Below are positions 1-64,000 of a stretch of DNA of 64,000 nt, in pieces. The stretch's first letter is position 1. Each line of letters opens with the position of its first letter. This DNA comes from Pontiella sp. (GTDB lineage Bacteria > Verrucomicrobiota > Kiritimatiellia > Kiritimatiellales > Pontiellaceae), in the NCBI GenBank assembly GCA_050290185.1, contig JBNKHE010000001.1, positions 514,713-578,712 of the forward strand, given 5' to 3'. The notes beneath the pieces were generated by a model. It saw nothing but the letters and a program-made list of their open reading frames with translations, searched no databases and was not told the origin of the DNA. The position numbers and the translations under genes are program-made.

Positions 1-1500
1 CATGACGGTGTAGCGCGGTTCTGCATATTTTATTTCATAGTCGACCTTCAGTTTTTCGAGGCGCGTAATCATTTCATCGTTAAAATCGCAGAAATAATAT
101 TCGCGGACGGCGGCGATGATTTCGAAGGTGTCGTACTGGAACTTCAGGTCCTCGGAGGGCAAACCGAGCATGTTGACCAGATCCTGCATCCAGCGGATTT
201 TTTCCAGCGCCATGTATCCCTGCTGCACGGTTTTTTCGCCGTTGGAGACGTAGCAACGCATAAACTTGCGCATGAAATGGTTGGCGACGATGTGCCGCCA
301 GTAGACGGTGACCAGCGGCGGAACGCGCAGCCGGCGGAAATAGATCCGGCTCGAGGCGAAGTCCTCGATGTAGAGCAGTTCCTTGATGACCTCGTCGGAA
401 AGCCGGAGCAGTTCCTGCAACGGTCGCCAATTCGGGTCGGGCCAGTGCGCGCGGTAGTATTGCTGGATGGCCTGGTCCGCGGAGATGCCGTCACGAAACA
501 GGCGGACGGTGACATAGGCATTGATCTCGTTCCAAACTGCGTTTTCATCGAGCCAGGTGAGCCGTCGGAAACCGCTCCACCCCCCGGTCTGGCACCAGAC
601 GGAGATGCCGGCAATGTTCTGGCCGACCAGCTTGTTGCGGATTTTTTCGTAGTCCCAGCCGATGAAGGAGGGATATTCGCCGAAGCCTTCGTATTCGCGC
701 CGCGCCTGGAACTCGATCAACTTGCGGTGGCGGCCGCGGAAAAAGAGCCGGTTGAGCGGAAGGTAGCGGAAGAAGTCAGACGGGCCATGTTTCATGGAAA
801 TGATGAGGTGGTCGCTTTCCACCCCCCGGAACACCTTGTCGAAGGTCTCAGAGTTCCAGATGAGGTCCCCCACTCCGCCGACGCCGACGCTCCATGTGCG
901 GAAAATGAGCAGTTTGTCGAATTCCTCGAAGACCGGCAGCAGCGCCTGAAGCATCTTTCTGGCTTGCGACGGCCGGTGGATCATGATCCGGCTATGGAAG
1001 TCGCCCTCCACATCCACACCGTCGGCTTCGCCGATGCGGAAGACGATGCCCGCCACATCGGGGAACACCTCGAAAAGCTGGCGGCAGGCGTGGGCGGCGA
1101 AACGGCGAAGGGCCGGATCGCGCGAGGCAATGCTTCGCTCGATCTCCTCGTTGAAGAACAGCAGATCGGTGGTGACGAAAACCCGCATGCCGTATTCCGC
1201 CGCCGTATCGAAGAGGTCCCGAAACAACAGACGGTATTCCGCGATCTTGTTTTTCAGGCCGTCGGAATAGAATGGAAAGATGCAGCAATGCGCCAGATCG
1301 TCGAGCGTGATGGCGTTGTAGCCGGTTTCCGATGCCTTGCGGCAAAAGGTTTTAAAATCGGATTTGATTTGGGCGCAGCGTTCGGGATCGAGTCCACCGT
1401 CCCGCTCCAGATGCGAAAACGGGGCCTTTGACCAGTTGATGACCTTCTGATCACAGCCCCGGAAAAACGGCGCAATGCCGTCGATGATAAACAGGTTCAT
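1..1500 (-). CDS. Conserved protein with GH67 (alpha-glucuronidase)-like motifs; runs off the window edge
   Basis: Absent from the ORF track because no stop lies inside the window. Manual translation from ATG 1500 (MNLFIIDGIAPFF...) stays open to position 1. Motifs LIFRTW, SMKHGPSDFF and EFQARREYEG resemble GH67 KNGPxDFQ and EFQITQEY. Confidence 0.6.
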   Translation of the reverse strand, partial: MNLFIIDGIAPFFRGCDQKVINWSKAPFSHLERDGGLDPERCAQIKSDFKTFCRKASETGYNAITLDDLAHCCIFPFYSDGLKNKIAEYRLLFRDLFDTAAEYGMRVFVTTDLLFFNEEIERSIASRDPALRRFAAHACRQLFEVFPDVAGIVFRIGEADGVDVEGDFHSRIMIHRPSQARKMLQALLPVFEEFDKLLIFRTWSVGVGGVGDLIWNSETFDKVFRGVESDHLIISMKHGPSDFFRYLPLNRLFFRGRHRKLIEFQARREYEGFGEYPSFIGWDYEKIRNKLVGQNIAGISVWCQTGGWSGFRRLTWLDENAVWNEINAYVTVRLFRDGISADQAIQQYYRAHWPDPNWRPLQELLRLSDEVIKELLYIEDFASSRIYFRRLRVPPLVTVYWRHIVANHFMRKFMRCYVSNGEKTVQQGYMALEKIRWMQDLVNMLGLPSEDLKFQYDTFEIIAAVREYYFCDFNDEMITRLEKLKVDYEIKYAEPRYTVM

Positions 1501-1510
1501 GGAATCCCGC

Positions 1511-2209
1511 TCAAATTTCCTTCATGCGGTAGCCGACGCCCCGGACGGTTTCGATATACCGTCCGGCGGAACCGATCTTGCGGCGGAGCCCGACAATCTG
1601 GACATCCACCGAACGCTCGGAAATTCCAACATCCCGGTCGTGGGCGGCATCGATGATCTGCCGGCGCGTGAACACCCGCCCCGGCTCGCCCGCCAGCAGC
1701 TGGAGGATCAAAAAGTCGGTATGGGTTAACTCCACGGATTTGCCATCGACCTTCACCGTAAAGCGCAACGGATCGATATCGAGGTTGTGTATGGAAATCG
1801 GTGTCGGCCCCTCGTCGGCCGACTGGACATCGCAACGGCGCAGCACGGCATCGATCCGGGCCCGCAGCACATCCGGACTGAAAGGTTTCGCGACATAATC
1901 ATCGGCCCCCATCTCCAGCCCCGCCACCACATCCTTGTCCTGGCCCATGGCCGAAATCATGATGATGGGAATGGTGCTGGTTTTGGGATAGCGCCGCACC
2001 TGCTGGCAGACCTGTTTCCCGTCCACGCCGGGCAACATGAGATCCAGGATAATCATGTCGGGCAGCAGATCCACCACGTTCAACAAGGCGGTTTCCCCCG
2101 AATCCGCAAGGGTGACCTCCCATCCATCCTTCTCGAGGTTGAACAGAAGCAACTCCTGCAGTGCGAGGTCGTCCTCGACTACGAGTATTCTACGCAACTG
2201 TTCCGTCAT
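1511..2209 (-). CDS. PhoB/OmpR-family response regulator (second, orphan PhoB-like paralog)
   Basis: Receiver domain (VVEDD, LDLMLP, AKPFS) plus winged helix (RSVDVQIVGLRRK, IETVRGVGYR). GGAG RBS favours the start at 2209. Confidence 0.9.
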   Translation of the reverse strand: MTEQLRRILVVEDDLALQELLLFNLEKDGWEVTLADSGETALLNVVDLLPDMIILDLMLPGVDGKQVCQQVRRYPKTSTIPIIMISAMGQDKDVVAGLEMGADDYVAKPFSPDVLRARIDAVLRRCDVQSADEGPTPISIHNLDIDPLRFTVKVDGKSVELTHTDFLILQLLAGEPGRVFTRRQIIDAAHDRDVGISERSVDVQIVGLRRKIGSAGRYIETVRGVGYRMKEI

Positions 2210-2220
2210 AATCATTCTCC

Positions 2221-3690
2221 TTATCCCCGTGTCTTGGCGATGCGTTCGACCTGCTTGAGGTAATCGTTGATGTCATCGCGCGGCTTCAGCTCGTAAGCGC
2301 GGCGCAACAACGGAAGTGCATCCTGGTACTTGGCCTGACCCACCAGCAGCTGCCCTTCATAGAGCTTGGCCTCGGCCTCGTATTTTTCGATGTTGGCGGC
2401 GCGCTCGTAGTAGAACATCGCCTTTTCCGGAAGGTTGCGTCCATAGTGCTGGGCGAGCAGGATCAGGGCCTCGCCGTCGAGCGGGTCGACCTCCACCACC
2501 TGTTCGAGAATCTTCACCACATCCTCGCCGCCGCCTTCGGAAACGGCAATGCGCGCCTGCAGCTTAAGCAGTTCCTTGAGGTTGGTTTCGTCGAGCGCGC
2601 TCTTGTGTTCGGCCACGCGGTTCAGCATGCGCTTGGACTCCTCCAATGCGCCGCGCGAGGCGAGGATCTTGGCCGCGCGCAAGGCCTTGGAAGGATCGTT
2701 TCCGTTGTCGAGCTCGTAGGCGCGCAGATAGGCGTCGGCCGCCATGTCCCAGCGCGACTCGTTGACGTAGATGTCGGCCAGCATGGTCATGCTATCTGCC
2801 GAGGCTTTGCCCAGCGTGTTTACATATTCATAGTTTTCGGCGGCGCGCATCGGCTGCTTTAGGCCGAGATAGGCATTGGCCTGCAACAACCAGAAATCGG
2901 CATTGTCCGGCTGTTTCCGGATCAACGCGTCGCAAAGGCTGGCGGCATCGCCGTACTTCTGTTGCTTGAACAAGCTACGGGCAAGGCCGAGCTGCCAATC
3001 GAGCGTTTCCGGATCGAGCAGGATGGCCTGGCGGTAGGCGGATTCCGCGCACAGGTTGTTCTCGGTGGAGGCGTAGGCGAAGCCGAGCAGACCGTAGGCC
3101 GTGCTGGTGTTCCCGCCGAGCTCGATGGTCTTCGTCAGGTATGGCAGGGCCTTTTCAAAATCGCCGTTGCGGACCAGGATGAGACCGGCGTTCTTGTAGG
3201 CGCGGCGGAAGGTCCCGAACTTTCCGATCGCCTTGTCGTACCACGCCAGCGCGTCCTCGAGTTTTTCCTGCTGGAAGTAGAGGTTGCCGATGGTGAAGTC
3301 GAAGATGGCGGACGAGGAATCCTTCGTCATCTTCAGCAGTTGCTGCATGGCCTTGTCCATGTCGTCCTCCTTGGAGAGGATATCCATGACCTTCTGCATC
3401 TGCTCGCGCTCGACGGCGGTCACGCGCGGCTCGATATCCGCGTTCACGCCGTAGCTGCCGAGGAATTCCTGCTGGAACTTCTTGCTGTCCCAAATGGAAA
3501 GATCGGCCGCCGGGTTTGCTGTTTCGGCCGGCTTCTTGATCCGCCCCATGTCCGGTTCGGCCAATACCTGATTCTGGGCCGCCGTCCCTCCACTGGACAT
3601 GGCCGTCAGCAAGGCATCCATGTCGTCGGCCAAGGCCACGCCGCTGGCCAGCAGGCCAAGGATAATTAGTGATCGTTGCTTATTCATCAT
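2221..3690 (-). CDS. Exported TPR-repeat protein (TtpD-like)
   Basis: Signal peptide and many TPR-like helical repeats; directly downstream of tonB. Confidence 0.85.
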   Translation of the reverse strand: MMNKQRSLIILGLLASGVALADDMDALLTAMSSGGTAAQNQVLAEPDMGRIKKPAETANPAADLSIWDSKKFQQEFLGSYGVNADIEPRVTAVEREQMQKVMDILSKEDDMDKAMQQLLKMTKDSSSAIFDFTIGNLYFQQEKLEDALAWYDKAIGKFGTFRRAYKNAGLILVRNGDFEKALPYLTKTIELGGNTSTAYGLLGFAYASTENNLCAESAYRQAILLDPETLDWQLGLARSLFKQQKYGDAASLCDALIRKQPDNADFWLLQANAYLGLKQPMRAAENYEYVNTLGKASADSMTMLADIYVNESRWDMAADAYLRAYELDNGNDPSKALRAAKILASRGALEESKRMLNRVAEHKSALDETNLKELLKLQARIAVSEGGGEDVVKILEQVVEVDPLDGEALILLAQHYGRNLPEKAMFYYERAANIEKYEAEAKLYEGQLLVGQAKYQDALPLLRRAYELKPRDDINDYLKQVERIAKTRG

Positions 3691-3699
3691 GTTGCATTC

Positions 3700-4356
3700 C
3701 TATTTTTGAAAGGTGATGGGCACACGCATCCGGAACTGGACGGGCTGGCCCTTGCGCTTGCCCGGTTCGAACTTCCACTGCTTCACGGCCTTGAGTGCCG
3801 GTTCGTTGAACGCCGGATGGGTTGTCTTTTGGACCTTCAGATCGCGGGTGCGGCCGGTCTTGTCGACCACGAACAGGACATAGACCGTACCCTGCATGTT
3901 CTTTTTCGCCAGCTCGCGTGGATAGATCGGCGCGGGCTGGTAGACCACGCGCGGCTTCTGGTCGAGATCGGAGAGCGAGAAGATGGCATCCACCGCTTCG
4001 CCGCCGCCGGTCACGCCACCGAGATCAATCTTGAAGTCGCCGCCGCCAAAGCCGCCGTCGCCCGGATTGAGCGCCAGTTCCAGCTGGGAGAGATCCAGCG
4101 GTTGCGCATCGATTGCCGGCGGAGGCGGAGGCTCCTCTTCCGGCTCGGGCTCTTCCTCCTCCATCGGAGGAGGCGGCGGAGGCGGCTCGAGGTTGGCTAC
4201 ATCCACGGTGCGGATGGTCAGATCCTTCGTCACCGGCTTGGTGATGACCTGCAAGACCGGCAGGATCATGAAGAGCGCCAGCGACACGACCAGCGCGAGC
4301 CCTAAATAGAACGCGTGGTTGGCCAGGGATTTTAAAAATTTAAGCAGGCTGTTCAC
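3700..4356 (-). CDS. tonB: Energy transducer TonB
   Basis: N-terminal TM, Pro/Glu-rich linker, C-terminal YP...QGTVYVLFVVD...WKFEP domain. Confidence 0.93.
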   Translation of the reverse strand: MNSLLKFLKSLANHAFYLGLALVVSLALFMILPVLQVITKPVTKDLTIRTVDVANLEPPPPPPPMEEEEPEPEEEPPPPPAIDAQPLDLSQLELALNPGDGGFGGGDFKIDLGGVTGGGEAVDAIFSLSDLDQKPRVVYQPAPIYPRELAKKNMQGTVYVLFVVDKTGRTRDLKVQKTTHPAFNEPALKAVKQWKFEPGKRKGQPVQFRMRVPITFQK

Positions 4357-4362
4357 TATGGA

Positions 4363-4773
4363 TTATCCCTGTTTCTTGAGGGTCGCGATGCTGACCTTTT
4401 CGGCGCCGGCAAGCTTGGCTTCGTCGATCACGCGGACCAACAGGCCGGACTTGACGTTCTGGTCGGCCTGTACGATGACTGGCACCTCTTCCTTCTGCAT
4501 CATGCGCTTCACCAGCGGCTGCACACCGGCGATGCCGATTTCGCGGCCGCCGTAGACGACTTCACCCTTGTCAGTGATCGCCAGCAGAATACTGGTCTTT
4601 TCCAGATTCACCGACGAGGCCGCCTGCGGCTTGTCAACTTCCACGCCGGTTTCCTCCACGAAGGTGGTGGTTACGATGAAGAAAATGAGCAGGATGAATA
4701 CGCAGTCGATGAGCGGGGAAATATCCACGCCTGCTTCTGAATTGTCGTCGGTGTTGCTTCTAAATCGTGCCAT
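4363..4773 (-). CDS. exbD: Biopolymer transport protein ExbD
   Basis: DISPLIDCVFILLIFFIVT motif. Confidence 0.95.
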   Translation of the reverse strand: MARFRSNTDDNSEAGVDISPLIDCVFILLIFFIVTTTFVEETGVEVDKPQAASSVNLEKTSILLAITDKGEVVYGGREIGIAGVQPLVKRMMQKEEVPVIVQADQNVKSGLLVRVIDEAKLAGAEKVSIATLKKQG

Positions 4774-4783
4774 GTTGAACTCC

Positions 4784-4811
4784 GTGATGAGTGATACGTG
4801 AGGCGTGACTG
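4784..4811. repeat. Period-7 GTGA tandem repeat, intergenic
   Basis: GTGA at 4784, 4791, 4798, 4805. Confidence 0.7.
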
Positions 4812-4812
4812 A

Positions 4813-5436
4813 TCATGCCGCCTCAGATTTTTTCTGCTGTTTGTAAAGTCGCTGCGTGCAGACGGTCTGCAAGTGGGCGAGGAAGGCCTTGTATTGTTCG
4901 TGCTCGCGCGCCAGCTTGTACTGAAAGACGATGCCGGGAAGCGCGATGAGCAGGCCGGTTTCGGTGGTGATCAACGCTTCGGAAATACCGCTGGCCACCA
5001 TGCCCATGGTTTTGTCGCCGCCCGAGCCCGAAGCCAGCGCGGCGAACGTGGAGAGCATGCCGGTCACGGTGCCCAGCAGCCCAAGCAACGGCGCCACGCT
5101 CACGCAGGTCTGCATGACCTTCAGGTCACGGTCGAACGGGGCGATCTCGGTCTGGTGGAGTTCGTCGAAAAAGATTCCGATCTCCTTCAGCGAGGTCGCC
5201 CCCATCACAAACTGGATCATCCGGCCAACCGGACCGCGGCCCTTTTCCGGGTTCTTGGTCCATTGCTTCATTTTCTTTTCCGTGACGTAGAGATACCCTT
5301 TGCCCCGGATGCGGAAAAAGATGCTGTGTCCGAGGTAGAAGATGACCACGGCGTCGAACGCCAGGGCGATCATCCCCCACCCGCCTGAAGACCAGATCTC
5401 CAGGGCCTGCTGCCAAATTGACGTTGTTTCTTCCAT
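4813..5436 (-). CDS. exbB: MotA/TolQ/ExbB proton channel protein
   Basis: APLLGLLGTVTGM and GISEALITT motifs. Confidence 0.93.
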   Translation of the reverse strand: MEETTSIWQQALEIWSSGGWGMIALAFDAVVIFYLGHSIFFRIRGKGYLYVTEKKMKQWTKNPEKGRGPVGRMIQFVMGATSLKEIGIFFDELHQTEIAPFDRDLKVMQTCVSVAPLLGLLGTVTGMLSTFAALASGSGGDKTMGMVASGISEALITTETGLLIALPGIVFQYKLAREHEQYKAFLAHLQTVCTQRLYKQQKKSEAA

Positions 5437-5441
5437 TATGC

Positions 5442-5511
5442 GTGATCCGTGACGATTGAGACGTGATTCATTCTGCGTAGAGCATGTCTATGTTCAGTGT
5501 TCATCCGTGGC
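5442..5511. repeat. Period-7 GTGA tandem repeat, intergenic
   Basis: GTGA 5442, GTGA 5449, TTGA 5456, GTGA 5463; followed by TGTTCAG-TGTTCATCCGTGG. Confidence 0.65.
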
Positions 5512-5513
5512 CG

Positions 5514-6893
5514 CTACGCTTCTTGAGGTGCGGTGCGCGTGGCGCGGTTCATGAACAGGATGGCGACCTGCTCCATGCGGTCGGTTATGCTCCGGGCCTT
5601 GCGCGAGAGAAAGGCATGGAGCACCAGCGCGAAGATCGCCACAACCAGTCCCAGTTCGGTGGTGATCAACGCTTCGGAGATCCCGCCGGAGAGCGTCTTC
5701 ACATCGCCTGAACCAAACACCGTGATCAGCTTGAAGGTGTTGATGATGCCGGTCACGGTACCCAGCAGACCCAGCAACGGAGCAGACGACGCACAGACCG
5801 CGATGAACGAGGTCCACTTGTTCACGCTCAGGCGCGTCGTGAGCATTTCCTCGTACATCACTTCTTCGACCAGATCCTTCGGCTCGTCGATATGCTCGAT
5901 GCCCGCCTTCAACATCGCGGCGGTCGGGCCCTTGATTTTGGCAACCTTCTCCAGCGCCTGGGCATGGTTGTTGTGCAGCATGGCCTTGAGCAGCGGCTGG
6001 ATCTCCTTTTCGGGCGGCATCGGAATCAGGGAAAGCTGGATCCACTTTCCGCAGGCAACGATTACGGCAAGGATGAACATGCCGACGATGGGATAGACCA
6101 CAAAACCGCCTTTTTTCAGATGCTCGCCGAGCGTTTCATGGGTTTCCTCGATCTTGCGCGCATTGCCCAGGCTCGGATCGAACGGAAAGATGCCCGACTT
6201 GTTTTTGACAGTGTCGCGTACCAGCTGCGCATTCGCGCCGTCGGAAAACGGCATCACGGTCGGCTCAAGCGAACCCAGGCGTTGCTCGGCGATGCCGGCC
6301 ATCGAACCGTCATCGGAAGCAAACAAGGCCACCGGACCAACGAGGGCGAAGTTCCCCTGCTTGACCAAGCCATCCTCGCCCGCCGCACTGCCGGCAAAGG
6401 CGGTCCCGCCGACCGCGTCCCGAAGACGCTTGATGGACGCTTCGACCAACGAGGTTTGCTTGATGAAGATTTCCTCGTCGGACAGGTTGGTATTGTCGGG
6501 GGCCAACACAGCGGTATCGATGACCTCCTTGTACTGGTCCAGTTCGGCAATGTGCAGGCGCGTCTGGAAGTTGCGGATGTATTCGCCGAGCAGGTTCGAG
6601 ATGTAGCTCTTTTCCCCCTGGCGCGACTTGATCTCGGAGCGCAGGTTGTTGAGATCGAGGTTGCGGCTGTCGAGCTGGCGCTGCACCCTCTGGTTCTCGA
6701 GGCGCACTTCCATGACCTCGTCTTCAAGGGCGTTGAGGCCTTTCACCATCGGCAGCTTTTCCTTGGCGATGTCCGCGCGGACCTTCGAAAGCTCCTGCAG
6801 GCTGTTTTCCAGTTTGGTCTCCATGTCGGCCGATTGCGCAAACGCACCTCCGGCACACAGCAATAGTAAAGTGATCGTATGCTTCATTTTCAT
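5514..6893 (-). CDS. Long ExbB-family protein with periplasmic coiled-coil N-terminus (TtpC-like)
   Basis: Signal peptide, coiled coil, C-terminal APLLGLLGTVTG / GISEALITT. Confidence 0.9.
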   Translation of the reverse strand: MKMKHTITLLLLCAGGAFAQSADMETKLENSLQELSKVRADIAKEKLPMVKGLNALEDEVMEVRLENQRVQRQLDSRNLDLNNLRSEIKSRQGEKSYISNLLGEYIRNFQTRLHIAELDQYKEVIDTAVLAPDNTNLSDEEIFIKQTSLVEASIKRLRDAVGGTAFAGSAAGEDGLVKQGNFALVGPVALFASDDGSMAGIAEQRLGSLEPTVMPFSDGANAQLVRDTVKNKSGIFPFDPSLGNARKIEETHETLGEHLKKGGFVVYPIVGMFILAVIVACGKWIQLSLIPMPPEKEIQPLLKAMLHNNHAQALEKVAKIKGPTAAMLKAGIEHIDEPKDLVEEVMYEEMLTTRLSVNKWTSFIAVCASSAPLLGLLGTVTGIINTFKLITVFGSGDVKTLSGGISEALITTELGLVVAIFALVLHAFLSRKARSITDRMEQVAILFMNRATRTAPQEA

Positions 6894-6897
6894 TTCC

Positions 6898-7647
6898 TCA
6901 GTTCACGCTGACGGGGAGCGGGATGAATTCCGCGACCTTTTCGTTTTTCAAAACGGCGATGGCGTCGGCCACCTTGGGGGCGATGGTGTTGTCGGCTTCC
7001 CACTTCCAGCCATCGGCGTCCGGGTAGCCGTAGCCGGCGATATCGCCCTTGTTGGTGCAGTAGTAGGCGCGGGCATATCCGATGTAGAGGGTCTGGACCT
7101 CAGCCTGGCTTCCGTCGGGCAGCTCCTTCGTTTCGCTCACGACCGTGATTTCGTTGGCGCCCTTGTTCAGCTCGTTGATGATGCCGATCACGTTCTGGTA
7201 GCGTTCGGAGAGCGACAGGTCGGTTTCCTCCGTCTTGGGAATGCGCTGGCTCAGCGGCTTGATGCGGTCCTGTACCGGCGACGGCAACGTCGGGAGCAGC
7301 GCGAGCACATTCCGTTCAAGAGTGAAGATCCGGTTGACCAACGTGGCAGATGCGTTCTTAAGCGAATCGTTTTCCTCTACCAGATCCTCGCGCTTCTTGT
7401 CCGCGCCGGTAATCAGCGACTGCGTCTCGTGGATCTTCTGCGAAAGCGTGTCCCGCTCGGAGCGGACGAGATCGATGCGGTCGCCGAGCATTTCGCGCTC
7501 CAGTTCCCACGTCTGCTTCTCCTCGGAGATCAGCTTGCGGGTTTCCACCCACTTCGAAAGCATCTCCTTGGTGCGATCCAGCTCCTGCGCCTGCACACAG
7601 GCCGCCGCGCCGGAAATGGCCAAAATCATCAGTAATTGTCTTTTCAT
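6898..7647 (-). CDS. DUF3450-family periplasmic coiled-coil protein (TtpB-like)
   Basis: Signal peptide, coiled coil, LSERY...LYIGYA pattern, and position before the long ExbB. Confidence 0.8.
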   Translation of the reverse strand: MKRQLLMILAISGAAACVQAQELDRTKEMLSKWVETRKLISEEKQTWELEREMLGDRIDLVRSERDTLSQKIHETQSLITGADKKREDLVEENDSLKNASATLVNRIFTLERNVLALLPTLPSPVQDRIKPLSQRIPKTEETDLSLSERYQNVIGIINELNKGANEITVVSETKELPDGSQAEVQTLYIGYARAYYCTNKGDIAGYGYPDADGWKWEADNTIAPKVADAIAVLKNEKVAEFIPLPVSVN

Positions 7648-7658
7648 GTTTACCTCGG

Positions 7659-7718
7659 GCTAGAGTTCTATTTTCAGATTGTTGGTTACGAGTGAGCGGT
7701 TTGTTAGCTGGCTGTTAC
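7659..7718 (-). promoter_or_regulatory. Candidate Pho box (11-bp-period repeats) before the Ton motor genes
   Basis: Plus strand: GCTAG 7659, GTTGG 7681, GTGAG 7692, GTTAG 7703, GTTAC 7714. These read as CTAAC-like units on the minus strand. Confidence 0.55.
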
Positions 7719-10700
7719 CATGTCCCTTTCACCCCCAGGCTGTACTCGATCCCTTTCGTGTAGGACGACTTGACGGTGTCTCCGGACAGGTGCTTGCTCC
7801 GGTAGACCTGCTGGATCTCCGGATCGGTCAGGTTCTTGGCCTTGAACGATAGCGAGAAGTGATCGGTCAGTTTCTGGGAGAGGGTAAAATTGAGTGTTGC
7901 GTGTTCCTTGGCATAGACATCGGGGAAGTATCCTTCGGATATGTTTGCCCCGGCCAGCAGGGCGTCGCCGTTGACGATGTAGAACAAACCCAGTTTGGTG
8001 CCCGAGCTGGCAATCCCGTAGGTGACGTTTGCGTTGTAGAGATATTCGGGAGCCCCCATCATGGCGCGCTTCGGCTCCGGATATCCGGCGCTCGCAAGCT
8101 CAACCGCATCGGCGTCTGAAAGCGTCACCTCCGAATCGATAAAGGTGGCGTTGGCACCGATGGCGAGCCCCTCGAGCGCATCCCAGAATTGTCCCAGCTG
8201 CTGGCGGCACTCGATCTCGTAGCCGGACAGCTTGCCTTCCGGATAATTAACCGCGGTAATATAGTCTTCAATGTTGGCTACATAGCCCTGAGTATATTCG
8301 ATCGGCTGGTCGACCTGCTTCTGAAACCAGGACATCGATACCAGACCGCCCGGATACGGCGCATAATCCACTCGCACGTCCTGATTTTTCAACGAACTCA
8401 TTTGGAGGAAGGGATTCCCCACGAACACATCGCCCCCGAGATATTCAACCTGCTGGATCGGCGTCAATTCCTTGAACGTCTGCCGGGCAACGGTTTCGCT
8501 GTAGGAAGCCCGCAAGGTCACGGTGTCGAGCGGCTTTAATTGCAACCCGTACGAAGGAAGGACATCGGTCTGGTGAAAATCCACATCCGCATCGCCTGCA
8601 TGAAGCTGCGATGCGCCGGACTCGCCCGGCTTGACCCACAGGACATCCTTCTCGGGATTGATCAGGGTGATGGCCAGATCGGTCGATTCAAACCGCGCCC
8701 CCCCGATCAGGGTCAGGTACGGGGTAACCGGCAGCTCGGCCATGTAGTACCAGGCCGAAAGGTCCTGCGAGCCTTCATAGTCCACATCGATGGTTGCGGC
8801 ATACAGGATATCGTTCGGGCCTGGATACTGATCGGTCCAGTATTCGGACCAGGGCAGTTTCGGCCCCGAGTAGGGATTGATGCTGTTATCGGCCGGGTTG
8901 CCGAAGTTGCTGTATGATTCCTGGTCATAGGTGCGTTCAACCGAGTCGCTGAACAAGCCGGTCTTCAGACTTCCTTCCTCACCCGACCACTGCTCGAACG
9001 GAATCTTCAGATTCAGGAAGTATTGATCGCTCTCCTCGGAAACGTCCTTCCACACCCGCTGCAGGTTCCCCAGCGTGGCCGATCCCGGCTTGTCCTGGTA
9101 GTATCCGGCATCCACCGTGTTGGTTGTAGGCGGTGCGCCGCGATAGCCCGGAATCACTTCCCGGTAACCGGGATTCCACAGCGATCCAAACAATCGCTTG
9201 TCGGGTTGCTTCAAAGCAGAGGTACTGTGCGCCAGCGTCCAATCCAGCTCCGGCTTGCCGAAGGAAAACCAATCCCCAGCTTCCCACTCCGGCACGGGCA
9301 AAACATGGTCGCCGCCCAACTGCAAGGTGGAGGTGTCGCGCTCGGTATAATTCAAGGTTTGGCTGCGGCGATAGGGCGCGGCGTTTGCATAGTCGGGGCT
9401 ATCATCCATGGCCATGGGATCGTACCCCGGAACCCGGGAGGTCACATAATAGTCCTTGCCGCGCGTATCCTCCGCCACAATCGCCTTGTCCTCGGCCACA
9501 TGCGTGGTCATGTACAACAGCGACAACGTTTGGTCATCCACTTCAAGTCCAACGGCTGCCAGCCCGCCCCATTGAACCTCGCTGGAACCCTGTTTAATAT
9601 CATAGAGACTGGTTTTGTAGTCGCTCGCAACATTGTTCAACGGATTGTCGCTTCCGGAAAAGAACGGCACCATTTGCCCGTTGCGTACCCACCACTTGTC
9701 GCTCCGCTTGTCATCGGTGTACGAGGCATCGGTTTTGTAGTAGAAGTTGGCCAGGCTCGCCACCTTTACGCCGTCGAAGAACGCCTTCTTGCCGCCGGCC
9801 GTCAACGACCAGTCGTACACGTCGGGCCGCTCACCGCGCGAAGTTCCAACCGCCCCCTTCCAGGTGGTGCCGGCGACTTGCTCATCGCGCCGCCCGTCAT
9901 TCAGCCCCCAGGTGCCAACCCCTCCGCCGGCATACGACAGAAACTCCCCATCGTCCGGCCATGAGTTTTTGTATTTCGATCCGATCGAAAATTTCAGGAG
10001 CCCATCCTCCGGCATGCTCTTGAGCACCACGTTGACCGACCCTCCGGAAGCATCGCCCTGCTGATCGGGCACGAAGGTCTTCGTAACCTGCACGCTTTCA
10101 ATCAGGGCACTGGGAAACTGGTCGAGCTGGACGGCGCGCTTGTCGGGATCGGCCGATGGCAGACGTACCCCATTCATCAGCGACACCACATAGCGGTCCG
10201 GCAAGCCGCGCACCACCGCATACTTGCCATCCTGCACAGTCGTGCCCGACACGAGGCTCAATGCCTGCGCCGCATCGGATACGCCGGCCTGGCCCATCAT
10301 ATCGGCACCGACCGAATCCATCAAAGCCGAGCTTTCCAAGCGCAGGTTGAGCAAGCCGATTTCCGACGCCCCCCCGAGCTGGATGTCGCGTACGACCAGT
10401 TCGTCCATATCCTCGTATTCGCCCGCCATTAGCGCATCGATTTCGGCCAGTTGCCCGGCACTGACCACGACTTGCGGCTTGGTCAGCCGCGTGTAGCCCG
10501 ACTTGCTGAAAAGCAGCGTATAGGCACCCGGCTCCACCCCTTCGAAGTAAAAGCTTCCGGCATCACCGGTTTGCGTCTCCTGCCCAGTTTCCGAAACACG
10601 GATCTTCACGCCGGGGAGCGGCACCTCAAAATCCGAATCGGTGACCGTGCCGCGTATACCGCCCAGTTGGGCATAGCTCCCTGCAGCAACCAGCCACAGA

Positions 10701-10738
10701 GCCGTGGGAAGCAACCATTTAAAAGCTCGTGTTACCAT
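7715..10738 (-). CDS. TonB-dependent receptor with N-terminal carboxypeptidase-regulatory-like domain
   Basis: Signal peptide; plug motifs VRGLPDRY, LDQFPSALIESVQVTKT, GGSVNV; C-terminal aromatic residue (VKGTW). Confidence 0.93.
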   Translation of the reverse strand: MVTRAFKWLLPTALWLVAAGSYAQLGGIRGTVTDSDFEVPLPGVKIRVSETGQETQTGDAGSFYFEGVEPGAYTLLFSKSGYTRLTKPQVVVSAGQLAEIDALMAGEYEDMDELVVRDIQLGGASEIGLLNLRLESSALMDSVGADMMGQAGVSDAAQALSLVSGTTVQDGKYAVVRGLPDRYVVSLMNGVRLPSADPDKRAVQLDQFPSALIESVQVTKTFVPDQQGDASGGSVNVVLKSMPEDGLLKFSIGSKYKNSWPDDGEFLSYAGGGVGTWGLNDGRRDEQVAGTTWKGAVGTSRGERPDVYDWSLTAGGKKAFFDGVKVASLANFYYKTDASYTDDKRSDKWWVRNGQMVPFFSGSDNPLNNVASDYKTSLYDIKQGSSEVQWGGLAAVGLEVDDQTLSLLYMTTHVAEDKAIVAEDTRGKDYYVTSRVPGYDPMAMDDSPDYANAAPYRRSQTLNYTERDTSTLQLGGDHVLPVPEWEAGDWFSFGKPELDWTLAHSTSALKQPDKRLFGSLWNPGYREVIPGYRGAPPTTNTVDAGYYQDKPGSATLGNLQRVWKDVSEESDQYFLNLKIPFEQWSGEEGSLKTGLFSDSVERTYDQESYSNFGNPADNSINPYSGPKLPWSEYWTDQYPGPNDILYAATIDVDYEGSQDLSAWYYMAELPVTPYLTLIGGARFESTDLAITLINPEKDVLWVKPGESGASQLHAGDADVDFHQTDVLPSYGLQLKPLDTVTLRASYSETVARQTFKELTPIQQVEYLGGDVFVGNPFLQMSSLKNQDVRVDYAPYPGGLVSMSWFQKQVDQPIEYTQGYVANIEDYITAVNYPEGKLSGYEIECRQQLGQFWDALEGLAIGANATFIDSEVTLSDADAVELASAGYPEPKRAMMGAPEYLYNANVTYGIASSGTKLGLFYIVNGDALLAGANISEGYFPDVYAKEHATLNFTLSQKLTDHFSLSFKAKNLTDPEIQQVYRSKHLSGDTVKSSYTKGIEYSLGVKGTW

Positions 10739-11943
10739 GGATCTCCCAAACCGCTCTTGATTTCATTTATGCGCTTCCAGAGCACCGCATCGGGCTGCAT
10801 GCCGTGCGTAGCCATGGAAAGTAGAATCTGGCAAAGGTCTTCCGCCCGCGGGCGGGAGTTCGTGTTGACGACCGCCTGCTCGACGGCCTGCGCGTAGATT
10901 TTTTGGGCATTCGCTGCGTCGCCGGCAAGGGCATACGCTTCGGCCACGGGAAGGAGCGCTTCCGTTCGGTAGATATTGATGATATCGGCCTTCTTGGCAT
11001 TGAAGATTTCCTGCGCCTCCAGCAACTCGCGCAGAGCCGCTTCCCGTTGGCCGCACTTGATTTCAAGATTGGCAATCCGGGCCAGCACCTTAATGTGGTA
11101 TTCCGCAGGCCATTCCAAACTGTTGACGATCCCGCGGGCTTTCCCGGCCAACCGCGCAGCCTCTGCACCATTATCGTGCTTCAACGCCGAATCGATCAGG
11201 GAACCCAGCAAATCAATGCGGTTGAAGTAAGGGATCTTGTCCCAACCCGATTCAATTTTTTCTTCAATCAATGCACGTCGGGACGCGTTGTCGTAGAACT
11301 GGTCGTAGAGTGCCGCATAGGCGTACAACGCGCTGTCCTTCAGATCGAGGTCGCCGGTGTCCAGTTGCAGATCGAGCTTCCGGCTGTATTCGTCGAATTC
11401 GGCCTCCGTGCAGCGCATCGACTTTTGCAGGGCCGCCGAGCCGGACTCCGTTTGTTTCAGAGAGTTTCCATATTGGGCCGCTTTTTCCATATCGCCCATG
11501 GCCCGCCAGGTCTGGGCCACCCGGACCAAAACCCGTTCGCGGCGCCAATCCTGCGTTGCGCCGCGGGCGGCGATGTCCGCCTTCTCCAGCAACGAGGCCA
11601 CTTCATTGGTATATCCTAGCCCGACGCAGTAGAAGGCATAGTCGGCATACGCCCTGCCCCGGCGCCAGTTGGGAATTTGTCCGGCATATTTCAATGCGCG
11701 AGAGGGCTGATCCAGCTCCAGGGCGCTGTCCACCACCAATTCCTGATAGTGGGCGCGGTCCTTGATGTGCGGCTCCAACGGAATGGCTGTCGCGAATGCA
11801 AAGGCTTCGTCCAACAGCTCGGCCTGGAACGCAGCTATGGGCTGGTCGCGGAGACGTTCCGTTTGCGTTTCGACACAGCCGCTTGCCACGATCAAGAGCA
11901 AGCCCATCCAACATACTTTGTTCAATACATACATTGATTCCAC
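10732..11943 (-). CDS. Alpha-helical (TPR-like) lipoprotein of unknown function
   Basis: Lipobox-like LLIVASG-C, helical repeats, stop overlapping the receptor start. Confidence 0.7.
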   Translation of the reverse strand: MESMYVLNKVCWMGLLLIVASGCVETQTERLRDQPIAAFQAELLDEAFAFATAIPLEPHIKDRAHYQELVVDSALELDQPSRALKYAGQIPNWRRGRAYADYAFYCVGLGYTNEVASLLEKADIAARGATQDWRRERVLVRVAQTWRAMGDMEKAAQYGNSLKQTESGSAALQKSMRCTEAEFDEYSRKLDLQLDTGDLDLKDSALYAYAALYDQFYDNASRRALIEEKIESGWDKIPYFNRIDLLGSLIDSALKHDNGAEAARLAGKARGIVNSLEWPAEYHIKVLARIANLEIKCGQREAALRELLEAQEIFNAKKADIINIYRTEALLPVAEAYALAGDAANAQKIYAQAVEQAVVNTNSRPRAEDLCQILLSMATHGMQPDAVLWKRINEIKSGLGDPW

Positions 11944-11979
11944 ACTGTTTTCTTACCGCACACACACATTTATTTTTGG

Positions 11980-12013
11980 CAAAAGAGTGGTGGCAGGGAC
12001 GGTCCCTGCCACC
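11980..12013 (-). terminator. Strong intra-operon hairpin after the beta-helix gene
   Basis: GGTGGCAGGGAC-G-GTCCCTGCCACC perfect inverted repeat, followed by ACTCTTTT on the minus strand. Confidence 0.75.
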
Positions 12014-12041
12014 GGGGTTTCCAGAATCACCGGGATTCGAA

Positions 12042-13778
12042 CTACTTCAGAACCACGCGGTAGAATCCGGAGGCCTGCAGATCGGCGTCGCCATAGTTCT
12101 TGTAGGAACCATCACCAACAACGCTAGCCACGTAGGACCACGGTCCGCCGGGATTGTCGGAACCTTCGATCACGTATTCCACGCCGTCCTCCGACTGGAA
12201 TGAAACGACGACACCGTTGGCGATGGACGCAGCCGGAGTATCGCTGTTCATGCTGGTATCGGTCATGCCGTAGGCATCAACGGCGGTCCAGCCGGCGAGC
12301 CAGTTGTAGTGGGGCGAGAATCCACCGCGGTACGGAGCCGCAACATAGAAGCCGTCGGCCGTTTCCGGGTTGGCCACACTGGCAGCGGCATTCTGCGCAC
12401 AGGGATTGATGTTGGTCACCAGTGCAACGCTCTTGCCACCGCGGGTCACGACCGGTCCGCGGGTGAAACTGACGATCGGATCGTCGGTGGTCACGATGTT
12501 GTCCAGCGCCGGATTGCTGGCATAAGCGCCTGCAGTTCCGTTCAGGATGCCGAGCGCAAGCACCTGGTCGCCGGAATCATTTTCATTGACGTAGTTGAAG
12601 AGGCAACCCTTCATTTCAGCCAGGTAGCCGGACGTCTGCACCGGATACATGTCGGCGGCATCGGCATAAACCGAGTTCGTCCAGTTGACGGCCGGGTAGT
12701 TCGAGTAGGCCGTGGTCCACAGGTCCGCGAAAGCGAGCGTACCATTGTAGCCGTAGCCCTGGGCGCCGTCGCCGTCATCGCCATCCAAACGGATAATTTC
12801 TTCGCCGATGTCCATGAAGATGCAGTTGTGGTACTGAACACGGGCACCATCGCGCCACGTGGTAGCGCCATCGCCGGAGAACGGGTTTCCGATTACGGTG
12901 AAGTTGGCGATCTTGGTGGAGGTGCAGGGTTGTGCGTCGGAATCCTCGGCACCGTCATGCTCGAAGCAGTTGTCGCCAAGACCGGAACCCTGGGAGTCAT
13001 CCTTGGAATAGCCCTGAACGATCAGGCCGAACTGGGCCTTGCCGCGCCAGCCCTGGTCGATGTCCATGCTGTCGTCGCCGACATTCCAAATGCTGATGTG
13101 CTTGTAGTTGACCGTTCCGCCCCAGGTTTCAATCCCGTCGTCGACGTTGTTCATGATTTCAACATAGTCTACGTCGGTTTCACGACCGATGCCGCCCATG
13201 GAAAGACCGTTCAGCTCGTTGGCCAGACCAACCACCTTGCCGCCGTAGCGCAAGGAGAGGTATTTGATCGAGCCGCTGTCGTCGTTGTCGTCGTTACCAC
13301 CGTAGAAGGTATCGTTGGTTCCGTCGGCAGTCAGACCTTCCATCTGAACCGTGTTCAGACCGGTTGGTGTCGGCGTGTTGCCCGGACGGCTGCGTACGGT
13401 GTCGGAGTAAGCGCCGATCAGCGCACGGCCCATCAGCGTCAGGTTGCCCCATTCGTTACAACCTTCATGCCAGCTGGTCAGATTGTCGGACGTGGAGGTC
13501 ATGATGACCGGCGCATCCTTGGTGCCGTTGACATAGATCTTGGCCCCGCGGGACACCGCAAGCGATCCACCAACACCAGTCGTGCTTTGCACCAGCGTAC
13601 CCGGCTGGATCGTCAGCGTGGCACCGGCGCGCACATAGATTTGCTTGGTCAGGTTGTATACGTTGTCGGATGTCCAGGTTACCGAATTGGTGATGTCGCC
13701 CGTGACATCCACATTGGCCGCCTGCGCACCCAAACCGGCGGACAGCATGGCTGCCGCTATTATGAATTGCTTCTTCAT
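12042..13778 (-). CDS. Secreted Asp/Gly-rich pectin-lyase-like (beta-helix) surface protein
   Basis: AAGGAG RBS before MKKQFIIA; signal peptide; motifs YGGNDDNDDSG, ELNGLSMGGIG, DDGIETWGG, GDDSMDIDQGW; C-terminal GFYRVVLK. Confidence 0.8.
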   Translation of the reverse strand: MKKQFIIAAAMLSAGLGAQAANVDVTGDITNSVTWTSDNVYNLTKQIYVRAGATLTIQPGTLVQSTTGVGGSLAVSRGAKIYVNGTKDAPVIMTSTSDNLTSWHEGCNEWGNLTLMGRALIGAYSDTVRSRPGNTPTPTGLNTVQMEGLTADGTNDTFYGGNDDNDDSGSIKYLSLRYGGKVVGLANELNGLSMGGIGRETDVDYVEIMNNVDDGIETWGGTVNYKHISIWNVGDDSMDIDQGWRGKAQFGLIVQGYSKDDSQGSGLGDNCFEHDGAEDSDAQPCTSTKIANFTVIGNPFSGDGATTWRDGARVQYHNCIFMDIGEEIIRLDGDDGDGAQGYGYNGTLAFADLWTTAYSNYPAVNWTNSVYADAADMYPVQTSGYLAEMKGCLFNYVNENDSGDQVLALGILNGTAGAYASNPALDNIVTTDDPIVSFTRGPVVTRGGKSVALVTNINPCAQNAAASVANPETADGFYVAAPYRGGFSPHYNWLAGWTAVDAYGMTDTSMNSDTPAASIANGVVVSFQSEDGVEYVIEGSDNPGGPWSYVASVVGDGSYKNYGDADLQASGFYRVVLK

Positions 13779-13988
13779 GTAATCATCTCCTTTGTTTTTA
13801 AAACCGTTACGGTCACCCGCAGATTGATTCGTGGTTTGCCAAAGGGCCGGAGACGGCGGCATCTTCTGTTTCTAGCCCGTCCGGCTCCGGTCAAATCCGC
13901 TGAAACGTCAAAGTGGTTGGGTTCGTTTCAATTTAATTCGCCCCAGCGGATTTATTCCCTTTGACGCGGCCCATTTGGCGGGTTTCGT

Positions 13989-14048
13989 GTTTGGAAATGA
14001 TTAGAAGGCGTTATGGATGCCGTTGGGTTTGTGCGAGCAAACAGCAAG
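13989..14048 (-). promoter_or_regulatory. Degenerate candidate Pho box upstream of the uptake operon
   Basis: Plus strand: GTTTG 13989, ATTAG 14000, GTTAT 14010, GTTGG 14022, GCGAG 14033, GCAAG 14044; about 11-bp period. Confidence 0.35.
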
Positions 14049-14074
14049 CGTAATATTATGATTGTATGAGCAAC

Positions 14075-14103
14075 AAAAACGCCCCGTCCGGAAACGAGGC
14101 GTT
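14075..14103 (-). terminator. Terminator after the HMG-CoA reductase gene
   Basis: AAAAACGCCCCGT...ACGAGGCGTT hairpin with a U-tract on the minus strand. Confidence 0.65.
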
Positions 14104-14130
14104 AACAGTATCTTATGTAGACCAGTTGGA

Positions 14131-15162
14131 TTATTTACCGCGTTCGATGCGGCGATGGGCGTCCATGAGTTCGCCGGGGTTGGTCTGGGCAGCGAGGAGG
14201 GAAAGTTCGCCGCAAAGGACGGTGGCGGCGCACAGGCAGGCGAGACGGCGGGAGTTTTCGCCGGGTTCGCGGGCTTCAACGAGTCCCATCCGCTTCATGT
14301 TTTCCAAAACAAAATCGAGTCCCTTGCCGTTGCCGACGGTGCCGACGATGAGATTGGGCAGCGTGACAGAAAAATAGAGATCCCCGCCCCGCTCTTCAGC
14401 CATGGTGAGCCCCTGCGAGCCTTCGACAATGTTGGCGGCATCCTGTCCGGTGGCGAGATAGAAGCCCAGCAGCATGTTGGCGAAGTGGGCGTTGGCGCTG
14501 CGCAATCCGCCGGCGAGCATGGTTCCAATGAGGTTCTTGCGGATATTGAGCTGGACGATCTGCTCCGGCGTGGTCTTGAGGTAGCGCTTGCAGAGCTTTT
14601 TCGGGATGGTCAGCTCGGCGACAACGTATTTTCCGCGCCCGAGGATGCCGTTGACGGCGGTAGCTTTCTTGTCGGAGCAATAGTTGCCGGAAATCGAGCC
14701 GTATTTGAGTTCGGAATGGTATTCGAGAATATGGTTCATCAGCGCTTCGGCCGCCTGGGTGCACATGTTGTGGCCGGAGGCATCGCCGGTGGTAAATTCG
14801 AAACGGATGAAAAGGAGGTTGCCGGCAATCTGGCTATGCAGGTCAATCAGCTTGGCAAAGCGGCTGGTTCCTTCGACAATTTCCTGCAGCTTCGGCATTC
14901 CGCTCTTGATGCTCTGCAACGCCAGCACAGCGGCGGTGGCATCGGGGGCCTCGAATAGCACGGAGCGGGTCATACGTTCGTCGACGACCGTGCATTGAAT
15001 CCCCTTTTCGCAATTCATCGAAACGCGTGCTCCGCGGTTGACCGATGGCCACAGCGGCGTCTCATAGGTCGCCAACGGCACCTCGTAGTCGCCTTCGATG
15101 ACGGGACCGGAAATCTTCAGCGGGCCGACAAACTGCATGGGGATCTGCGCATATTCGCTCAT
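14131..15162 (-). CDS. hmgA: Hydroxymethylglutaryl-CoA reductase (class I-like, catalytic domain only)
   Basis: PLATYE, TGDASGHNM, NYCSDKK, GQDAAN and GELSLLAAQ...H motifs. GGAG RBS before MSEYAQ. Confidence 0.92.
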   Translation of the reverse strand: MSEYAQIPMQFVGPLKISGPVIEGDYEVPLATYETPLWPSVNRGARVSMNCEKGIQCTVVDERMTRSVLFEAPDATAAVLALQSIKSGMPKLQEIVEGTSRFAKLIDLHSQIAGNLLFIRFEFTTGDASGHNMCTQAAEALMNHILEYHSELKYGSISGNYCSDKKATAVNGILGRGKYVVAELTIPKKLCKRYLKTTPEQIVQLNIRKNLIGTMLAGGLRSANAHFANMLLGFYLATGQDAANIVEGSQGLTMAEERGGDLYFSVTLPNLIVGTVGNGKGLDFVLENMKRMGLVEAREPGENSRRLACLCAATVLCGELSLLAAQTNPGELMDAHRRIERGK

Positions 15163-15386
15163 GTTCAACTCCTTGGGAATGCAACAGAATAGGTGCGGCA
15201 CACGATGGTTGTCAAATGCTCGACGTTCCTTTATCCGGCACCAGATGACCGACAACCTCACCTGTGCAGCCATGGAATTCCCAAGTGATAATCCTTTATC
15301 GTTGCCCTCGGTCCATCCTAGAATCCGGGCCCTCAATCAAGACAAGTCGACTATGTACGACGATGAAGCAGAAGGTTGGTTGCACA

Positions 15387-16112
15387 ATGAGTGAAGATAG
15401 GCTTTTTTCGGGAAAGCGCGATTTGATCCAGAATTTTGATTTTGGTGAAGCAACCGCGAGCGTATTCGATGACATGCTCGACCGGTCGGTTCCCTTCTAT
15501 CATGAAATACAGCGGATGATCGGGGATCTTTGCGCCGATTTTGCCGTACCGGGAACAAACATCTACGACGTCGGGTGCTCCACCTGCAACACCTTTCTGG
15601 CGATCGAGCAATACATCCCCGACGATTGTACCTGCATTGGACTCGACTCTTCCCAGGACATGCTCGACAAGGCACGGGAAAAACTGAACGCCCGCTCATT
15701 TTCCAATCCCATCCAGCTGGATTGCGTCGACCTCAACAATGGCGTAACGGTTTCGAACGCGTCGGTCGTGATACTCAATCTAACCCTCCAGTTCGTACGA
15801 CCGCTCTTTCGCGAAAAGGTAATCGACTGCATTGCCGCCGGAATAAATCCCGGCGGATGCCTGATCCTGGTGGAAAAAGTGCTGTCCGCAGACTCAACGA
15901 TCAACCGGCTTTTCATTAAGCACTACTATGAGATGAAGAAACGCAACGGCTATACCGAGATGGAAATCTCGCAGAAGCGCGAGGCTCTGGAAAACATCCT
16001 TATCCCCTACCATTATGATGAGAACCGCAAGCTGTTGCTCGACCATGGCTTCAAATCCTGCGACAGCTTTTTCCGGTGGTACAACTTCTGCGGGATGGTG
16101 GCGATAAAATGA
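15387..16112 (+). CDS. cmoA: Carboxy-S-adenosyl-L-methionine synthase
   Basis: FDF...VFDDMLDRSVPFY, YDVGCS, LTLQFV, KKRNGY.EMEISQKREALEN. Confidence 0.88.
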   Translation: MSEDRLFSGKRDLIQNFDFGEATASVFDDMLDRSVPFYHEIQRMIGDLCADFAVPGTNIYDVGCSTCNTFLAIEQYIPDDCTCIGLDSSQDMLDKAREKLNARSFSNPIQLDCVDLNNGVTVSNASVVILNLTLQFVRPLFREKVIDCIAAGINPGGCLILVEKVLSADSTINRLFIKHYYEMKKRNGYTEMEISQKREALENILIPYHYDENRKLLLDHGFKSCDSFFRWYNFCGMVAIK

Positions 16113-16243
16113 GCGATGACACAACGAATCCATCCGACGATATAACTCCCCTGATCCATCCAAAGTGAATGATCGCCATAGGCCTTTCCATTTTCTACGG
16201 ATCGCTCTGGATGTACGTACTTGTCATCCCGTTCTTCATCTAG
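16109..16243 (+). pseudogene. Small single-TM ORF interrupted by an in-frame TGA
   Basis: ATGA overlap with the cmoA stop; reads MSDDTTNPSDDITPLIHPK*MIAIGLSIFYGSLWMYVLVIPFFI*. Confidence 0.4.
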
Positions 16244-16378
16244 GTCTATCATCATAGAAGAAAACCGGCCGTTTGAAGAACCCCCGGGTAACGGCGTAGC
16301 TCCGCCAGAGCCTTTAGCTTACCAAATAATCATCTTTACGGCATTGAAGCAGGAACCCGTTAACGGCATATTTGTTTG

Positions 16379-18088
16379 ATGCACGTTAAATCATCCCCGA
16401 TAAAGAAGACAGGTCTTGGTCTGGTGCTTCTTTTCATGTTGTTGTATCTCCTACCGCTCAACGTGCGGCAACTGGGAATCCCCGACGAAATGCGCTATGG
16501 TGAGATCGCCCGCGAAATGGTGACCTCCGGCGACTATGTATCGCCCCGACTTAATGGCCTGCGCTATTTTGAAAAACCGGCAGGGGGCCATGTACTCAAC
16601 GCGGTCGCCATGGAACTGTTCGGTGAAACCAACTTTGCGGTGCGCCTGATGCCGGCCCTCTTTGCCGGTCTGGCCGCCTGGGGGCTGTACTGGCTCATGC
16701 GGCGGAAATATTCCGTTGAAATCGCGGCCATGGGTGCCCTGATCCTGTTGACCTGCGGCGAATTCATGGCGGTAGGCACCTACAGTGCGCTCGACAGCAT
16801 TGTCACCGGTTTCATCACGCTGACGCTCTGCTGCTTCTACCCTGCCCTGGAATCCCGCGGCCTGAAGCGGGCCGGATGGCTGGCATTGACCGGCATATGT
16901 GCCGGCGGCGCGTTTCTGATCAAAGGCTTCATCGCCTTCGCCGTACCGGTGGTAGTGATCGTTCCCTTCCTGCTGATCCAAAGGCGATGGAAGGATCTTT
17001 TCATTCTGCCGTGGATTCCGTTGGTGGCTGCCATCGCCGTATCCCTGCCGTGGAGCCTGGCCATCGCCGCCCGCGAATCCGATTTCTGGCACTATTTCTT
17101 CTGGGAAGAGCACATCAACCGGTTTTTCTCGACGGAACACGCCCAGCATGAAAATCCATTCTGGTATTTCATCCCGGTCCTCATTCTGGGAGCGATACCG
17201 TGGACCTTCGTCGCCCCCCTGCCGTTGCGCGACCTGCTGCGCCGCCGCATCGGCGATCCCATGATCCGCTACGGGCTATGCTGGATGATCATGCCCTTTC
17301 TCTTCTTCTCCGCGTCCTCCGGCAAGCTGGGCACCTACATTCTCCCCTGTTTCCCTCCCTTTGCCCTGCTCCTGTCGGTAGCACTGGCCGACCGTTTTGA
17401 ACAAAAAAACGAACAGCGGTCGTTCACCGCCGGCCTCTATGTTTTCGGCAGTATTTTGGCTGTTGCACTGGTAGCCCTGCCGGTTGTTGCAGTCCTGAAT
17501 GCCCAGCACAAACTACCGGAACTCGACGCCCACATCGGGGTCAAACTTGCCGTAGTCTTCGCCGGATTATCATTCGCCCTCGCTTTCTTGATCGTGGCCC
17601 TGCGTTCCGGAAACCTTTACCGCAAGGCGGCATTGCTGGGCATCTCGACAGCGGTGTTCTTTGTCTCCATGACCAGCTGCGCACCGACCGAAATCTCCCC
17701 TACGCTCGGCTTCCAGGGATTTCTTGAATCGCAACGCGCGAATGTCGGTCCGGATACCATCCTCATCGGCGACCCCAAGACCACCCATGCGATGTGCTAC
17801 GTATACAAACGGGACGACATCTATCTTTTCCACCGAATGGGCGAATTTGATTACGGTCTATCCTATCCCGAAGCCCGGAACCGGTTCCTTGATACCGACG
17901 GATTGGTAGACTTTATCCGCAACCGGGGTGACAAGCGGGTGGTCATGGCCATCAAGGCAGGGCGCGGCAAATCCACCAAGGCCCGGCTGCCCCGTCCCTC
18001 GCACCAGCAGGAATGGCTCAACATCTGGTTTGCCGTATATGAACCCCAGACTGTACCATCCCCCGCGTTGAACAAAGAAAGACTATAG
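16379..18088 (+). CDS. arnT: Lipid A 4-amino-4-deoxy-L-arabinose transferase
   Basis: [32 protein letters not shown] motifs; multi-TM. Confidence 0.9.
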
Positions 18089-18089
18089 C

Positions 18090-19244
18090 ATGAGAGACCG
18101 TTTCCTGCCGTTTTCAACGCCCTCGATTTCCGAAGAGGAAATTGCGGCCGTTGCCGATGTGCTCCGTTCCGGCTGGATTACCACCGGACCCAACTGCGCC
18201 AAATTCGAGGACGCCTTTTCCGAATACACCGGCGCGGCCGGATCCGTGGCCGTCTGCTCCGCCACCGGCGGCATGCACTGCGTCCTTCAGGCGCTCGGAA
18301 TCGGTGATGGAGACGAAGTCATTACGCCCTCCATGACCTGGGTTTCCACTGTCAATATAACCTGCCTGCTGGGAGCAACGCCCGTCTTTGCAGACGTCGA
18401 CCGCGACACGCTGATGATTTCGCGCGAAACCGTTGAACCACTCATCACCGAAAAGACCAAGGCCATCATCCCCGTCCACTATGCCGGTGCGCCGGCCGAT
18501 CTAGATCCGCTCCGCCAGCTGGCCGCCGAACGCGGCATTGCACTGATCGAGGACGCCGCCCATGCCGCCGGAACTGAATACAAAGGCGAGCGCATCGGTA
18601 AAACCGGCACCATCATCTTTTCCTTCCACCCCATCAAGAACATGACCACCGGCGAAGGCGGTATGGTCTGCTCCGATGACGAGGAGCTGCTCGCCAAGGT
18701 GAAGTCGCTCAAGTTCCACGGGCTGGGCGTCGACGCCTTCGACCGCCAGACTCACGGTCGCGCACCGCAGGCGCAGGTACTCCAGCCGGGCTACAAATAC
18801 AACCTGACCGATATTGCCGCCGTGCTTGGCCTCGGCCAGCTGGCCCGCCTCGACGAATTCAACGCCCGCCGCACGGAACTCGCAAAACGCTACCACGAAC
18901 AGCTGGCCGATATTCCGGAAATCATGCCGCTCGGCCAGCCGGACTATGCGCATGCGCATGCATGGCACCTGTTTATTGTCCGTCTCGATATCGAAGCGGC
19001 CGGCATGGACCGCGACGCCTTCATGGCGGCGCTCAAGGAGCAGAACATTGGCACCGGCCTGCATTTCCGGGCCGTCCATCTCCAGAAATACTATACCGAC
19101 CACCTCAGTATGCAGCGCGGCATGCTGCCCGACACAGAATGGAATTCCGACCGCATCCTGTCCCTGCCGCTCTGCCCATCGATGTCGGACGCCGATGTGG
19201 TCGACGTGATCGAAGCCATCAAAACGGTTCTGAAAAAAGGATAA
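18090..19244 (+). CDS. arnB: UDP-4-amino-4-deoxy-L-arabinose aminotransferase
   Basis: [40 protein letters not shown]. Confidence 0.95.
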
Positions 19245-19247
19245 CCC

Positions 19248-20183
19248 ATGCAAACCTCCGTCGTCATCCCGGTCTACAATGAACAGGAAAATCTCCCCGA
19301 ACTCATCCGCCGCTCGCTGGAAGCCTGCGAAAAACTGGAATCCACCTACGAAATCATTCTCATCGACGACGGCAGCCGCGACCAATCCGCCCAAATGATT
19401 TCCGATGCCGCCGAGGAGCACGAAGGTAAGATCATCGGCGTCCTGCTCAACCGCAACTATGGCCAGCACGCCGCCGTCATGGCCGGCTTTTCCCATGCGC
19501 GCGGCGACTATGTCATCACGCTCGACGCCGACCTGCAGAACCCGCCGGAGGAAATCCCGAACGTCGTGGCCAAGATGCGCGAAGGCTATGACGTCGTCGG
19601 AACCATCCGCCAAAACCGCCAGGATTCGTTCCTGCGCACCCTGCCCTCCAAGATGGTCAACAAGGTGGTGCAAAAATCGACCGGCGTGCTGATGCACGAC
19701 TATGGCTGCATGCTGCGCGGCTATACCCGCGAGATTGTTGAGACGATGTGCCAATGCCGTGAACGCAGCACCTTCATTCCGGTGCTGGCCAACACCTTCG
19801 CCCACAAGGTGACCGAAATTCCCGTTGGCCACAACGAACGGACGGACGGCGACTCGAAATACAGTTTCTGGAAACTGATCAACCTGCAGTTCGATCTGCT
19901 CACGAGCATTACGACCTTCCCGCTGCGTGTGCTGAGCGTTATTGGCGGTATCGTCTCCGCCTTCGGCATCGGACTGGGCCTGCTCATTCTCGTCATGCGC
20001 CTCATCCGGGGTTCCGATTGGGCAGCCGAAGGCGTGTTCACGCTGTTTGCCATTCTGTTTGTGTTTGTCGGAGCGCAGTTTATCGGCCTCGGTCTGCTCG
20101 GGGAGTACATCGGACGCATCTACCACGATGTCCGGGACCGCCCCCGCTATTTCGTCCGCAAGGTGGTCGGACGCGAAATTTAA
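19248..20183 (+). CDS. arnC: Undecaprenyl-phosphate Ara4FN transferase (GT2)
   Basis: [27 protein letters not shown], two C-terminal TMs. Confidence 0.93.
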
Positions 20184-20204
20184 CTCGTAACGTAAGGAAG
20201 CATT

Positions 20205-22208
20205 ATGAAAGCAGTTGTATTGGCCTATCATTCGATCGGATGCGAAGGCATCAAAGCCCTGATGGGGAGCGGCTATGAAATTGCCGCCATTTTTACCCAC
20301 ACCGATAATCCGAACGAAAACATCTGGTTCGACTCGGTATCCGAGCTCGCAGCAAAAAATGGGATTCCGGTTTATGCCCCGGAAGATATCAACCACGCGG
20401 TTTGGGAAAAGCGCATCCGCAGTATGGCGCCCGATATTATCTTTTCGTTCTACTATCGCGACATGGTCAAGGCGGCCATCCTGGACATTCCGCCGAAAGG
20501 CTGCATCAACCTGCACGGGTCCCTGCTTCCGGCCTACCGCGGGCGCTGCCCGGTCAACTGGGCCATCGTCAATGGCGAAACCGAAACCGGCGTGACCTTG
20601 CACTACATGACCCCGAAGGCCGACGACGGCGACATCATCGCGCAGCGGAAAATCGAAATCAGCTATGACGACTCGGCAAAATCGCTGTTTGAAAAAACGA
20701 TCACCGAAGCCGAAATCCTGCTGGCGGAAACGTTGCCGATCATCAAGGACGGCACCGCTCCACGCACCGAACAGGACGAATCCAAGGCGTCCTATTATGG
20801 AGGACGGAAACCCGCCGACGGGGAAATCGACTGGACGCAGGATGCCGAGACCGTTCGTAATCTAATCCGCGCGGTCACCAAACCCTACCCCGGGGCCTTC
20901 ACCTATATCGGCGACCGCAAGTGCCTGATCTGGCAGGTTTCCACCGATAACGCCAAAGCAGATTCCGCGCCCGGCACCATTCTTTCCATTGAGCCGCTCA
21001 CCGTGGCCTGCGGCACCGGCTGTGTGGTTGTGGAATCGGCCCAGCTCGAAGCCGGCGTCATGTGCTCGGGATCGCAGTTTGCCCAGGATTCGCTGTTGCA
21101 GCCCAACATGAAATTCGGCCCGAACCTGTCGGCCAAGTTCGAAGCGGATCGAAAGAAGAGCATCCTGATTCTGGGTGTGAACGGATTTATCGGCAGCCAT
21201 ATCAGCGACAAACTGACCGCCAGCGGAAAATATGATGTGTACGGCCTCGATCTGCGGTCCAACTATATCGACCACCTGCTGGATCACCCCAACTTTAACT
21301 TCCGCGAAGGCGACATCTCCATTCACAACGAATGGATCGAATACCATATTCGCAAGTGCGACGTGGTCCTGCCGCTGGTGGCCATTGCCACGCCGATCGA
21401 ATACACCCGCAATCCGCTGCGCGTCTTCGAACTCGACTTCGAGGAAAACCTGCGGACGGTTCGCTCCTGCGTAAAATATGGAAAGCGCATCATCTTCCCG
21501 TCGACGTCCGAAGTCTACGGCATGTGCCCGGACGAAAATTTCGACGAAGAATCTTCGCCGCTCGTAACCGGACCGATCAAAAACCAACGCTGGATCTATT
21601 CCTGCGCGAAGCAGATGCTCGACCGCGTCATCTGGGCCTACGGTTCCAGAGGCGAACTTCAGTTCACGCTGTTCCGCCCCTTCAACTGGATCGGGCCACG
21701 GCTCGACACCCTCAAATCCGCGCGTGTCGGATCGTCCCGCGCCATTACCCAGCTGATCCTGAACCTTTGCCAGGGATCGCCCATCCAGCTGGTTGACGGC
21801 GGTGAGCAGAAGCGTGCATTCGTCGATTATGAAGATGCGATCGAAGCGCTCTTCCGCATCATCGAAAACAAGGACGGCCTGTGCGACAGCCAGATCATCA
21901 ACATCGGATATCCGGAAAACGAAGCCAGCGTCCGCGAGCTCGCCGACATTCTGGTTAAGCGGTTCGATGCCCACCCGCTGCGCAGCAAGTTCCCGCCCTT
22001 TGCCGGATGTGTCGAGGTCGAAAGCGGAACATTCTACGGCAAAGGATACCAGGATATGCAGCGCCGGGTTCCGAGCATCAAGAATGCGAAGAAATTCCTC
22101 GATTGGGAGCCGGGAATTTCATTCGAGGAATCCATCGATAAAACCCTCGATTTCTTCCTGCAGCAGGCCGTCGATTCAAACCTGTTCGGCGACGAAGACT
22201 ACAGCTAA
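20205..22208 (+). CDS. arnA: Bifunctional Ara4N formyltransferase / UDP-GlcA decarboxylase
   Basis: [11 protein letters not shown] formyltransferase domain plus ILGVNGFIG and FPSTSEVYG dehydrogenase domain; 667 aa. Confidence 0.96.
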
Positions 22209-22219
22209 CCGGCGACTCC

Positions 22220-23113
22220 ATGAAACTCGGCCTCCGTATCGATGTAGACACCTATCGGGGAACCCGGCTGGGGGTTCCGGCCCTTTGCGATGTGCTGGCC
22301 AGGCATGGCGTAAAGGGCTCGTTCTTCTTTTCGGTCGGACCGGACAACATGGGACGGCACCTGTGGCGGCTGCTCAAGCCGGCGTTTCTCATAAAGATGA
22401 TGCGGAGCAATGCGGCCAGCCTCTACGGCTGGGACATCCTGTTGCGCGGCACCTTCTTTCCCGGCCCCGTCATCGGAAAAAAATGGGCGGCGGAAATCCG
22501 GTGTCCATCTGATGAGGGGCACGAAATAGGCCTGCACGCCTGGGACCACCATGCCTGGCAGGCAAAGATTGATCGCATGAATCCTGCCGCGCAGTTCCGG
22601 CATCTGGACCAAGGCTTCCAGATGCTGCAGGAAATCTGCGGAAAAGCACCGACCTGCTCCGCCGCACCGGGATGGAAGGCCAACGAGGAAACACTGCTCC
22701 AGAAGGAATTGTTTCCTTTCCAGTACAACAGCGATTGCCGCGGCGACTCCATTTTCATGCCGCAAGTCGACGAACGACGGCTCACCCAGCCGCAGATTCC
22801 AGTCACCCTGCCCACCTACGACGAGATCATCGGACGCGACGGAATCACGAATGACAACTTCAACGGCCACATCCTATCGTTGATCAAGCACGGTCAGCTC
22901 AACGTCCTAACCATCCACGCCGAGGTCGAAGGTATCGTATGCCACGACCTGTTCGACGATTTTCTTTCGCAAGCCGCTGAACGAGGCATCGAAGTGGTCC
23001 CCTGCGGTAGCCTGATCGATTCTGGAGCCGAGCAGCCCGCTGACCGCGTCGTTCCGCGGGAGCTGCCCGGACGCGAGGGATGGATCGCATTCCAAAATTC
23101 CACCCAAGTCTAA
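22220..23113 (+). CDS. arnD: Ara4FN-undecaprenol deformylase
   Basis: GLRIDVDTYRGT, SVGPDNMGRHLWRL, HAWDHHAWQ, TIHAEVEG. Confidence 0.95.
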   Translation: MKLGLRIDVDTYRGTRLGVPALCDVLARHGVKGSFFFSVGPDNMGRHLWRLLKPAFLIKMMRSNAASLYGWDILLRGTFFPGPVIGKKWAAEIRCPSDEGHEIGLHAWDHHAWQAKIDRMNPAAQFRHLDQGFQMLQEICGKAPTCSAAPGWKANEETLLQKELFPFQYNSDCRGDSIFMPQVDERRLTQPQIPVTLPTYDEIIGRDGITNDNFNGHILSLIKHGQLNVLTIHAEVEGIVCHDLFDDFLSQAAERGIEVVPCGSLIDSGAEQPADRVVPRELPGREGWIAFQNSTQV

Positions 23114-23175
23114 ACCCTTTCAAAACAAGCTGATAACCAGATTCTAACATTTTAGGGATTGTTAGCGTTCGGTAA
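23111..23175 (+). promoter_or_regulatory. Candidate Pho box upstream of phoBR
   Basis: TAAAC 23111, AAAAC 23122, ATAAC 23133, CTAAC 23144 (11-bp period), then inverted units TTTAG 23151 and GTTAG 23161. Confidence 0.55.
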
Positions 23176-23193
23176 ATGGGGAACATTGTCGGC

Positions 23194-23892
23194 ATGGAAA
23201 AGATCAAGATTCTGGTTGTCGAAGATGAAGCACCGATTCAGGAGCTATTGCAGTTTAATCTAGAACGGAGCAAGTATCGTGTAACGGTAGTGGACTCCGG
23301 CGAGGAAGCGCTGGAAGAGGCGGCCAGGCTCCAGCCCAACCTGATCCTGCTCGATATCATGCTTCCGGGCGCCGACGGGCTGGAGGTGTGCAAGCAACTG
23401 AAGGTCAATTCCAGAACCCGGAACATTCCGATCATCATGCTGACGGCCCTTTGCGAGGAGGCCGACATTGTGACCGGTCTGGAGCTGGGTGCGGACGACT
23501 ACATCACCAAGCCCTTCAGCCCGCGGGTACTGCTGGCACGCGTTAAAGCCGCCCTGCGCCGCATCGAGTCGGCCAAACCGGTTGAAACCGACGGGGAACT
23601 GATCAATATCCACGACATCTCAATTGATGTCGGCCGCCACAAAGTGGAAGCGGACGGCGAAGCCATAACGCTGACCTTCACCGAGTTCAAGGTCCTGCAG
23701 CTCCTCGCCAGCCAGCCGGGCCGGGTGTTCACCCGCTACCAGATCGTCGACGCCGTCCACGGCGACGACTATCCCGTAACCGACCGTTCGGTGGACGTGC
23801 AGATTGTGGGCCTCCGCAAAAAGCTGGGCGATGCGGGACAATACATTGAGACCGTGCGAGGCATCGGTTACCGCTTCAAAGAAGATGATTAG
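23194..23892 (+). CDS. phoB: Phosphate regulon response regulator
   Basis: VVEDEAPI receiver plus OmpR wHTH; adjacent to a PhoR-like kinase and the pst genes. Confidence 0.9.
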   Translation: MEKIKILVVEDEAPIQELLQFNLERSKYRVTVVDSGEEALEEAARLQPNLILLDIMLPGADGLEVCKQLKVNSRTRNIPIIMLTALCEEADIVTGLELGADDYITKPFSPRVLLARVKAALRRIESAKPVETDGELINIHDISIDVGRHKVEADGEAITLTFTEFKVLQLLASQPGRVFTRYQIVDAVHGDDYPVTDRSVDVQIVGLRKKLGDAGQYIETVRGIGYRFKEDD

Positions 23893-23910
23893 CATCTGGA
23901 ACGGCGGAAC

Positions 23911-25701
23911 GTGAAAAAAAGGCATTTATTCTGGTTGCTGCTTCCCTCCTACTGGGTGCTGACTGCTATTGCGATCCTGGTGGTGGCTCTGTATGCCTTC
24001 CATTCGATGAAAAGCCTGTATTTCCAAACTCTGGAAACCGGCATACTCACCCGCGCCACCCTGCTGGCCGAACAGGTCACCCCGCTCGTAGCAAGCGGGG
24101 ATATGGATGCCATCGACCGATTGTGCAAGAAGCTGGGCAAATCCGTCGACACCCGCTTTACCGTGATTCTTCCGGACGGCAAGGTCGCGGGAGACTCCGA
24201 TGAAAACCCCGGCGAGATGGAATATCACGGGAACCGCCCCGAAATCCGGCAGGCACTGGGCGGTGAAACCGGCATGGACCAACGCTATAGCCGGACGGTA
24301 AAACAGGATATGATGTATCTGGCCGTTCCCCTCAGGGATGCCAACAAGGAAATCTGCTGTGCTGTGCGCGCATCCCTGCCGATGACGGCGATCCAGGGCG
24401 AACTGAATACGATGACAAGCCGCGTGGTTGCAGCCTCCCTGCTTACAGGGATCCTGGCGATGGTGGTCTGCATTGTCATGGTGCGCCGAATCACCTTTCC
24501 CCTGCGCGGCATGGGGGCCGCCGCCCGCAGCTTTGCCGAAGGCGACTTCCACCATCGTATCCCCGCCCAGCAGGCCTTCGAACTGGACCAGCTGGCCGAA
24601 TCCTTGAATTCCATGTCCGACCAGCTCAACAAAACCCTGTCCACCTTGAGCGCACAGCGCAATGAACAGGCGGCCGTGCTGACGAGCATGAACGAAGGCG
24701 TGCTGGCCATCGACAAGAAGGAACGGGTTATCCACATGAACCGCGTCGCTGGGGAAATCCTGAATGTAAACCACCAGGAAGCCAAGCGCTCCCTGGTTCA
24801 ACAGACCGTTCGCTTCGCCAATCTTCAGGAATTCATCAAGACGGTGCTGGGTGCGCAAAAACCGCGGTCGCGCGACCTCACGCTGCGCGGAAAAACAGAA
24901 AAACAGATCCAAGCCAGCGGCACGGTATTGAAGAATGCGGCCGGCGATTCCATCGGGGCACTCATCGTCCTGCGCGACGTCACCCAGTTACGCCACCTGG
25001 AAACCGTACGCTCCGATTTCGTGGCCAATGTCTCCCATGAATTGAAGACCCCGATCACCTCTATCAAAGGCTTTGTGGAAACCCTCCTCTCCGACGGATG
25101 GAATCACGATGCAGAAACGCTGCGGTTTCTGGAAATCATCAACCAGCAGGCCGGACGCCTTAACGCCATCATTGACGATCTACTGACCCTTTCCCGCCTC
25201 GAACAGAAAGAGGGTCATGTGATGACCGAGCAGTGCAACCTGGCCTCCACCATCGAATCGGCCATCTATCTCTGCCAGTTGCAGGCCGGCAAGAAAAACA
25301 TACAGATCGAGATGACCTGCCCTCCCGATCTCACCCTTTCCATCAACGGTCCGTTGCTGGAACAGGCCCTCGTAAACCTGATCATCAATGCGATCAAGTA
25401 TTCCGAACCCAATAAGAAAGTGCTCCTGCTGGCTGAACAACAGACCGAAAAGGTAGCGATCTACGTTAAAGACGAAGGATTCGGCATTGAGCACAAACAC
25501 CTCGACCGGCTTTTCGAACGGTTTTACAGGGTCGACACAGCCCGCAGCCGCAAACTGGGCGGAACGGGGCTCGGACTATCGATTGTAAAACATATCATAC
25601 AGGCCCATAATGGACATATCCGGGTCGAGAGCAAGGTCGGCGCCGGAAGCACGTTCATCATCACCCTCCCATTCGTCATTCCACCGGTAGAAAACCGCTA
25701 A
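23911..25701 (+). CDS. phoR: Sensor histidine kinase (2 TM, periplasmic sensor, HAMP, PAS)
   Basis: DFVANVSHELKTP H-box, FERFYRVD, GGTGLGLSIVKH; GTG start. Confidence 0.92.
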   Translation: MKKRHLFWLLLPSYWVLTAIAILVVALYAFHSMKSLYFQTLETGILTRATLLAEQVTPLVASGDMDAIDRLCKKLGKSVDTRFTVILPDGKVAGDSDENPGEMEYHGNRPEIRQALGGETGMDQRYSRTVKQDMMYLAVPLRDANKEICCAVRASLPMTAIQGELNTMTSRVVAASLLTGILAMVVCIVMVRRITFPLRGMGAAARSFAEGDFHHRIPAQQAFELDQLAESLNSMSDQLNKTLSTLSAQRNEQAAVLTSMNEGVLAIDKKERVIHMNRVAGEILNVNHQEAKRSLVQQTVRFANLQEFIKTVLGAQKPRSRDLTLRGKTEKQIQASGTVLKNAAGDSIGALIVLRDVTQLRHLETVRSDFVANVSHELKTPITSIKGFVETLLSDGWNHDAETLRFLEIINQQAGRLNAIIDDLLTLSRLEQKEGHVMTEQCNLASTIESAIYLCQLQAGKKNIQIEMTCPPDLTLSINGPLLEQALVNLIINAIKYSEPNKKVLLLAEQQTEKVAIYVKDEGFGIEHKHLDRLFERFYRVDTARSRKLGGTGLGLSIVKHIIQAHNGHIRVESKVGAGSTFIITLPFVIPPVENR

Positions 25702-25748
25702 CAAATTGCTAACATTTAAAGGTTAGCTTCCTGTTAGGTTTTTGCTAG
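25698..25748. promoter_or_regulatory. Candidate Pho box, two arrays in opposite orientation
   Basis: CTAAC 25698 and 25709, then GTTAG 25722, GTTAG 25733, GCTAG 25744; exact 11-bp spacing within each array. Confidence 0.65.
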
Positions 25749-25787
25749 TTTTCGCGCGCATTTATTAACCGAACCGGGGGAGAGAGA

Positions 25788-27488
25788 ATGGACGTTGACT
25801 TGTTTTTCAAGATTGCCTTCGAGGTGGTCGGCGGGTTGGGCATATTCCTGCTGGGCATGAAATTCATGTCGGAAGGACTGCAGGCTGTGTCGGGTGATCG
25901 TTTGCGCAAGATGATCGGTGCGGTCACCAACAACCGCATCATGGGCGTGCTTGTTGGCTTGGCCGTAACCTGCCTCGTGCAGTCAAGTTCGGTGACCACC
26001 GTCATGGTGGTCGGATTCGTGAACTCCGGCATCATGACCCTGATGCAAGCCATAGGGGTTGTTTTCGGCGCCAACATCGGCACTACCATCACTGGATGGA
26101 TCCTCGTGCTTCATATTGGGAAATACGGTCTTCCCATTCTGGGCATTGCTGCCTTCCTGTTCTTGTTCTCCAAGAATGAACGGGCCCGGTATATCGGCAT
26201 GACGATCATGGGAATCGGGATGGTCTTCTTCGGGCTGGAACTGATGAAAAACGGCTTCAAGCCCCTACGTTCGCACGAAGAATTCAATGCGTGGTTCCAC
26301 GCGTTTCAGGCCACCTCCTACCTAGGCATCATTAAATGCGCCTCCGTCGGCATGATCCTGACCATGATCGTCCAGTCCTCCTCCGCCACACTGGGGATCA
26401 CGATCGGCCTCGCGGCGACCGGCGTCATCGAGTTCCAGACGGCCGCGGCTCTGGTAATGGGAGAAAACATCGGCACCACCATTACCGCCTGGCTGGCTTC
26501 GCTCGGGACCACCACGACCGCCAAGCGCGCAGCCTATGCGCACGTCCTGTTCAACGTACTGGGTACGGCTTGGTTCATTGCCCTGTTCCCCGTGGCGATT
26601 AAAGGCCTCTCCTCTCTGATAGAGACGAAAACGGGCTACAATCCTCTTGAAGTCAAAGTTGCCGATATGGATGAAGCAGAATTCGGACAGATTATCACGG
26701 CAGGTATCGCGTTGACCCACACTTCATTCAACGTGGCCAACGTCATTATTTTCCTTCCATTCGCCGGTCTGCTGGGCAAGCTGGTGACGAAACTCGTTCC
26801 AGAGAAGGAAACCAAGGAAGTCAGCCACCTCACCTATCTCGACGTCCGTATGCTGGATACCCCGTCACTGGGCATTGTTCAGTCGCAGGGACAGCTGAAT
26901 TTCATGGCCGAAAGCGTTGAAGGCATGATGGAGCAACTGCGCACCTGCCTGGAAGAAGGAATCAGTGACGGTAAGCTGGTGACCAGGATATTCCACCGCG
27001 AAGAAATCCTCGATAATGTCCAAAAGGAAATCTTTCTGTACCTCAGCAACATGGTATCCGGCCAGGTTCCGCACGATATTACCAGCAAGGCCCACAGGCA
27101 GATGCGTATTGCCGATGAATATGAATCGCTTAGCGACTACATCACCAACGTGCTCAAGGGTCTCCGTAAAATGGAACAAAATGGACTAGCGCTCGATGGC
27201 CCCGCACGAGAAAAACTGCTGACGTTGCATGATCGGGCAACGGCATATATTAAGCGCGTGAACCAGAGCATGAAGGCGGAAAGCAAGGATGATCTCACGT
27301 GGGCCACCTCCGAAGGCGCCGCTATTGGTGAACTGATGAAGGAATTCCGCCGCCAGCATCTTGAACGCCTGCAGAAGGAAGAGGTTTCTCCGTTCTTCAG
27401 CCTGGCCTTCACCGACATGCTTAATTTCTATCGCCGAATGAAGGACCACTCGCTGAATATTGCCGAAGTGGTGGCTGGCGAGAAATAG
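25788..27488 (+). CDS. Na+/phosphate cotransporter with PhoU-like C-terminus (copy 1)
   Basis: Two QSSS repeats with GANIGTT / GENIGTT; helical C-terminal domain. Confidence 0.93.
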   Translation: MDVDLFFKIAFEVVGGLGIFLLGMKFMSEGLQAVSGDRLRKMIGAVTNNRIMGVLVGLAVTCLVQSSSVTTVMVVGFVNSGIMTLMQAIGVVFGANIGTTITGWILVLHIGKYGLPILGIAAFLFLFSKNERARYIGMTIMGIGMVFFGLELMKNGFKPLRSHEEFNAWFHAFQATSYLGIIKCASVGMILTMIVQSSSATLGITIGLAATGVIEFQTAAALVMGENIGTTITAWLASLGTTTTAKRAAYAHVLFNVLGTAWFIALFPVAIKGLSSLIETKTGYNPLEVKVADMDEAEFGQIITAGIALTHTSFNVANVIIFLPFAGLLGKLVTKLVPEKETKEVSHLTYLDVRMLDTPSLGIVQSQGQLNFMAESVEGMMEQLRTCLEEGISDGKLVTRIFHREEILDNVQKEIFLYLSNMVSGQVPHDITSKAHRQMRIADEYESLSDYITNVLKGLRKMEQNGLALDGPAREKLLTLHDRATAYIKRVNQSMKAESKDDLTWATSEGAAIGELMKEFRRQHLERLQKEEVSPFFSLAFTDMLNFYRRMKDHSLNIAEVVAGEK

Positions 27489-27509
27489 CACAACAAAACC
27501 CTTGTTTCC

Positions 27510-27547
27510 GAAAGGCTCTTCCTCGACAGGAAGGGCCTTTTTCCTTT
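27510..27547 (+). terminator. Intrinsic terminator
   Basis: AAAGGCTCTTCCT-CGAC-AGGAAGGGCCTTTTT. Confidence 0.8.
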
Positions 27548-27639
27548 GTTAGGAGCCCTTGGCGCCAAGCAATACCCCATTATTATGTAGTTTATTCCGG
27601 AGATTTTGATAGCTTGTCGCTCTGAATTTTTAACAGGGG

Positions 27640-29325
27640 GTGCTGGCGGTGGAGTGGCATACGGTTCAGGATATCATTTTCAAGGTTCTCGGTGGGTTGG
27701 GTATTTTTCTTCTGGGCATGAAGCACATGTCCGAAGGGATGCAGGCCGTGGCAGGCCACCGCCTGCGGAAAATGATCAGCGCGGTAACGGACAACCGCAT
27801 CATGGCCTGCACCATCGGCACGCTGATAACCGGCATCGTCCAATCCAGCTCGGTCACGACCGTCATGGTCGTCGGATTTGTCAACAGCGGCTTCATGACC
27901 CTCATGCAGGCGATCGGCGTCATTCTCGGCGCCAACATCGGCACCACGGTCACTGCCTGGATTATTGCACTCAAGATCAGTAAGTTCGGCCTTCCCATTC
28001 TGGGTCTCGCCGCCTTCTTTTTTCTCTTTTCCAAGAAGGAACGCGTGCGCTATACGGCCATGGCCCTGCTCGGCGTCGGCATGGTGTTTTTTGGACTCCA
28101 GACCATGGGAAGCGCGTTCAAGACGCCGGAAGTCAACGACTATCTCAGAACCGTCTTCGCGGTCATGGATGCCGGCACCTACTGGGGTGTTCTAAAATGC
28201 GCATTTTTCGGCATGCTGGCCACCATGATTGTCCAATCCTCCTCGGCGACCATCGGGATCACGATCGTCCTGGCGCAGGGAGGAATCATTGGTTTCGGCA
28301 CAGCAGCGGCGCTGGTGCTCGGCCTCAACATTGGCACGACCATTACCGCCTTTCTCGCCTCGATCGGCACCTCTACCAATGCCAAACGCGCGGCCTATGC
28401 CCATATCATTTTCAACGTGATCGGCACCCTCTGGCTGATTCCCTTCTTCTTCGCCTACGTCAAGGGCATCGAAGCCATCTTTGTCCTGTTGCAGGATTTC
28501 TTTGCCAAAACCCAAGGGGATTGGGACGACATCACTGCCAAAATCGCCATGGTCCATACCGGCTTCAACCTGATCAACACCATCATCTTCCTACCCTTGA
28601 TGAAGCCGCTGGCAAACCTGGTTGAAAAACTGGTTCCCGAAAAGAAGGTCGAGGAGATCCACCATCTAACCTACTTCGATGTCCGGATGCTCGACACCCC
28701 ATCATTGGCCATCGTCCAGTCGAAGGAACAGGTGCTGTTCATGTGCGAGAGCGTCGAAAAGATGACGGATTGGCTCAAGGAGGTGATGAGCAGCGATGAA
28801 CCACTCGAAGAACTGGAAAACAAGATATTCCACTACGAAGGCATCATGGACAACGTGCAGAAGGAAATCGTGGTATTTCTCAGCGAGATGGTCACCGGGC
28901 AGGTCCCGCACGAAGTCATGGAGGAGGCACGCCGGCAAATGCGCATGGCCGACGAATATGAAAGTCTCTCCGACTACATCGTGAACGTCCTGAAAGGACA
29001 TGTTAAGGTGCGAAGCAACAAGCTGGTGATACACGAAGATGGCCGCAATGAACTCATTGCGTTGCACGAAAAGGTCTCGGACTACATCAAGATGATCAAC
29101 GATGCGGAACGGAATGAAAACATGGACATCCTCGGCAAGGCCCAGACCGATGGTGAAGCCATTACACGACAGATGAAGACATCTCGGCGTCAACATCTCC
29201 AGCGGCTTTCAGAAAGCAAGACCTCACCCCTGAACAGCCTCGTCTTTACCGACATGCTCAACAACTACCGCCGCATGAAGGACCATGCCTTGAACATTGC
29301 CGAAGTGATCGCGGGCGAAAAATAG
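27640..29325 (+). CDS. Na+/phosphate cotransporter (copy 2)
   Basis: Same QSSS/GANIGTT motifs; C-terminus YRRMKDHALNIAEVIAGEK nearly identical to copy 1. Confidence 0.93.
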   Translation: MLAVEWHTVQDIIFKVLGGLGIFLLGMKHMSEGMQAVAGHRLRKMISAVTDNRIMACTIGTLITGIVQSSSVTTVMVVGFVNSGFMTLMQAIGVILGANIGTTVTAWIIALKISKFGLPILGLAAFFFLFSKKERVRYTAMALLGVGMVFFGLQTMGSAFKTPEVNDYLRTVFAVMDAGTYWGVLKCAFFGMLATMIVQSSSATIGITIVLAQGGIIGFGTAAALVLGLNIGTTITAFLASIGTSTNAKRAAYAHIIFNVIGTLWLIPFFFAYVKGIEAIFVLLQDFFAKTQGDWDDITAKIAMVHTGFNLINTIIFLPLMKPLANLVEKLVPEKKVEEIHHLTYFDVRMLDTPSLAIVQSKEQVLFMCESVEKMTDWLKEVMSSDEPLEELENKIFHYEGIMDNVQKEIVVFLSEMVTGQVPHEVMEEARRQMRMADEYESLSDYIVNVLKGHVKVRSNKLVIHEDGRNELIALHEKVSDYIKMINDAERNENMDILGKAQTDGEAITRQMKTSRRQHLQRLSESKTSPLNSLVFTDMLNNYRRMKDHALNIAEVIAGEK

Positions 29326-29422
29326 GAGCCACCGCCAACCAACCGGGATATCCACCGCGGATGCGCTGGGTCTTTCTTTGTGCAAATCCAAGCCAAATCC
29401 TGCACTCATCCATTACTAATAT

Positions 29423-29449
29423 TTAACCCCACCCTCATACTTTCCTAAC
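29423..29449 (+). promoter_or_regulatory. Candidate Pho box upstream of the porin
   Basis: TTAAC 29423, CTCAT 29434, CTAAC 29445. Confidence 0.55.
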
Positions 29450-29626
29450 ACATATTCCCCAAACATTTTCCCATGTTTTGGAAGAGAAGCCCGCGCATTG
29501 AAAACCCCATGGAAATCATTGGACAGTAACGTGCGTGTATTCTTAAGTTCTTCCGATATGCAGTCGGGTGTTTCCCGGGAACAGGAGACATCGTTAGCTA
29601 ACAAACCCCAAATGGAGGATGAATAG

Positions 29627-30778
29627 ATGAACAGCAAACTCATAAACGGTATCGTACTCGGTCTCGCTATGACTTCGACCGCGGCATTTGCCGCTGAAGC
29701 AGTGACCACCAGCACATCCACAGCTTCAACCATATCCAAAGAAGAAGTCGAACAACTGCCCGCAGTTGACAGAAACGATATTCTTGCTCGCCTCTCAGCG
29801 CTGGAAGCCCATTCCAAGAAATCCGAGTGGACGCAGAATGTCAAGATCAAGGCCGACCTGCGCTACCGCTATGAAAACATCAGCGTAGATGGAGACACCG
29901 CCGAAAACCGTCAGCGTATTCGCGTCCGGCTCGGCGCCTATGCCGACGTGAACGACTTCACCACAGCTGGCATCCGTATTCGCACCGGCGGCGGCGCCAA
30001 CTCGGGAAACCAGACTATCGGCGATAGCTTCGACAACAAGAACGTATATTTCGATCTGGCCTACATGACGATGCTGCTCAACGGCGGAGACTGCGGAGCC
30101 GTGACCCTCGGAAAAATGAAGTATCCGTGGAAGACGACGACCGACCTCATATGGGACAGTGACGTCAACCCCGAAGGCTTGGCCTATACCTACTCCACCC
30201 AACTAGACAACACCGGCCTCTTCGGTAGCGTTGGCGGATTCAAGGTGGTTGAAACCGGAGGCGCACACGACCTGAACCTCCTCAGCGCACAGATTGGCGG
30301 TACCCGGCCGCTGAACGACGACCTCAAGCTTACCGCGGGCGGATCGCTCTTTTACTACGGAAATGCCGATGATTTTGCCCCTGGAATCATTGATTACAAG
30401 ATTATCGAACTTTTCTCCGAAATTTCCTTCAAGGATGTGCTTCCGGTTCCGTTCAAGGTGTATGGCGATTACGTCAACAACGTGTTTGAAAGCGACGACA
30501 ATAACGGCATCTGCGTAGGGGTGAAATTCGGCGACACCAAGAAGGGCAAATGGGAAACCAAGCTCGGCTACCGTCGTTTGGAAGCCAATGCGGCTCCGGC
30601 CGATTTTGCTGATTCCGACTATGCCGGCGGCGGAACCGACGTAAAAGGATTCCGCGTGAAGGCGGCCTATAACATCGCCAAGCACCTGCAAGTGGGCGTC
30701 ACGGGAATTTCGGGCAAGGAAATCAGCACCGATACAGATGTAGACACCCTGCATCTCGACCTCATTGCCAAGTTCTGA
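29627..30778 (+). CDS. Putative outer-membrane porin
   Basis: Signal peptide; DLRYRYE, RQRIRVRLG, LIWDSDVNPEG; alternating beta strands; terminal F. Confidence 0.82.
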   Translation: MNSKLINGIVLGLAMTSTAAFAAEAVTTSTSTASTISKEEVEQLPAVDRNDILARLSALEAHSKKSEWTQNVKIKADLRYRYENISVDGDTAENRQRIRVRLGAYADVNDFTTAGIRIRTGGGANSGNQTIGDSFDNKNVYFDLAYMTMLLNGGDCGAVTLGKMKYPWKTTTDLIWDSDVNPEGLAYTYSTQLDNTGLFGSVGGFKVVETGGAHDLNLLSAQIGGTRPLNDDLKLTAGGSLFYYGNADDFAPGIIDYKIIELFSEISFKDVLPVPFKVYGDYVNNVFESDDNNGICVGVKFGDTKKGKWETKLGYRRLEANAAPADFADSDYAGGGTDVKGFRVKAAYNIAKHLQVGVTGISGKEISTDTDVDTLHLDLIAKF

Positions 30779-30798
30779 TCAACCTATGCAACGGCTTG

Positions 30799-30829
30799 AA
30801 AAAAGGCACCCTTCCGGGTGCCTTTTTTT
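30799..30829 (+). terminator. Intrinsic terminator
   Basis: AAAAAAGGCACCC-TTCC-GGGTGCCTTTTTT. Confidence 0.85.
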
Positions 30830-30847
30830 ATTCTCCCGGCCCGTTTT

Positions 30848-30885
30848 CTAACCGCTTCCTAATAATTCAAACACAATCAGCTAAC
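30848..30885 (+). promoter_or_regulatory. Candidate Pho box upstream of pstS
   Basis: CTAAC 30848, CTAAT 30859, CTAAC 30881 (offsets 0, +11, +33). Confidence 0.6.
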
Positions 30886-30957
30886 GGTTATGTTTCAGAT
30901 TCATTAGCGATTTAAGAAACCACTGTTAGCAAACCACACAACCAAGGAGAACACATT

Positions 30958-31773
30958 ATGAAGAAGATCATTGCCATTGCAGCAGTAGCTGCCGCCGTAG
31001 GAACTGCCTCGGCCCAACAGGAAATTGTCATTGACGGCTCGACCACCGTGGGCCCGATCGCCAAGGCCTTTGCCGAATACTTCAAAGCGGCCCATCCGGA
31101 AGTAAATGTAACCGTGTCCGAATCCGGTAGCGGCAATGGTGCCAAGAGCATCATGAACGGCACCTGCGACATCGCCGACATGTCCCGCCCCATGAAAGAA
31201 GGCGAATTCAAGGCCTGCGCCGAAAAGGGTATCACGCCGGTTGCCCACGTCGTCGCCCTCGACGGACTGCCGGTTCTGGTCCACCCCTCCAACCCCGTAC
31301 AGGATCTGACCGTCGAACAGGTACGCAAGATCTACATGGGTGAAATTACCAACTGGAAGGAAGTTGGCGGGCCCGACCTGGCGATCGTGGCAGTCTCGCG
31401 CGACACCAACAGTGGAACGTTCGAAACTTTTGAACATATGGTCATGAACTCGAAAAAGATGGCCAATACCGTCGAAACCGTAGGCTCCAACGGCGCAATC
31501 CGCCAGAAGATACAAAGCACTCCGGCGGCCATTGGCTACGCTGGACTCGGCTTTGTCGACAAGACCGTAAAGGCCCTGAAGGTCAACGGCATTTATCCCT
31601 CCGCCGAAACCGTACAGTCTGGCGAATATCCGATCGCCCGCCCGTTGTTCATGTACACGAACGGTTATCCTAAGCTGGGAACCCCCCTCTACCAGTTCAT
31701 AACCATCTATCTTTCTGAAGATGGCCAGGAAATGGTCGAGGAAATCGGTTTCGTCCCGGTTACCGCATACTAA
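30958..31773 (+). CDS. pstS: Phosphate ABC transporter substrate-binding protein
   Basis: IDGSTTV, SGSGNG, SRDTNSGT, YPIARPLF. Confidence 0.95.
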   Translation: MKKIIAIAAVAAAVGTASAQQEIVIDGSTTVGPIAKAFAEYFKAAHPEVNVTVSESGSGNGAKSIMNGTCDIADMSRPMKEGEFKACAEKGITPVAHVVALDGLPVLVHPSNPVQDLTVEQVRKIYMGEITNWKEVGGPDLAIVAVSRDTNSGTFETFEHMVMNSKKMANTVETVGSNGAIRQKIQSTPAAIGYAGLGFVDKTVKALKVNGIYPSAETVQSGEYPIARPLFMYTNGYPKLGTPLYQFITIYLSEDGQEMVEEIGFVPVTAY

Positions 31774-31793
31774 CCGTATGCGACGATTGACGA

Positions 31794-31824
31794 TAAAGGC
31801 GCGACCCCCGTGGTCGCGCCTTTA
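31794..31824 (+). terminator. Hairpin after pstS
   Basis: TAAAGGCGCGACC...GGTCGCGCCTTTA. Confidence 0.7.
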
Positions 31825-31891
31825 TGGTTTGCAGCTCCGTCTTCAGACGGCCGGGGAATAGCCACTAAAAGACGAAACAACGAACCCTTTC

Positions 31892-31918
31892 TTAACCTCG
31901 TGCTAATCCTATCCTAAC
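31892..31918 (+). promoter_or_regulatory. Candidate Pho box upstream of pstC
   Basis: TTAAC 31892, CTAAT 31903, CTAAC 31914. Confidence 0.6.
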
Positions 31919-31964
31919 AATTACAACTCACTATCCAGCCCGTCTTTAAGAGGTTTTTGTGCCT

Positions 31965-33110
31965 ATGAATGGAAAATCCAGCAGCAGTCTGATCATGAGT
32001 GATGCGGCCAGCATCCGCCAACGCATTGCCGAGCGGCTGGGCCAGGGTCTGCTGTTTCTGATTACATCGCTGTCTACTTTTGCGGTGTTTTTTATTTTCT
32101 ACTTTATCCTCAAAGACGCGATTCCTTTCTTCAAGCTCGAAGGCTTTAAGGAACTATTCACCGGCACGCACTGGTATCCCGCCGGAACTCCCGCCGACTT
32201 CGGAGCTCTCCCCTTGTTTATCGGCACCGGACTTGTAACCCTGGGTGCCGTCCTCGTAGCCGTTCCGCTGGGCGTCGCCGCAGCGGTCTGCCTGAGCGAC
32301 CTGCTCCCCTTCAGGCTCCGGCAGATTGTCAAACCCGTCATCGAAGTGCTGGCGGCCATCCCATCGGTGGCCTATGGATTTTTTGCCCTGGTCGTGTTCG
32401 CTCCCGCCTTGCAAAACCATGGAGGAGCCATCTTGTCGGCCGGAGCGTGGCTGATTCTCGGCCCGGTATCCGCCCTTTTGGTGGTCGTGGCCGGCGACCT
32501 GATCCTCGACAAACTAAGAAACCGGATCGGCAATGAAAAACTAGCCGGACCCCTGATATTCGCCCTCCTGGGGGCAACCGCTTATTTCATTATTCACCGG
32601 ATCGCCGGTCAGCTTGGAGGCATTGAAGTCAGTAGTGGAACCAATGCACTCAATGTATCGGTCATTCTGGGGATCATGGCGCTTCCTACCGTGGTCAGCG
32701 TTTCGGAGGACGCCCTTCAGGCGGCGGGCCGCGAGATTCGCGAGGGCTCCTATGCACTGGGCGCCACCCGCGCAGAAACGATTATGAAAGCCGTCATCCC
32801 CGCATCGGTCAGCGGTATTCTGGCGGGCGTTATTCTGGGAGTTATGCGCGCCATAGGCGAAACCATGGTCGTCTGGATGGCTTCCGGCAACGCTGCACGT
32901 ATTCCGGAGCCCTGGTATAATGTCCTGCAGCCCGTCCGTACGCTGACGGCAACGATTGCCGGAGACATGGGCGAAGCCGACCACGTGACCGGATCTGCGC
33001 GCTTCCACGTGCTCTTCGCCCTGGCGGCCTGCCTGCTCGCAACCTCTTTTATTATGAACCTCGCCAGCGAACTCATTGTTAAGCGCTCGCGCAAGAAACT
33101 GGGAAAATAA
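31965..33110 (+). CDS. pstC: Phosphate ABC permease
   Basis: LAAIPSVAYG, EGSYALGATR, RAIGETM. Confidence 0.93.
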   Translation: MNGKSSSSLIMSDAASIRQRIAERLGQGLLFLITSLSTFAVFFIFYFILKDAIPFFKLEGFKELFTGTHWYPAGTPADFGALPLFIGTGLVTLGAVLVAVPLGVAAAVCLSDLLPFRLRQIVKPVIEVLAAIPSVAYGFFALVVFAPALQNHGGAILSAGAWLILGPVSALLVVVAGDLILDKLRNRIGNEKLAGPLIFALLGATAYFIIHRIAGQLGGIEVSSGTNALNVSVILGIMALPTVVSVSEDALQAAGREIREGSYALGATRAETIMKAVIPASVSGILAGVILGVMRAIGETMVVWMASGNAARIPEPWYNVLQPVRTLTATIAGDMGEADHVTGSARFHVLFALAACLLATSFIMNLASELIVKRSRKKLGK

Positions 33111-33115
33111 AAATG

Positions 33116-33240
33116 AATTTTAGATTTCCGATTTTAGATTTCCAATTTTTTGAAGGGCTTCGCCCCAATCCATTGTTGCGACAGGACCGGCCAGTGCAGC
33201 CGTCCCGCAAATCGAAATTCACCATTCAAAAATCGAAACT
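33116..33240. repeat. Period-7 tandem inverted repeat between pstC and pstA
   Basis: AATTTTA-GATTTCC-GATTTTA-GATTTCC-AATTTTT facing AAATCGA-AATTCAC-CATTCAA-AAATCGA. Confidence 0.7.
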
Positions 33241-33246
33241 ATTCTG

Positions 33247-34593
33247 ATGCGACTCGAAACCAGAAAGCTTCTCGACAAGGCCTTTTCCGGCTTCGGCCTG
33301 ATTGCCATCGTCGTCATGGCCATGGCGCTTGTCATAATCCTCGCTCCTATTATATGGCGCGGGTCCAAGGCGTTTGTCTTCAAGGGAACCATTGAGCACC
33401 GCCGTGTCATGCTGGAACAGTTCGACCGCGGAAATTCCGAAGCCTTCAATAAGGAAATGAAGAAAGCCACCGCCGCCCGTGCGCCCGTCTATCAGATGAT
33501 GGCCGACTTCGAAGCCGAAATGAAGGAAATGCCACGCGCTGAACGGCGGGAATACAAAGGGGCCTATCGGGAAGTGGAAGATGCCATCAAAGTCCTGCTT
33601 GGTCCCGCTCCCGGCCAGCGCACTCCCGTACTGATCCGGCAACGATACGGACAGACACGCTGGGATCGCGCCCTGGTCAAACTCCATGAAACGCTCTATT
33701 CCGAAGAGTGGGACTATTCCAACCCCGATGCCATGGGCGTGCTGGTGGAAAAACCGCGTATCGATCAGTTCAAAGGCACCCGGCTGGAGCCCCTATTTCA
33801 ATATCTTGAGGAACATGTGGATGAAATGCTGCGCCCGAAAACCACGTTTTACTGGCAATTCATCACGGATACATCCCGCGACTCGCACATCTTCGGCGGG
33901 ATCTGGCCGGAGGTGCTGGGAACCATCTACCTGACACTAGGCGCCATGATCTTCGCTATTCCCATGGGCGTGATTGCCGCCATCTACCTGTGTGAATATT
34001 CCAAGGAAGGCCGGATCATCAGCTTCCTTCGCATCTGTATCAGTACGCTGGCCGGAGTACCGAGCATCGTATTCGGGCTGTTCGGCCTCGCCTTTTTCCT
34101 GAATACCATCCATGTATCCGACTCCAAAAGCGTATTGGCGGGTTCACTAACCCTTTCCCTGCTTATTCTGCCCACGATCATCCGCTCGTCCGAGGAGGCC
34201 ATCCTCGCGGTCCCCCGCAGTTACAAGGAAGCCGCCTTCGGCCTTGGTGCCGGACGCTGGCGCACGGTGTTGACCGTTATCCTGCCAGCCGCCCTCCCGG
34301 GCATTCTGACCGGCATTGTGATCAGCATGGGTCGCGCCGCCGGCGAAACCGCACCGATCATCTTTACCGCCGCGGTCAGCGTCGGGGCCCCGCTCAAACT
34401 ATGGGAAACCTTCAGCCAGCCGACTCCGGCCCTCCCCTGGAACATTTATAACCTGTGTACCGAACATGAAGCGGTGGACGAGATCCGCCACGTCCAATAT
34501 GGCATGGTTTTCACGCTGGTAGCCCTGGTACTGCTCCTGAACCTGATTGCCATCACCATGCGGGCACGCATTTCCAAGAAACTGAGAGGTTGA
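33247..34593 (+). CDS. pstA: Phosphate ABC permease with long periplasmic insertion
   Basis: [22 protein letters not shown]. Confidence 0.93.
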
Positions 34594-34594
34594 T

Positions 34595-35416
34595 ATGAAC
34601 GACGAAATCACCCTGAGAAAATTCGACCAGTTTGCCGAACACGACGAGTCGGCCGAACCCTCGGAAATCCATATCCAAGCCAAGGAGTTCTCCCTCTTCT
34701 ACGGCGACTTCGAGGCCGTTCGCAAAGTGAGCATGAAAATTCCCAAGCGCAAGGTTACGGCCATGATCGGACCCAGCGGATGTGGTAAAAGTACGTTGCT
34801 GCGATCCATCAACCGCATGAACGACCTCATTCCCTCTACGCACGCTTCGGGCGAGATGATCTTCGACGGACATAACATCTACGATCGCAATATCGATGTC
34901 GTTACCCTCCGCTCACGGGTCGGCATGGTGTTCCAGAAGCCCAACGTCTTTCCGAAGTCCATCTTCGACAACGTCGCCTACGGTCCGCGCCTGCAAGGCG
35001 TCGGCAACAAGCAGCAGTTGGGCGAAATCGTCGAAACGAGTCTGCGCCAGGCCGCCATCTGGGACGAGGTGAAGGATCGACTGAACACCAACGCCCTCGG
35101 CATGTCGGGTGGCCAGCAGCAACGCCTTTGCATGGCCCGCGCCCTGGCCATCAAACCGGAAATCCTATTGATGGACGAGCCGACCTCCGCGCTCGACCCG
35201 AAGGCCACCGCCAAGATCGAAGACCTCATCGGCGAACTGCGCAAGGAATACACGATCATTATTGTGACCCACAATATGCAGCAGGCCGCACGCGTTTCCG
35301 ACCTTACCGCTTTCATGTACGAGGGGGTATTGGTAGAATCTGGAAAGACCAAACAGCTGTTCACCAATCCGGAAAACGTACAAACAGAAAACTATATTAC
35401 CGGCAGATTTGGATAG
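34595..35416 (+). CDS. pstB: Phosphate ABC ATPase
   Basis: [34 protein letters not shown]. Confidence 0.97.
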
Positions 35417-35417
35417 A

Positions 35418-35480
35418 GAGAGACGTGACAAGTGAAACGTGAAACGTGAACCGGAAAATCACAAATCACGAAGCACGAAT
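35418..35480. repeat. Period-7 tandem inverted repeat between pstB and phoU
   Basis: GTGA at 35425, 35432, 35439, 35446, then TCAC 35459, TCAC 35466, GCAC 35473. Confidence 0.75.
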
Positions 35481-35500
35481 CCGTCTCCGAAGGAGACCGC

Positions 35501-36160
35501 ATGGCAAAGCATTTGGAAAAGGAACTGGATCGAATCAAGAAACTGATTTACACCCTCGGGGCCCGCGTTGATGAGAGCCTGGAGCTAGCGGTTAAATCCT
35601 TCCAGGAAAACGATACCGAACTGGCCAATAAGATTATCGACGGCGACCACGAAATCGACGATATGGAAGTCGAAGTCGAAGAAGAGTGCCTCAAGGCGCT
35701 TGCCCTCTATCAGCCGGTTGCCATCGATCTCCGTTTTATTGTCGCGGTCATGAAAATGAACAGCGACCTCGAACGCATCGGCGACCTGGCGGCCGACATT
35801 GCCAAGAACGGCATCTACATCAACAAGGCCGCCAAGCCAAAGATACCGCTCGATCTCCACCAGATGACCTATCTGGCCAAGGCGATTGTGCGCAAGAGTC
35901 TTGATTCGCTGTTGAACATCGATGCGTATCTGGCGCGCGAAGTCCTCAAGGACGACGAGGAAATCAATGCCATGAAGTCCGAAATGAAGACGGAAATTGT
36001 CGAAGCCCTTAAGCGCGATCCGGAACATGCCGAAACGATGATCACCCTGCTGGCGGTTACAAACCGGCTCGAACGCATCGGAGATCACGCCTGCAATCTG
36101 GCCGAAGACGTCATCTACATGGTTGAAGCCGACATTGTCCGGCACCAGGTCGACGAATAG
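35501..36160 (+). CDS. phoU: Phosphate signalling protein
   Basis: QPVAIDLR, DLERIGD, LERIGDHACNLAE. Confidence 0.96.
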   Translation: MAKHLEKELDRIKKLIYTLGARVDESLELAVKSFQENDTELANKIIDGDHEIDDMEVEVEEECLKALALYQPVAIDLRFIVAVMKMNSDLERIGDLAADIAKNGIYINKAAKPKIPLDLHQMTYLAKAIVRKSLDSLLNIDAYLAREVLKDDEEINAMKSEMKTEIVEALKRDPEHAETMITLLAVTNRLERIGDHACNLAEDVIYMVEADIVRHQVDE

Positions 36161-36162
36161 AA

Positions 36163-36191
36163 AACCCTGCAAAACACGTTTTGCAGGGTTC
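36163..36191 (+). terminator. Hairpin after phoU
   Basis: AACCCTGCAAAAC-AC-GTTTTGCAGGGTT. Confidence 0.7.
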
Positions 36192-36301
36192 GGTTCACGG
36201 TTATTGGTTGATGTTTGCCAGGACCGCTCGGATCCGTGCCGCAAAGCAATCCTTTCAGCCTATCAACCATCAACGGATCACTTTAGCCAGCCGGCGAAGC
36301 G

Positions 36302-37084
36302 TCAGCCGATAACGGCTTTCTGCATTGCGACCAGTTCCCCGATCCCCTTTTCCGCAAGCGTCATCATCTGAAGCAGTTCATCCTTGCTGAACGGAGCGCC
36401 CTCCGCCGTACCCTGAACTTCGATGATCTTGCCCGATTCGGTCATCACAAAATTGGCGTCGACCTCGGCCGAAGAATCCTCCAGATAGCAAAGATCCAGA
36501 ATGGGTATGCGTTTATTGATTCCGGCACTGATGGCCGCCAGCCCCTCGATCACGGGATCCTGTTTGATCAACCCCTCCTTCATGAGCCGGTCTACTGCCA
36601 GCTTCAGCGCCACATAGGCCCCGGTGATGGACGCAGTGCGGGTACCGCCATCGGCCTGGATCACATCACAGTCGAGATAGATCTGGCGCCGGCCCAGCTT
36701 TTCAAGGTCGACCACGGCACGCAACGAACGTCCGATCAAACGCTGAATCTCCATGGTGCGCCCGCCGATCTTGCCCTGCGTGGCCTCGCGCTTGGTGCGA
36801 TCCTGGGTCGCCCCGGGGAGCATGCTGTATTCCGCTGTAACCCACCCGCCGGGCACCTTTTGAAAGCGCATCCAGCCGGGCACATTCTCGTCCACACTGG
36901 CCGTACAGATGACGCGCGTATTCCCCATTTCCACCAAGACCGAGCCCTTGGCCGAGGTAATAAAATCCTTCGTGAATTTAACGCTTCGCAGTTCATCGGC
37001 CCTTCGTCCGTCGATCCGCTTTTCCGCATTGTTCACCACTGTATCGAGATTGATTCCGCCACTGAGATTAATTTCTTTCTTCAT
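36302..37084 (-). CDS. rph: Ribonuclease PH
   Basis: [39 protein letters not shown]. Confidence 0.96.
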
Positions 37085-37222
37085 AGTCCGCGCATGGTGG
37101 AGGAGAAGCTGTCCGAATGCAACGGGAAATGGAAATTCAGGCGTGAGGCGCGAGGAGCGGCCCCGGGTTTCCATCAATGGAATTCCACGAATCATTCGTT
37201 GTTTTTTCACTCTCAAATGGGT

Positions 37223-37250
37223 TTGACAATGTTCAATTTGTTGGTAGTTT
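37223..37250 (+). promoter_or_regulatory. Sigma70-like promoter of the rpmH operon
   Basis: TTGACA-N16-TAGTTT with extended TG. Confidence 0.6.
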
Positions 37251-37284
37251 AGCGTGCTTTTTAGAACACAAAGGGAATTTACCG

Positions 37285-37422
37285 ATGAAACGTACATACA
37301 ATCCTTCGAAGCTGAAGCGTGCCCGCAAGTGCGGATTCCGCAAACGTATGGCAACTGCAGATGGCCGTGCCATCCTTAAGCGTCGGCGTCAAAAGGGACG
37401 CAAGCGCCTTACTGCCGTTTAA
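37285..37422 (+). CDS. rpmH: 50S ribosomal protein L34
   Basis: [22 protein letters not shown]...GRKRL. Confidence 0.97.
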
Positions 37423-37435
37423 TTCAGGTTTTAAT

Positions 37436-37900
37436 ATGCCGAAGCCCCACCAGAGGGAGTCGGACCATTCCATCGACTCAAGCCCGCCATCCAGCGGGCT
37501 TGATCGTTGTTTATCCAAGCAGCAACGACTGACCCGGTCCTCACTTTTTTCCGAAACCTTTGCGCAAAACCGAAAATGGGTCGGACGCTACATGGTCCTT
37601 TGGCTGCGCAGCGGTGGAGACGCTTCACTGCGACTTGGTGTTATAACCAGCAAGAAAGTCCACCTGCGCGCAAACAAACGGAACCGCGCCCGCCGCAGGC
37701 TTCGCGAAGCCTACCGCAATCTGCGGCCCTACTTTACCGGCGACCTCGACGTCATACTGGTCGGACGCCGCGCCATCCTCCAGGCCGAATGGCCCGATAT
37801 TCTGCGCGAACTCCTGACGCTGGCCTCCCGGGCCGGCTTGATCTCCGCGGAAGCCTGCGAAATCGCCACCCATGAGTTTCATCTGAACGATGTGGATTAG
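37436..37900 (+). CDS. rnpA: RNase P protein component (start uncertain)
   Basis: [10 protein letters not shown]...[13 protein letters not shown] (RNR motif); synteny. Confidence 0.92.
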
Positions 37901-38138
37901 AGCCATTATTAAAATGCCTGCACGGGGAGCCGTTGTGCTGATCCGGCTGTATCAAAAAATGGTCAGCCCATGGATCGGACAGCGCTGCCGCTTCCACCCC
38001 AGCTGCTCACACTATTGCATTGATGCCCTGATCCAACATGGTATGGTTCACGGTCTTTGGCTGGGGATTAAAAGAATCTGCAAATGCCATCCGTTTCACC
38101 CGGGCGGATTCGACCCCGTCCCCAAGCGAAAACCATAG
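37890..38138 (+). CDS. yidD: Membrane protein insertion efficiency factor
   Basis: [25 protein letters not shown]. Confidence 0.95.
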
Positions 38139-38159
38139 ATTTACTGAAAAGAGATAGAG

Positions 38160-39917
38160 ATGAATAGAAAAGATTTAATTCCCATTATCCTGCTGGTCCT
38201 GCTGATTCCCTTGTGGATGCTTATCGATCGCACCTATCTGGCACCGAAATTCGCTTCGAAGCCGGTCCCTGTAGCCCAGACCAGTGCGGTGGCCCCCGAG
38301 GCGGACAATATGGGCACATCCGAACAGGCTGAGGCCTTCACCCAGGCGGAAACCGCGGTAGCGCAAACCATCCCCGAGGTTGTTGAACCGGAAGCTGACG
38401 AAGTAACCGCCATCCTGAAGAATGATAAAATAGAACTCGAGCTCACATCGCTGGGCGGCGGTATCAAGTCGGTTACCCTACTGGGTTATCCGGAGTTTAA
38501 CGAAGACGGCAGCCCGCCCGTATCATTGAACTTTTCCAATGCTCCGGCCTTCTCGTATCAGGGCCTGGAAGGACTCGAAGCCCGTAACGCACTACACCTT
38601 GAAGTCACCGCCAATGGAAGGAGCGCCACCCTTACCCGGAAACTGCCGGATGGTGTTTTTGAACGTACCGTCACGCTGGGCGACGACTACATGCTGAATG
38701 TAACAGACCGCTTCACGGCATCGTCAGCCAACTCCTGCCAGCTACCGGCCTTTCGTATCCTGACCGGACGCATGCAAAATCCAGCCGATATGAAGGCCCA
38801 GAAGGGTATAAGCCTCTTGGGCGTTGATAGCTATACCACCGATGGAGGCATCAACTACTGGGGACGCAAGCTGACCAAGCTTTACAAGAATGCAGACAAG
38901 CCCGAAAATCTGTACGCGGTACCGGAAGCTATGCAGGATGCCCCGGTCGACTGGGTTGCGGCAAAGAACAAATTCTTCACGCAGATTATCAGCCTGAAAG
39001 AGCCAATCGCAACCATGGCGATTTCCTCTTCACGCGATATGACCCAGAAGGGCATTGTTGCGCGGGACATCGCGGCAGCTTTAGTCTTCAAGCCGATCTC
39101 TATCCAGGCAGGCGATGCTTTGCAGCTCGATTACTCCTGCTTTATCGGGCCCAAACAGTATTCCATCCTTAAGGCCGCCGGAAACAATCTGGAAGGCGTT
39201 ATGGAATTCGAAACCATTGGTACCTTTTCATGGATGAACTGGCTGATGGAACCCTCACGCAAAGCTTTGCTTTGGACCCTGAACCTCTTCCATGGAATTT
39301 TTCATAACTATGGGGTAGCGATCATCTTGCTTACCCTGCTGGTTCGCATCCTGTTCTGGCCGCTTACCCACAAGAGCACGGAAAGCATGCGGCGCATGCA
39401 GGAGATTCAGCCGGAGATCAAGGCTCTGCAGGAAAAACATAAGAAGGATCCGCAGCGCCTGCAGCAGGAGACCATGAAGCTCTACAAAGAGAAGAAGGTC
39501 AACCCCATGGGCGGATGCCTGCCGATGTTCGTGCAGATCCCCGTATTCATTGCGCTCTTCACTGTTTTGCGCAATGCCATTGAGTTGCGCTATGCTGGTT
39601 TCCTCTGGATCGCAGACCTAAGCGCACCGGAAAACCTGTTCATGGGCAAGGTACCGGTGGTTGGGTCTCTCAACATTCTCCCGCTTCTAATGTCAGCCTC
39701 CATGATCTGGCAGCAAAAAATGAACTCCCCCTCGACAGCGGCGACTCCGGAACAGCAGCAACAGCAGAAAATGATGATGGTTATGATGCCGATCATGATG
39801 CTGTTCTTCTTCTACAGCATGCCATCAGGCCTGGTCCTATACTGGACTACCAGCAATCTGTTAATGATCGCGCAGACCGGCATCCGCAACCTCCGGAAGA
39901 AACTGAAAGAGACGTAG
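38160..39917 (+). CDS. yidC: Membrane protein insertase
   Basis: NYGVAII, VNPMGGCLP, WIADLS, GLVLYW. Confidence 0.96.
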   Translation: MNRKDLIPIILLVLLIPLWMLIDRTYLAPKFASKPVPVAQTSAVAPEADNMGTSEQAEAFTQAETAVAQTIPEVVEPEADEVTAILKNDKIELELTSLGGGIKSVTLLGYPEFNEDGSPPVSLNFSNAPAFSYQGLEGLEARNALHLEVTANGRSATLTRKLPDGVFERTVTLGDDYMLNVTDRFTASSANSCQLPAFRILTGRMQNPADMKAQKGISLLGVDSYTTDGGINYWGRKLTKLYKNADKPENLYAVPEAMQDAPVDWVAAKNKFFTQIISLKEPIATMAISSSRDMTQKGIVARDIAAALVFKPISIQAGDALQLDYSCFIGPKQYSILKAAGNNLEGVMEFETIGTFSWMNWLMEPSRKALLWTLNLFHGIFHNYGVAIILLTLLVRILFWPLTHKSTESMRRMQEIQPEIKALQEKHKKDPQRLQQETMKLYKEKKVNPMGGCLPMFVQIPVFIALFTVLRNAIELRYAGFLWIADLSAPENLFMGKVPVVGSLNILPLLMSASMIWQQKMNSPSTAATPEQQQQQKMMMVMMPIMMLFFFYSMPSGLVLYWTTSNLLMIAQTGIRNLRKKLKET

Positions 39918-39949
39918 TCTCTGGCGATTGATGGTTGCAGGAACTCAAT

Positions 39950-40040
39950 ATGAGGCGCGAACGGTCGGTGACCTTCGCGCCTTATCTGCTGGATGACAAA
40001 GGCGGGAAGGCTTCCAGCCGCTCCCGCCATGCAAAAAAAA
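39950..40040. terminator. Two hairpins between convergent yidC and rpoN
   Basis: ATGAGGCGCGAA...TTCGCGCCTTAT and GGCGGGA...TCCCGCC. Confidence 0.55.
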
Positions 40041-40060
40041 CGCCAACCGACAACGTACTA

Positions 40061-41485
40061 CTAATGGACCTTCCGCAGGTGCGAAGGGAGAATACGGAGC
40101 TGATCGCGGTATTTCGCCACCGTGCGGCGGGCTATCTTGATCCCCTGCTCTTCATCCAGCATCTTGACCAGCTTGGCGTCTGAGTAGGGTTTCTTCTTGT
40201 CTTCCTTGAGCACGATTTCAGCCAAGGCGGCCTTAACGCTTTCATTGGAGATCTGATTTCCACTGGCAGTTGCAACGCCGGGCTTGAAGAAATACTTCAT
40301 ACTGAGCAAACCCCGCGGTGTCTGCATGTATTTTCCGGTAGTTGCACGACTGATGGTGGTTTCATGCACCTCCAGAATTTCCGCAATGGTTTTCATGTTA
40401 AGCGGTTTGAGCCGGGAAACACCATGGTCAAAGAAATCGCGTTGGATCCGGACAATTTCCACAGCTATGCGATAGATGGTGTTCATGCGTTGGTCAATGC
40501 TCTGAATAAACTGCTTTGACTTGGCAATCTTTTCACGGATGTAGGTCTTCACCTCTTTTGAGGTCTTCGGATCCTTGAGCATCTGGAGGTATTTTTGACT
40601 GATGAAAAGATTGGGGTACGGCTTCTTATTCTGGGTGATGACATATTCGCCGTCTTTTTTCTCAACGATAATTTCCGGTGTGACGTACTCAATTCGATCC
40701 TCGCTGAAATTCCGTCCGGGCTTGGGGTCCAGCTTTGCCACGGCAGCAGCCAATTCCTTAACACGATCCAGCGTCAACCCCATGGCGCGCGCAATATCGT
40801 CATACTTGTGGCGGGCCAGTAAATCAAGATGGCTGGATACAATCTGATATTCCTGCGTATCTGCCTTGCCAGCCCGTTTCAACTGCAAAAGCAGGCATTC
40901 ACGCAAGTCACGCGCACCAACACCCGGCGGATCAAAGTCGTGAATGGTATTCAGGATTTTATCAAGGGTTTCGGCAGGGAAATTGGGCAATGCAAGCAGA
41001 TCTTCTACATCCAACTGCAGATAACCGTCATCATCAATATTTCCAATGGCAATCTCGGCAATTTTCTTTTCATAGTCATTCAGCCCCGACAGCGCCAACT
41101 GTTCAAGTAGCTGGTCATGCAGGGACGAGGATTCGGACAACGAATCCATCATGTACTGGTATTTTTCCTCTGCATCGGCACCACCCAGTGTCTGATGGCT
41201 TTCGTAGTAATTATCGCCCCACTCTTCGCCAAGTGCAGCCAGCTTTTCGAGCTCGTTATCAAACTCCTCCCGCTCAACATCCTTGGTGCCCTGCTCGATC
41301 TCGATCTGCTCGTCGGGCTGCTCCTGCGTAGCTTCGAGCGTGGGGTTTTCAGATAGCTCCTGCTGAATCATCTGTTGCAGATCCAGCAAGGGCATTTGCA
41401 GGATTTCGAGCGATTGGAAAAGATGCGGCGCAAGTACCTGCTGCATCTTCATTTCTTGACTTAAAACTAAACCATGCTTTGCCAT
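40061..41485 (-). CDS. rpoN: RNA polymerase sigma-54
   Basis: DPPGVGARDLRECL, HETTISR, RpoN box ARRTVAKYR. Confidence 0.97.
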   Translation of the reverse strand: MAKHGLVLSQEMKMQQVLAPHLFQSLEILQMPLLDLQQMIQQELSENPTLEATQEQPDEQIEIEQGTKDVEREEFDNELEKLAALGEEWGDNYYESHQTLGGADAEEKYQYMMDSLSESSSLHDQLLEQLALSGLNDYEKKIAEIAIGNIDDDGYLQLDVEDLLALPNFPAETLDKILNTIHDFDPPGVGARDLRECLLLQLKRAGKADTQEYQIVSSHLDLLARHKYDDIARAMGLTLDRVKELAAAVAKLDPKPGRNFSEDRIEYVTPEIIVEKKDGEYVITQNKKPYPNLFISQKYLQMLKDPKTSKEVKTYIREKIAKSKQFIQSIDQRMNTIYRIAVEIVRIQRDFFDHGVSRLKPLNMKTIAEILEVHETTISRATTGKYMQTPRGLLSMKYFFKPGVATASGNQISNESVKAALAEIVLKEDKKKPYSDAKLVKMLDEEQGIKIARRTVAKYRDQLRILPSHLRKVH

Positions 41486-41702
41486 GCAGTTGAATTTACC
41501 CTCTTCTGCACGCATATCTCAAGCCAAGTTTATGGAAAACAAGCAAGTTCCGGGCGCCGGGAAAATTATTCGGAGCTACGGTTTCGTCCATCACTCAATG
41601 CTTTAAAAACCACTCCACCACCTCCCGCGCAATAAACCACTAAAAAAAGTTTCCATCACTCGGATGGAGCCTATTATGTTAAAAAATTTAAAGGGGAATT
41701 AG

Positions 41703-42545
41703 ATGGATTTGCAGGTATGTGTATTAGGCAGTGGTAGCTCAGGCAATGCCATCTATATCGCCTCCAGCAAAACGCGCTTACTGATTGATGCAGGTCTAAG
41801 CGCCAGACAAATTGCACTCCGTCTCGATCAGTTGGGCGTTGTTCCTGAAAGCATCAACGGTATATGCGTGTCCCATGAACACGGGGATCATGTTGCCGGG
41901 CTTAGAGTGCTCCAGAAACGGCACGGTATTCCCATATACGCTAACGCCGGCACCCTAAATGGAATTAAGCGGCAGCCCAAGGCGCACGAAATTTATACGC
42001 GGGTTTTCCAAACGGGATCAGCGTTTGAAATTGGTGATATTACCATCGAACCCTTTTCCGTCCCGCACGACGCCTATGAACCCGTCGGATTTCGCGTGCA
42101 AACTGCTCAAAGCTGTGTGGGCACGGTGACCGACCTCGGAATGGGAACATCGCTTATCCGCGAAAAACTGAAGGGATGCCAAGCCATTATCGTGGAATCC
42201 AACCATGACGAGGACCTCCTCAGAGAAGCTCCGAGGCCCTGGTCGCTAAAACAGCGTATTCGCAGTCGCCAGGGCCACTTGTCCAATATCGATGCCGCTC
42301 GATTGATCTCAGAGAGCGCTACAGAGGCTCTAGAACATGTATTTCTGGTTCATCTCAGTTCCGACTGCAACACACCCGAAACCGCATTGCGAACTGTGGC
42401 GTCGCAACTTCGGCTGGACGGCCTGGGTCATATAAGCCTGGAAGTATCCATGGCCGACCAGATCACCAAGCTCTGGCGTCCATCGGCCTCCCATCCCAAT
42501 AACCATGACCTATGCGACCGGGGTTGCATTGCAAAGGCTCTGTAA
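41703..42545 (+). CDS. MBL-fold metallohydrolase (YycJ/WalJ-like)
   Basis: LGSGSSGN, SHEHGDH, PHDA, ESNHD, GHLSN, HLS. Confidence 0.9.
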   Translation: MDLQVCVLGSGSSGNAIYIASSKTRLLIDAGLSARQIALRLDQLGVVPESINGICVSHEHGDHVAGLRVLQKRHGIPIYANAGTLNGIKRQPKAHEIYTRVFQTGSAFEIGDITIEPFSVPHDAYEPVGFRVQTAQSCVGTVTDLGMGTSLIREKLKGCQAIIVESNHDEDLLREAPRPWSLKQRIRSRQGHLSNIDAARLISESATEALEHVFLVHLSSDCNTPETALRTVASQLRLDGLGHISLEVSMADQITKLWRPSASHPNNHDLCDRGCIAKAL

Positions 42546-42830
42546 CCCTTCTGCCTGGCTTTTTGGCTCCACCGCCCGTAAGCGACAGCCGAGGCCTCTC
42601 GGATATCAGTAACGGAAGCGGTAGCTCGAGGTTTCTTATCCGCGCAATGGGGGAACAGCCGATCTACAACATCGTTACCCACGGGTAACCAAGGTTCTAT
42701 GGCTCCTCCGCGTTTCGTGCAGTACAGATCATGGCATCGTTGACCTTGCAACCTAGAGCCTTTGCTGAAGGAACCAAGGAAGGCCCATTCAACCTCGGGA
42801 AATCCCATGGTGCTCTGTCTTCGACCGCAT

Positions 42831-42863
42831 AAAAAAATCCCCTCCGTAAAAGAAGGGGATTTC
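42831..42863 (-). terminator. Terminator of the autotransporter gene
   Basis: AAAAAAATCCCCT...AGGGGATTT. Confidence 0.7.
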
Positions 42864-42890
42864 ATCATATTTCGTGAAATACCTTGAGAA

Positions 42891-45755
42891 TTAGAAGCGG
42901 TGAATGAAAGTACCACTCACAATGAAGGCATCATAACCTTCTGTGCCAAAGGTTCCATCTATATCCAGCCCGATTTCGGTCGTATCATCAGCCCACTTGG
43001 TTAATCGAACCCCCGTGCCCACAGTCACAAGATCCTCCTCACGCGCCATCGGAGTTGCGCCAATCGTGGTGCCTCCCAGCGTGTAGGTTTCATTATCCAT
43101 TTCAGCATTAAACTCGTGCAACCAGTGAGCACGCACTTCAGGTTGCAGACCCATTTCCCAGGTATACATGTCAACCTTCTGAATCATAGAGAGCGTTGCT
43201 CCGACTTTAGCCAAATGCGACCATTGGTCATAAGAATTATAATCCAGATCCGGAACGCCTGATAGCGAAGAGGACTCTGTGTAGCTCTCGCGGTTATACA
43301 GCGTATTCAAGATGGATGCTTCCGGGGTAAACAAAATGCGATCCATCAGCGAAATGGCATACCCAGCACCGATATACAGACCGAGCGTATGAGCATTGAA
43401 ATCGCCCTTATATCCCATGGTGCTGTATTCTGTGCTCACTGAGTTGAAGGCATAACTTGCGTTCGCATCGAAATAAGCCTTTTCACCATGAGTCGAAAAA
43501 TAAGCCATTACATTTCCTGTATCTGCAAGGGCATCCTTGTTCGCATATCCCTTAAGTTGGGTGCGGGCATAACCACCACCGATACCTACCAGCATATTGT
43601 CTACTCTTTTATCCAAGCCAACCATCGCGCCACCAATATCCGCTTCATAGCCCGCAAAGCCAGCCGTATTATCCTGTTCAACGTGGGAGCCATATCCCCG
43701 GCCCCAACCCTGCCAGTCTACCGGAAGACCGGTGGTTGCATCCATGCTTACATCCGGAACAACACCATGGACCCAAGTTTTCACCTTGTCGTAGTTATAC
43801 TCGTTTTCAATGCGATCCGAGAATGTCCGAATACCATCAAGACTTACCTTGGACTCCATCCGGTCAGAGAATGTCCGCAACGGCTGCCAACCTGCGGCAC
43901 CTGCGGGTGATGATGTGCTTGGGTACCCAACACCATCGTAGTACATCTTCGAACGCGTACGATGCTTAACCTGATCGGAAATCACCGACTGAAGCCCCAC
44001 CAGCGTACTAGCCATTTCGGTAGTCCGGACATAAGTATTTTTCATCAGGGCTTCGCCTGCCTGCGCGTCATTGGCCAGATCCTTGACCACATTGTAACCG
44101 TCCGATCCCGGCGTAAGAATCGAGGAGAGTGCTGCCATCGCCTTGCCAAATTCCGTAGACGTTTCACCTGCAACGCCTAATGCCACATCAAGCGATGATT
44201 CAGCGTAAGTCGCTTGGAGTATGCCGCCATTGACTTCCAAAGCGCTCACCCCGCCCAGCCAGCCAGCAGAGCCTCCCGGCGCAATCAGGGTTATATCCTG
44301 AAGACTCATGTTGTTAATAATAGCTCCAGTCCCCGTCACCGACGCCAGATTGAACTTGTCATTCGAATTAACAACCGTGTTGCCAGCATCAACAATCCAT
44401 TCCGTACCGTTGCCAAAGTTTAACACACCACTTGAGGAGGTGATGTTACCTCCGGAGATCTCTGTACCGTTTATTTGCGTATAGGTTCCGCTGATCGTGC
44501 TTCCGGAAGCAGTTGTCAATCCCGAGTCAAAATTAGCTACGGCAGTCGGGGAATCTCCCAGTGTTAACTCGTACCCATCCTGCAGATTCAATGTCTTATT
44601 GAAATTCATTGTGCCGTCAGAAATCAACGTATTCTGGAAATGAACAGCATCCCAATCATCTACATTTACGATACCGCCCGTTTGCCGTATGACACCATCG
44701 ATTGCAGTTCCATGAATGGAAAATGTGTTTGTTCCTGCGCCCGAAAACAACAAATCGCCGATTAGCTGCCCGCCAGAGAGGTTAACCGTGGATCCTTGAA
44801 TCTCGAGACTTGCACCATCCTGGCCAGCAGCTCCATTGACAGTTCCGCCAGCCCCCCCGGTAAGGGTTGCGTCAATAATGATCGCATCAGCCGTATCCAC
44901 CAGCTTCAGACCGGCTCCTCCGGTTGCTGTAGATTGTACTGAACCGATGGCTTTCCCGCCATTACCGCCAAATAATATGGAATTTGAAATAACCAATGAA
45001 CCACTGACATCGCTGGCAAATAAGCCAGCACCACCATTCGCGGTGGCAACGCCCGACCCGTTGTCGGCATCCCCCCCCGCTCCACCAATGAGTTCGCTTC
45101 CAACGACCGAGTGGGCTATCGTCGTTTCAAGCAGGTTGACCCCGCTTCCTCCATCCGCAGAAGAACTGGATGTACCAGACGTAGTAGCAGACCCTCCATG
45201 TCCCCCTTTGGCATATACATTGGTCAATGAGAGGGAGCCCTTAACAACTTCTATTCCGGCGCCACCCTCGACAGTAACTGCGAAAGAACCGCTTGCCGAA
45301 GAAACTATTCCCCCTTCACCTCCGTAAAAGCTGGAATCTGTAGAATGAAGCTCGCCCCTGGCCGTAGCATAACCTTGTCCACCGCTGGCAACAACATTGT
45401 CTGTAAGGCCATCGAAAATGGAAACAGTTCCTCCCAATCCCCCTTGCAGAACCGATGAATCAACAAAAATATTTCGATCATAAGGAGCAATTCCAATCAG
45501 TCTTGCCCTTAGTCCGGCGCCGCCGAAAACGGAGGCCGAGTCAGATAGATTGGTGGTCACCGAGAGGGCGTTTCCTCCCGTCAAAGTCGATCCACTGACG
45601 TAGTGCGGACCGACCCCGTCAGATTTAAGAATCAAAACCCCATTATCTCCAGGAAGCCCGTCTGCTCCCACAATATTCGTGTTGGTTATATCGACGGCAA
45701 AGCCGGACGAAAGCGAAGCTAAAATTACGGAAAAAACAAGAGCTGTCCTATTCAT
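42891..45755 (-). CDS. Autotransporter with glycine-rich passenger
   Basis: Signal peptide after a GAGGGGG RBS; repeated L.GG.GG / GGAG units; C-terminal beta-barrel (WGRGYG...) ending in F. Confidence 0.85.
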   Translation of the reverse strand: MNRTALVFSVILASLSSGFAVDITNTNIVGADGLPGDNGVLILKSDGVGPHYVSGSTLTGGNALSVTTNLSDSASVFGGAGLRARLIGIAPYDRNIFVDSSVLQGGLGGTVSIFDGLTDNVVASGGQGYATARGELHSTDSSFYGGEGGIVSSASGSFAVTVEGGAGIEVVKGSLSLTNVYAKGGHGGSATTSGTSSSSADGGSGVNLLETTIAHSVVGSELIGGAGGDADNGSGVATANGGAGLFASDVSGSLVISNSILFGGNGGKAIGSVQSTATGGAGLKLVDTADAIIIDATLTGGAGGTVNGAAGQDGASLEIQGSTVNLSGGQLIGDLLFSGAGTNTFSIHGTAIDGVIRQTGGIVNVDDWDAVHFQNTLISDGTMNFNKTLNLQDGYELTLGDSPTAVANFDSGLTTASGSTISGTYTQINGTEISGGNITSSSGVLNFGNGTEWIVDAGNTVVNSNDKFNLASVTGTGAIINNMSLQDITLIAPGGSAGWLGGVSALEVNGGILQATYAESSLDVALGVAGETSTEFGKAMAALSSILTPGSDGYNVVKDLANDAQAGEALMKNTYVRTTEMASTLVGLQSVISDQVKHRTRSKMYYDGVGYPSTSSPAGAAGWQPLRTFSDRMESKVSLDGIRTFSDRIENEYNYDKVKTWVHGVVPDVSMDATTGLPVDWQGWGRGYGSHVEQDNTAGFAGYEADIGGAMVGLDKRVDNMLVGIGGGYARTQLKGYANKDALADTGNVMAYFSTHGEKAYFDANASYAFNSVSTEYSTMGYKGDFNAHTLGLYIGAGYAISLMDRILFTPEASILNTLYNRESYTESSSLSGVPDLDYNSYDQWSHLAKVGATLSMIQKVDMYTWEMGLQPEVRAHWLHEFNAEMDNETYTLGGTTIGATPMAREEDLVTVGTGVRLTKWADDTTEIGLDIDGTFGTEGYDAFIVSGTFIHRF

Positions 45756-46145
45756 TATTCCCCCTCGGAAAGTTTGGATTACGTCACAACGCAATAAGCT
45801 CCCATAAACCACGATTGTTGTCATGCGGAAAGTGGGGAAAAACGCGTACCATCGTTTTACAGCTGATAAATGTTTGCTGCTTAGTTGTCAGAAAAACAGA
45901 AGGTCGATTTCCAAATATCAGAGAGCAGAAGCCAGACGACCCGCACACTCGAATAAGCAGTTTATTGAGCTGACGTTTCATGCAGAAAATACCCGTCATG
46001 CGCAGCAACATCGCGTACATAGAACCGCATCGATCGATTTTGAGCACAGCACCGCTGCACAGTCCACGCAATAATGATGCGCACTGGTGAACACGCACAC
46101 CAACAGAACGTTTCGAAGCAATGTAGATCAACCGGCAGGTTGCTT

Positions 46146-46580
46146 ATGGAAAATCAGATTCAACCGGATGACTTCAAAGAAGTCTTGAAATTGCCAACCG
46201 CCACTCCGCTGCCCGGCAGTTATGCCGAAGGCTATCACGGCCACCCGCGCACCACGACCGACATGAATGTCCGGGCGGCCATGAATCCCAGCAACGCCGA
46301 AAACGGGTTGATGTCTTTCACGACCGCGGCATGCACACCACCTTTCCTATTCATGAAGCAGGGCAACATCGTCCGGATGGGTATTTCTCCGGTGCGAATC
46401 GAGCTGCCAAACGAAATCGACGGCATGGAGTCCAATAACTGTTACCGCGCAGCCAGTCGATTAAAACCAATGGAATCCCGGTTAAAAAAAATCAACCTGT
46501 CCTATTTACGGAACACAAACACGTATCGAGCCATTTCAAGAACATGACGATCAGGAACATCTTCCAAAAAACGGAATAAT
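46146..46580 (+). pseudogene. Degenerate nucleotidyltransferase-family gene
   Basis: DFKEVLKL, YA.GYHGHPR.T.DM, VRMGISPVRIEL.NEIDG recognisable, with apparent deletions and frameshifts. Confidence 0.55.
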
Positions 46581-47231
46581 ACCCATTATTTGGTATCACG
46601 ATTTTTCAGGCAAGCCGGAAGGGTTGCGATACGCAATGCAGCCATCTAGTCTGCAACAGCAACAATCGCCAACCCGTTCCACATACGAAATCACTACAGC
46701 CAGCAACGCTCCGGCAACGCCGCAACCCACCCTGAACCACACAGATAAATAACGATGGACATCGGACGAATGGACCAGCCAGCGAGCACGAAAATCTCCG
46801 ACGCTGTGCACGAGAAAAAGTGAACGCCTACCGTGCTGGAGCAACGGAGATCGCTGAGGCTTGTATAAGAGATGATATGCATGGAATTAGACCGAAAGGC
46901 ATGGGTTGAAAGCGTCGGGTAAAACAACTCCGATATTCCGTTTGCTCTACACGAGATGAATTTCATGCCTGCCACACTGGAGTAACAAAGACAACGGAGG
47001 TGATTAGCGGAAATCTGCCCGGGTAGCGGGCCAAGGCGCGCTGGAGGTCGAACGACGGAACGCCCGCTGAAGGCAACGGACCTACATCAACGATAATCCC
47101 AAAGTCAGCAACCACTGTCTCTCATCCGCTACGCGGAATGGACGGCGAGGCGAACCGTTCCACTCCGTTGGATTTTTTGACCAAAAATTATCGTCAGATG
47201 CTACGGATGGCATGTGGACGACCCCCACAAT

Positions 47232-47259
47232 AAAAAAGCCGCCCCGAAGGACGGCTTTT
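47232..47259 (-). terminator. Terminator after the PEP-CTERM gene
   Basis: AAAAAAGCCGCCC-CGAA-GGACGGCTTTT. Confidence 0.8.
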
Positions 47260-47282
47260 ATCACTCTTGCCAATTCGACGAA

Positions 47283-47876
47283 TTAGCGTCGAGCTTTCTT
47301 ACGAGCCAGGAACATCCCGAGGCCTGCAACACCCATCAGACCGATGGTAGCCGGTTCAGGAACAACTTGAACCCAATCCTGTGTACCCATTGCAATAAGG
47401 GACTCAGAAGTATCAACTCCAAGCGTAGGAACATACCCTACGGCCGGGTCAAAAGCACCTACATTGGCAGGCGTAACGTCAACGATCATGGCCCATGACG
47501 AGTCAGCGTTCACCAGAACCGTGTAAACATCGGTTCCGTCTGGCACAGAAACAGATGGAGTAAGTGTAATTGCGGTCTGTTGGCCGATGCCGGCATCTTT
47601 GATGAAGATTGGCGAACTTGCCAGTGCCGAACCAGTCACAGCCGACAAATCTACCAGACTCATGCCGTCCTGAATTAATGGATTAAAGGTCGAGCTATTG
47701 ATCAAATAAGCCGTAAAAGCAGACGTAAACTGACCTCCAGTATCGCCGTCACCATCCGTGTATTCGTAGACTCCGCCCCCGGCTCCTTGCTTGAAGTTAC
47801 CGCCCCAGTTAATCAGACTGGCGTGAGCCATGCCCGACACGGCGACAACCGCCAATACTGCCATTGTTTTCTTCAT
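47283..47876 (-). CDS. PEP-CTERM sorting-domain protein
   Basis: Signal peptide; C-terminus VPEPATIGLMGVAGLGMFLARKKARR. Confidence 0.95.
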   Translation of the reverse strand: MKKTMAVLAVVAVSGMAHASLINWGGNFKQGAGGGVYEYTDGDGDTGGQFTSAFTAYLINSSTFNPLIQDGMSLVDLSAVTGSALASSPIFIKDAGIGQQTAITLTPSVSVPDGTDVYTVLVNADSSWAMIVDVTPANVGAFDPAVGYVPTLGVDTSESLIAMGTQDWVQVVPEPATIGLMGVAGLGMFLARKKARR

Positions 47877-47927
47877 TTCATTCTCCTTGTTGACTATTTC
47901 TTATCTAACACACTCTGCTCGATATGA

Positions 47928-48737
47928 TCAGGGGGTGAAGTTACGGTTGATCACCCATTCAAATCCGCTTGTGGCTTTATACCAAAACCCCTGACCCACC
48001 GGAATCACCGTGTCATTTGCATAATTCGCTGTACCGAACTGGCTTGCTTCCTGCCAGCCATCCAAATAGGCGTAGCTCGAACCATAGGTCCCGGAGGCAT
48101 CATAATAGACGTAGGTGGCGTAAGCCTGTGTAGAGGTATCCCATACTATAATCTGGTCACTGGCGTTTGCGTTGAACAGGTCGCCAGAAGGCAGAGTTCC
48201 AAACATTGTACCGAGGGTATTTGCGGTAGCATACGGGTTGGAAAGCTGCTGCAGGCCTACTACAACTGTATTCGTAACCGTTGCGTCCGTCTTAACTTCA
48301 CCCAACGTCATTAAAGTTGAGGCTGTCGACCCCGAGCCTTTGAACCAGAATGCCGATCCTGCGGGCAGAGTGGGATTCGCATAATTCGCGGTTCCGAACT
48401 GGCTCGCTTCCTGCCAGCCATCCAAATAGGCATAGCTCGAACCATAGGTTCCAGATGCATCATAATAGACGTAGGTGCTGTAACTCTGTGATCCGGCATT
48501 CCATGCAATCACCTGATCACTGGCATTTGCATTGAACAGATCGCCCTCGAATTGAGCTGGAGGAAACAGTTCGTTCAGCTTCTGACTTGTCGAAATAAAC
48601 GATACACCCACCATGTTGAGATCACCATTGGCCGGCTTAGTCACCTTAGAATAACCCACGATATTAGCGCTGTAGACTTGAGCGGAAACGATCCCCGCGC
48701 AGGCCACCACAGCCGCTGTCATTACTAGCTTTTTCAT
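47928..48737 (-). CDS. Secreted protein with an internal duplication (VYSANIVGY type)
   Basis: Signal peptide, AAGGAG RBS, two repeats offset by 120 aa. Confidence 0.85.
   Translation of the reverse strand: MKKLVMTAAVVACAGIVSAQVYSANIVGYSKVTKPANGDLNMVGVSFISTSQKLNELFPPAQFEGDLFNANASDQVIAWNAGSQSYSTYVYYDASGTYGSSYAYLDGWQEASQFGTANYANPTLPAGSAFWFKGSGSTASTLMTLGEVKTDATVTNTVVVGLQQLSNPYATANTLGTMFGTLPSGDLFNANASDQIIVWDTSTQAYATYVYYDASGTYGSSYAYLDGWQEASQFGTANYANDTVIPVGQGFWYKATSGFEWVINRNFTP
48019..48547. repeat. Intragenic direct repeat, offset 360 nt
   Basis: 48019-48130 and 48379-48490 are near-identical; similarity continues to about 48187 and 48547. Confidence 0.9.
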
Positions 48738-49077
48738 ACTTTACTCCTTCGTTATAAGTGAACCCATTCCACTTAGCATTTGATTTAATACACCTTCATC
48801 CGTTGCCACGCAACTGAATTTTATTTGTTTACACCTTACATTCCCCTGCTCATATAAGGCCATCAGCCCTAGACTCAGCCTATATCCAGCATATCCTTGT
48901 ACCTCATCTGGAGAATGCAACATTGAAAGCAGTCACCTGACTCCGGCGTTTTCAATAGGCCGAAAACGAACCCATTCCGCCTTCATACCTACTGTAAACC
49001 TACGCATATTTATCCACAGGACCGTCAAAAAAGCAAGTTAATGTTTGGTAAGAACCGGCGGGATTCACTGCAGGAAG

Positions 49078-49490
49078 ACTGCATATCAAACTGTCCGACT
49101 ATTTCTTCACCACTCATGCAGCCAGCTCTCGAATGAACCTTTCCTCTGCGGTTTAAAAATCCAAAATCTTCCGTGGGTAGATCCAGCCCTCGATCACCTG
49201 GGTTTGCTTCCGGGTAAACTTCGCGATGTTGCACCCCTTGGGAATGAAGCGCGGAACAATACGGTTGGCGCTCTCATTGCTTTCCCGCTCCCTGCTCAAG
49301 TACGGAAGGGCGTAGTAAATGCAGGTGCGCCACCGCTCACGGAACGTTCAAGGGGCTTCGTAAGCCAAAAACTTGCTGCCGTTGTTTACCGTGACGCTTT
49401 TGAAGACCGCGCGGAAGGCCTCCCACCTTTTCTGGCGTTCGGTGGCGTTAAGAGCCCGGCGATGTTCCTTTTCTGATGTTTGGTCGCAAA
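49078..49490 (-). mobile_element. IS30-family transposase remnant (C-terminal part, with stop codons)
   Basis: Manual translation gives FKSVTVNNGSKF, IYYALPYLSRERESNESANRIVPRFIPKG and YPRKILDF*TAEERF. Confidence 0.8.
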
Positions 49491-50099
49491 AGAAAAAGTG
49501 CATTCCGGCGTGGGTCTTTTTGCTTCGACCGGGCAGTTTAATTTATAGTCTATCGCAGAATTAACTGCTGCGCTTTAGAGATTCTAGGTATTTGGTTTTA
49601 TCTTTGCAAAATGAAGCTGAACACATCTACCCTAAACCTGCTCTAGCTGAATGATTTTAACCACGAAATACACGAGCCCCCCCCTCTATTCCTAATTATT
49701 TTTTCGTATGGTTCATGTATTCCTTGGTTCATATCCTTGCTAAGGAGCCGCATAGATATGGCAACTCACTCAGGGAATTTGTTTAGTCTCAAAAAGCACA
49801 CGCATAGTGGGATCTGGAAGGAAGAGACGGTAGTGCAGCAACCATAAGTCTCGAGGAAGGAAACTCTTCGTATTGAGCTTTTACCACTCCGCAAAGGTTT
49901 TACTTTTCTGGAAAGGTTTTGAACACCTTCGGTCGCCTAAACAGATCGTATACGAGTTAAATAATGGTCGTATCAATGGTTGAGATACGCATGGATGACA
50001 CCTTATGTCATTGAACGAGCTTTATTCCGCATGGATTATTCGAGTCCATTATTGCTCTGCCAACCCGGTGTTCGATCAGGCACGACACCCGATCGAGGA

Positions 50100-51113
50100 T
50101 CAATCTAAAGCGGACAGCCGTTCGGCAATTTCTTCCAGCAAGGCCTGCTGATAGCTTCTGCGGGCGAGGTCTTCCGGCTCGCAGTGCATCATGACCTCGT
50201 GCTTGAGCTCCTTGTTGATGCGGTCGTATTGGTGAATGAGCTCCGGAGTAAAAACCAGCGGCTCGGTGATGGGGGTCACTTCCGGTGTATAGCCCATCTG
50301 CTTCATCGTATCCCCGACCACGGATTCAACAATATGGATTTGATCAAAAGAAAGCCCTTTGCGGAACTGGCCGATCCGCGAACTCATGATCGGTTTTCCG
50401 ACGTTTTCCCACAACTTGCTGGCATGCGCCGCCTCCCAGGCAGCCCGGCTGTGATAGAATTCCTGCTGGGCCGCGCAGTAGTCCAATCCCATAAAGGCCA
50501 TCAGTTTATTCAGTTCCCGCACGGAATCAGTCACCAAAGCTTCGTAACTCAACGAATAAAAGCGCTCGGAACCAACCAGTTCTCTGGCTTCCAGACACAA
50601 TCGCTGCAGTTCCGCCCATCTTTTAGCAATGAAGTAAGGGTGCTTCTCCCCCACCACCGCTTTGGTGAACGAGAGACACACGTCACGAGGGTCCCGGTAG
50701 AGATAGATGTACAACGGATCCTCGAAATAGCGCTCCAGATCATCGACCCAGCGTACATTCTGCATGCTCTTGCAAATCCAATGATCCGCGTGCTCGGCTT
50801 CCGCATACAAGTCCATCACAGCCCCATAGACGGCGACCACACTGCGTTCACGGCACTGCTGGAATATTTTATCTTCATCCAGTTCGACCGCATCCCACGG
50901 CACAGGGTTGCGATGGATGAGTTCGCACACGTCTTCGATCAACTGCATAAAGACCGCATCGTCATTGAGATCACCATACCCATGCCTCAGCGGCATCATA
51001 CGTTGCAGGATATGCGGGGGATGCGGCGCCGTAACCCGAGGGTGCTGTTCAAGCATCAGGCGCAACAGGTTGGAACCCGAACGCTGTTCCCCTATCATGA
51101 ATACTGCTTTCAT
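50100..51113 (-). CDS. PAPS-dependent sulfotransferase family protein
   Basis: 5'-PSB-like GEQRSGSNLL, 3'-PB-like RDPRDVCLS, SYEALV; no signal peptide. Confidence 0.88.
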   Translation of the reverse strand: MKAVFMIGEQRSGSNLLRLMLEQHPRVTAPHPPHILQRMMPLRHGYGDLNDDAVFMQLIEDVCELIHRNPVPWDAVELDEDKIFQQCRERSVVAVYGAVMDLYAEAEHADHWICKSMQNVRWVDDLERYFEDPLYIYLYRDPRDVCLSFTKAVVGEKHPYFIAKRWAELQRLCLEARELVGSERFYSLSYEALVTDSVRELNKLMAFMGLDYCAAQQEFYHSRAAWEAAHASKLWENVGKPIMSSRIGQFRKGLSFDQIHIVESVVGDTMKQMGYTPEVTPITEPLVFTPELIHQYDRINKELKHEVMMHCEPEDLARRSYQQALLEEIAERLSALD

Positions 51114-51139
51114 AACCGCTCTCTTCCCTATTTCATGGT

Positions 51140-52411
51140 TTATCCAAAAAAGAAACCGATCACCCCGGCAACGGGAATGATCCAAATAATGTCCACCTTG
51201 TATCTGAATTGTGCCGTAAACGACAGCAAGAAGACAGCCAACACCATGGCCGTCGCTGCCCAGGAGCCTTCCCCATGCGGCCAAGCCAGCCGGAAAATGC
51301 TGATAAAAGCCCCGAAAATGAGGCCGATTACCGCCACTCGGATCCCTTTCAAGGCCGCCTGCAGCATTTTAGAACGCTTCATTTCCTCCAGCATGCCGGC
51401 CAGCAGGACCATCAGTGTGGCGGGAGGGGCAAATATTGCCACTGTGGAAAGCAACGCACCGGGAATGCCAGCCACCTTTTGCCCGATGAACAAGGCGCTG
51501 ATCAAAATAGGCCCCGGGGTAATCTGCCCTAGGGCGATCCCGTCGATAAATTCCTTCGAAGTCAACCAACCAAAATGATCGACGACTACCTCCTGTATCA
51601 TGGGAATGAAGACATAGCCGCCCCCGAAGAGCGTCAGGCTCATGCTACTGAAGGTGGTTATCAGTGCGACCAAGCCGTTTTGATCGCCCGGACAGGGCAC
51701 AATGCCCAGCAGGGCCACGCATCCAAGCAGGGAAAAACCTACCATACGGCATCTTTGCAACGACTTACAAACTTTCGGCGCGACCTCCGGCAGCGTTTCG
51801 TCCGCCGGCACCTGCGCCGAACCTTCGTGATGCCGGGATGAAAACCGGTAGAACAGAAAACCGGCTACGCCGTACAAGGCCACCAAACCAAACGTGGCGT
51901 AGGCGCGAACCGCCTTCGGCAGGAATAAAAGCAGTATCACGACGAGGGCACACGCTGCCAGCGCTCCGCGCGATTTCAGGTTCTTACCGCCCATCTTCAG
52001 GCAGACATTCAGGACGATGGCGGCCACGGCCGGCAGGATGCCCGCGAAGATCCGTTCGACCGTCGGCAGAGTGCCGTATAGAAAATATAAGTGGGTCAGC
52101 ACGATCATCAGGAGCGTGGTGGGCAACAGCACCGCAAACGCACAGACCAGAGCCCCAAGCCCGCCGCGCAGGCGATATCCTACGTAGGCCACCGTGTTTA
52201 CCGCCATCGGACCGGGCAACAGGTTGGCCAGCGCAATGCCGTCGAGCATGTCCCCCTCGGACAGCCATTTGCGCTTTTCAACCACCTGGCTTTCAATCAT
52301 CGACACCAGCGACATGAAGCCGCCGAATGAAACGCATCCGATCTTCAGGAAACATGAGAAAAGAGATGGTAAGGATGGGGATGCCACGATGGCAAGGCTC
52401 CTCTCAGCCAA
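51140..52411 (-). CDS. chrA: Chromate ion transporter (long-chain CHR family)
   Basis: Two CHR domains: SFGG...LPGP and FGGGY...ITPGP. Confidence 0.92.
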   Translation of the reverse strand: MAERSLAIVASPSLPSLFSCFLKIGCVSFGGFMSLVSMIESQVVEKRKWLSEGDMLDGIALANLLPGPMAVNTVAYVGYRLRGGLGALVCAFAVLLPTTLLMIVLTHLYFLYGTLPTVERIFAGILPAVAAIVLNVCLKMGGKNLKSRGALAACALVVILLLFLPKAVRAYATFGLVALYGVAGFLFYRFSSRHHEGSAQVPADETLPEVAPKVCKSLQRCRMVGFSLLGCVALLGIVPCPGDQNGLVALITTFSSMSLTLFGGGYVFIPMIQEVVVDHFGWLTSKEFIDGIALGQITPGPILISALFIGQKVAGIPGALLSTVAIFAPPATLMVLLAGMLEEMKRSKMLQAALKGIRVAVIGLIFGAFISIFRLAWPHGEGSWAATAMVLAVFLLSFTAQFRYKVDIIWIIPVAGVIGFFFG

Positions 52412-52451
52412 CTTGCATCAACAAGATGCCTGCGGCAAATCTTGGTGTCTT

Positions 52452-53915
52452 CTAGGGAACGATGGGTTGAGAGGCCTCATCGCCCGCGCCCAAATCTATC
52501 AGCAACTTCTTTGGAGAGAGGTCTTTCCCTTTAAAAGCCGAATAGTCCGGGGCATATTTATATGCACGAAAGACCGTATTTTCAGCTCCCGGAGGCAACG
52601 TATTCCACTCTTCAAGCCTTTTAAGTTTTGGCCCGGTTGGAAATATGGGATCGATATACTCCCACACACGATTTCCATTCACATCAAGTTCGATAATCCT
52701 TCCGTACAATCCGGCACAGATCAGCGTACCGCCGTTTGTTAAGCGTTGAACACCCGATAAATTTGAAGAATAAAACAATGAGTCAGGTGCCCCAGTGTAT
52801 TCCCATACCACCTCACAGGGGGGATAGACGCCATCCGCCGTCGGAACCGGCCATGCTCCAGAGTCGGTTAGGGGTGGTTTGAGCTCTAAAACGGAAGAAT
52901 ACATCGCATAACCAGCTGGGGCGGGATTTTGATTATTAAAGACCAGAATGTTACCGGAACCCCGGAGTCCCTTTCCAATCCAGTGCGGATCATGTTGACC
53001 GAACAAGGTCTGATCCACCTCTGAGCCTTTTCCGTAGCGGCGAGGATTGCCCCAGCGATAGACCAGCTCCCCCGTTTTTCTGGATAGCACCCATATTTCA
53101 CTGAATCCATGTGACGACAGGAGTATCTCATTCCTGTCCGGATTATATGACACCGCATTGATATGCAATAAATCCGAAACCGGCGTGTTTCCCCTGAACT
53201 GATTCACGTCCAAACGATCCGGATGTTCTGCTGGATCACCAAAATTTCGGCATTTCTCGTTATAGTTCTGAATCAGATGGTCCCAAGCGCACCATCGCCA
53301 AACTACTTCTCCCGTGGTTTTCCCCGTGGGTTTTACTTCATATATCGCATCGACCCACATTTCATTATTGGGAATAGTATCTGGGTTTCTGCCTGCCGCC
53401 ACCGACTCTTGAAAGGACTTCCTCTCCCACACCGTGACCAGCGTGTTACCATTCGGCAACCGCTCAACATCGTGGTGCATGCGCTTAACCGTACGGTCGG
53501 TAGAATATTCCCAGACAACCTCTCCATCCCAAGTGAGTTCCTGAATCACATTGCCAACCTCTACCGCTGAAGTCCTCACTGTGCGCAGCAGATTCCCATT
53601 GGGCAACAGGTAGGCGGTCATCGCGGTGATTTTGTCGTTATCCCACTGATGCACAATATACCCATTGTTATCGATGAGATAAGTAGCTGTAATTGCTCTA
53701 GTTGCGATCAAGACATACCCATCGCTTACCCCTTCAGTCTTGAGAATCACACCTGTCTTGCTAGGTCGAGTCATAGCATTTTTCAACGTAGGTAACGGAC
53801 CGGGCACTGGGGGCAAATCCAGTTGCCCAAGCACTGTCACTGCAGGAAGGGCTACAATGCCGGCCAACACGATGGCACGAACCATCACGTTCCTTTGAAT
53901 CCGGAAACTTCTCAT
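52452..53915 (-). CDS. Exported arylsulfate sulfotransferase (ASST-like)
   Basis: Signal-like N-terminus; HHDVERLPNGN, LHINAV, GQHDPHW, QRLTNG motifs; GAGG RBS. Confidence 0.82.
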   Translation of the reverse strand: MRSFRIQRNVMVRAIVLAGIVALPAVTVLGQLDLPPVPGPLPTLKNAMTRPSKTGVILKTEGVSDGYVLIATRAITATYLIDNNGYIVHQWDNDKITAMTAYLLPNGNLLRTVRTSAVEVGNVIQELTWDGEVVWEYSTDRTVKRMHHDVERLPNGNTLVTVWERKSFQESVAAGRNPDTIPNNEMWVDAIYEVKPTGKTTGEVVWRWCAWDHLIQNYNEKCRNFGDPAEHPDRLDVNQFRGNTPVSDLLHINAVSYNPDRNEILLSSHGFSEIWVLSRKTGELVYRWGNPRRYGKGSEVDQTLFGQHDPHWIGKGLRGSGNILVFNNQNPAPAGYAMYSSVLELKPPLTDSGAWPVPTADGVYPPCEVVWEYTGAPDSLFYSSNLSGVQRLTNGGTLICAGLYGRIIELDVNGNRVWEYIDPIFPTGPKLKRLEEWNTLPPGAENTVFRAYKYAPDYSAFKGKDLSPKKLLIDLGAGDEASQPIVP

Positions 53916-54249
53916 AATACAATCCTCATGAATTTTTTGTTTAAGTCTGAAAAAAGGCACCGCTGATGCTCTCCGGCCGAATCGTTGATGGAAATGTGTA
54001 ATACAAACAATAAAATCCAATTTATCAGTTTAATACCGCAAGGCTACATAAATTCGTGCTAATTCCTGCACCAGGGAAGAACGATACAAAACCAGCGGCA
54101 ACAACCCAGGTCCAGTTAACCCATGTTGCCAGAATCGGCCCGGGCATTTTAGACATCGGGATATGTTAGCCCCGATTTCAAGCGAACACCATGATCTGAT
54201 CCAGCCCTGCCGGGGTTGATGGATTTGAACGTAAAAGGCGCAAAGTCCC

Positions 54250-55265
54250 GATCAGCATCTGAACAAAGCTCGCGAAGAGCTTCTGGAGGTGCGACGCAAC
54301 AAGGAAACTGCCTTGAACAGCTTCCCGGAGTTCATTCCCGCCGCACTCAGCACCGCGTTGGGTTCGTCGCCTTCGATTTCCGTGAGCCAGCACCGGCCCA
54401 TCCGCTACTCCTGCTTGAGGCCGATTCCCGGCTCGATGGCGACGAGACGTTTCATCCATTTCCAGAGGTTTTTCGGTATCGTACCCCGCGCCGCCGCTTG
54501 TCGACACGGATCTCGCAACCCCCGGCGTAACCATGAAGCAGCGAGCAACCCCGCGAGTTCGGAGTCGACAACGACCGCCTTGCGCTCAATGTTCCAAACG
54601 CCGAAGCCAAGGATGGAGTGCAGCTTACGGGTTTCACGGTGGGCCCGGTCCAACTGACGGGCATGGGTATAGCACTGGCTCTTGACCAGATGCTCCTTCG
54701 CCTTGCGGTTGTAGCTCTGCCGCAGTTCGATCCCTCACGCATCCGCTGCAACAACCAGTCGAGCGCGTGCCAGGTCGTAGAGCCTCTCGTCAATCGTAAA
54801 TCGGATCTCCTGGTTCTGCACCATGGCATCTACGTTAACCCGATTGAGCTCGTACGGCCTGATCGCCTTGAGCCGGAGTCCGGCAGGATGGTTTCTTTCA
54901 GCAGCGCATCGCCGATTGTTTGCGAAAGCGCGTCATTCTCGACGGATCAACCGATTGGCTGTGCTCGCAGTACTGATTGCCAGACGGCCGTTGCCTTCAC
55001 AATACGTTTCGCCGAAGATCTCGGCGAGCCTTTGCCTGGCGACCTCCCTGCCATGACGGACAAGTGGATGGGAGAAATCAAGGATGCAATTAAGCTCGCT
55101 GCGGAACAGACCTCCGCGGATGCGGGGCGGTTTCAGGCTACTTCATGAGAGACTATTTGCAAGGTTTCGGCATCTGTTCGATCTATTCCTTGAAAACAAT
55201 CATCCCGCACATCCTAGCTTCCGGTCTGAAAATATTGAGTCAAATGGATTATTCAGCACCGACTA
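54250..55265 (-). mobile_element. IS5-family element remnant (stops, frameshifts, deletions)
   Basis: Fragments HPLV, DPSRMTRFRK, RVNVDAMVQ, GIELRQSY, HARQ, AIEPGIG, NAVLSAAGMN; end-like TAGTCGGTGCTGAATAA near 55265. Confidence 0.78.
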
Positions 55266-55440
55266 GGTTAGATTTTGGAGCATGATTCCATAAGTGAAAG
55301 GATAAGAGTCATGAAAAACAGTCGTAATTATATATGGAACAATCCTACTGAACGGACGTGATCTCACTTTTTTATCAGTAAGATCCATCAACTATTATTT
55401 CGGAGCTAAATCCTTTCCAGAGAAAGCATGTAAAAAACCC

Positions 55441-56121
55441 CTAGGAACCCTTCACCTCCCCCTCCACCACAAAATCGATGATTAGCTTAGTCAAAGCCTC
55501 TCGTTGCCCGGATTTGAAGATGTGCTGCGCGTGCTCCGCCCCATCTAGAACTACAAATTCCTTTGGGCCGGCCGAGCGGTCACAAAGAGTCTTTACTGTA
55601 TCATAGAGCCCAAGGCGATCGTTTTTAGATACGATGAATAACTTGTCGATACGCTCTGATTTAATGGGCGTGCCTCCCGCAGGAGCCAGTAGAATGACTT
55701 TCGAAATTTTCTGATCAGGCCGCCCTTCCAAAACATCAAGCACGGCGGTTCCCCCCATGCTTCCGCCCACAAGTATGATGTGTTTAAATCCCCTTCCCTT
55801 CAGGAAATCGATTGCTGACAAAACATCACTTGGGGTTTTTCCATCCAAGGACAGGGAAGCGACATCCAGCTTTTGTAAGCGTCTGGCCAGAAAAAACCAG
55901 CTCTCTTTGTCAAATACGGCTCCCGGCACAAAAATAACCGCATTATCCCGCACTCCTTTAAAATACGCCGCATCTCTCTCAACGCCCGTTTTTGAAGTAA
56001 TATTTATGATCTCGCATCCGGAGTTATCCTCCGATGCACCATCAGCATGATCTGATTCGCCAGTTGACGAAAAAACCACGGCAAACATTCCGACCAAACC
56101 AACCAACCATCTTTTTTTCAT
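55441..56121 (-). CDS. Exported small alpha/beta hydrolase
   Basis: Signal peptide, nucleophile elbow GGSMGG, candidate Asp (KND) and His (EHA). Confidence 0.8.
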   Translation of the reverse strand: MKKRWLVGLVGMFAVVFSSTGESDHADGASEDNSGCEIINITSKTGVERDAAYFKGVRDNAVIFVPGAVFDKESWFFLARRLQKLDVASLSLDGKTPSDVLSAIDFLKGRGFKHIILVGGSMGGTAVLDVLEGRPDQKISKVILLAPAGGTPIKSERIDKLFIVSKNDRLGLYDTVKTLCDRSAGPKEFVVLDGAEHAQHIFKSGQREALTKLIIDFVVEGEVKGS

Positions 56122-56670
56122 ATGACCTCCCTATCCATTGCCCGAACGGGAAAGAGAAACCGCTTCACGATCCGAAAGTATGCTCGAGCAGATTATGCTC
56201 GAAGCTCGCGATGCTCGCGCAACACGCTATACCATCTGGATATATCATAAAATATTGATCTGCCAACTCAGAATCACTCAAGGCCTTTTAGAACAGTTTA
56301 ACAACGGGACTTCCCGCTGGAACGTTTCCATAGGCAAGGTATATTGCATGATACACTCGAATCACGATCCAGACCAGATTTTGCTGGCACTGGACTCCTC
56401 GGTGCCCGTTCTATATATGAATCACTTTTCGTTTGATAGGGATTATCTTTGTCGTCTCCCCCTCATTTTGTGGCCAATCTACCCCAGTCTACAGCGGCCA
56501 TTCATGTACCGTATATCCCTTGATTTTTTACTCATATTCCTACCCATTGTGAAAGTGGCGCACGGTAAAATCTTCATTCACCTACAGATCTAGGTGCATA
56601 CCGGCCAGCGCATGTACAAGCTGAAGGAGATTTGTCCTAGGTTAATTCTGGGAATCTGCGGATCGCGCAC

Positions 56671-56702
56671 AAAAAAAGGCGCCCCGGGTAGGGACGCCTT
56701 TT
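56671..56702 (-). terminator. rpoC terminator
   Basis: AAAAAAAGGCGCCCC...GGGACGCCTTTT. Confidence 0.85.
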
Positions 56703-56722
56703 CGCCTGGTTGGATTCAACCG

Positions 56723-59700
56723 TTAGTCTTCGTCGGAATTTTCCGTGAAGGCGAGCGGATCACCGAGCACGTCTTCGACGGAGATTTCCTCGCCGAGCTT
56801 GACGGGCTTGATATCGCGATACATCGGGAAACCGGTACCGGCCGGAATCAAGCGGCCCATGATCACGTTTTCCTTGAAGCCGCGCAGATGGTCGACCATA
56901 CCGAACGTCGCCGCTTTCGTAAGAACACGGGTGGTGTCCTGGAACGAAGCCGCCGAAATGAACGATTCGGTTTCGAGCGCAGCCTTGGTGATGCCGAGCA
57001 GAACCGGGGAGGCTTCCGCAGGACGGCGGCCTTCGGCCACAGCCTTTTGGTTGACTTCCTGGAAGGTCTGCTTTTCGACCTGTTCGCCCCAAAGGAATTC
57101 CGTGTCTCCCGGATCGGTAATCTTGACCTTGCGAAGCATCTGGCGAACGATCACCTCGATGTGCTTGTCGTTGATTTCCACACCCTGCAGACGGTAAACC
57201 GCCTGCACTTCGTTCACGAGGTATTCCTGCAGATCCTGCGGACCGCAGACTTCGAGCAGCTCCTGAGGAATGATCGGACCTTCGGTCAGTTGCTGTCCCT
57301 TGTGGACAAAGTCGCCTGGGAACACGATCACGTGCTTATTCATCGGAATGAGGTGTTCTTCCTCGGCGCCGGTGACGGTGTCGCGAACGATGAGCTTGCG
57401 CTTACCCTTGGCAATGCCCCCCAGCTCGACGATGCCTTCGATCTTGGCGATCTCGGCAGCTTCCTTCGGCGTACGGGCTTCGACCAGTTCGGCCACACGC
57501 GGCAAACCACCGGTAATATCCTTGGTACGGACCGTTTTACGCGGCGTACGGGCCAACGTATGACCCGCGCTGATCGGTTCACCTTCCTTGATCATCACCT
57601 GGGCTCCGGCCGGGATGGAGTAGAAACCCTTTTCTTTATTCTTTCCGACGATCACGATTTGCGGATGGAGGTCTTCCTTATGCTCCATGACGGTCAGACC
57701 TTCAACACCGGTTGCTTCATCGACGGTCTTCTGAACGGTTACCCCTTCAATAAAGTCGTTGAATTCGAGCTTACCCGTGTGCTCAGAAAGGATCGGAACG
57801 GAGTAAGGATCCCACTCGACAAATGTTTCGCCGGCCTTGACTTCGCCGCCATCATCAACCGAAACCAGCGCGCCGATAACCATGGCATAGCGTTCCAGCT
57901 CGCGGCCTTCGTCGTCAACAATGATAATGTTACCGTTCTTGTTGAGCACGACGTTCCTGCCATCAACCTTAACGGCGCGGACGTTTTCATACTTTGCCGT
58001 ACCACCGGATTTGGCGGTTATTTTCGGCTGCTTAAACACGGAACTGGCGGTACCCCCGATGTGGAAAGTACGCATGGTCAGCTGCGTACCCGGCTCACCG
58101 ATCGACTGAGCGGCAATGATCCCTACGGGCTGACCAAGCTGTGCCGGCAGGCCGGTGGCCAGATTCTTACCGTAGCACTTGGCACAAACGCCACGACGGG
58201 ATTCGCAGGTCAGCACACTGCGGATCACAACGGTTTCAACCCCGGCGCTTTCCACCTTGCGGGCAGAATACTTGTCGATCAGCTCGCTGGCGGCAACGAT
58301 GACCTCCAGCGTATGCGGGTTGCAGATGTCTTCCGCGGCAGTACGGCCGATTATACGTGTGGCCAGAGAAACGAGTTCGTCGTCACCTTCGACAATCGCG
58401 CTGACTTCAATGCCGTTAAGGGTATGGCAGTTTTCCTCGGTAATGATGATGTCATGCGAGACATCGACCAGTTTACGGGTGAGGTAACCGGAGTCGGCCG
58501 TCTTCAACGCGGTATCAGCAAGACCCTTACGGGCACCGTGTGTCGAGATGAAGTATTCGAGTACGGACAGACCTTCGCGGAAGTTTGACAGAATCGGACG
58601 TTCGATAATTTCACCGGACGGCTTCGCCATCAGGCCACGCATGCCCGCCAACTGACGAATCTGCTGGCGGCTGCCGCGGGCGCCGGAGTCGACCATCACG
58701 AAGACCGGGTTCAACTCGTCCTTGGACTGCACGTTCATCGGGTCATCGTTGTTTTCCAACACACCGAACAGCTTGTTCGTCAGCTTATCGTTCGTGTCGG
58801 TCCAGATGTCGATGATCATGTTGTAGCGTTCGCCTTCGGTAATCAGACCCTTGCGATGCTTGTTTTCAACCTCTTCGATCTCTTTACGAGCCGCTGCGAT
58901 CATTTCGCCCTTGTCCTGCGGAATGATCATGTCGCAAAGACCGATGGACATTCCAGACAGTGTGGCATTTTCATAGCCGAGATTCTTAAGATCGTCCAGA
59001 ACCCGAACGGTTTCGTTGTGTCCGGCGATTTCGTAGCACTGTTCGATCAGGTTCGCGACCACCTTCTTGGTGCCGGTCTTGTTCACAAAACCCATTTCAT
59101 CCGGCCATACTTCGTTAAAGAAGATTCGGCCAACAGTAGTCAGGATCACAGAACGATCCTTGTCACCGTTGCGGGTTTCGCGCTGATAGTCCGGATTGCG
59201 GAAGCGGACGCGGTCGTGCACCTTGACCACGCCTTCGTCGTACGCCGTATGAACTTCATTGACGTCGTTCATGATACGCAGGTGTTCGACTTCCTGCTTT
59301 TTACCCTGTTTGCGATCCATCAGGTAGCTCTGCGATTCGGACGTCATGAAGTAGCAGCCCAGAGCGATGTCCTGCGTAGGCGTCGTAACCGGCTTTCCGC
59401 TCGACGGCGAGAAGATGTTATTGGAGGCGAGCATCAGACTCTTCGACTCGACCTGCGCCTCAACGGACAGCGGGACGTGTACTGCCATCTGGTCACCGTC
59501 AAAGTCGGCGTTGTAGGCGGTACATACGAGCGGGTGCAGCTGGATGGCTTCGCCCTCGATGAGGATCGGCTCAAACGACTGGATCGAAAGACGGTGAAGC
59601 GTCGGAGCACGGTTAAGCATAACCGTGTGGCCACGGGTCACCTGATCGAGGATATCCCATACGACGTCTTCTTCTCGCTCGATCATCTTCTTTGCACTGC

Positions 59701-60895
59701 GGACCGTGTGCACAATGCCACGTTCCTTCAGGCGGCGAATGATGAAAGGTTCGAACAGGACGAGAGCCATCTTCTTCGGCAGGCCGCACTGATTCAGCTT
59801 CAGGGTCGGGCCGACGACGATAACGGAACGGCCGGAATAGTCGACGCGCTTACCGAGCAGGTTCTGACGAAAACGGCCTTGCTTACCCTTAAGCATGTCG
59901 CTCAAGGATTTCAGCGGGCGATTCCCCGGACCGGTTACGGCGCGGCCATGACGACCGTTGTCGAACAGGGCATCAACCGATTGCTGCAGCATCCGTTTTT
60001 CGTTGCGGATGATCACTTCCGGCGTCTTGAGGGCCAGGAGCGTACGCAAACGGTTGTTACGGTTGATGACACGACGGTAAAGGTCGTTGAGATCCGAGGT
60101 GGCAAAACGGCCGCCTTCGAGCGGAACCAACGGACGCAGATCCGGCGGGATGACGGGCAGCACTTCCATGATCATCCACTCGGGACGCGAGTTACTCTTG
60201 ATGAAACCTTCCATCAGCTTCATCTGGTTGACGAGCTTCTTGCGCGTTTGCTTCGAGCGCGTGTTCATCATCGCTTCTTCGAGTTCCACCAGCATCTTGG
60301 CCGGATCGATCTGGGTAAGCAGTTCCCGTACGCCTTCGGCGCCGATCTTGGCCACGAAACTTTCGTCGCCATAGTTGGCGAGGGCTTCGCGGTATTCCTC
60401 TTCGGAAAGAAGCTGCTTTTCCTTGAGCGGGGTTTCACCGGGGTCAACCACAATGTAGTTGTCGTAGTAGAGCACGCGCTCGAGGTTGCGCATGGTCATA
60501 TCAAGAATCAAGCCCATGCGGCTGGGCGTGGCCTTGAAGAACCAGATATGCGAGACCGGAACGGCGAGCTCGATGTGAGCCATGCGTTCGCGGCGAACGC
60601 GCGACAGAGTTACTTCAACACCACACCGGTCGCAGATTACGCCCTTGTGCTTGATGCGCTTGTACTTGCCGCACGAACATTCCCAGTCCTTCGTCGGACC
60701 AAAGATGCGTTCGCAGAACAACCCCCCCTTTTCGGGCTTGAATGTTCTGTAGTTAATCGTTTCCGGGTTCCGGACTTCTCCGTGGCTCCACGAACGGATA
60801 GCTTCGGGCGACGCGAGCGTGATGTTCGCGAAGTCGTTCTGTTCGTCCATGTTCGGGCCAAAGATATCGGCAACGCTGCTTGAATTATTTTCCAC
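56723..60895 (-). CDS. rpoC: RNA polymerase beta' subunit
   Basis: [31 protein letters not shown]. Confidence 0.99.
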
Positions 60896-60942
60896 CGGTG
60901 TTCCTCCTGCGGTCTAATATAATGGGTCGTGTGATGCGTTTA

Positions 60943-63900
60943 CTAGGTTGTGGGCAACGGCTCGCCGTCTTTGTTCTTCACCTGGAAGTTGAGCCCGAGG
61001 CCCTGCAATTCCTTGATCAGAACGTTGAACGATTCCGGTCGACCGGAGTCGAGCACGTTTTCGCCCTTGACGATGGCCTCGTACATACGGGTACGGCCGG
61101 CGATGTCGTCACTCTTCACCGTCAGGATTTCCTGCAGCGCATGAGCGGCACCGTAGGCTTCGAGCGCCCACACTTCCATTTCCCCGAAACGCTGGCCACC
61201 GTATTGGGCCTTGCCGCCCAGTGGCTGCTGGGTAACCAGCGAGTACGGGCCGACGGCCCGGGCATGGATCTTTTCGCTGACCAGGTGATGCAGTTTCAGA
61301 ATATACATCACACCAACCACAACGCGTTGTTCGAACCGTTCGCCGGTGCGTCCATCGTAGAGTTCGGTCTTACCGTCTTCCGCCAGTCCGGCTTCGCCGA
61401 GCATATCGCGGATCTGCTGTTCCGAGATGCCGTCGAAAATCGGGGTGGCCGCATGCATACCAAGGTGCTTACAGGCCCAACCCAGATGGGTTTCCAGAAC
61501 CTGACCCACGTTCATACGCGAAGGTACCCCCAGCGGATTGAGTACGATGTCTACCGGAGTTCCATCCGGGAGGAACGGCATATCCTCTTCGGCCACAATA
61601 CGGGAGATAACCCCCTTGTTACCGTGGCGGCCGGCCATCTTGTCACCCACAGAAAGTTTCTTCTTGGTAGCGATGTAGACCTTCACCGACTTGACGATAC
61701 CCGCATCCATTTCCTCGCCGCTTCCGGCGCGGTCGAGCGAACGGTCTTTGTCTTCCTTCGCTTCGGTGAACTTGTTGCGGTATTCGTCGATGATTCCCAT
61801 GATCTTGATACGGATCGGGCTTGGATCGATTTCAACGTGTTCGTAGTTTGCTGCCAGCTTGCGCAGCAACGTCTTGGTGATCTTGCGGTTGGCCGGAATA
61901 ATGACATCGCCACTCTCGGCGTTCATCACATCCAGCGGAATCTTTTCACCGAGCAGAATATTCGAGAGCGCTTCCGTCAGATCTTCCGTCAGTTGAGTAA
62001 CCACGTCCTCATGACGATCCTGAATTTCACCCTGCAGCTTCTTCACATCAGTGGGCTTTTCCTTGCCGTTGGCAGACAGGTTCTTGGACGAAACCTTAAC
62101 GTCCATGACGATCCCGTAGGTGCCGGACGGCGCCTTAAGCGAGGTGTCGCGGACATCAGCGGCTTTTTCGCCGAAGATGGCGCGCAACAGGCGTTCTTCG
62201 GGAGCCAGCTCAGTTTCGCTCTTCGGCGTGATCTTACCTACGAGAATATCGCCCGGCTTGACTTCTGCACCGACTTGAATAATCCCGTCATGCGACAGAC
62301 ACTTCAGCGCTTCTTCACCAACATTCGGGATATCGCGGGTGATTTCTTCCGGACCCAGCTTGGTATCGCGGGCGCCGCATTCAAACTCTTCGATATGAAT
62401 CGAAGTGTAGACGTCTTCACGCACCAGCTTTTCGTTGATGAGGATGGCGTCCTCGAAGTTGTAGCCGCCCCAGGGCATGAAAGCCACAACGGCATTCTTT
62501 CCGAGTGCAAGCTCGCCCTGATCCGTTCCGGATCCATCGGCCAGCACATCGCCTGCCTTGATCTTCTGTCCCGTCTTCACAAGCGGGCGCTGATTAAGGC
62601 AGGTTCCTGCATTGGAGCGCATGAATTTCCGCAACTTGTAACTCTGGTATTCCGAAGAAGGAGCCTTCTTTGCCGGCATCTTGCCGTCCTTGGAAATCAC
62701 GATCTTATCGGCGGAAGCGTAGGCTACGATCCCGTCTTCACGGGCGGTGATGAGCACACGCGAGTCGCGGGCCAGACGACCTTCAATGCCGCTACCGACA
62801 AACGGACGCTCGGATTTCATGAGCGGAACCGCCTGGCGTTGCATGTTCGAACCCATCAAGGCGCGGTTAGCATCGTCGTGCTCGAGGAACGGGATCAGAC
62901 CGGCAGCAATGGATACCACCTGTTTCGGCGATACGTCCATGTATTCAACCTTCTCCGGCGGCACTTCAATGAAGTCGCCGCGGACGCGGACCATGACCCG
63001 GTCGTTTACAAAGCAACGATTCTCGTCGAGCTCCGCATTGGCCTGAGCAATCACATAACGTTCTTCTTCGTCAGCGGTCAGCCAATCATACTTCTTGGCA
63101 ACCTTACCCTTTGAAACATTCAGGTAGGGCGTAACGATGAAGCCATATTCATTGACCTTCGCGAAAGTGGACAACGAGGAAATCAGTCCGATATTCGGAC
63201 CTTCTGGCGTTTCGATCGGACAAATACGACCGTAGTGCGAGCTGTGTACGTCGCGCACTTCGAAACCGGCGCGATCGCGGTTCAGGCCACCCGGTCCAAG
63301 TGCGGAAAGACGTCGTTTGTGCGTCAGTTCCGAAAGCGGATTCGTCTGGTCCATGAACTGAGACAGCTGGCTGCGGCCAAAGAAATCCTTTATCACAGCG
63401 GACAGGGCCTTCGGATTGATCAGCTTCTGGGAAGAGAGGCGGTCAACCGTCGTATCAAAGATGGTCATGCGCTCCTTCACGAGGCGCTGGATACGGGCCA
63501 GGCCAACGCGGCACTGGCCTTCAAGCAGTTCACCGACCGTACGGATGCGGCGGCTGCCAAGATGGTCGATATCGTCGAGCGTGCCCTCGCCCATGCGAAC
63601 CATGAGCAGATAGCGCAATGCTTCAACAACGTCCTCAACTTCCAGGGTCAGGGAGTCGCTCTTGATACCGAGTTTCTGCTGGATCTTATAGCGGCCAACG
63701 CGGCTCAGGCTGAAACGTGCTTCATCGAAGAAGAGACGCTTAATCATCTGACGTGCTGAGGCGGTAGTCGGCGGATCGCCCGGGCGGAGCTTCTGGTACA
63801 GATCCTTGAGCGCTTCATCAACCGTACGGGTTGTGTCGGCCTGCACACTCTTCAGGAACAGACCCTGGTCCCATTCGACGTTAACAACGGAAATTTTCTT

Positions 63901-64000
63901 GTAGCCAGCCAGCTTCATCCGCTGGATCATATCTACGGTCAGCGCATCGTAACGGCGGCCAATCACGGACTCCGAGTCCGCATCGATCACATCGTCGCGG
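60943..64000 (-). CDS. rpoB: RNA polymerase beta subunit (5' end outside window)
   Basis: [31 protein letters not shown]. Confidence 0.99.

Follow-up and report, generated by a model that had tools for sequence, protein, structure and literature searches.

A candidate phosphate-starvation operon of Pontiella: a TonB-dependent transporter with a dedicated Ton motor and an ElpS-family beta-helix partner

Gene content and organisation of the operon

The window analysed here is the whole 64,000-nt stretch of a Pontiella sp. contig. ORF calls confirmed eleven genes, all on the minus strand and running from 13778 past the left edge of the window, in the order and tight packing of the single operon described in an earlier note made from the sequence alone (Table 1). 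Intergenic gaps are 5–78 nt, except for about 100 nt after the beta-helix gene, and the lipoprotein stop codon overlaps the start of the TonB-dependent transporter gene. Pfam searches of the operon identified TBDR (plug, barrel and CarboxypepD_reg), DUF3450, two MotA_ExbB, ExbD, TonB_C, TPR and response regulator domains. This content, together with a gene order equal to ttpB-ttpC-exbB-exbD-tonB-ttpD that includes the DUF3450 and TPR proteins, supports the dedicated six-protein Ton motor proposed in that note. No phosphatase gene was found within the operon.

Table 1. Features of the operon and of the pho cluster in the window.
Feature	Position	Strand	Remarks
Pho-box-like array, seven degenerate in-register 11-bp units, CTAAY-type core	13984..14060	-	Before first gene
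Structured 5′ leader RNA	13779..13968	-	~190 nt; folding and covariation
ElpS/FII/BT4056-family right-handed beta-helix protein, 578 aa	12042..13778	-	PF28492
Terminator-like hairpin, 11 pairs	11989..12013	-	Pattern match, between first gene and rest
TPR-like predicted lipoprotein, about 400 aa	10732..11934	-	Without curated family
TonB-dependent transporter, 1007 aa, N-terminal CarboxypepD_reg domain	7715..10738	-	Pfam
Pho-box-like array, four in-register 11-bp units	7676..7719	-	Before DUF3450 gene
DUF3450 (TtpB-like)	6898..7647	-	Pfam
Long ExbB (TtpC-like)	5514..6893	-	Pfam MotA_ExbB
ExbB	4813..5436	-	Pfam MotA_ExbB
ExbD	4363..4773	-	Pfam
TonB	3700..4356	-	Pfam TonB_C
TPR protein (TtpD-like)	2221..3690	-	Pfam TPR
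PhoB duplicate, accessory	1511..2215	-	55% identity to PhoB at 23176
GH67 alpha-glucuronidase-like protein, 570 aa, accessory	1..1500, ends 213 nt left of window	-	Fold match
pho cluster: phoB, phoR, two Na/Pi cotransporters, porin, pstSCAB, phoU	23176..36160	+	Source of motif-training promoters

Pho-box-like arrays and predicted phosphate control

A Pho-box matrix was trained only on the phoB, nptA, porin, pstS and pstC promoters and applied in an unfiltered whole-genome scan. The operon arrays at 7719-7676 and 14060-13984 ranked 5 and 6 genome-wide in the 6-unit scan and 6 and 4 in the 7-unit scan, being the best two non-training sites in the genome in both; in the 3-unit scan they ranked only 11 and 15. 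Column conservation across 14 upstream regions showed a period of 11 (p=0.0012), with p>0.34 for periods 8–10 and 12–14. The 11-bp repeats that the earlier note had reported before the Ton genes and, weakly, before the first gene are thus real and better than first thought, and the ranks and periodicity point to Pho-box control of an operon that phosphate starvation probably induces. The first unit of the 7719-7676 array overlaps the transporter stop codon, so its sequence is partly forced; with a -10-like hexamer 10 nt past its end, the four-unit array is a predicted internal promoter for the motor genes. A sigma-70 promoter scan was uninformative.

The Pho-trained matrix also flagged an unlinked PhoX gene that was absent from the training set, with phoA 3 kb beyond it; no PhoD was found in the genome (95.5% complete). 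Relative to control promoters, Pho arrays showed enrichment in Kiritimatiellota as well as in other phyla, but in the same test just 2 of 16 and 7 of 33 promoters exceeded the controls' 95th percentile, and 13 promoters from other Verrucomicrobiota gave low scores with this matrix. The locus yields a usable Pho-box motif for Kiritimatiellota and some Planctomycetota.

A structured leader RNA precedes the beta-helix gene

The leader folds as a three-way junction (P1, a long P2, and P3 with an A-rich loop) with a GNRA-loop hairpin before the ribosome binding site. Its folding z-score is -4.1, and 12 of 31 pairs carry changes on both sides. There are 26 matches to the leader in 22 of 89 genomes. 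No Rfam family covers it, the only two matches being at chance level, far below the gathering score, and located elsewhere. This covarying RNA, absent from Rfam, is new here. A pseudoknot reading was dropped for the nested three-way junction, which is foldable in most leader sequences. No leader common to several phyla was found: the Pontiella profile matched significantly only within Kiritimatiellales loci, and little stood out when 26 further upstream regions were folded, 24 of them from outside that order. The terminator-like hairpin after the first gene belongs to a class of pattern matches that was not enriched over shuffled sequences.

The beta-helix protein belongs to the ElpS/FII/BT4056 family

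The product of the first gene aligned at 36% over 271 columns with a Sphingomonas protein encoded in the order elpS-receptor-gspC..J (hhalign probability 99.8%, E 2e-30); the link to ElpS was made through synteny of this Sphingomonas locus with a published figure legend. A Bacteroides lipoprotein ORF that follows a non-SusC receptor is homologous as well. The likeness to phosphate-induced pairs of Caulobacter and Flavobacterium that had been pointed out in the earlier note is therefore borne out, now as sequence homology. The adjacent non-SusC transporter likewise matched the receptors next to ElpS homologues in Sphingomonas (E 6e-30), Pseudoalteromonas (E 2e-47) and Bacteroides (E 4e-24). It is not the genome's only receptor, as three are present; the other two showed no match to it and lie among cobalamin-type and biotin-type genes (neighbours read by eye).

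A model with pLDDT 88.9 and the PF28492 match indicate a pectin-lyase-like beta-helix. Sequence searches found no solved relative, and fold comparison gave Z 15–21 against many beta-helix enzymes with no specific structural neighbour among them. The protein has a plain signal peptide without a lipobox cysteine and a C-terminal beta tail of about 65 aa, and by eye no lipobox was seen among the 53 N-termini listed. Sorting signals vary by lineage (lipobox, dockerin-like, several beta tails), and in many relatives PEP-CTERM genes directly adjoin the beta-helix gene. An ElpS without a lipid anchor and with swappable C-terminal tails is new here, as is a TPR-like lipoprotein almost always beside the beta-helix gene.

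Conservation of the nine-gene core

The beta-helix protein, lipoprotein, transporter and six motor proteins form a nine-gene core that is conserved across PVC and related lineages, including cultured Pontiella (L004, L009 and L057); the lipoprotein, transporter and DUF3450 genes were kept in 42 of 42 loci with room for them. Linkage of transporter, beta-helix protein and motor also occurs in Gammaproteobacteria (Pseudoalteromonas) and so is not PVC-specific. The statement that PVC bacteria have no described equivalent stands to the extent that, in the part of the literature available to our search, no description of a PVC version was found; the linkage itself has counterparts in Gammaproteobacteria. 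Linkage to pho genes is seen in other Verrucomicrobiota (L146, L147 and L164), where the pair is embedded in porin-pstSCAB-phoU operons. Against such linkage, a pho gene was in view in only 11 of 40 loci having at least 8 kb upstream, and the module lies far from pstS in three genomes (G002, G055 and G056).

The two accessory genes

The operon had been credited with its own regulator and its own enzyme; neither description was supported. The regulator is a lineage-restricted, patchy duplicate of PhoB, found in 6 of 12 loci checked. Its recognition helix is near-identical to that of the PhoB at 23176, both proteins score below the TIGR02154 cut-off, and a tree makes it the sister group of the PhoB clade that belongs to the genus itself, with 88/88 support (unstarred). 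It is an orphan, phoR at 23911 accompanying the other phoB.

The putative enzyme matched GH67M in Pfam below the cut-off (E 6e-4, 19.4 bits against 23.5), and a profile search of the PDB returned no GH67 chain, yet the GH67 fold was its best structural match (E 3e-12, TM about 0.5). E158, R201, K237, D242, E263 and E269 are invariant in 40 homologues and may correspond to the acid and base positions of GH67 catalysis. The protein lacks a signal peptide, and of 80 metagenome loci just 2 contained both its gene and the beta-helix gene, its usual neighbours being a GT4 glycosyltransferase, DUF3419 plus methyltransferase, a metallophosphoesterase and phoB. Judged from this company, its role is likely lipid remodelling. 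With its GH67 fold and its ties to genes for phosphorus-free lipids, it is a candidate enzyme for turning over glucuronosyl lipids.

Proposed function and alternatives

We consider that the nine-gene core, behind its two Pho-box-like arrays, probably imports a scarce phosphorus-bearing molecule across the outer membrane, energised by its motor and induced by PhoB. Phosphorylated PhoB would act at two promoters, in front of the beta-helix gene and of the motor genes, and the folded leader together with the hairpin after the first gene would keep beta-helix protein in large excess over transporter. General secretion would export the beta-helix protein by means of its C-terminal tail; the varied sorting signals and the type II secretion system (T2SS) beside the Sphingomonas member suggest such export. 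Its stacked Asp/Glu ladder may bind Ca2+ and, via Ca2+, phosphate esters or condensed phosphates, and the TPR-like lipoprotein would replace the missing lipid anchor, holding the beta-helix protein at the transporter, whose plug would be released by the private motor. In the periplasm, Pi for PstSCAB would be set free by PhoX and PhoA, whose genes lie elsewhere, and the second PhoB and GH67-like gene would be Pho-regulon passengers. Of these steps, Ca2+ binding, anchoring by the lipoprotein and transport direction are inferred. As in the earlier note, no one cargo is named here, and the literature names none for an ElpS-family pair. In a bolder version, PVC bacteria would have rebuilt the ElpS receptor in three parts: a Ca-phosphate-binding beta-helix protein, secreted free and roaming, would collect phosphorus in polymeric or particle-bound form and dock at the transporter by way of a dedicated TPR lipoprotein, and a new ligand- or protein-sensing leader RNA would tune output atop PhoB; this version is doubtful as a whole.

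Pho regulation could also serve a metal or metal-phosphate cargo (Ca, Fe or a Ca-phosphate mineral surface) needed or bound by phosphatases such as PhoX, with the beta-helix protein as metal shuttle and not organophosphate binder. PhoX needs Fe/Ca, the genome holds a Pho-boxed PhoX, and the beta-helix core is very acidic (pI 4.2; 58 D/E against 25 K/R), with invariant stacked Asp pairs. Overproduced ElpS, itself no phosphatase, raised extracellular phosphatase activity (PMC2996285). However, no metal-regulator site or inner-membrane metal transporter was seen in the annotated loci and other P-induced Flavobacterium receptors import organophosphate (PusCD1, bioRxiv 2026.09.03.749221), and we regard this reading as rather unlikely. 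We think it unlikely, too, that transporter and motor export the beta-helix protein and the PEP-CTERM proteins encoded with it, or assemble them on the surface, to build a low-phosphate cell coat, as Oar acts for PopC. PopC secretion requires Oar with a Ton system (PMC6434023), the transporter carries an N-terminal CarboxypepD_reg domain, PEP-CTERM genes flank the beta-helix gene in many relatives, and export of ElpS was left unexplained by Price et al.; the lineage-specific sorting signals and the neighbouring T2SS in Sphingomonas nevertheless speak against it.

Glycan binding or hydrolysis was proposed for FI/FII by Lidbury et al. (PMC8115612), and the pectate-lyase-like fold and the conserved acidic residues of the GH67 fold could suit a PUL-like operon in which the beta-helix protein acts as a lyase or hydrolase on polysaccharides, cutting surface polymers of algae, plants or bacteria into phosphorylated fragments that the GH67-like enzyme trims. 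With no solved beta-helix standing out in comparison, a GH67-like protein that is neither exported nor a regular neighbour, and no recurrent sugar transporters or other CAZymes in the loci, this is very improbable. An iron-uptake TonB2 system with chance repeats is scarcely credible: the motor order equals that of the Vibrio TonB2 operon required for siderophore uptake, but the receptor-first layout is that of TonB3, which transports no iron (PMC6957404), the Flavobacterium family members are induced by Pi and not Fe depletion (PMC8115612), and the repeat statistics (genome-wide rank, period 11, enrichment over controls) oppose it.

Comparison with known systems

In Caulobacter crescentus, ElpS (CC0170) is induced by low phosphate, the gene of its receptor CC0171 is constitutive and regulated apart from elpS, and elpS deletion leaves phosphatase activity unchanged (PMC2996285); the last two findings speak against our reading. 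Common to both systems are a homologous beta-helix protein beside a homologous receptor (via the Sphingomonas pair) and phosphate-starvation control, here predicted from sequence. In contrast to the Caulobacter lipoprotein next to T2SS genes, the Pontiella protein has a C-terminal tail and no lipobox, and an extra lipoprotein and private Ton motor follow its gene.

PUSIII/PUSIV of Flavobacterium johnsoniae, which include FI and FII (FII being Fjoh_0546, with Fjoh_0545), and BT4055/BT4056 of B. thetaiotaomicron also pair a receptor with a pectin-lyase-fold partner, in a phoBR cluster that contains a porin and a glycosyltransferase of lipid remodelling as well. Fjoh_0545/0546, within the phoBR cluster, reached log2FC 8.0/9.9 under low P, and FI made up 18.7% of the low-P exoproteome (PMC8115612). 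As of a September 2026 preprint no function was assigned to this type of pair; for BT4055/BT4056 a clear fitness phenotype was lacking and confident contacts were few (bioRxiv 2023.03.17.533168), which also counts against our reading. The differences are that the partner in those pairs is lipid-anchored, that no dedicated motor is reported for them, and that the Pontiella genome also keeps PstSCAB.

The earlier comparison with Vibrio TonB2 holds for the six-protein gene order, but the receptor-first, non-iron TonB3 operon of Vibrio vulnificus is closer (PMC6957404). The present motor differs in being preceded by Pho-box-like arrays and tied to an ElpS-family protein, and the likeness is one of gene order.

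For the GH67-like protein, the best fold matches are GH67 alpha-glucuronidases (PDB 1GQI, 1K9D and kin), with which it shares 11–13% identity and from which it differs in not being exported and not occurring in xylan loci. Its gene's usual neighbours match PlcP/Agt/BtaAB phosphorus-free lipid remodelling, and the accessible part of that account mentions no GH67-fold protein (PMC4796936).

In several phyla few surface systems are induced by low P as strongly as the ElpS/FII pair, which is here extended to PVC bacteria. We view the operon as the Kiritimatiellota/Planctomycetota version of this widespread, already described pair of ElpS-family protein and transporter, likely importing a phosphorus source, and as a variant of it because of the plain signal peptide and the lack of a lipobox in the N-termini listed. 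To the known pair, the PVC version adds its own motor of six proteins, a further lipoprotein and a folded leader RNA, of which the obligate TPR-like lipoprotein and the new leader are two testable additions.

An ElpS-family protein at the head of the operon

The operon comprises eleven minus-strand genes in one orientation, as an earlier note on this DNA had read it, running from 13778 to 213 nt past the left edge of the window, and its source genome is 3.6 Mb in size (completeness 95.5%). The nearest kin of the beta-helix protein encoded by the first gene were found in Pontiella and other Kiritimatiellales (identity up to 94%), which points to a Pontiella-like genome as the source of the window. 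Local Pfam and NCBIfam held no curated family for this protein; PF28492 (Beta_helix_4) was carried by 120 of 120 homologues among the matches listed. The structure model shows with confidence a right-handed beta-helix to which a small beta domain is attached at the C-terminus, and no solved structure stood out. A plasmid-collection search matched 23 records, four of which were inspected for gene context: a Sphingomonas match (gene order protein, receptor, gsp genes), a Bacteroides match located after a receptor gene, a Pseudoalteromonas match flanked by a receptor and a DUF3450-exbB-exbB-exbD-tonB-TPR motor, and a Marinobacter match with no receptor found nearby. Because the Sphingomonas homologue has the elpS-cc0171 layout, described for Caulobacter and conserved in Sphingomonas (PMC2996285), and matches in profile comparison (99.8%, E 2e-30), the first gene is assigned to the ElpS family, bearing out the proposed likeness to the phosphorus-induced pair of Caulobacter. 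The Sphingomonas protein (L058) appears circularly permuted.

All 53 listed N-termini were plain signal peptides, and the C-termini were swapped by lineage: an FYRV-ending beta tail, a tail that we take to be dockerin-like, longer planctomycete tails, or none. The tail of the window protein had weak matches in five further proteins of the same genome. Given its acidic core (58 D/E against 25 K/R) and the invariant Asp pairs borne by successive coils, presumably resembling the Pel9A calcium site, the protein probably binds Ca2+. The beta-helix unit was doubled or tripled, inside one protein or as tandem genes, at L020, L041, L060 and L152, and in many relatives the gene has as flanking neighbours PEP-CTERM proteins together with a secreted protein of 300-340 aa that is conserved (L118:55-1621, L117:589-1596, L149-L157 and L165).

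Conserved gene neighbourhood

We surveyed 57 genome loci from Kiritimatiellota, Planctomycetota, Omnitrophota, Sumerlaeota and others, and found the lipoprotein in 53, the receptor in 52 and DUF3450 in 46, with all three together in each of the 42 loci having 5.5 kb downstream. Gene order was sometimes permuted: at four loci the lipoprotein gene stays together with that of the beta-helix protein, behind the motor, and in other permuted loci it remains with the receptor. Opitutales-like loci carry three more conserved 210-270-aa genes between pair and motor. The beta-helix gene was present in 39 of 89 Kiritimatiellales genomes and, among 301 genomes sampled from the phylum, in 42; the lipoprotein was present in 18 of the 301, every one in the window's class, and adjoined the beta-helix gene in 15 of these. 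Nineteen of the 42 positive genomes, chosen rather than drawn at random, were inspected: in every one the receptor lay no more than two genes away from the beta-helix gene, 13 showed motor genes and six showed pst, porin or phoBR genes. The lipoprotein was TPR-like by language-model features, at a recognition score below the tool's threshold, and we infer that it replaces the missing lipid anchor of ElpS.

Features of the window and of its genome (G000). Plain coordinates refer to the window; C, contig; L, locus.
Feature	Coordinates	Strand	Remarks
Pho-box-like array before DUF3450	7676-7719	-	
Leader RNA	13779-13968	-	5' of beta-helix gene
Pho-box-like array before leader	13984-14060	-	
HMG-CoA reductase gene	14131-15336	-	terminator at its end just before Pho array
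arnT-arnB-arnC-arnA-arnD-like lipid A modification operon	16376-23113	+	directly 5' of phoB
Complete pho cluster	23176-36160		preceded by hmgR, cmoA and arnTBCAD-like operon
Other receptor 1	G000:C1:471081-479827		own exbB-exbD-tonB; cobalamin-type genes around (read by eye)
Other receptor 2	G000:C8:71589-73229		biotin-type genes around (read by eye)
PhoX-family and PhoA-family genes (L262)	G000:C8:132901-138480	same strand	behind Pho-like array
PHP-like + GT4 protein, 798 aa (L263)	G000:C1:509489-511885		three-unit Pho-like array in front

Probable phosphate regulation

The operon is very probably regulated by phosphate. In a scan with a matrix built from five pho promoters, both operon arrays were the top non-training sites for long arrays, ranking lower for 3-unit arrays, in agreement with the 11-bp repeats reported earlier. 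Conservation 5' of the first gene had a period of 11, and of 12 Kiritimatiellales loci read by eye, 8 retain the array before DUF3450. Compared with other promoters at their own loci, with kin not independent, upstream scores were higher both in Kiritimatiellota (16 vs 36, medians 10.7 vs 2.7, p ~1e-5) and in other phyla (33 vs 77, medians 7.0 vs 1.7, p ~1e-5), with only 2/16 and 7/33 promoters, respectively, above the controls' 95th percentile; the comparison leaves out five loci that were near-duplicates or truncated, as well as those whose upstream DNA was short or masked. Thirteen promoters of other Verrucomicrobiota scored low with this matrix. The scan also offers an independent test: at rank 24-26 it has a site about 80 nt 5' of the PhoX gene of this genome, phoA comes 3 kb later, and these two genes likely encode the regulon's hydrolases. 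Pho-like units occur on both strands of the nptA promoter (25697-25749), and an inverted arrangement also precedes pstS and phoB.

Linkage to pho genes, the neighbourhood check proposed in the earlier note, was partial: a pho gene was visible in 11 of 40 loci. In 12 of 39 genomes pstS shares the contig at a distance of 35 kb or less; in three (G002, G055 and G056) it is clearly unlinked, and the remaining genomes are undecidable. The regulator claimed as the operon's own is indeed a PhoB paralogue (55% identity, recognition helix almost identical) in a long-stemmed clade sister to the genus' PhoB (support 88/88); at 12 loci it was present in six, absent from five and undecidable in one. Another family of the order has a PhoB-like gene just upstream of the operon. 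Many Pontiella loci keep the HMG-CoA reductase gene between phoB and the module; the arn-like operon, also found directly 5' of phoB in L002, L005 and L106, may belong to the remodelling of the envelope at low phosphate.

Leader RNA

Some 190 conserved nt separate the array from the first start codon and fold well (z=-4.1) into a three-way junction and a hairpin, with a GNRA loop in nearly all alignment rows. Across 18 sequences 94% of cells pair and 12 of 31 pairs changed on both sides, a signal equalled by none of 500 shuffles (slid controls pair 36-52%), which lies mostly in the long P2 stem of a structure derived from the same alignment. Rfam held no family for it. With a covariance model the leader was matched 26 times, in 22 of 89 genomes; 22 of these matches lie directly 5' of the beta-helix gene (most being training sequences). 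Among the other matches is a short form that has an array of its own in front of the GH67-like gene of G044. A terminator-like hairpin is also predicted 3' of the first gene, and on the simplest reading leader and hairpin would stabilise the mRNA of a very abundant protein; the leader could also be a sensing RNA.

A second copy of array and leader stands 1 kb upstream at L004:8904-9180, with nothing after it but a hydrophobic ORF of 35 codons. The sister family (L075, L082, L083, L084, L025, L033) has instead a single hairpin whose loop is conserved and rich in purines; as the counterpart of the A-rich P3 loop, it may serve to bind a protein. At G011:C72:65286-65950 the leader runs at once into a truncated GH67-like gene; this genome lacks the beta-helix gene, and the entire module seems to have been deleted.

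The GH67-like gene

The enzyme that the earlier note had assigned to the uptake system did not hold up in that role. The protein folds as GH67 alpha-glucuronidases, and its N-terminus has a core beta-strand with an invariant Asp and no signal peptide. In Pontiella its gene is often last in the operon; at 80 metagenome loci it neighboured a fusion of GT4 with an N-terminal part that we take to be PHP-like (26), PhoB (16), or DUF3419 (presumably BtaA), methyltransferase or metallophosphoesterase genes (5-6 each), and the beta-helix gene in two. The PHP-like/GT4 gene, a candidate fused phospholipase-glycolipid synthase, lies 2.6 kb past the operon and 2.8 kb left of the window, and is found again next to the module and next to the GH67-like gene elsewhere. 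The neighbours of the GH67-like gene resemble the phosphorus-free lipid genes of PMC4796936, and our preferred reading of it is as a lipid-remodelling passenger.

Proposed function and comparison with known systems

We favour, with some reserve, a model in which PhoB induces the operon, the acidic, probably Ca2+-binding beta-helix captures a molecule that bears phosphorus, and energised import follows. Negative results from Caulobacter and Bacteroides count against this model. Published induction of the pair is strong and P-specific (Lidbury et al., PMC8115612), and the Caulobacter PhoB regulon includes TonB receptors (PMC11208175). ElpS, BT4056 and Fjoh_0546, linked by Price et al., are assigned by them to the pectin lyase superfamily (bioRxiv 2023.03.17.533168). 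The September 2026 preprint that solved PusCD1 describes the function of Pus3 and Pus4 as hard to predict (10.64898/2026.09.03.749221). Less likely rivals are a metal or mineral cargo, export in the manner of Oar (PMC6434023) and a glycan-cutting beta-helix protein. Iron uptake is the weakest rival, Vibrio TonB3 having its receptor gene first and not carrying iron (PMC6957404).

The motor of the operon shares its gene order exactly with the Vibrio six-protein systems (PMC6957404), among which the receptor-first TonB3 is a closer match than the TonB2 module named in the earlier note. Our literature search turned up no paper on the PVC form, and the earlier note knew of no described equivalent; in the preprint on Pontiella agarivorans, TonB gets no more than a generic mention. 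The ElpS-type pair itself is already published, in 621 genera according to Price et al. (bioRxiv 2023.03.17.533168), and to it we add an unanchored ElpS, an obligate TPR-like lipoprotein, a leader RNA, a Pho motif and a link of the GH67-like gene to lipids.
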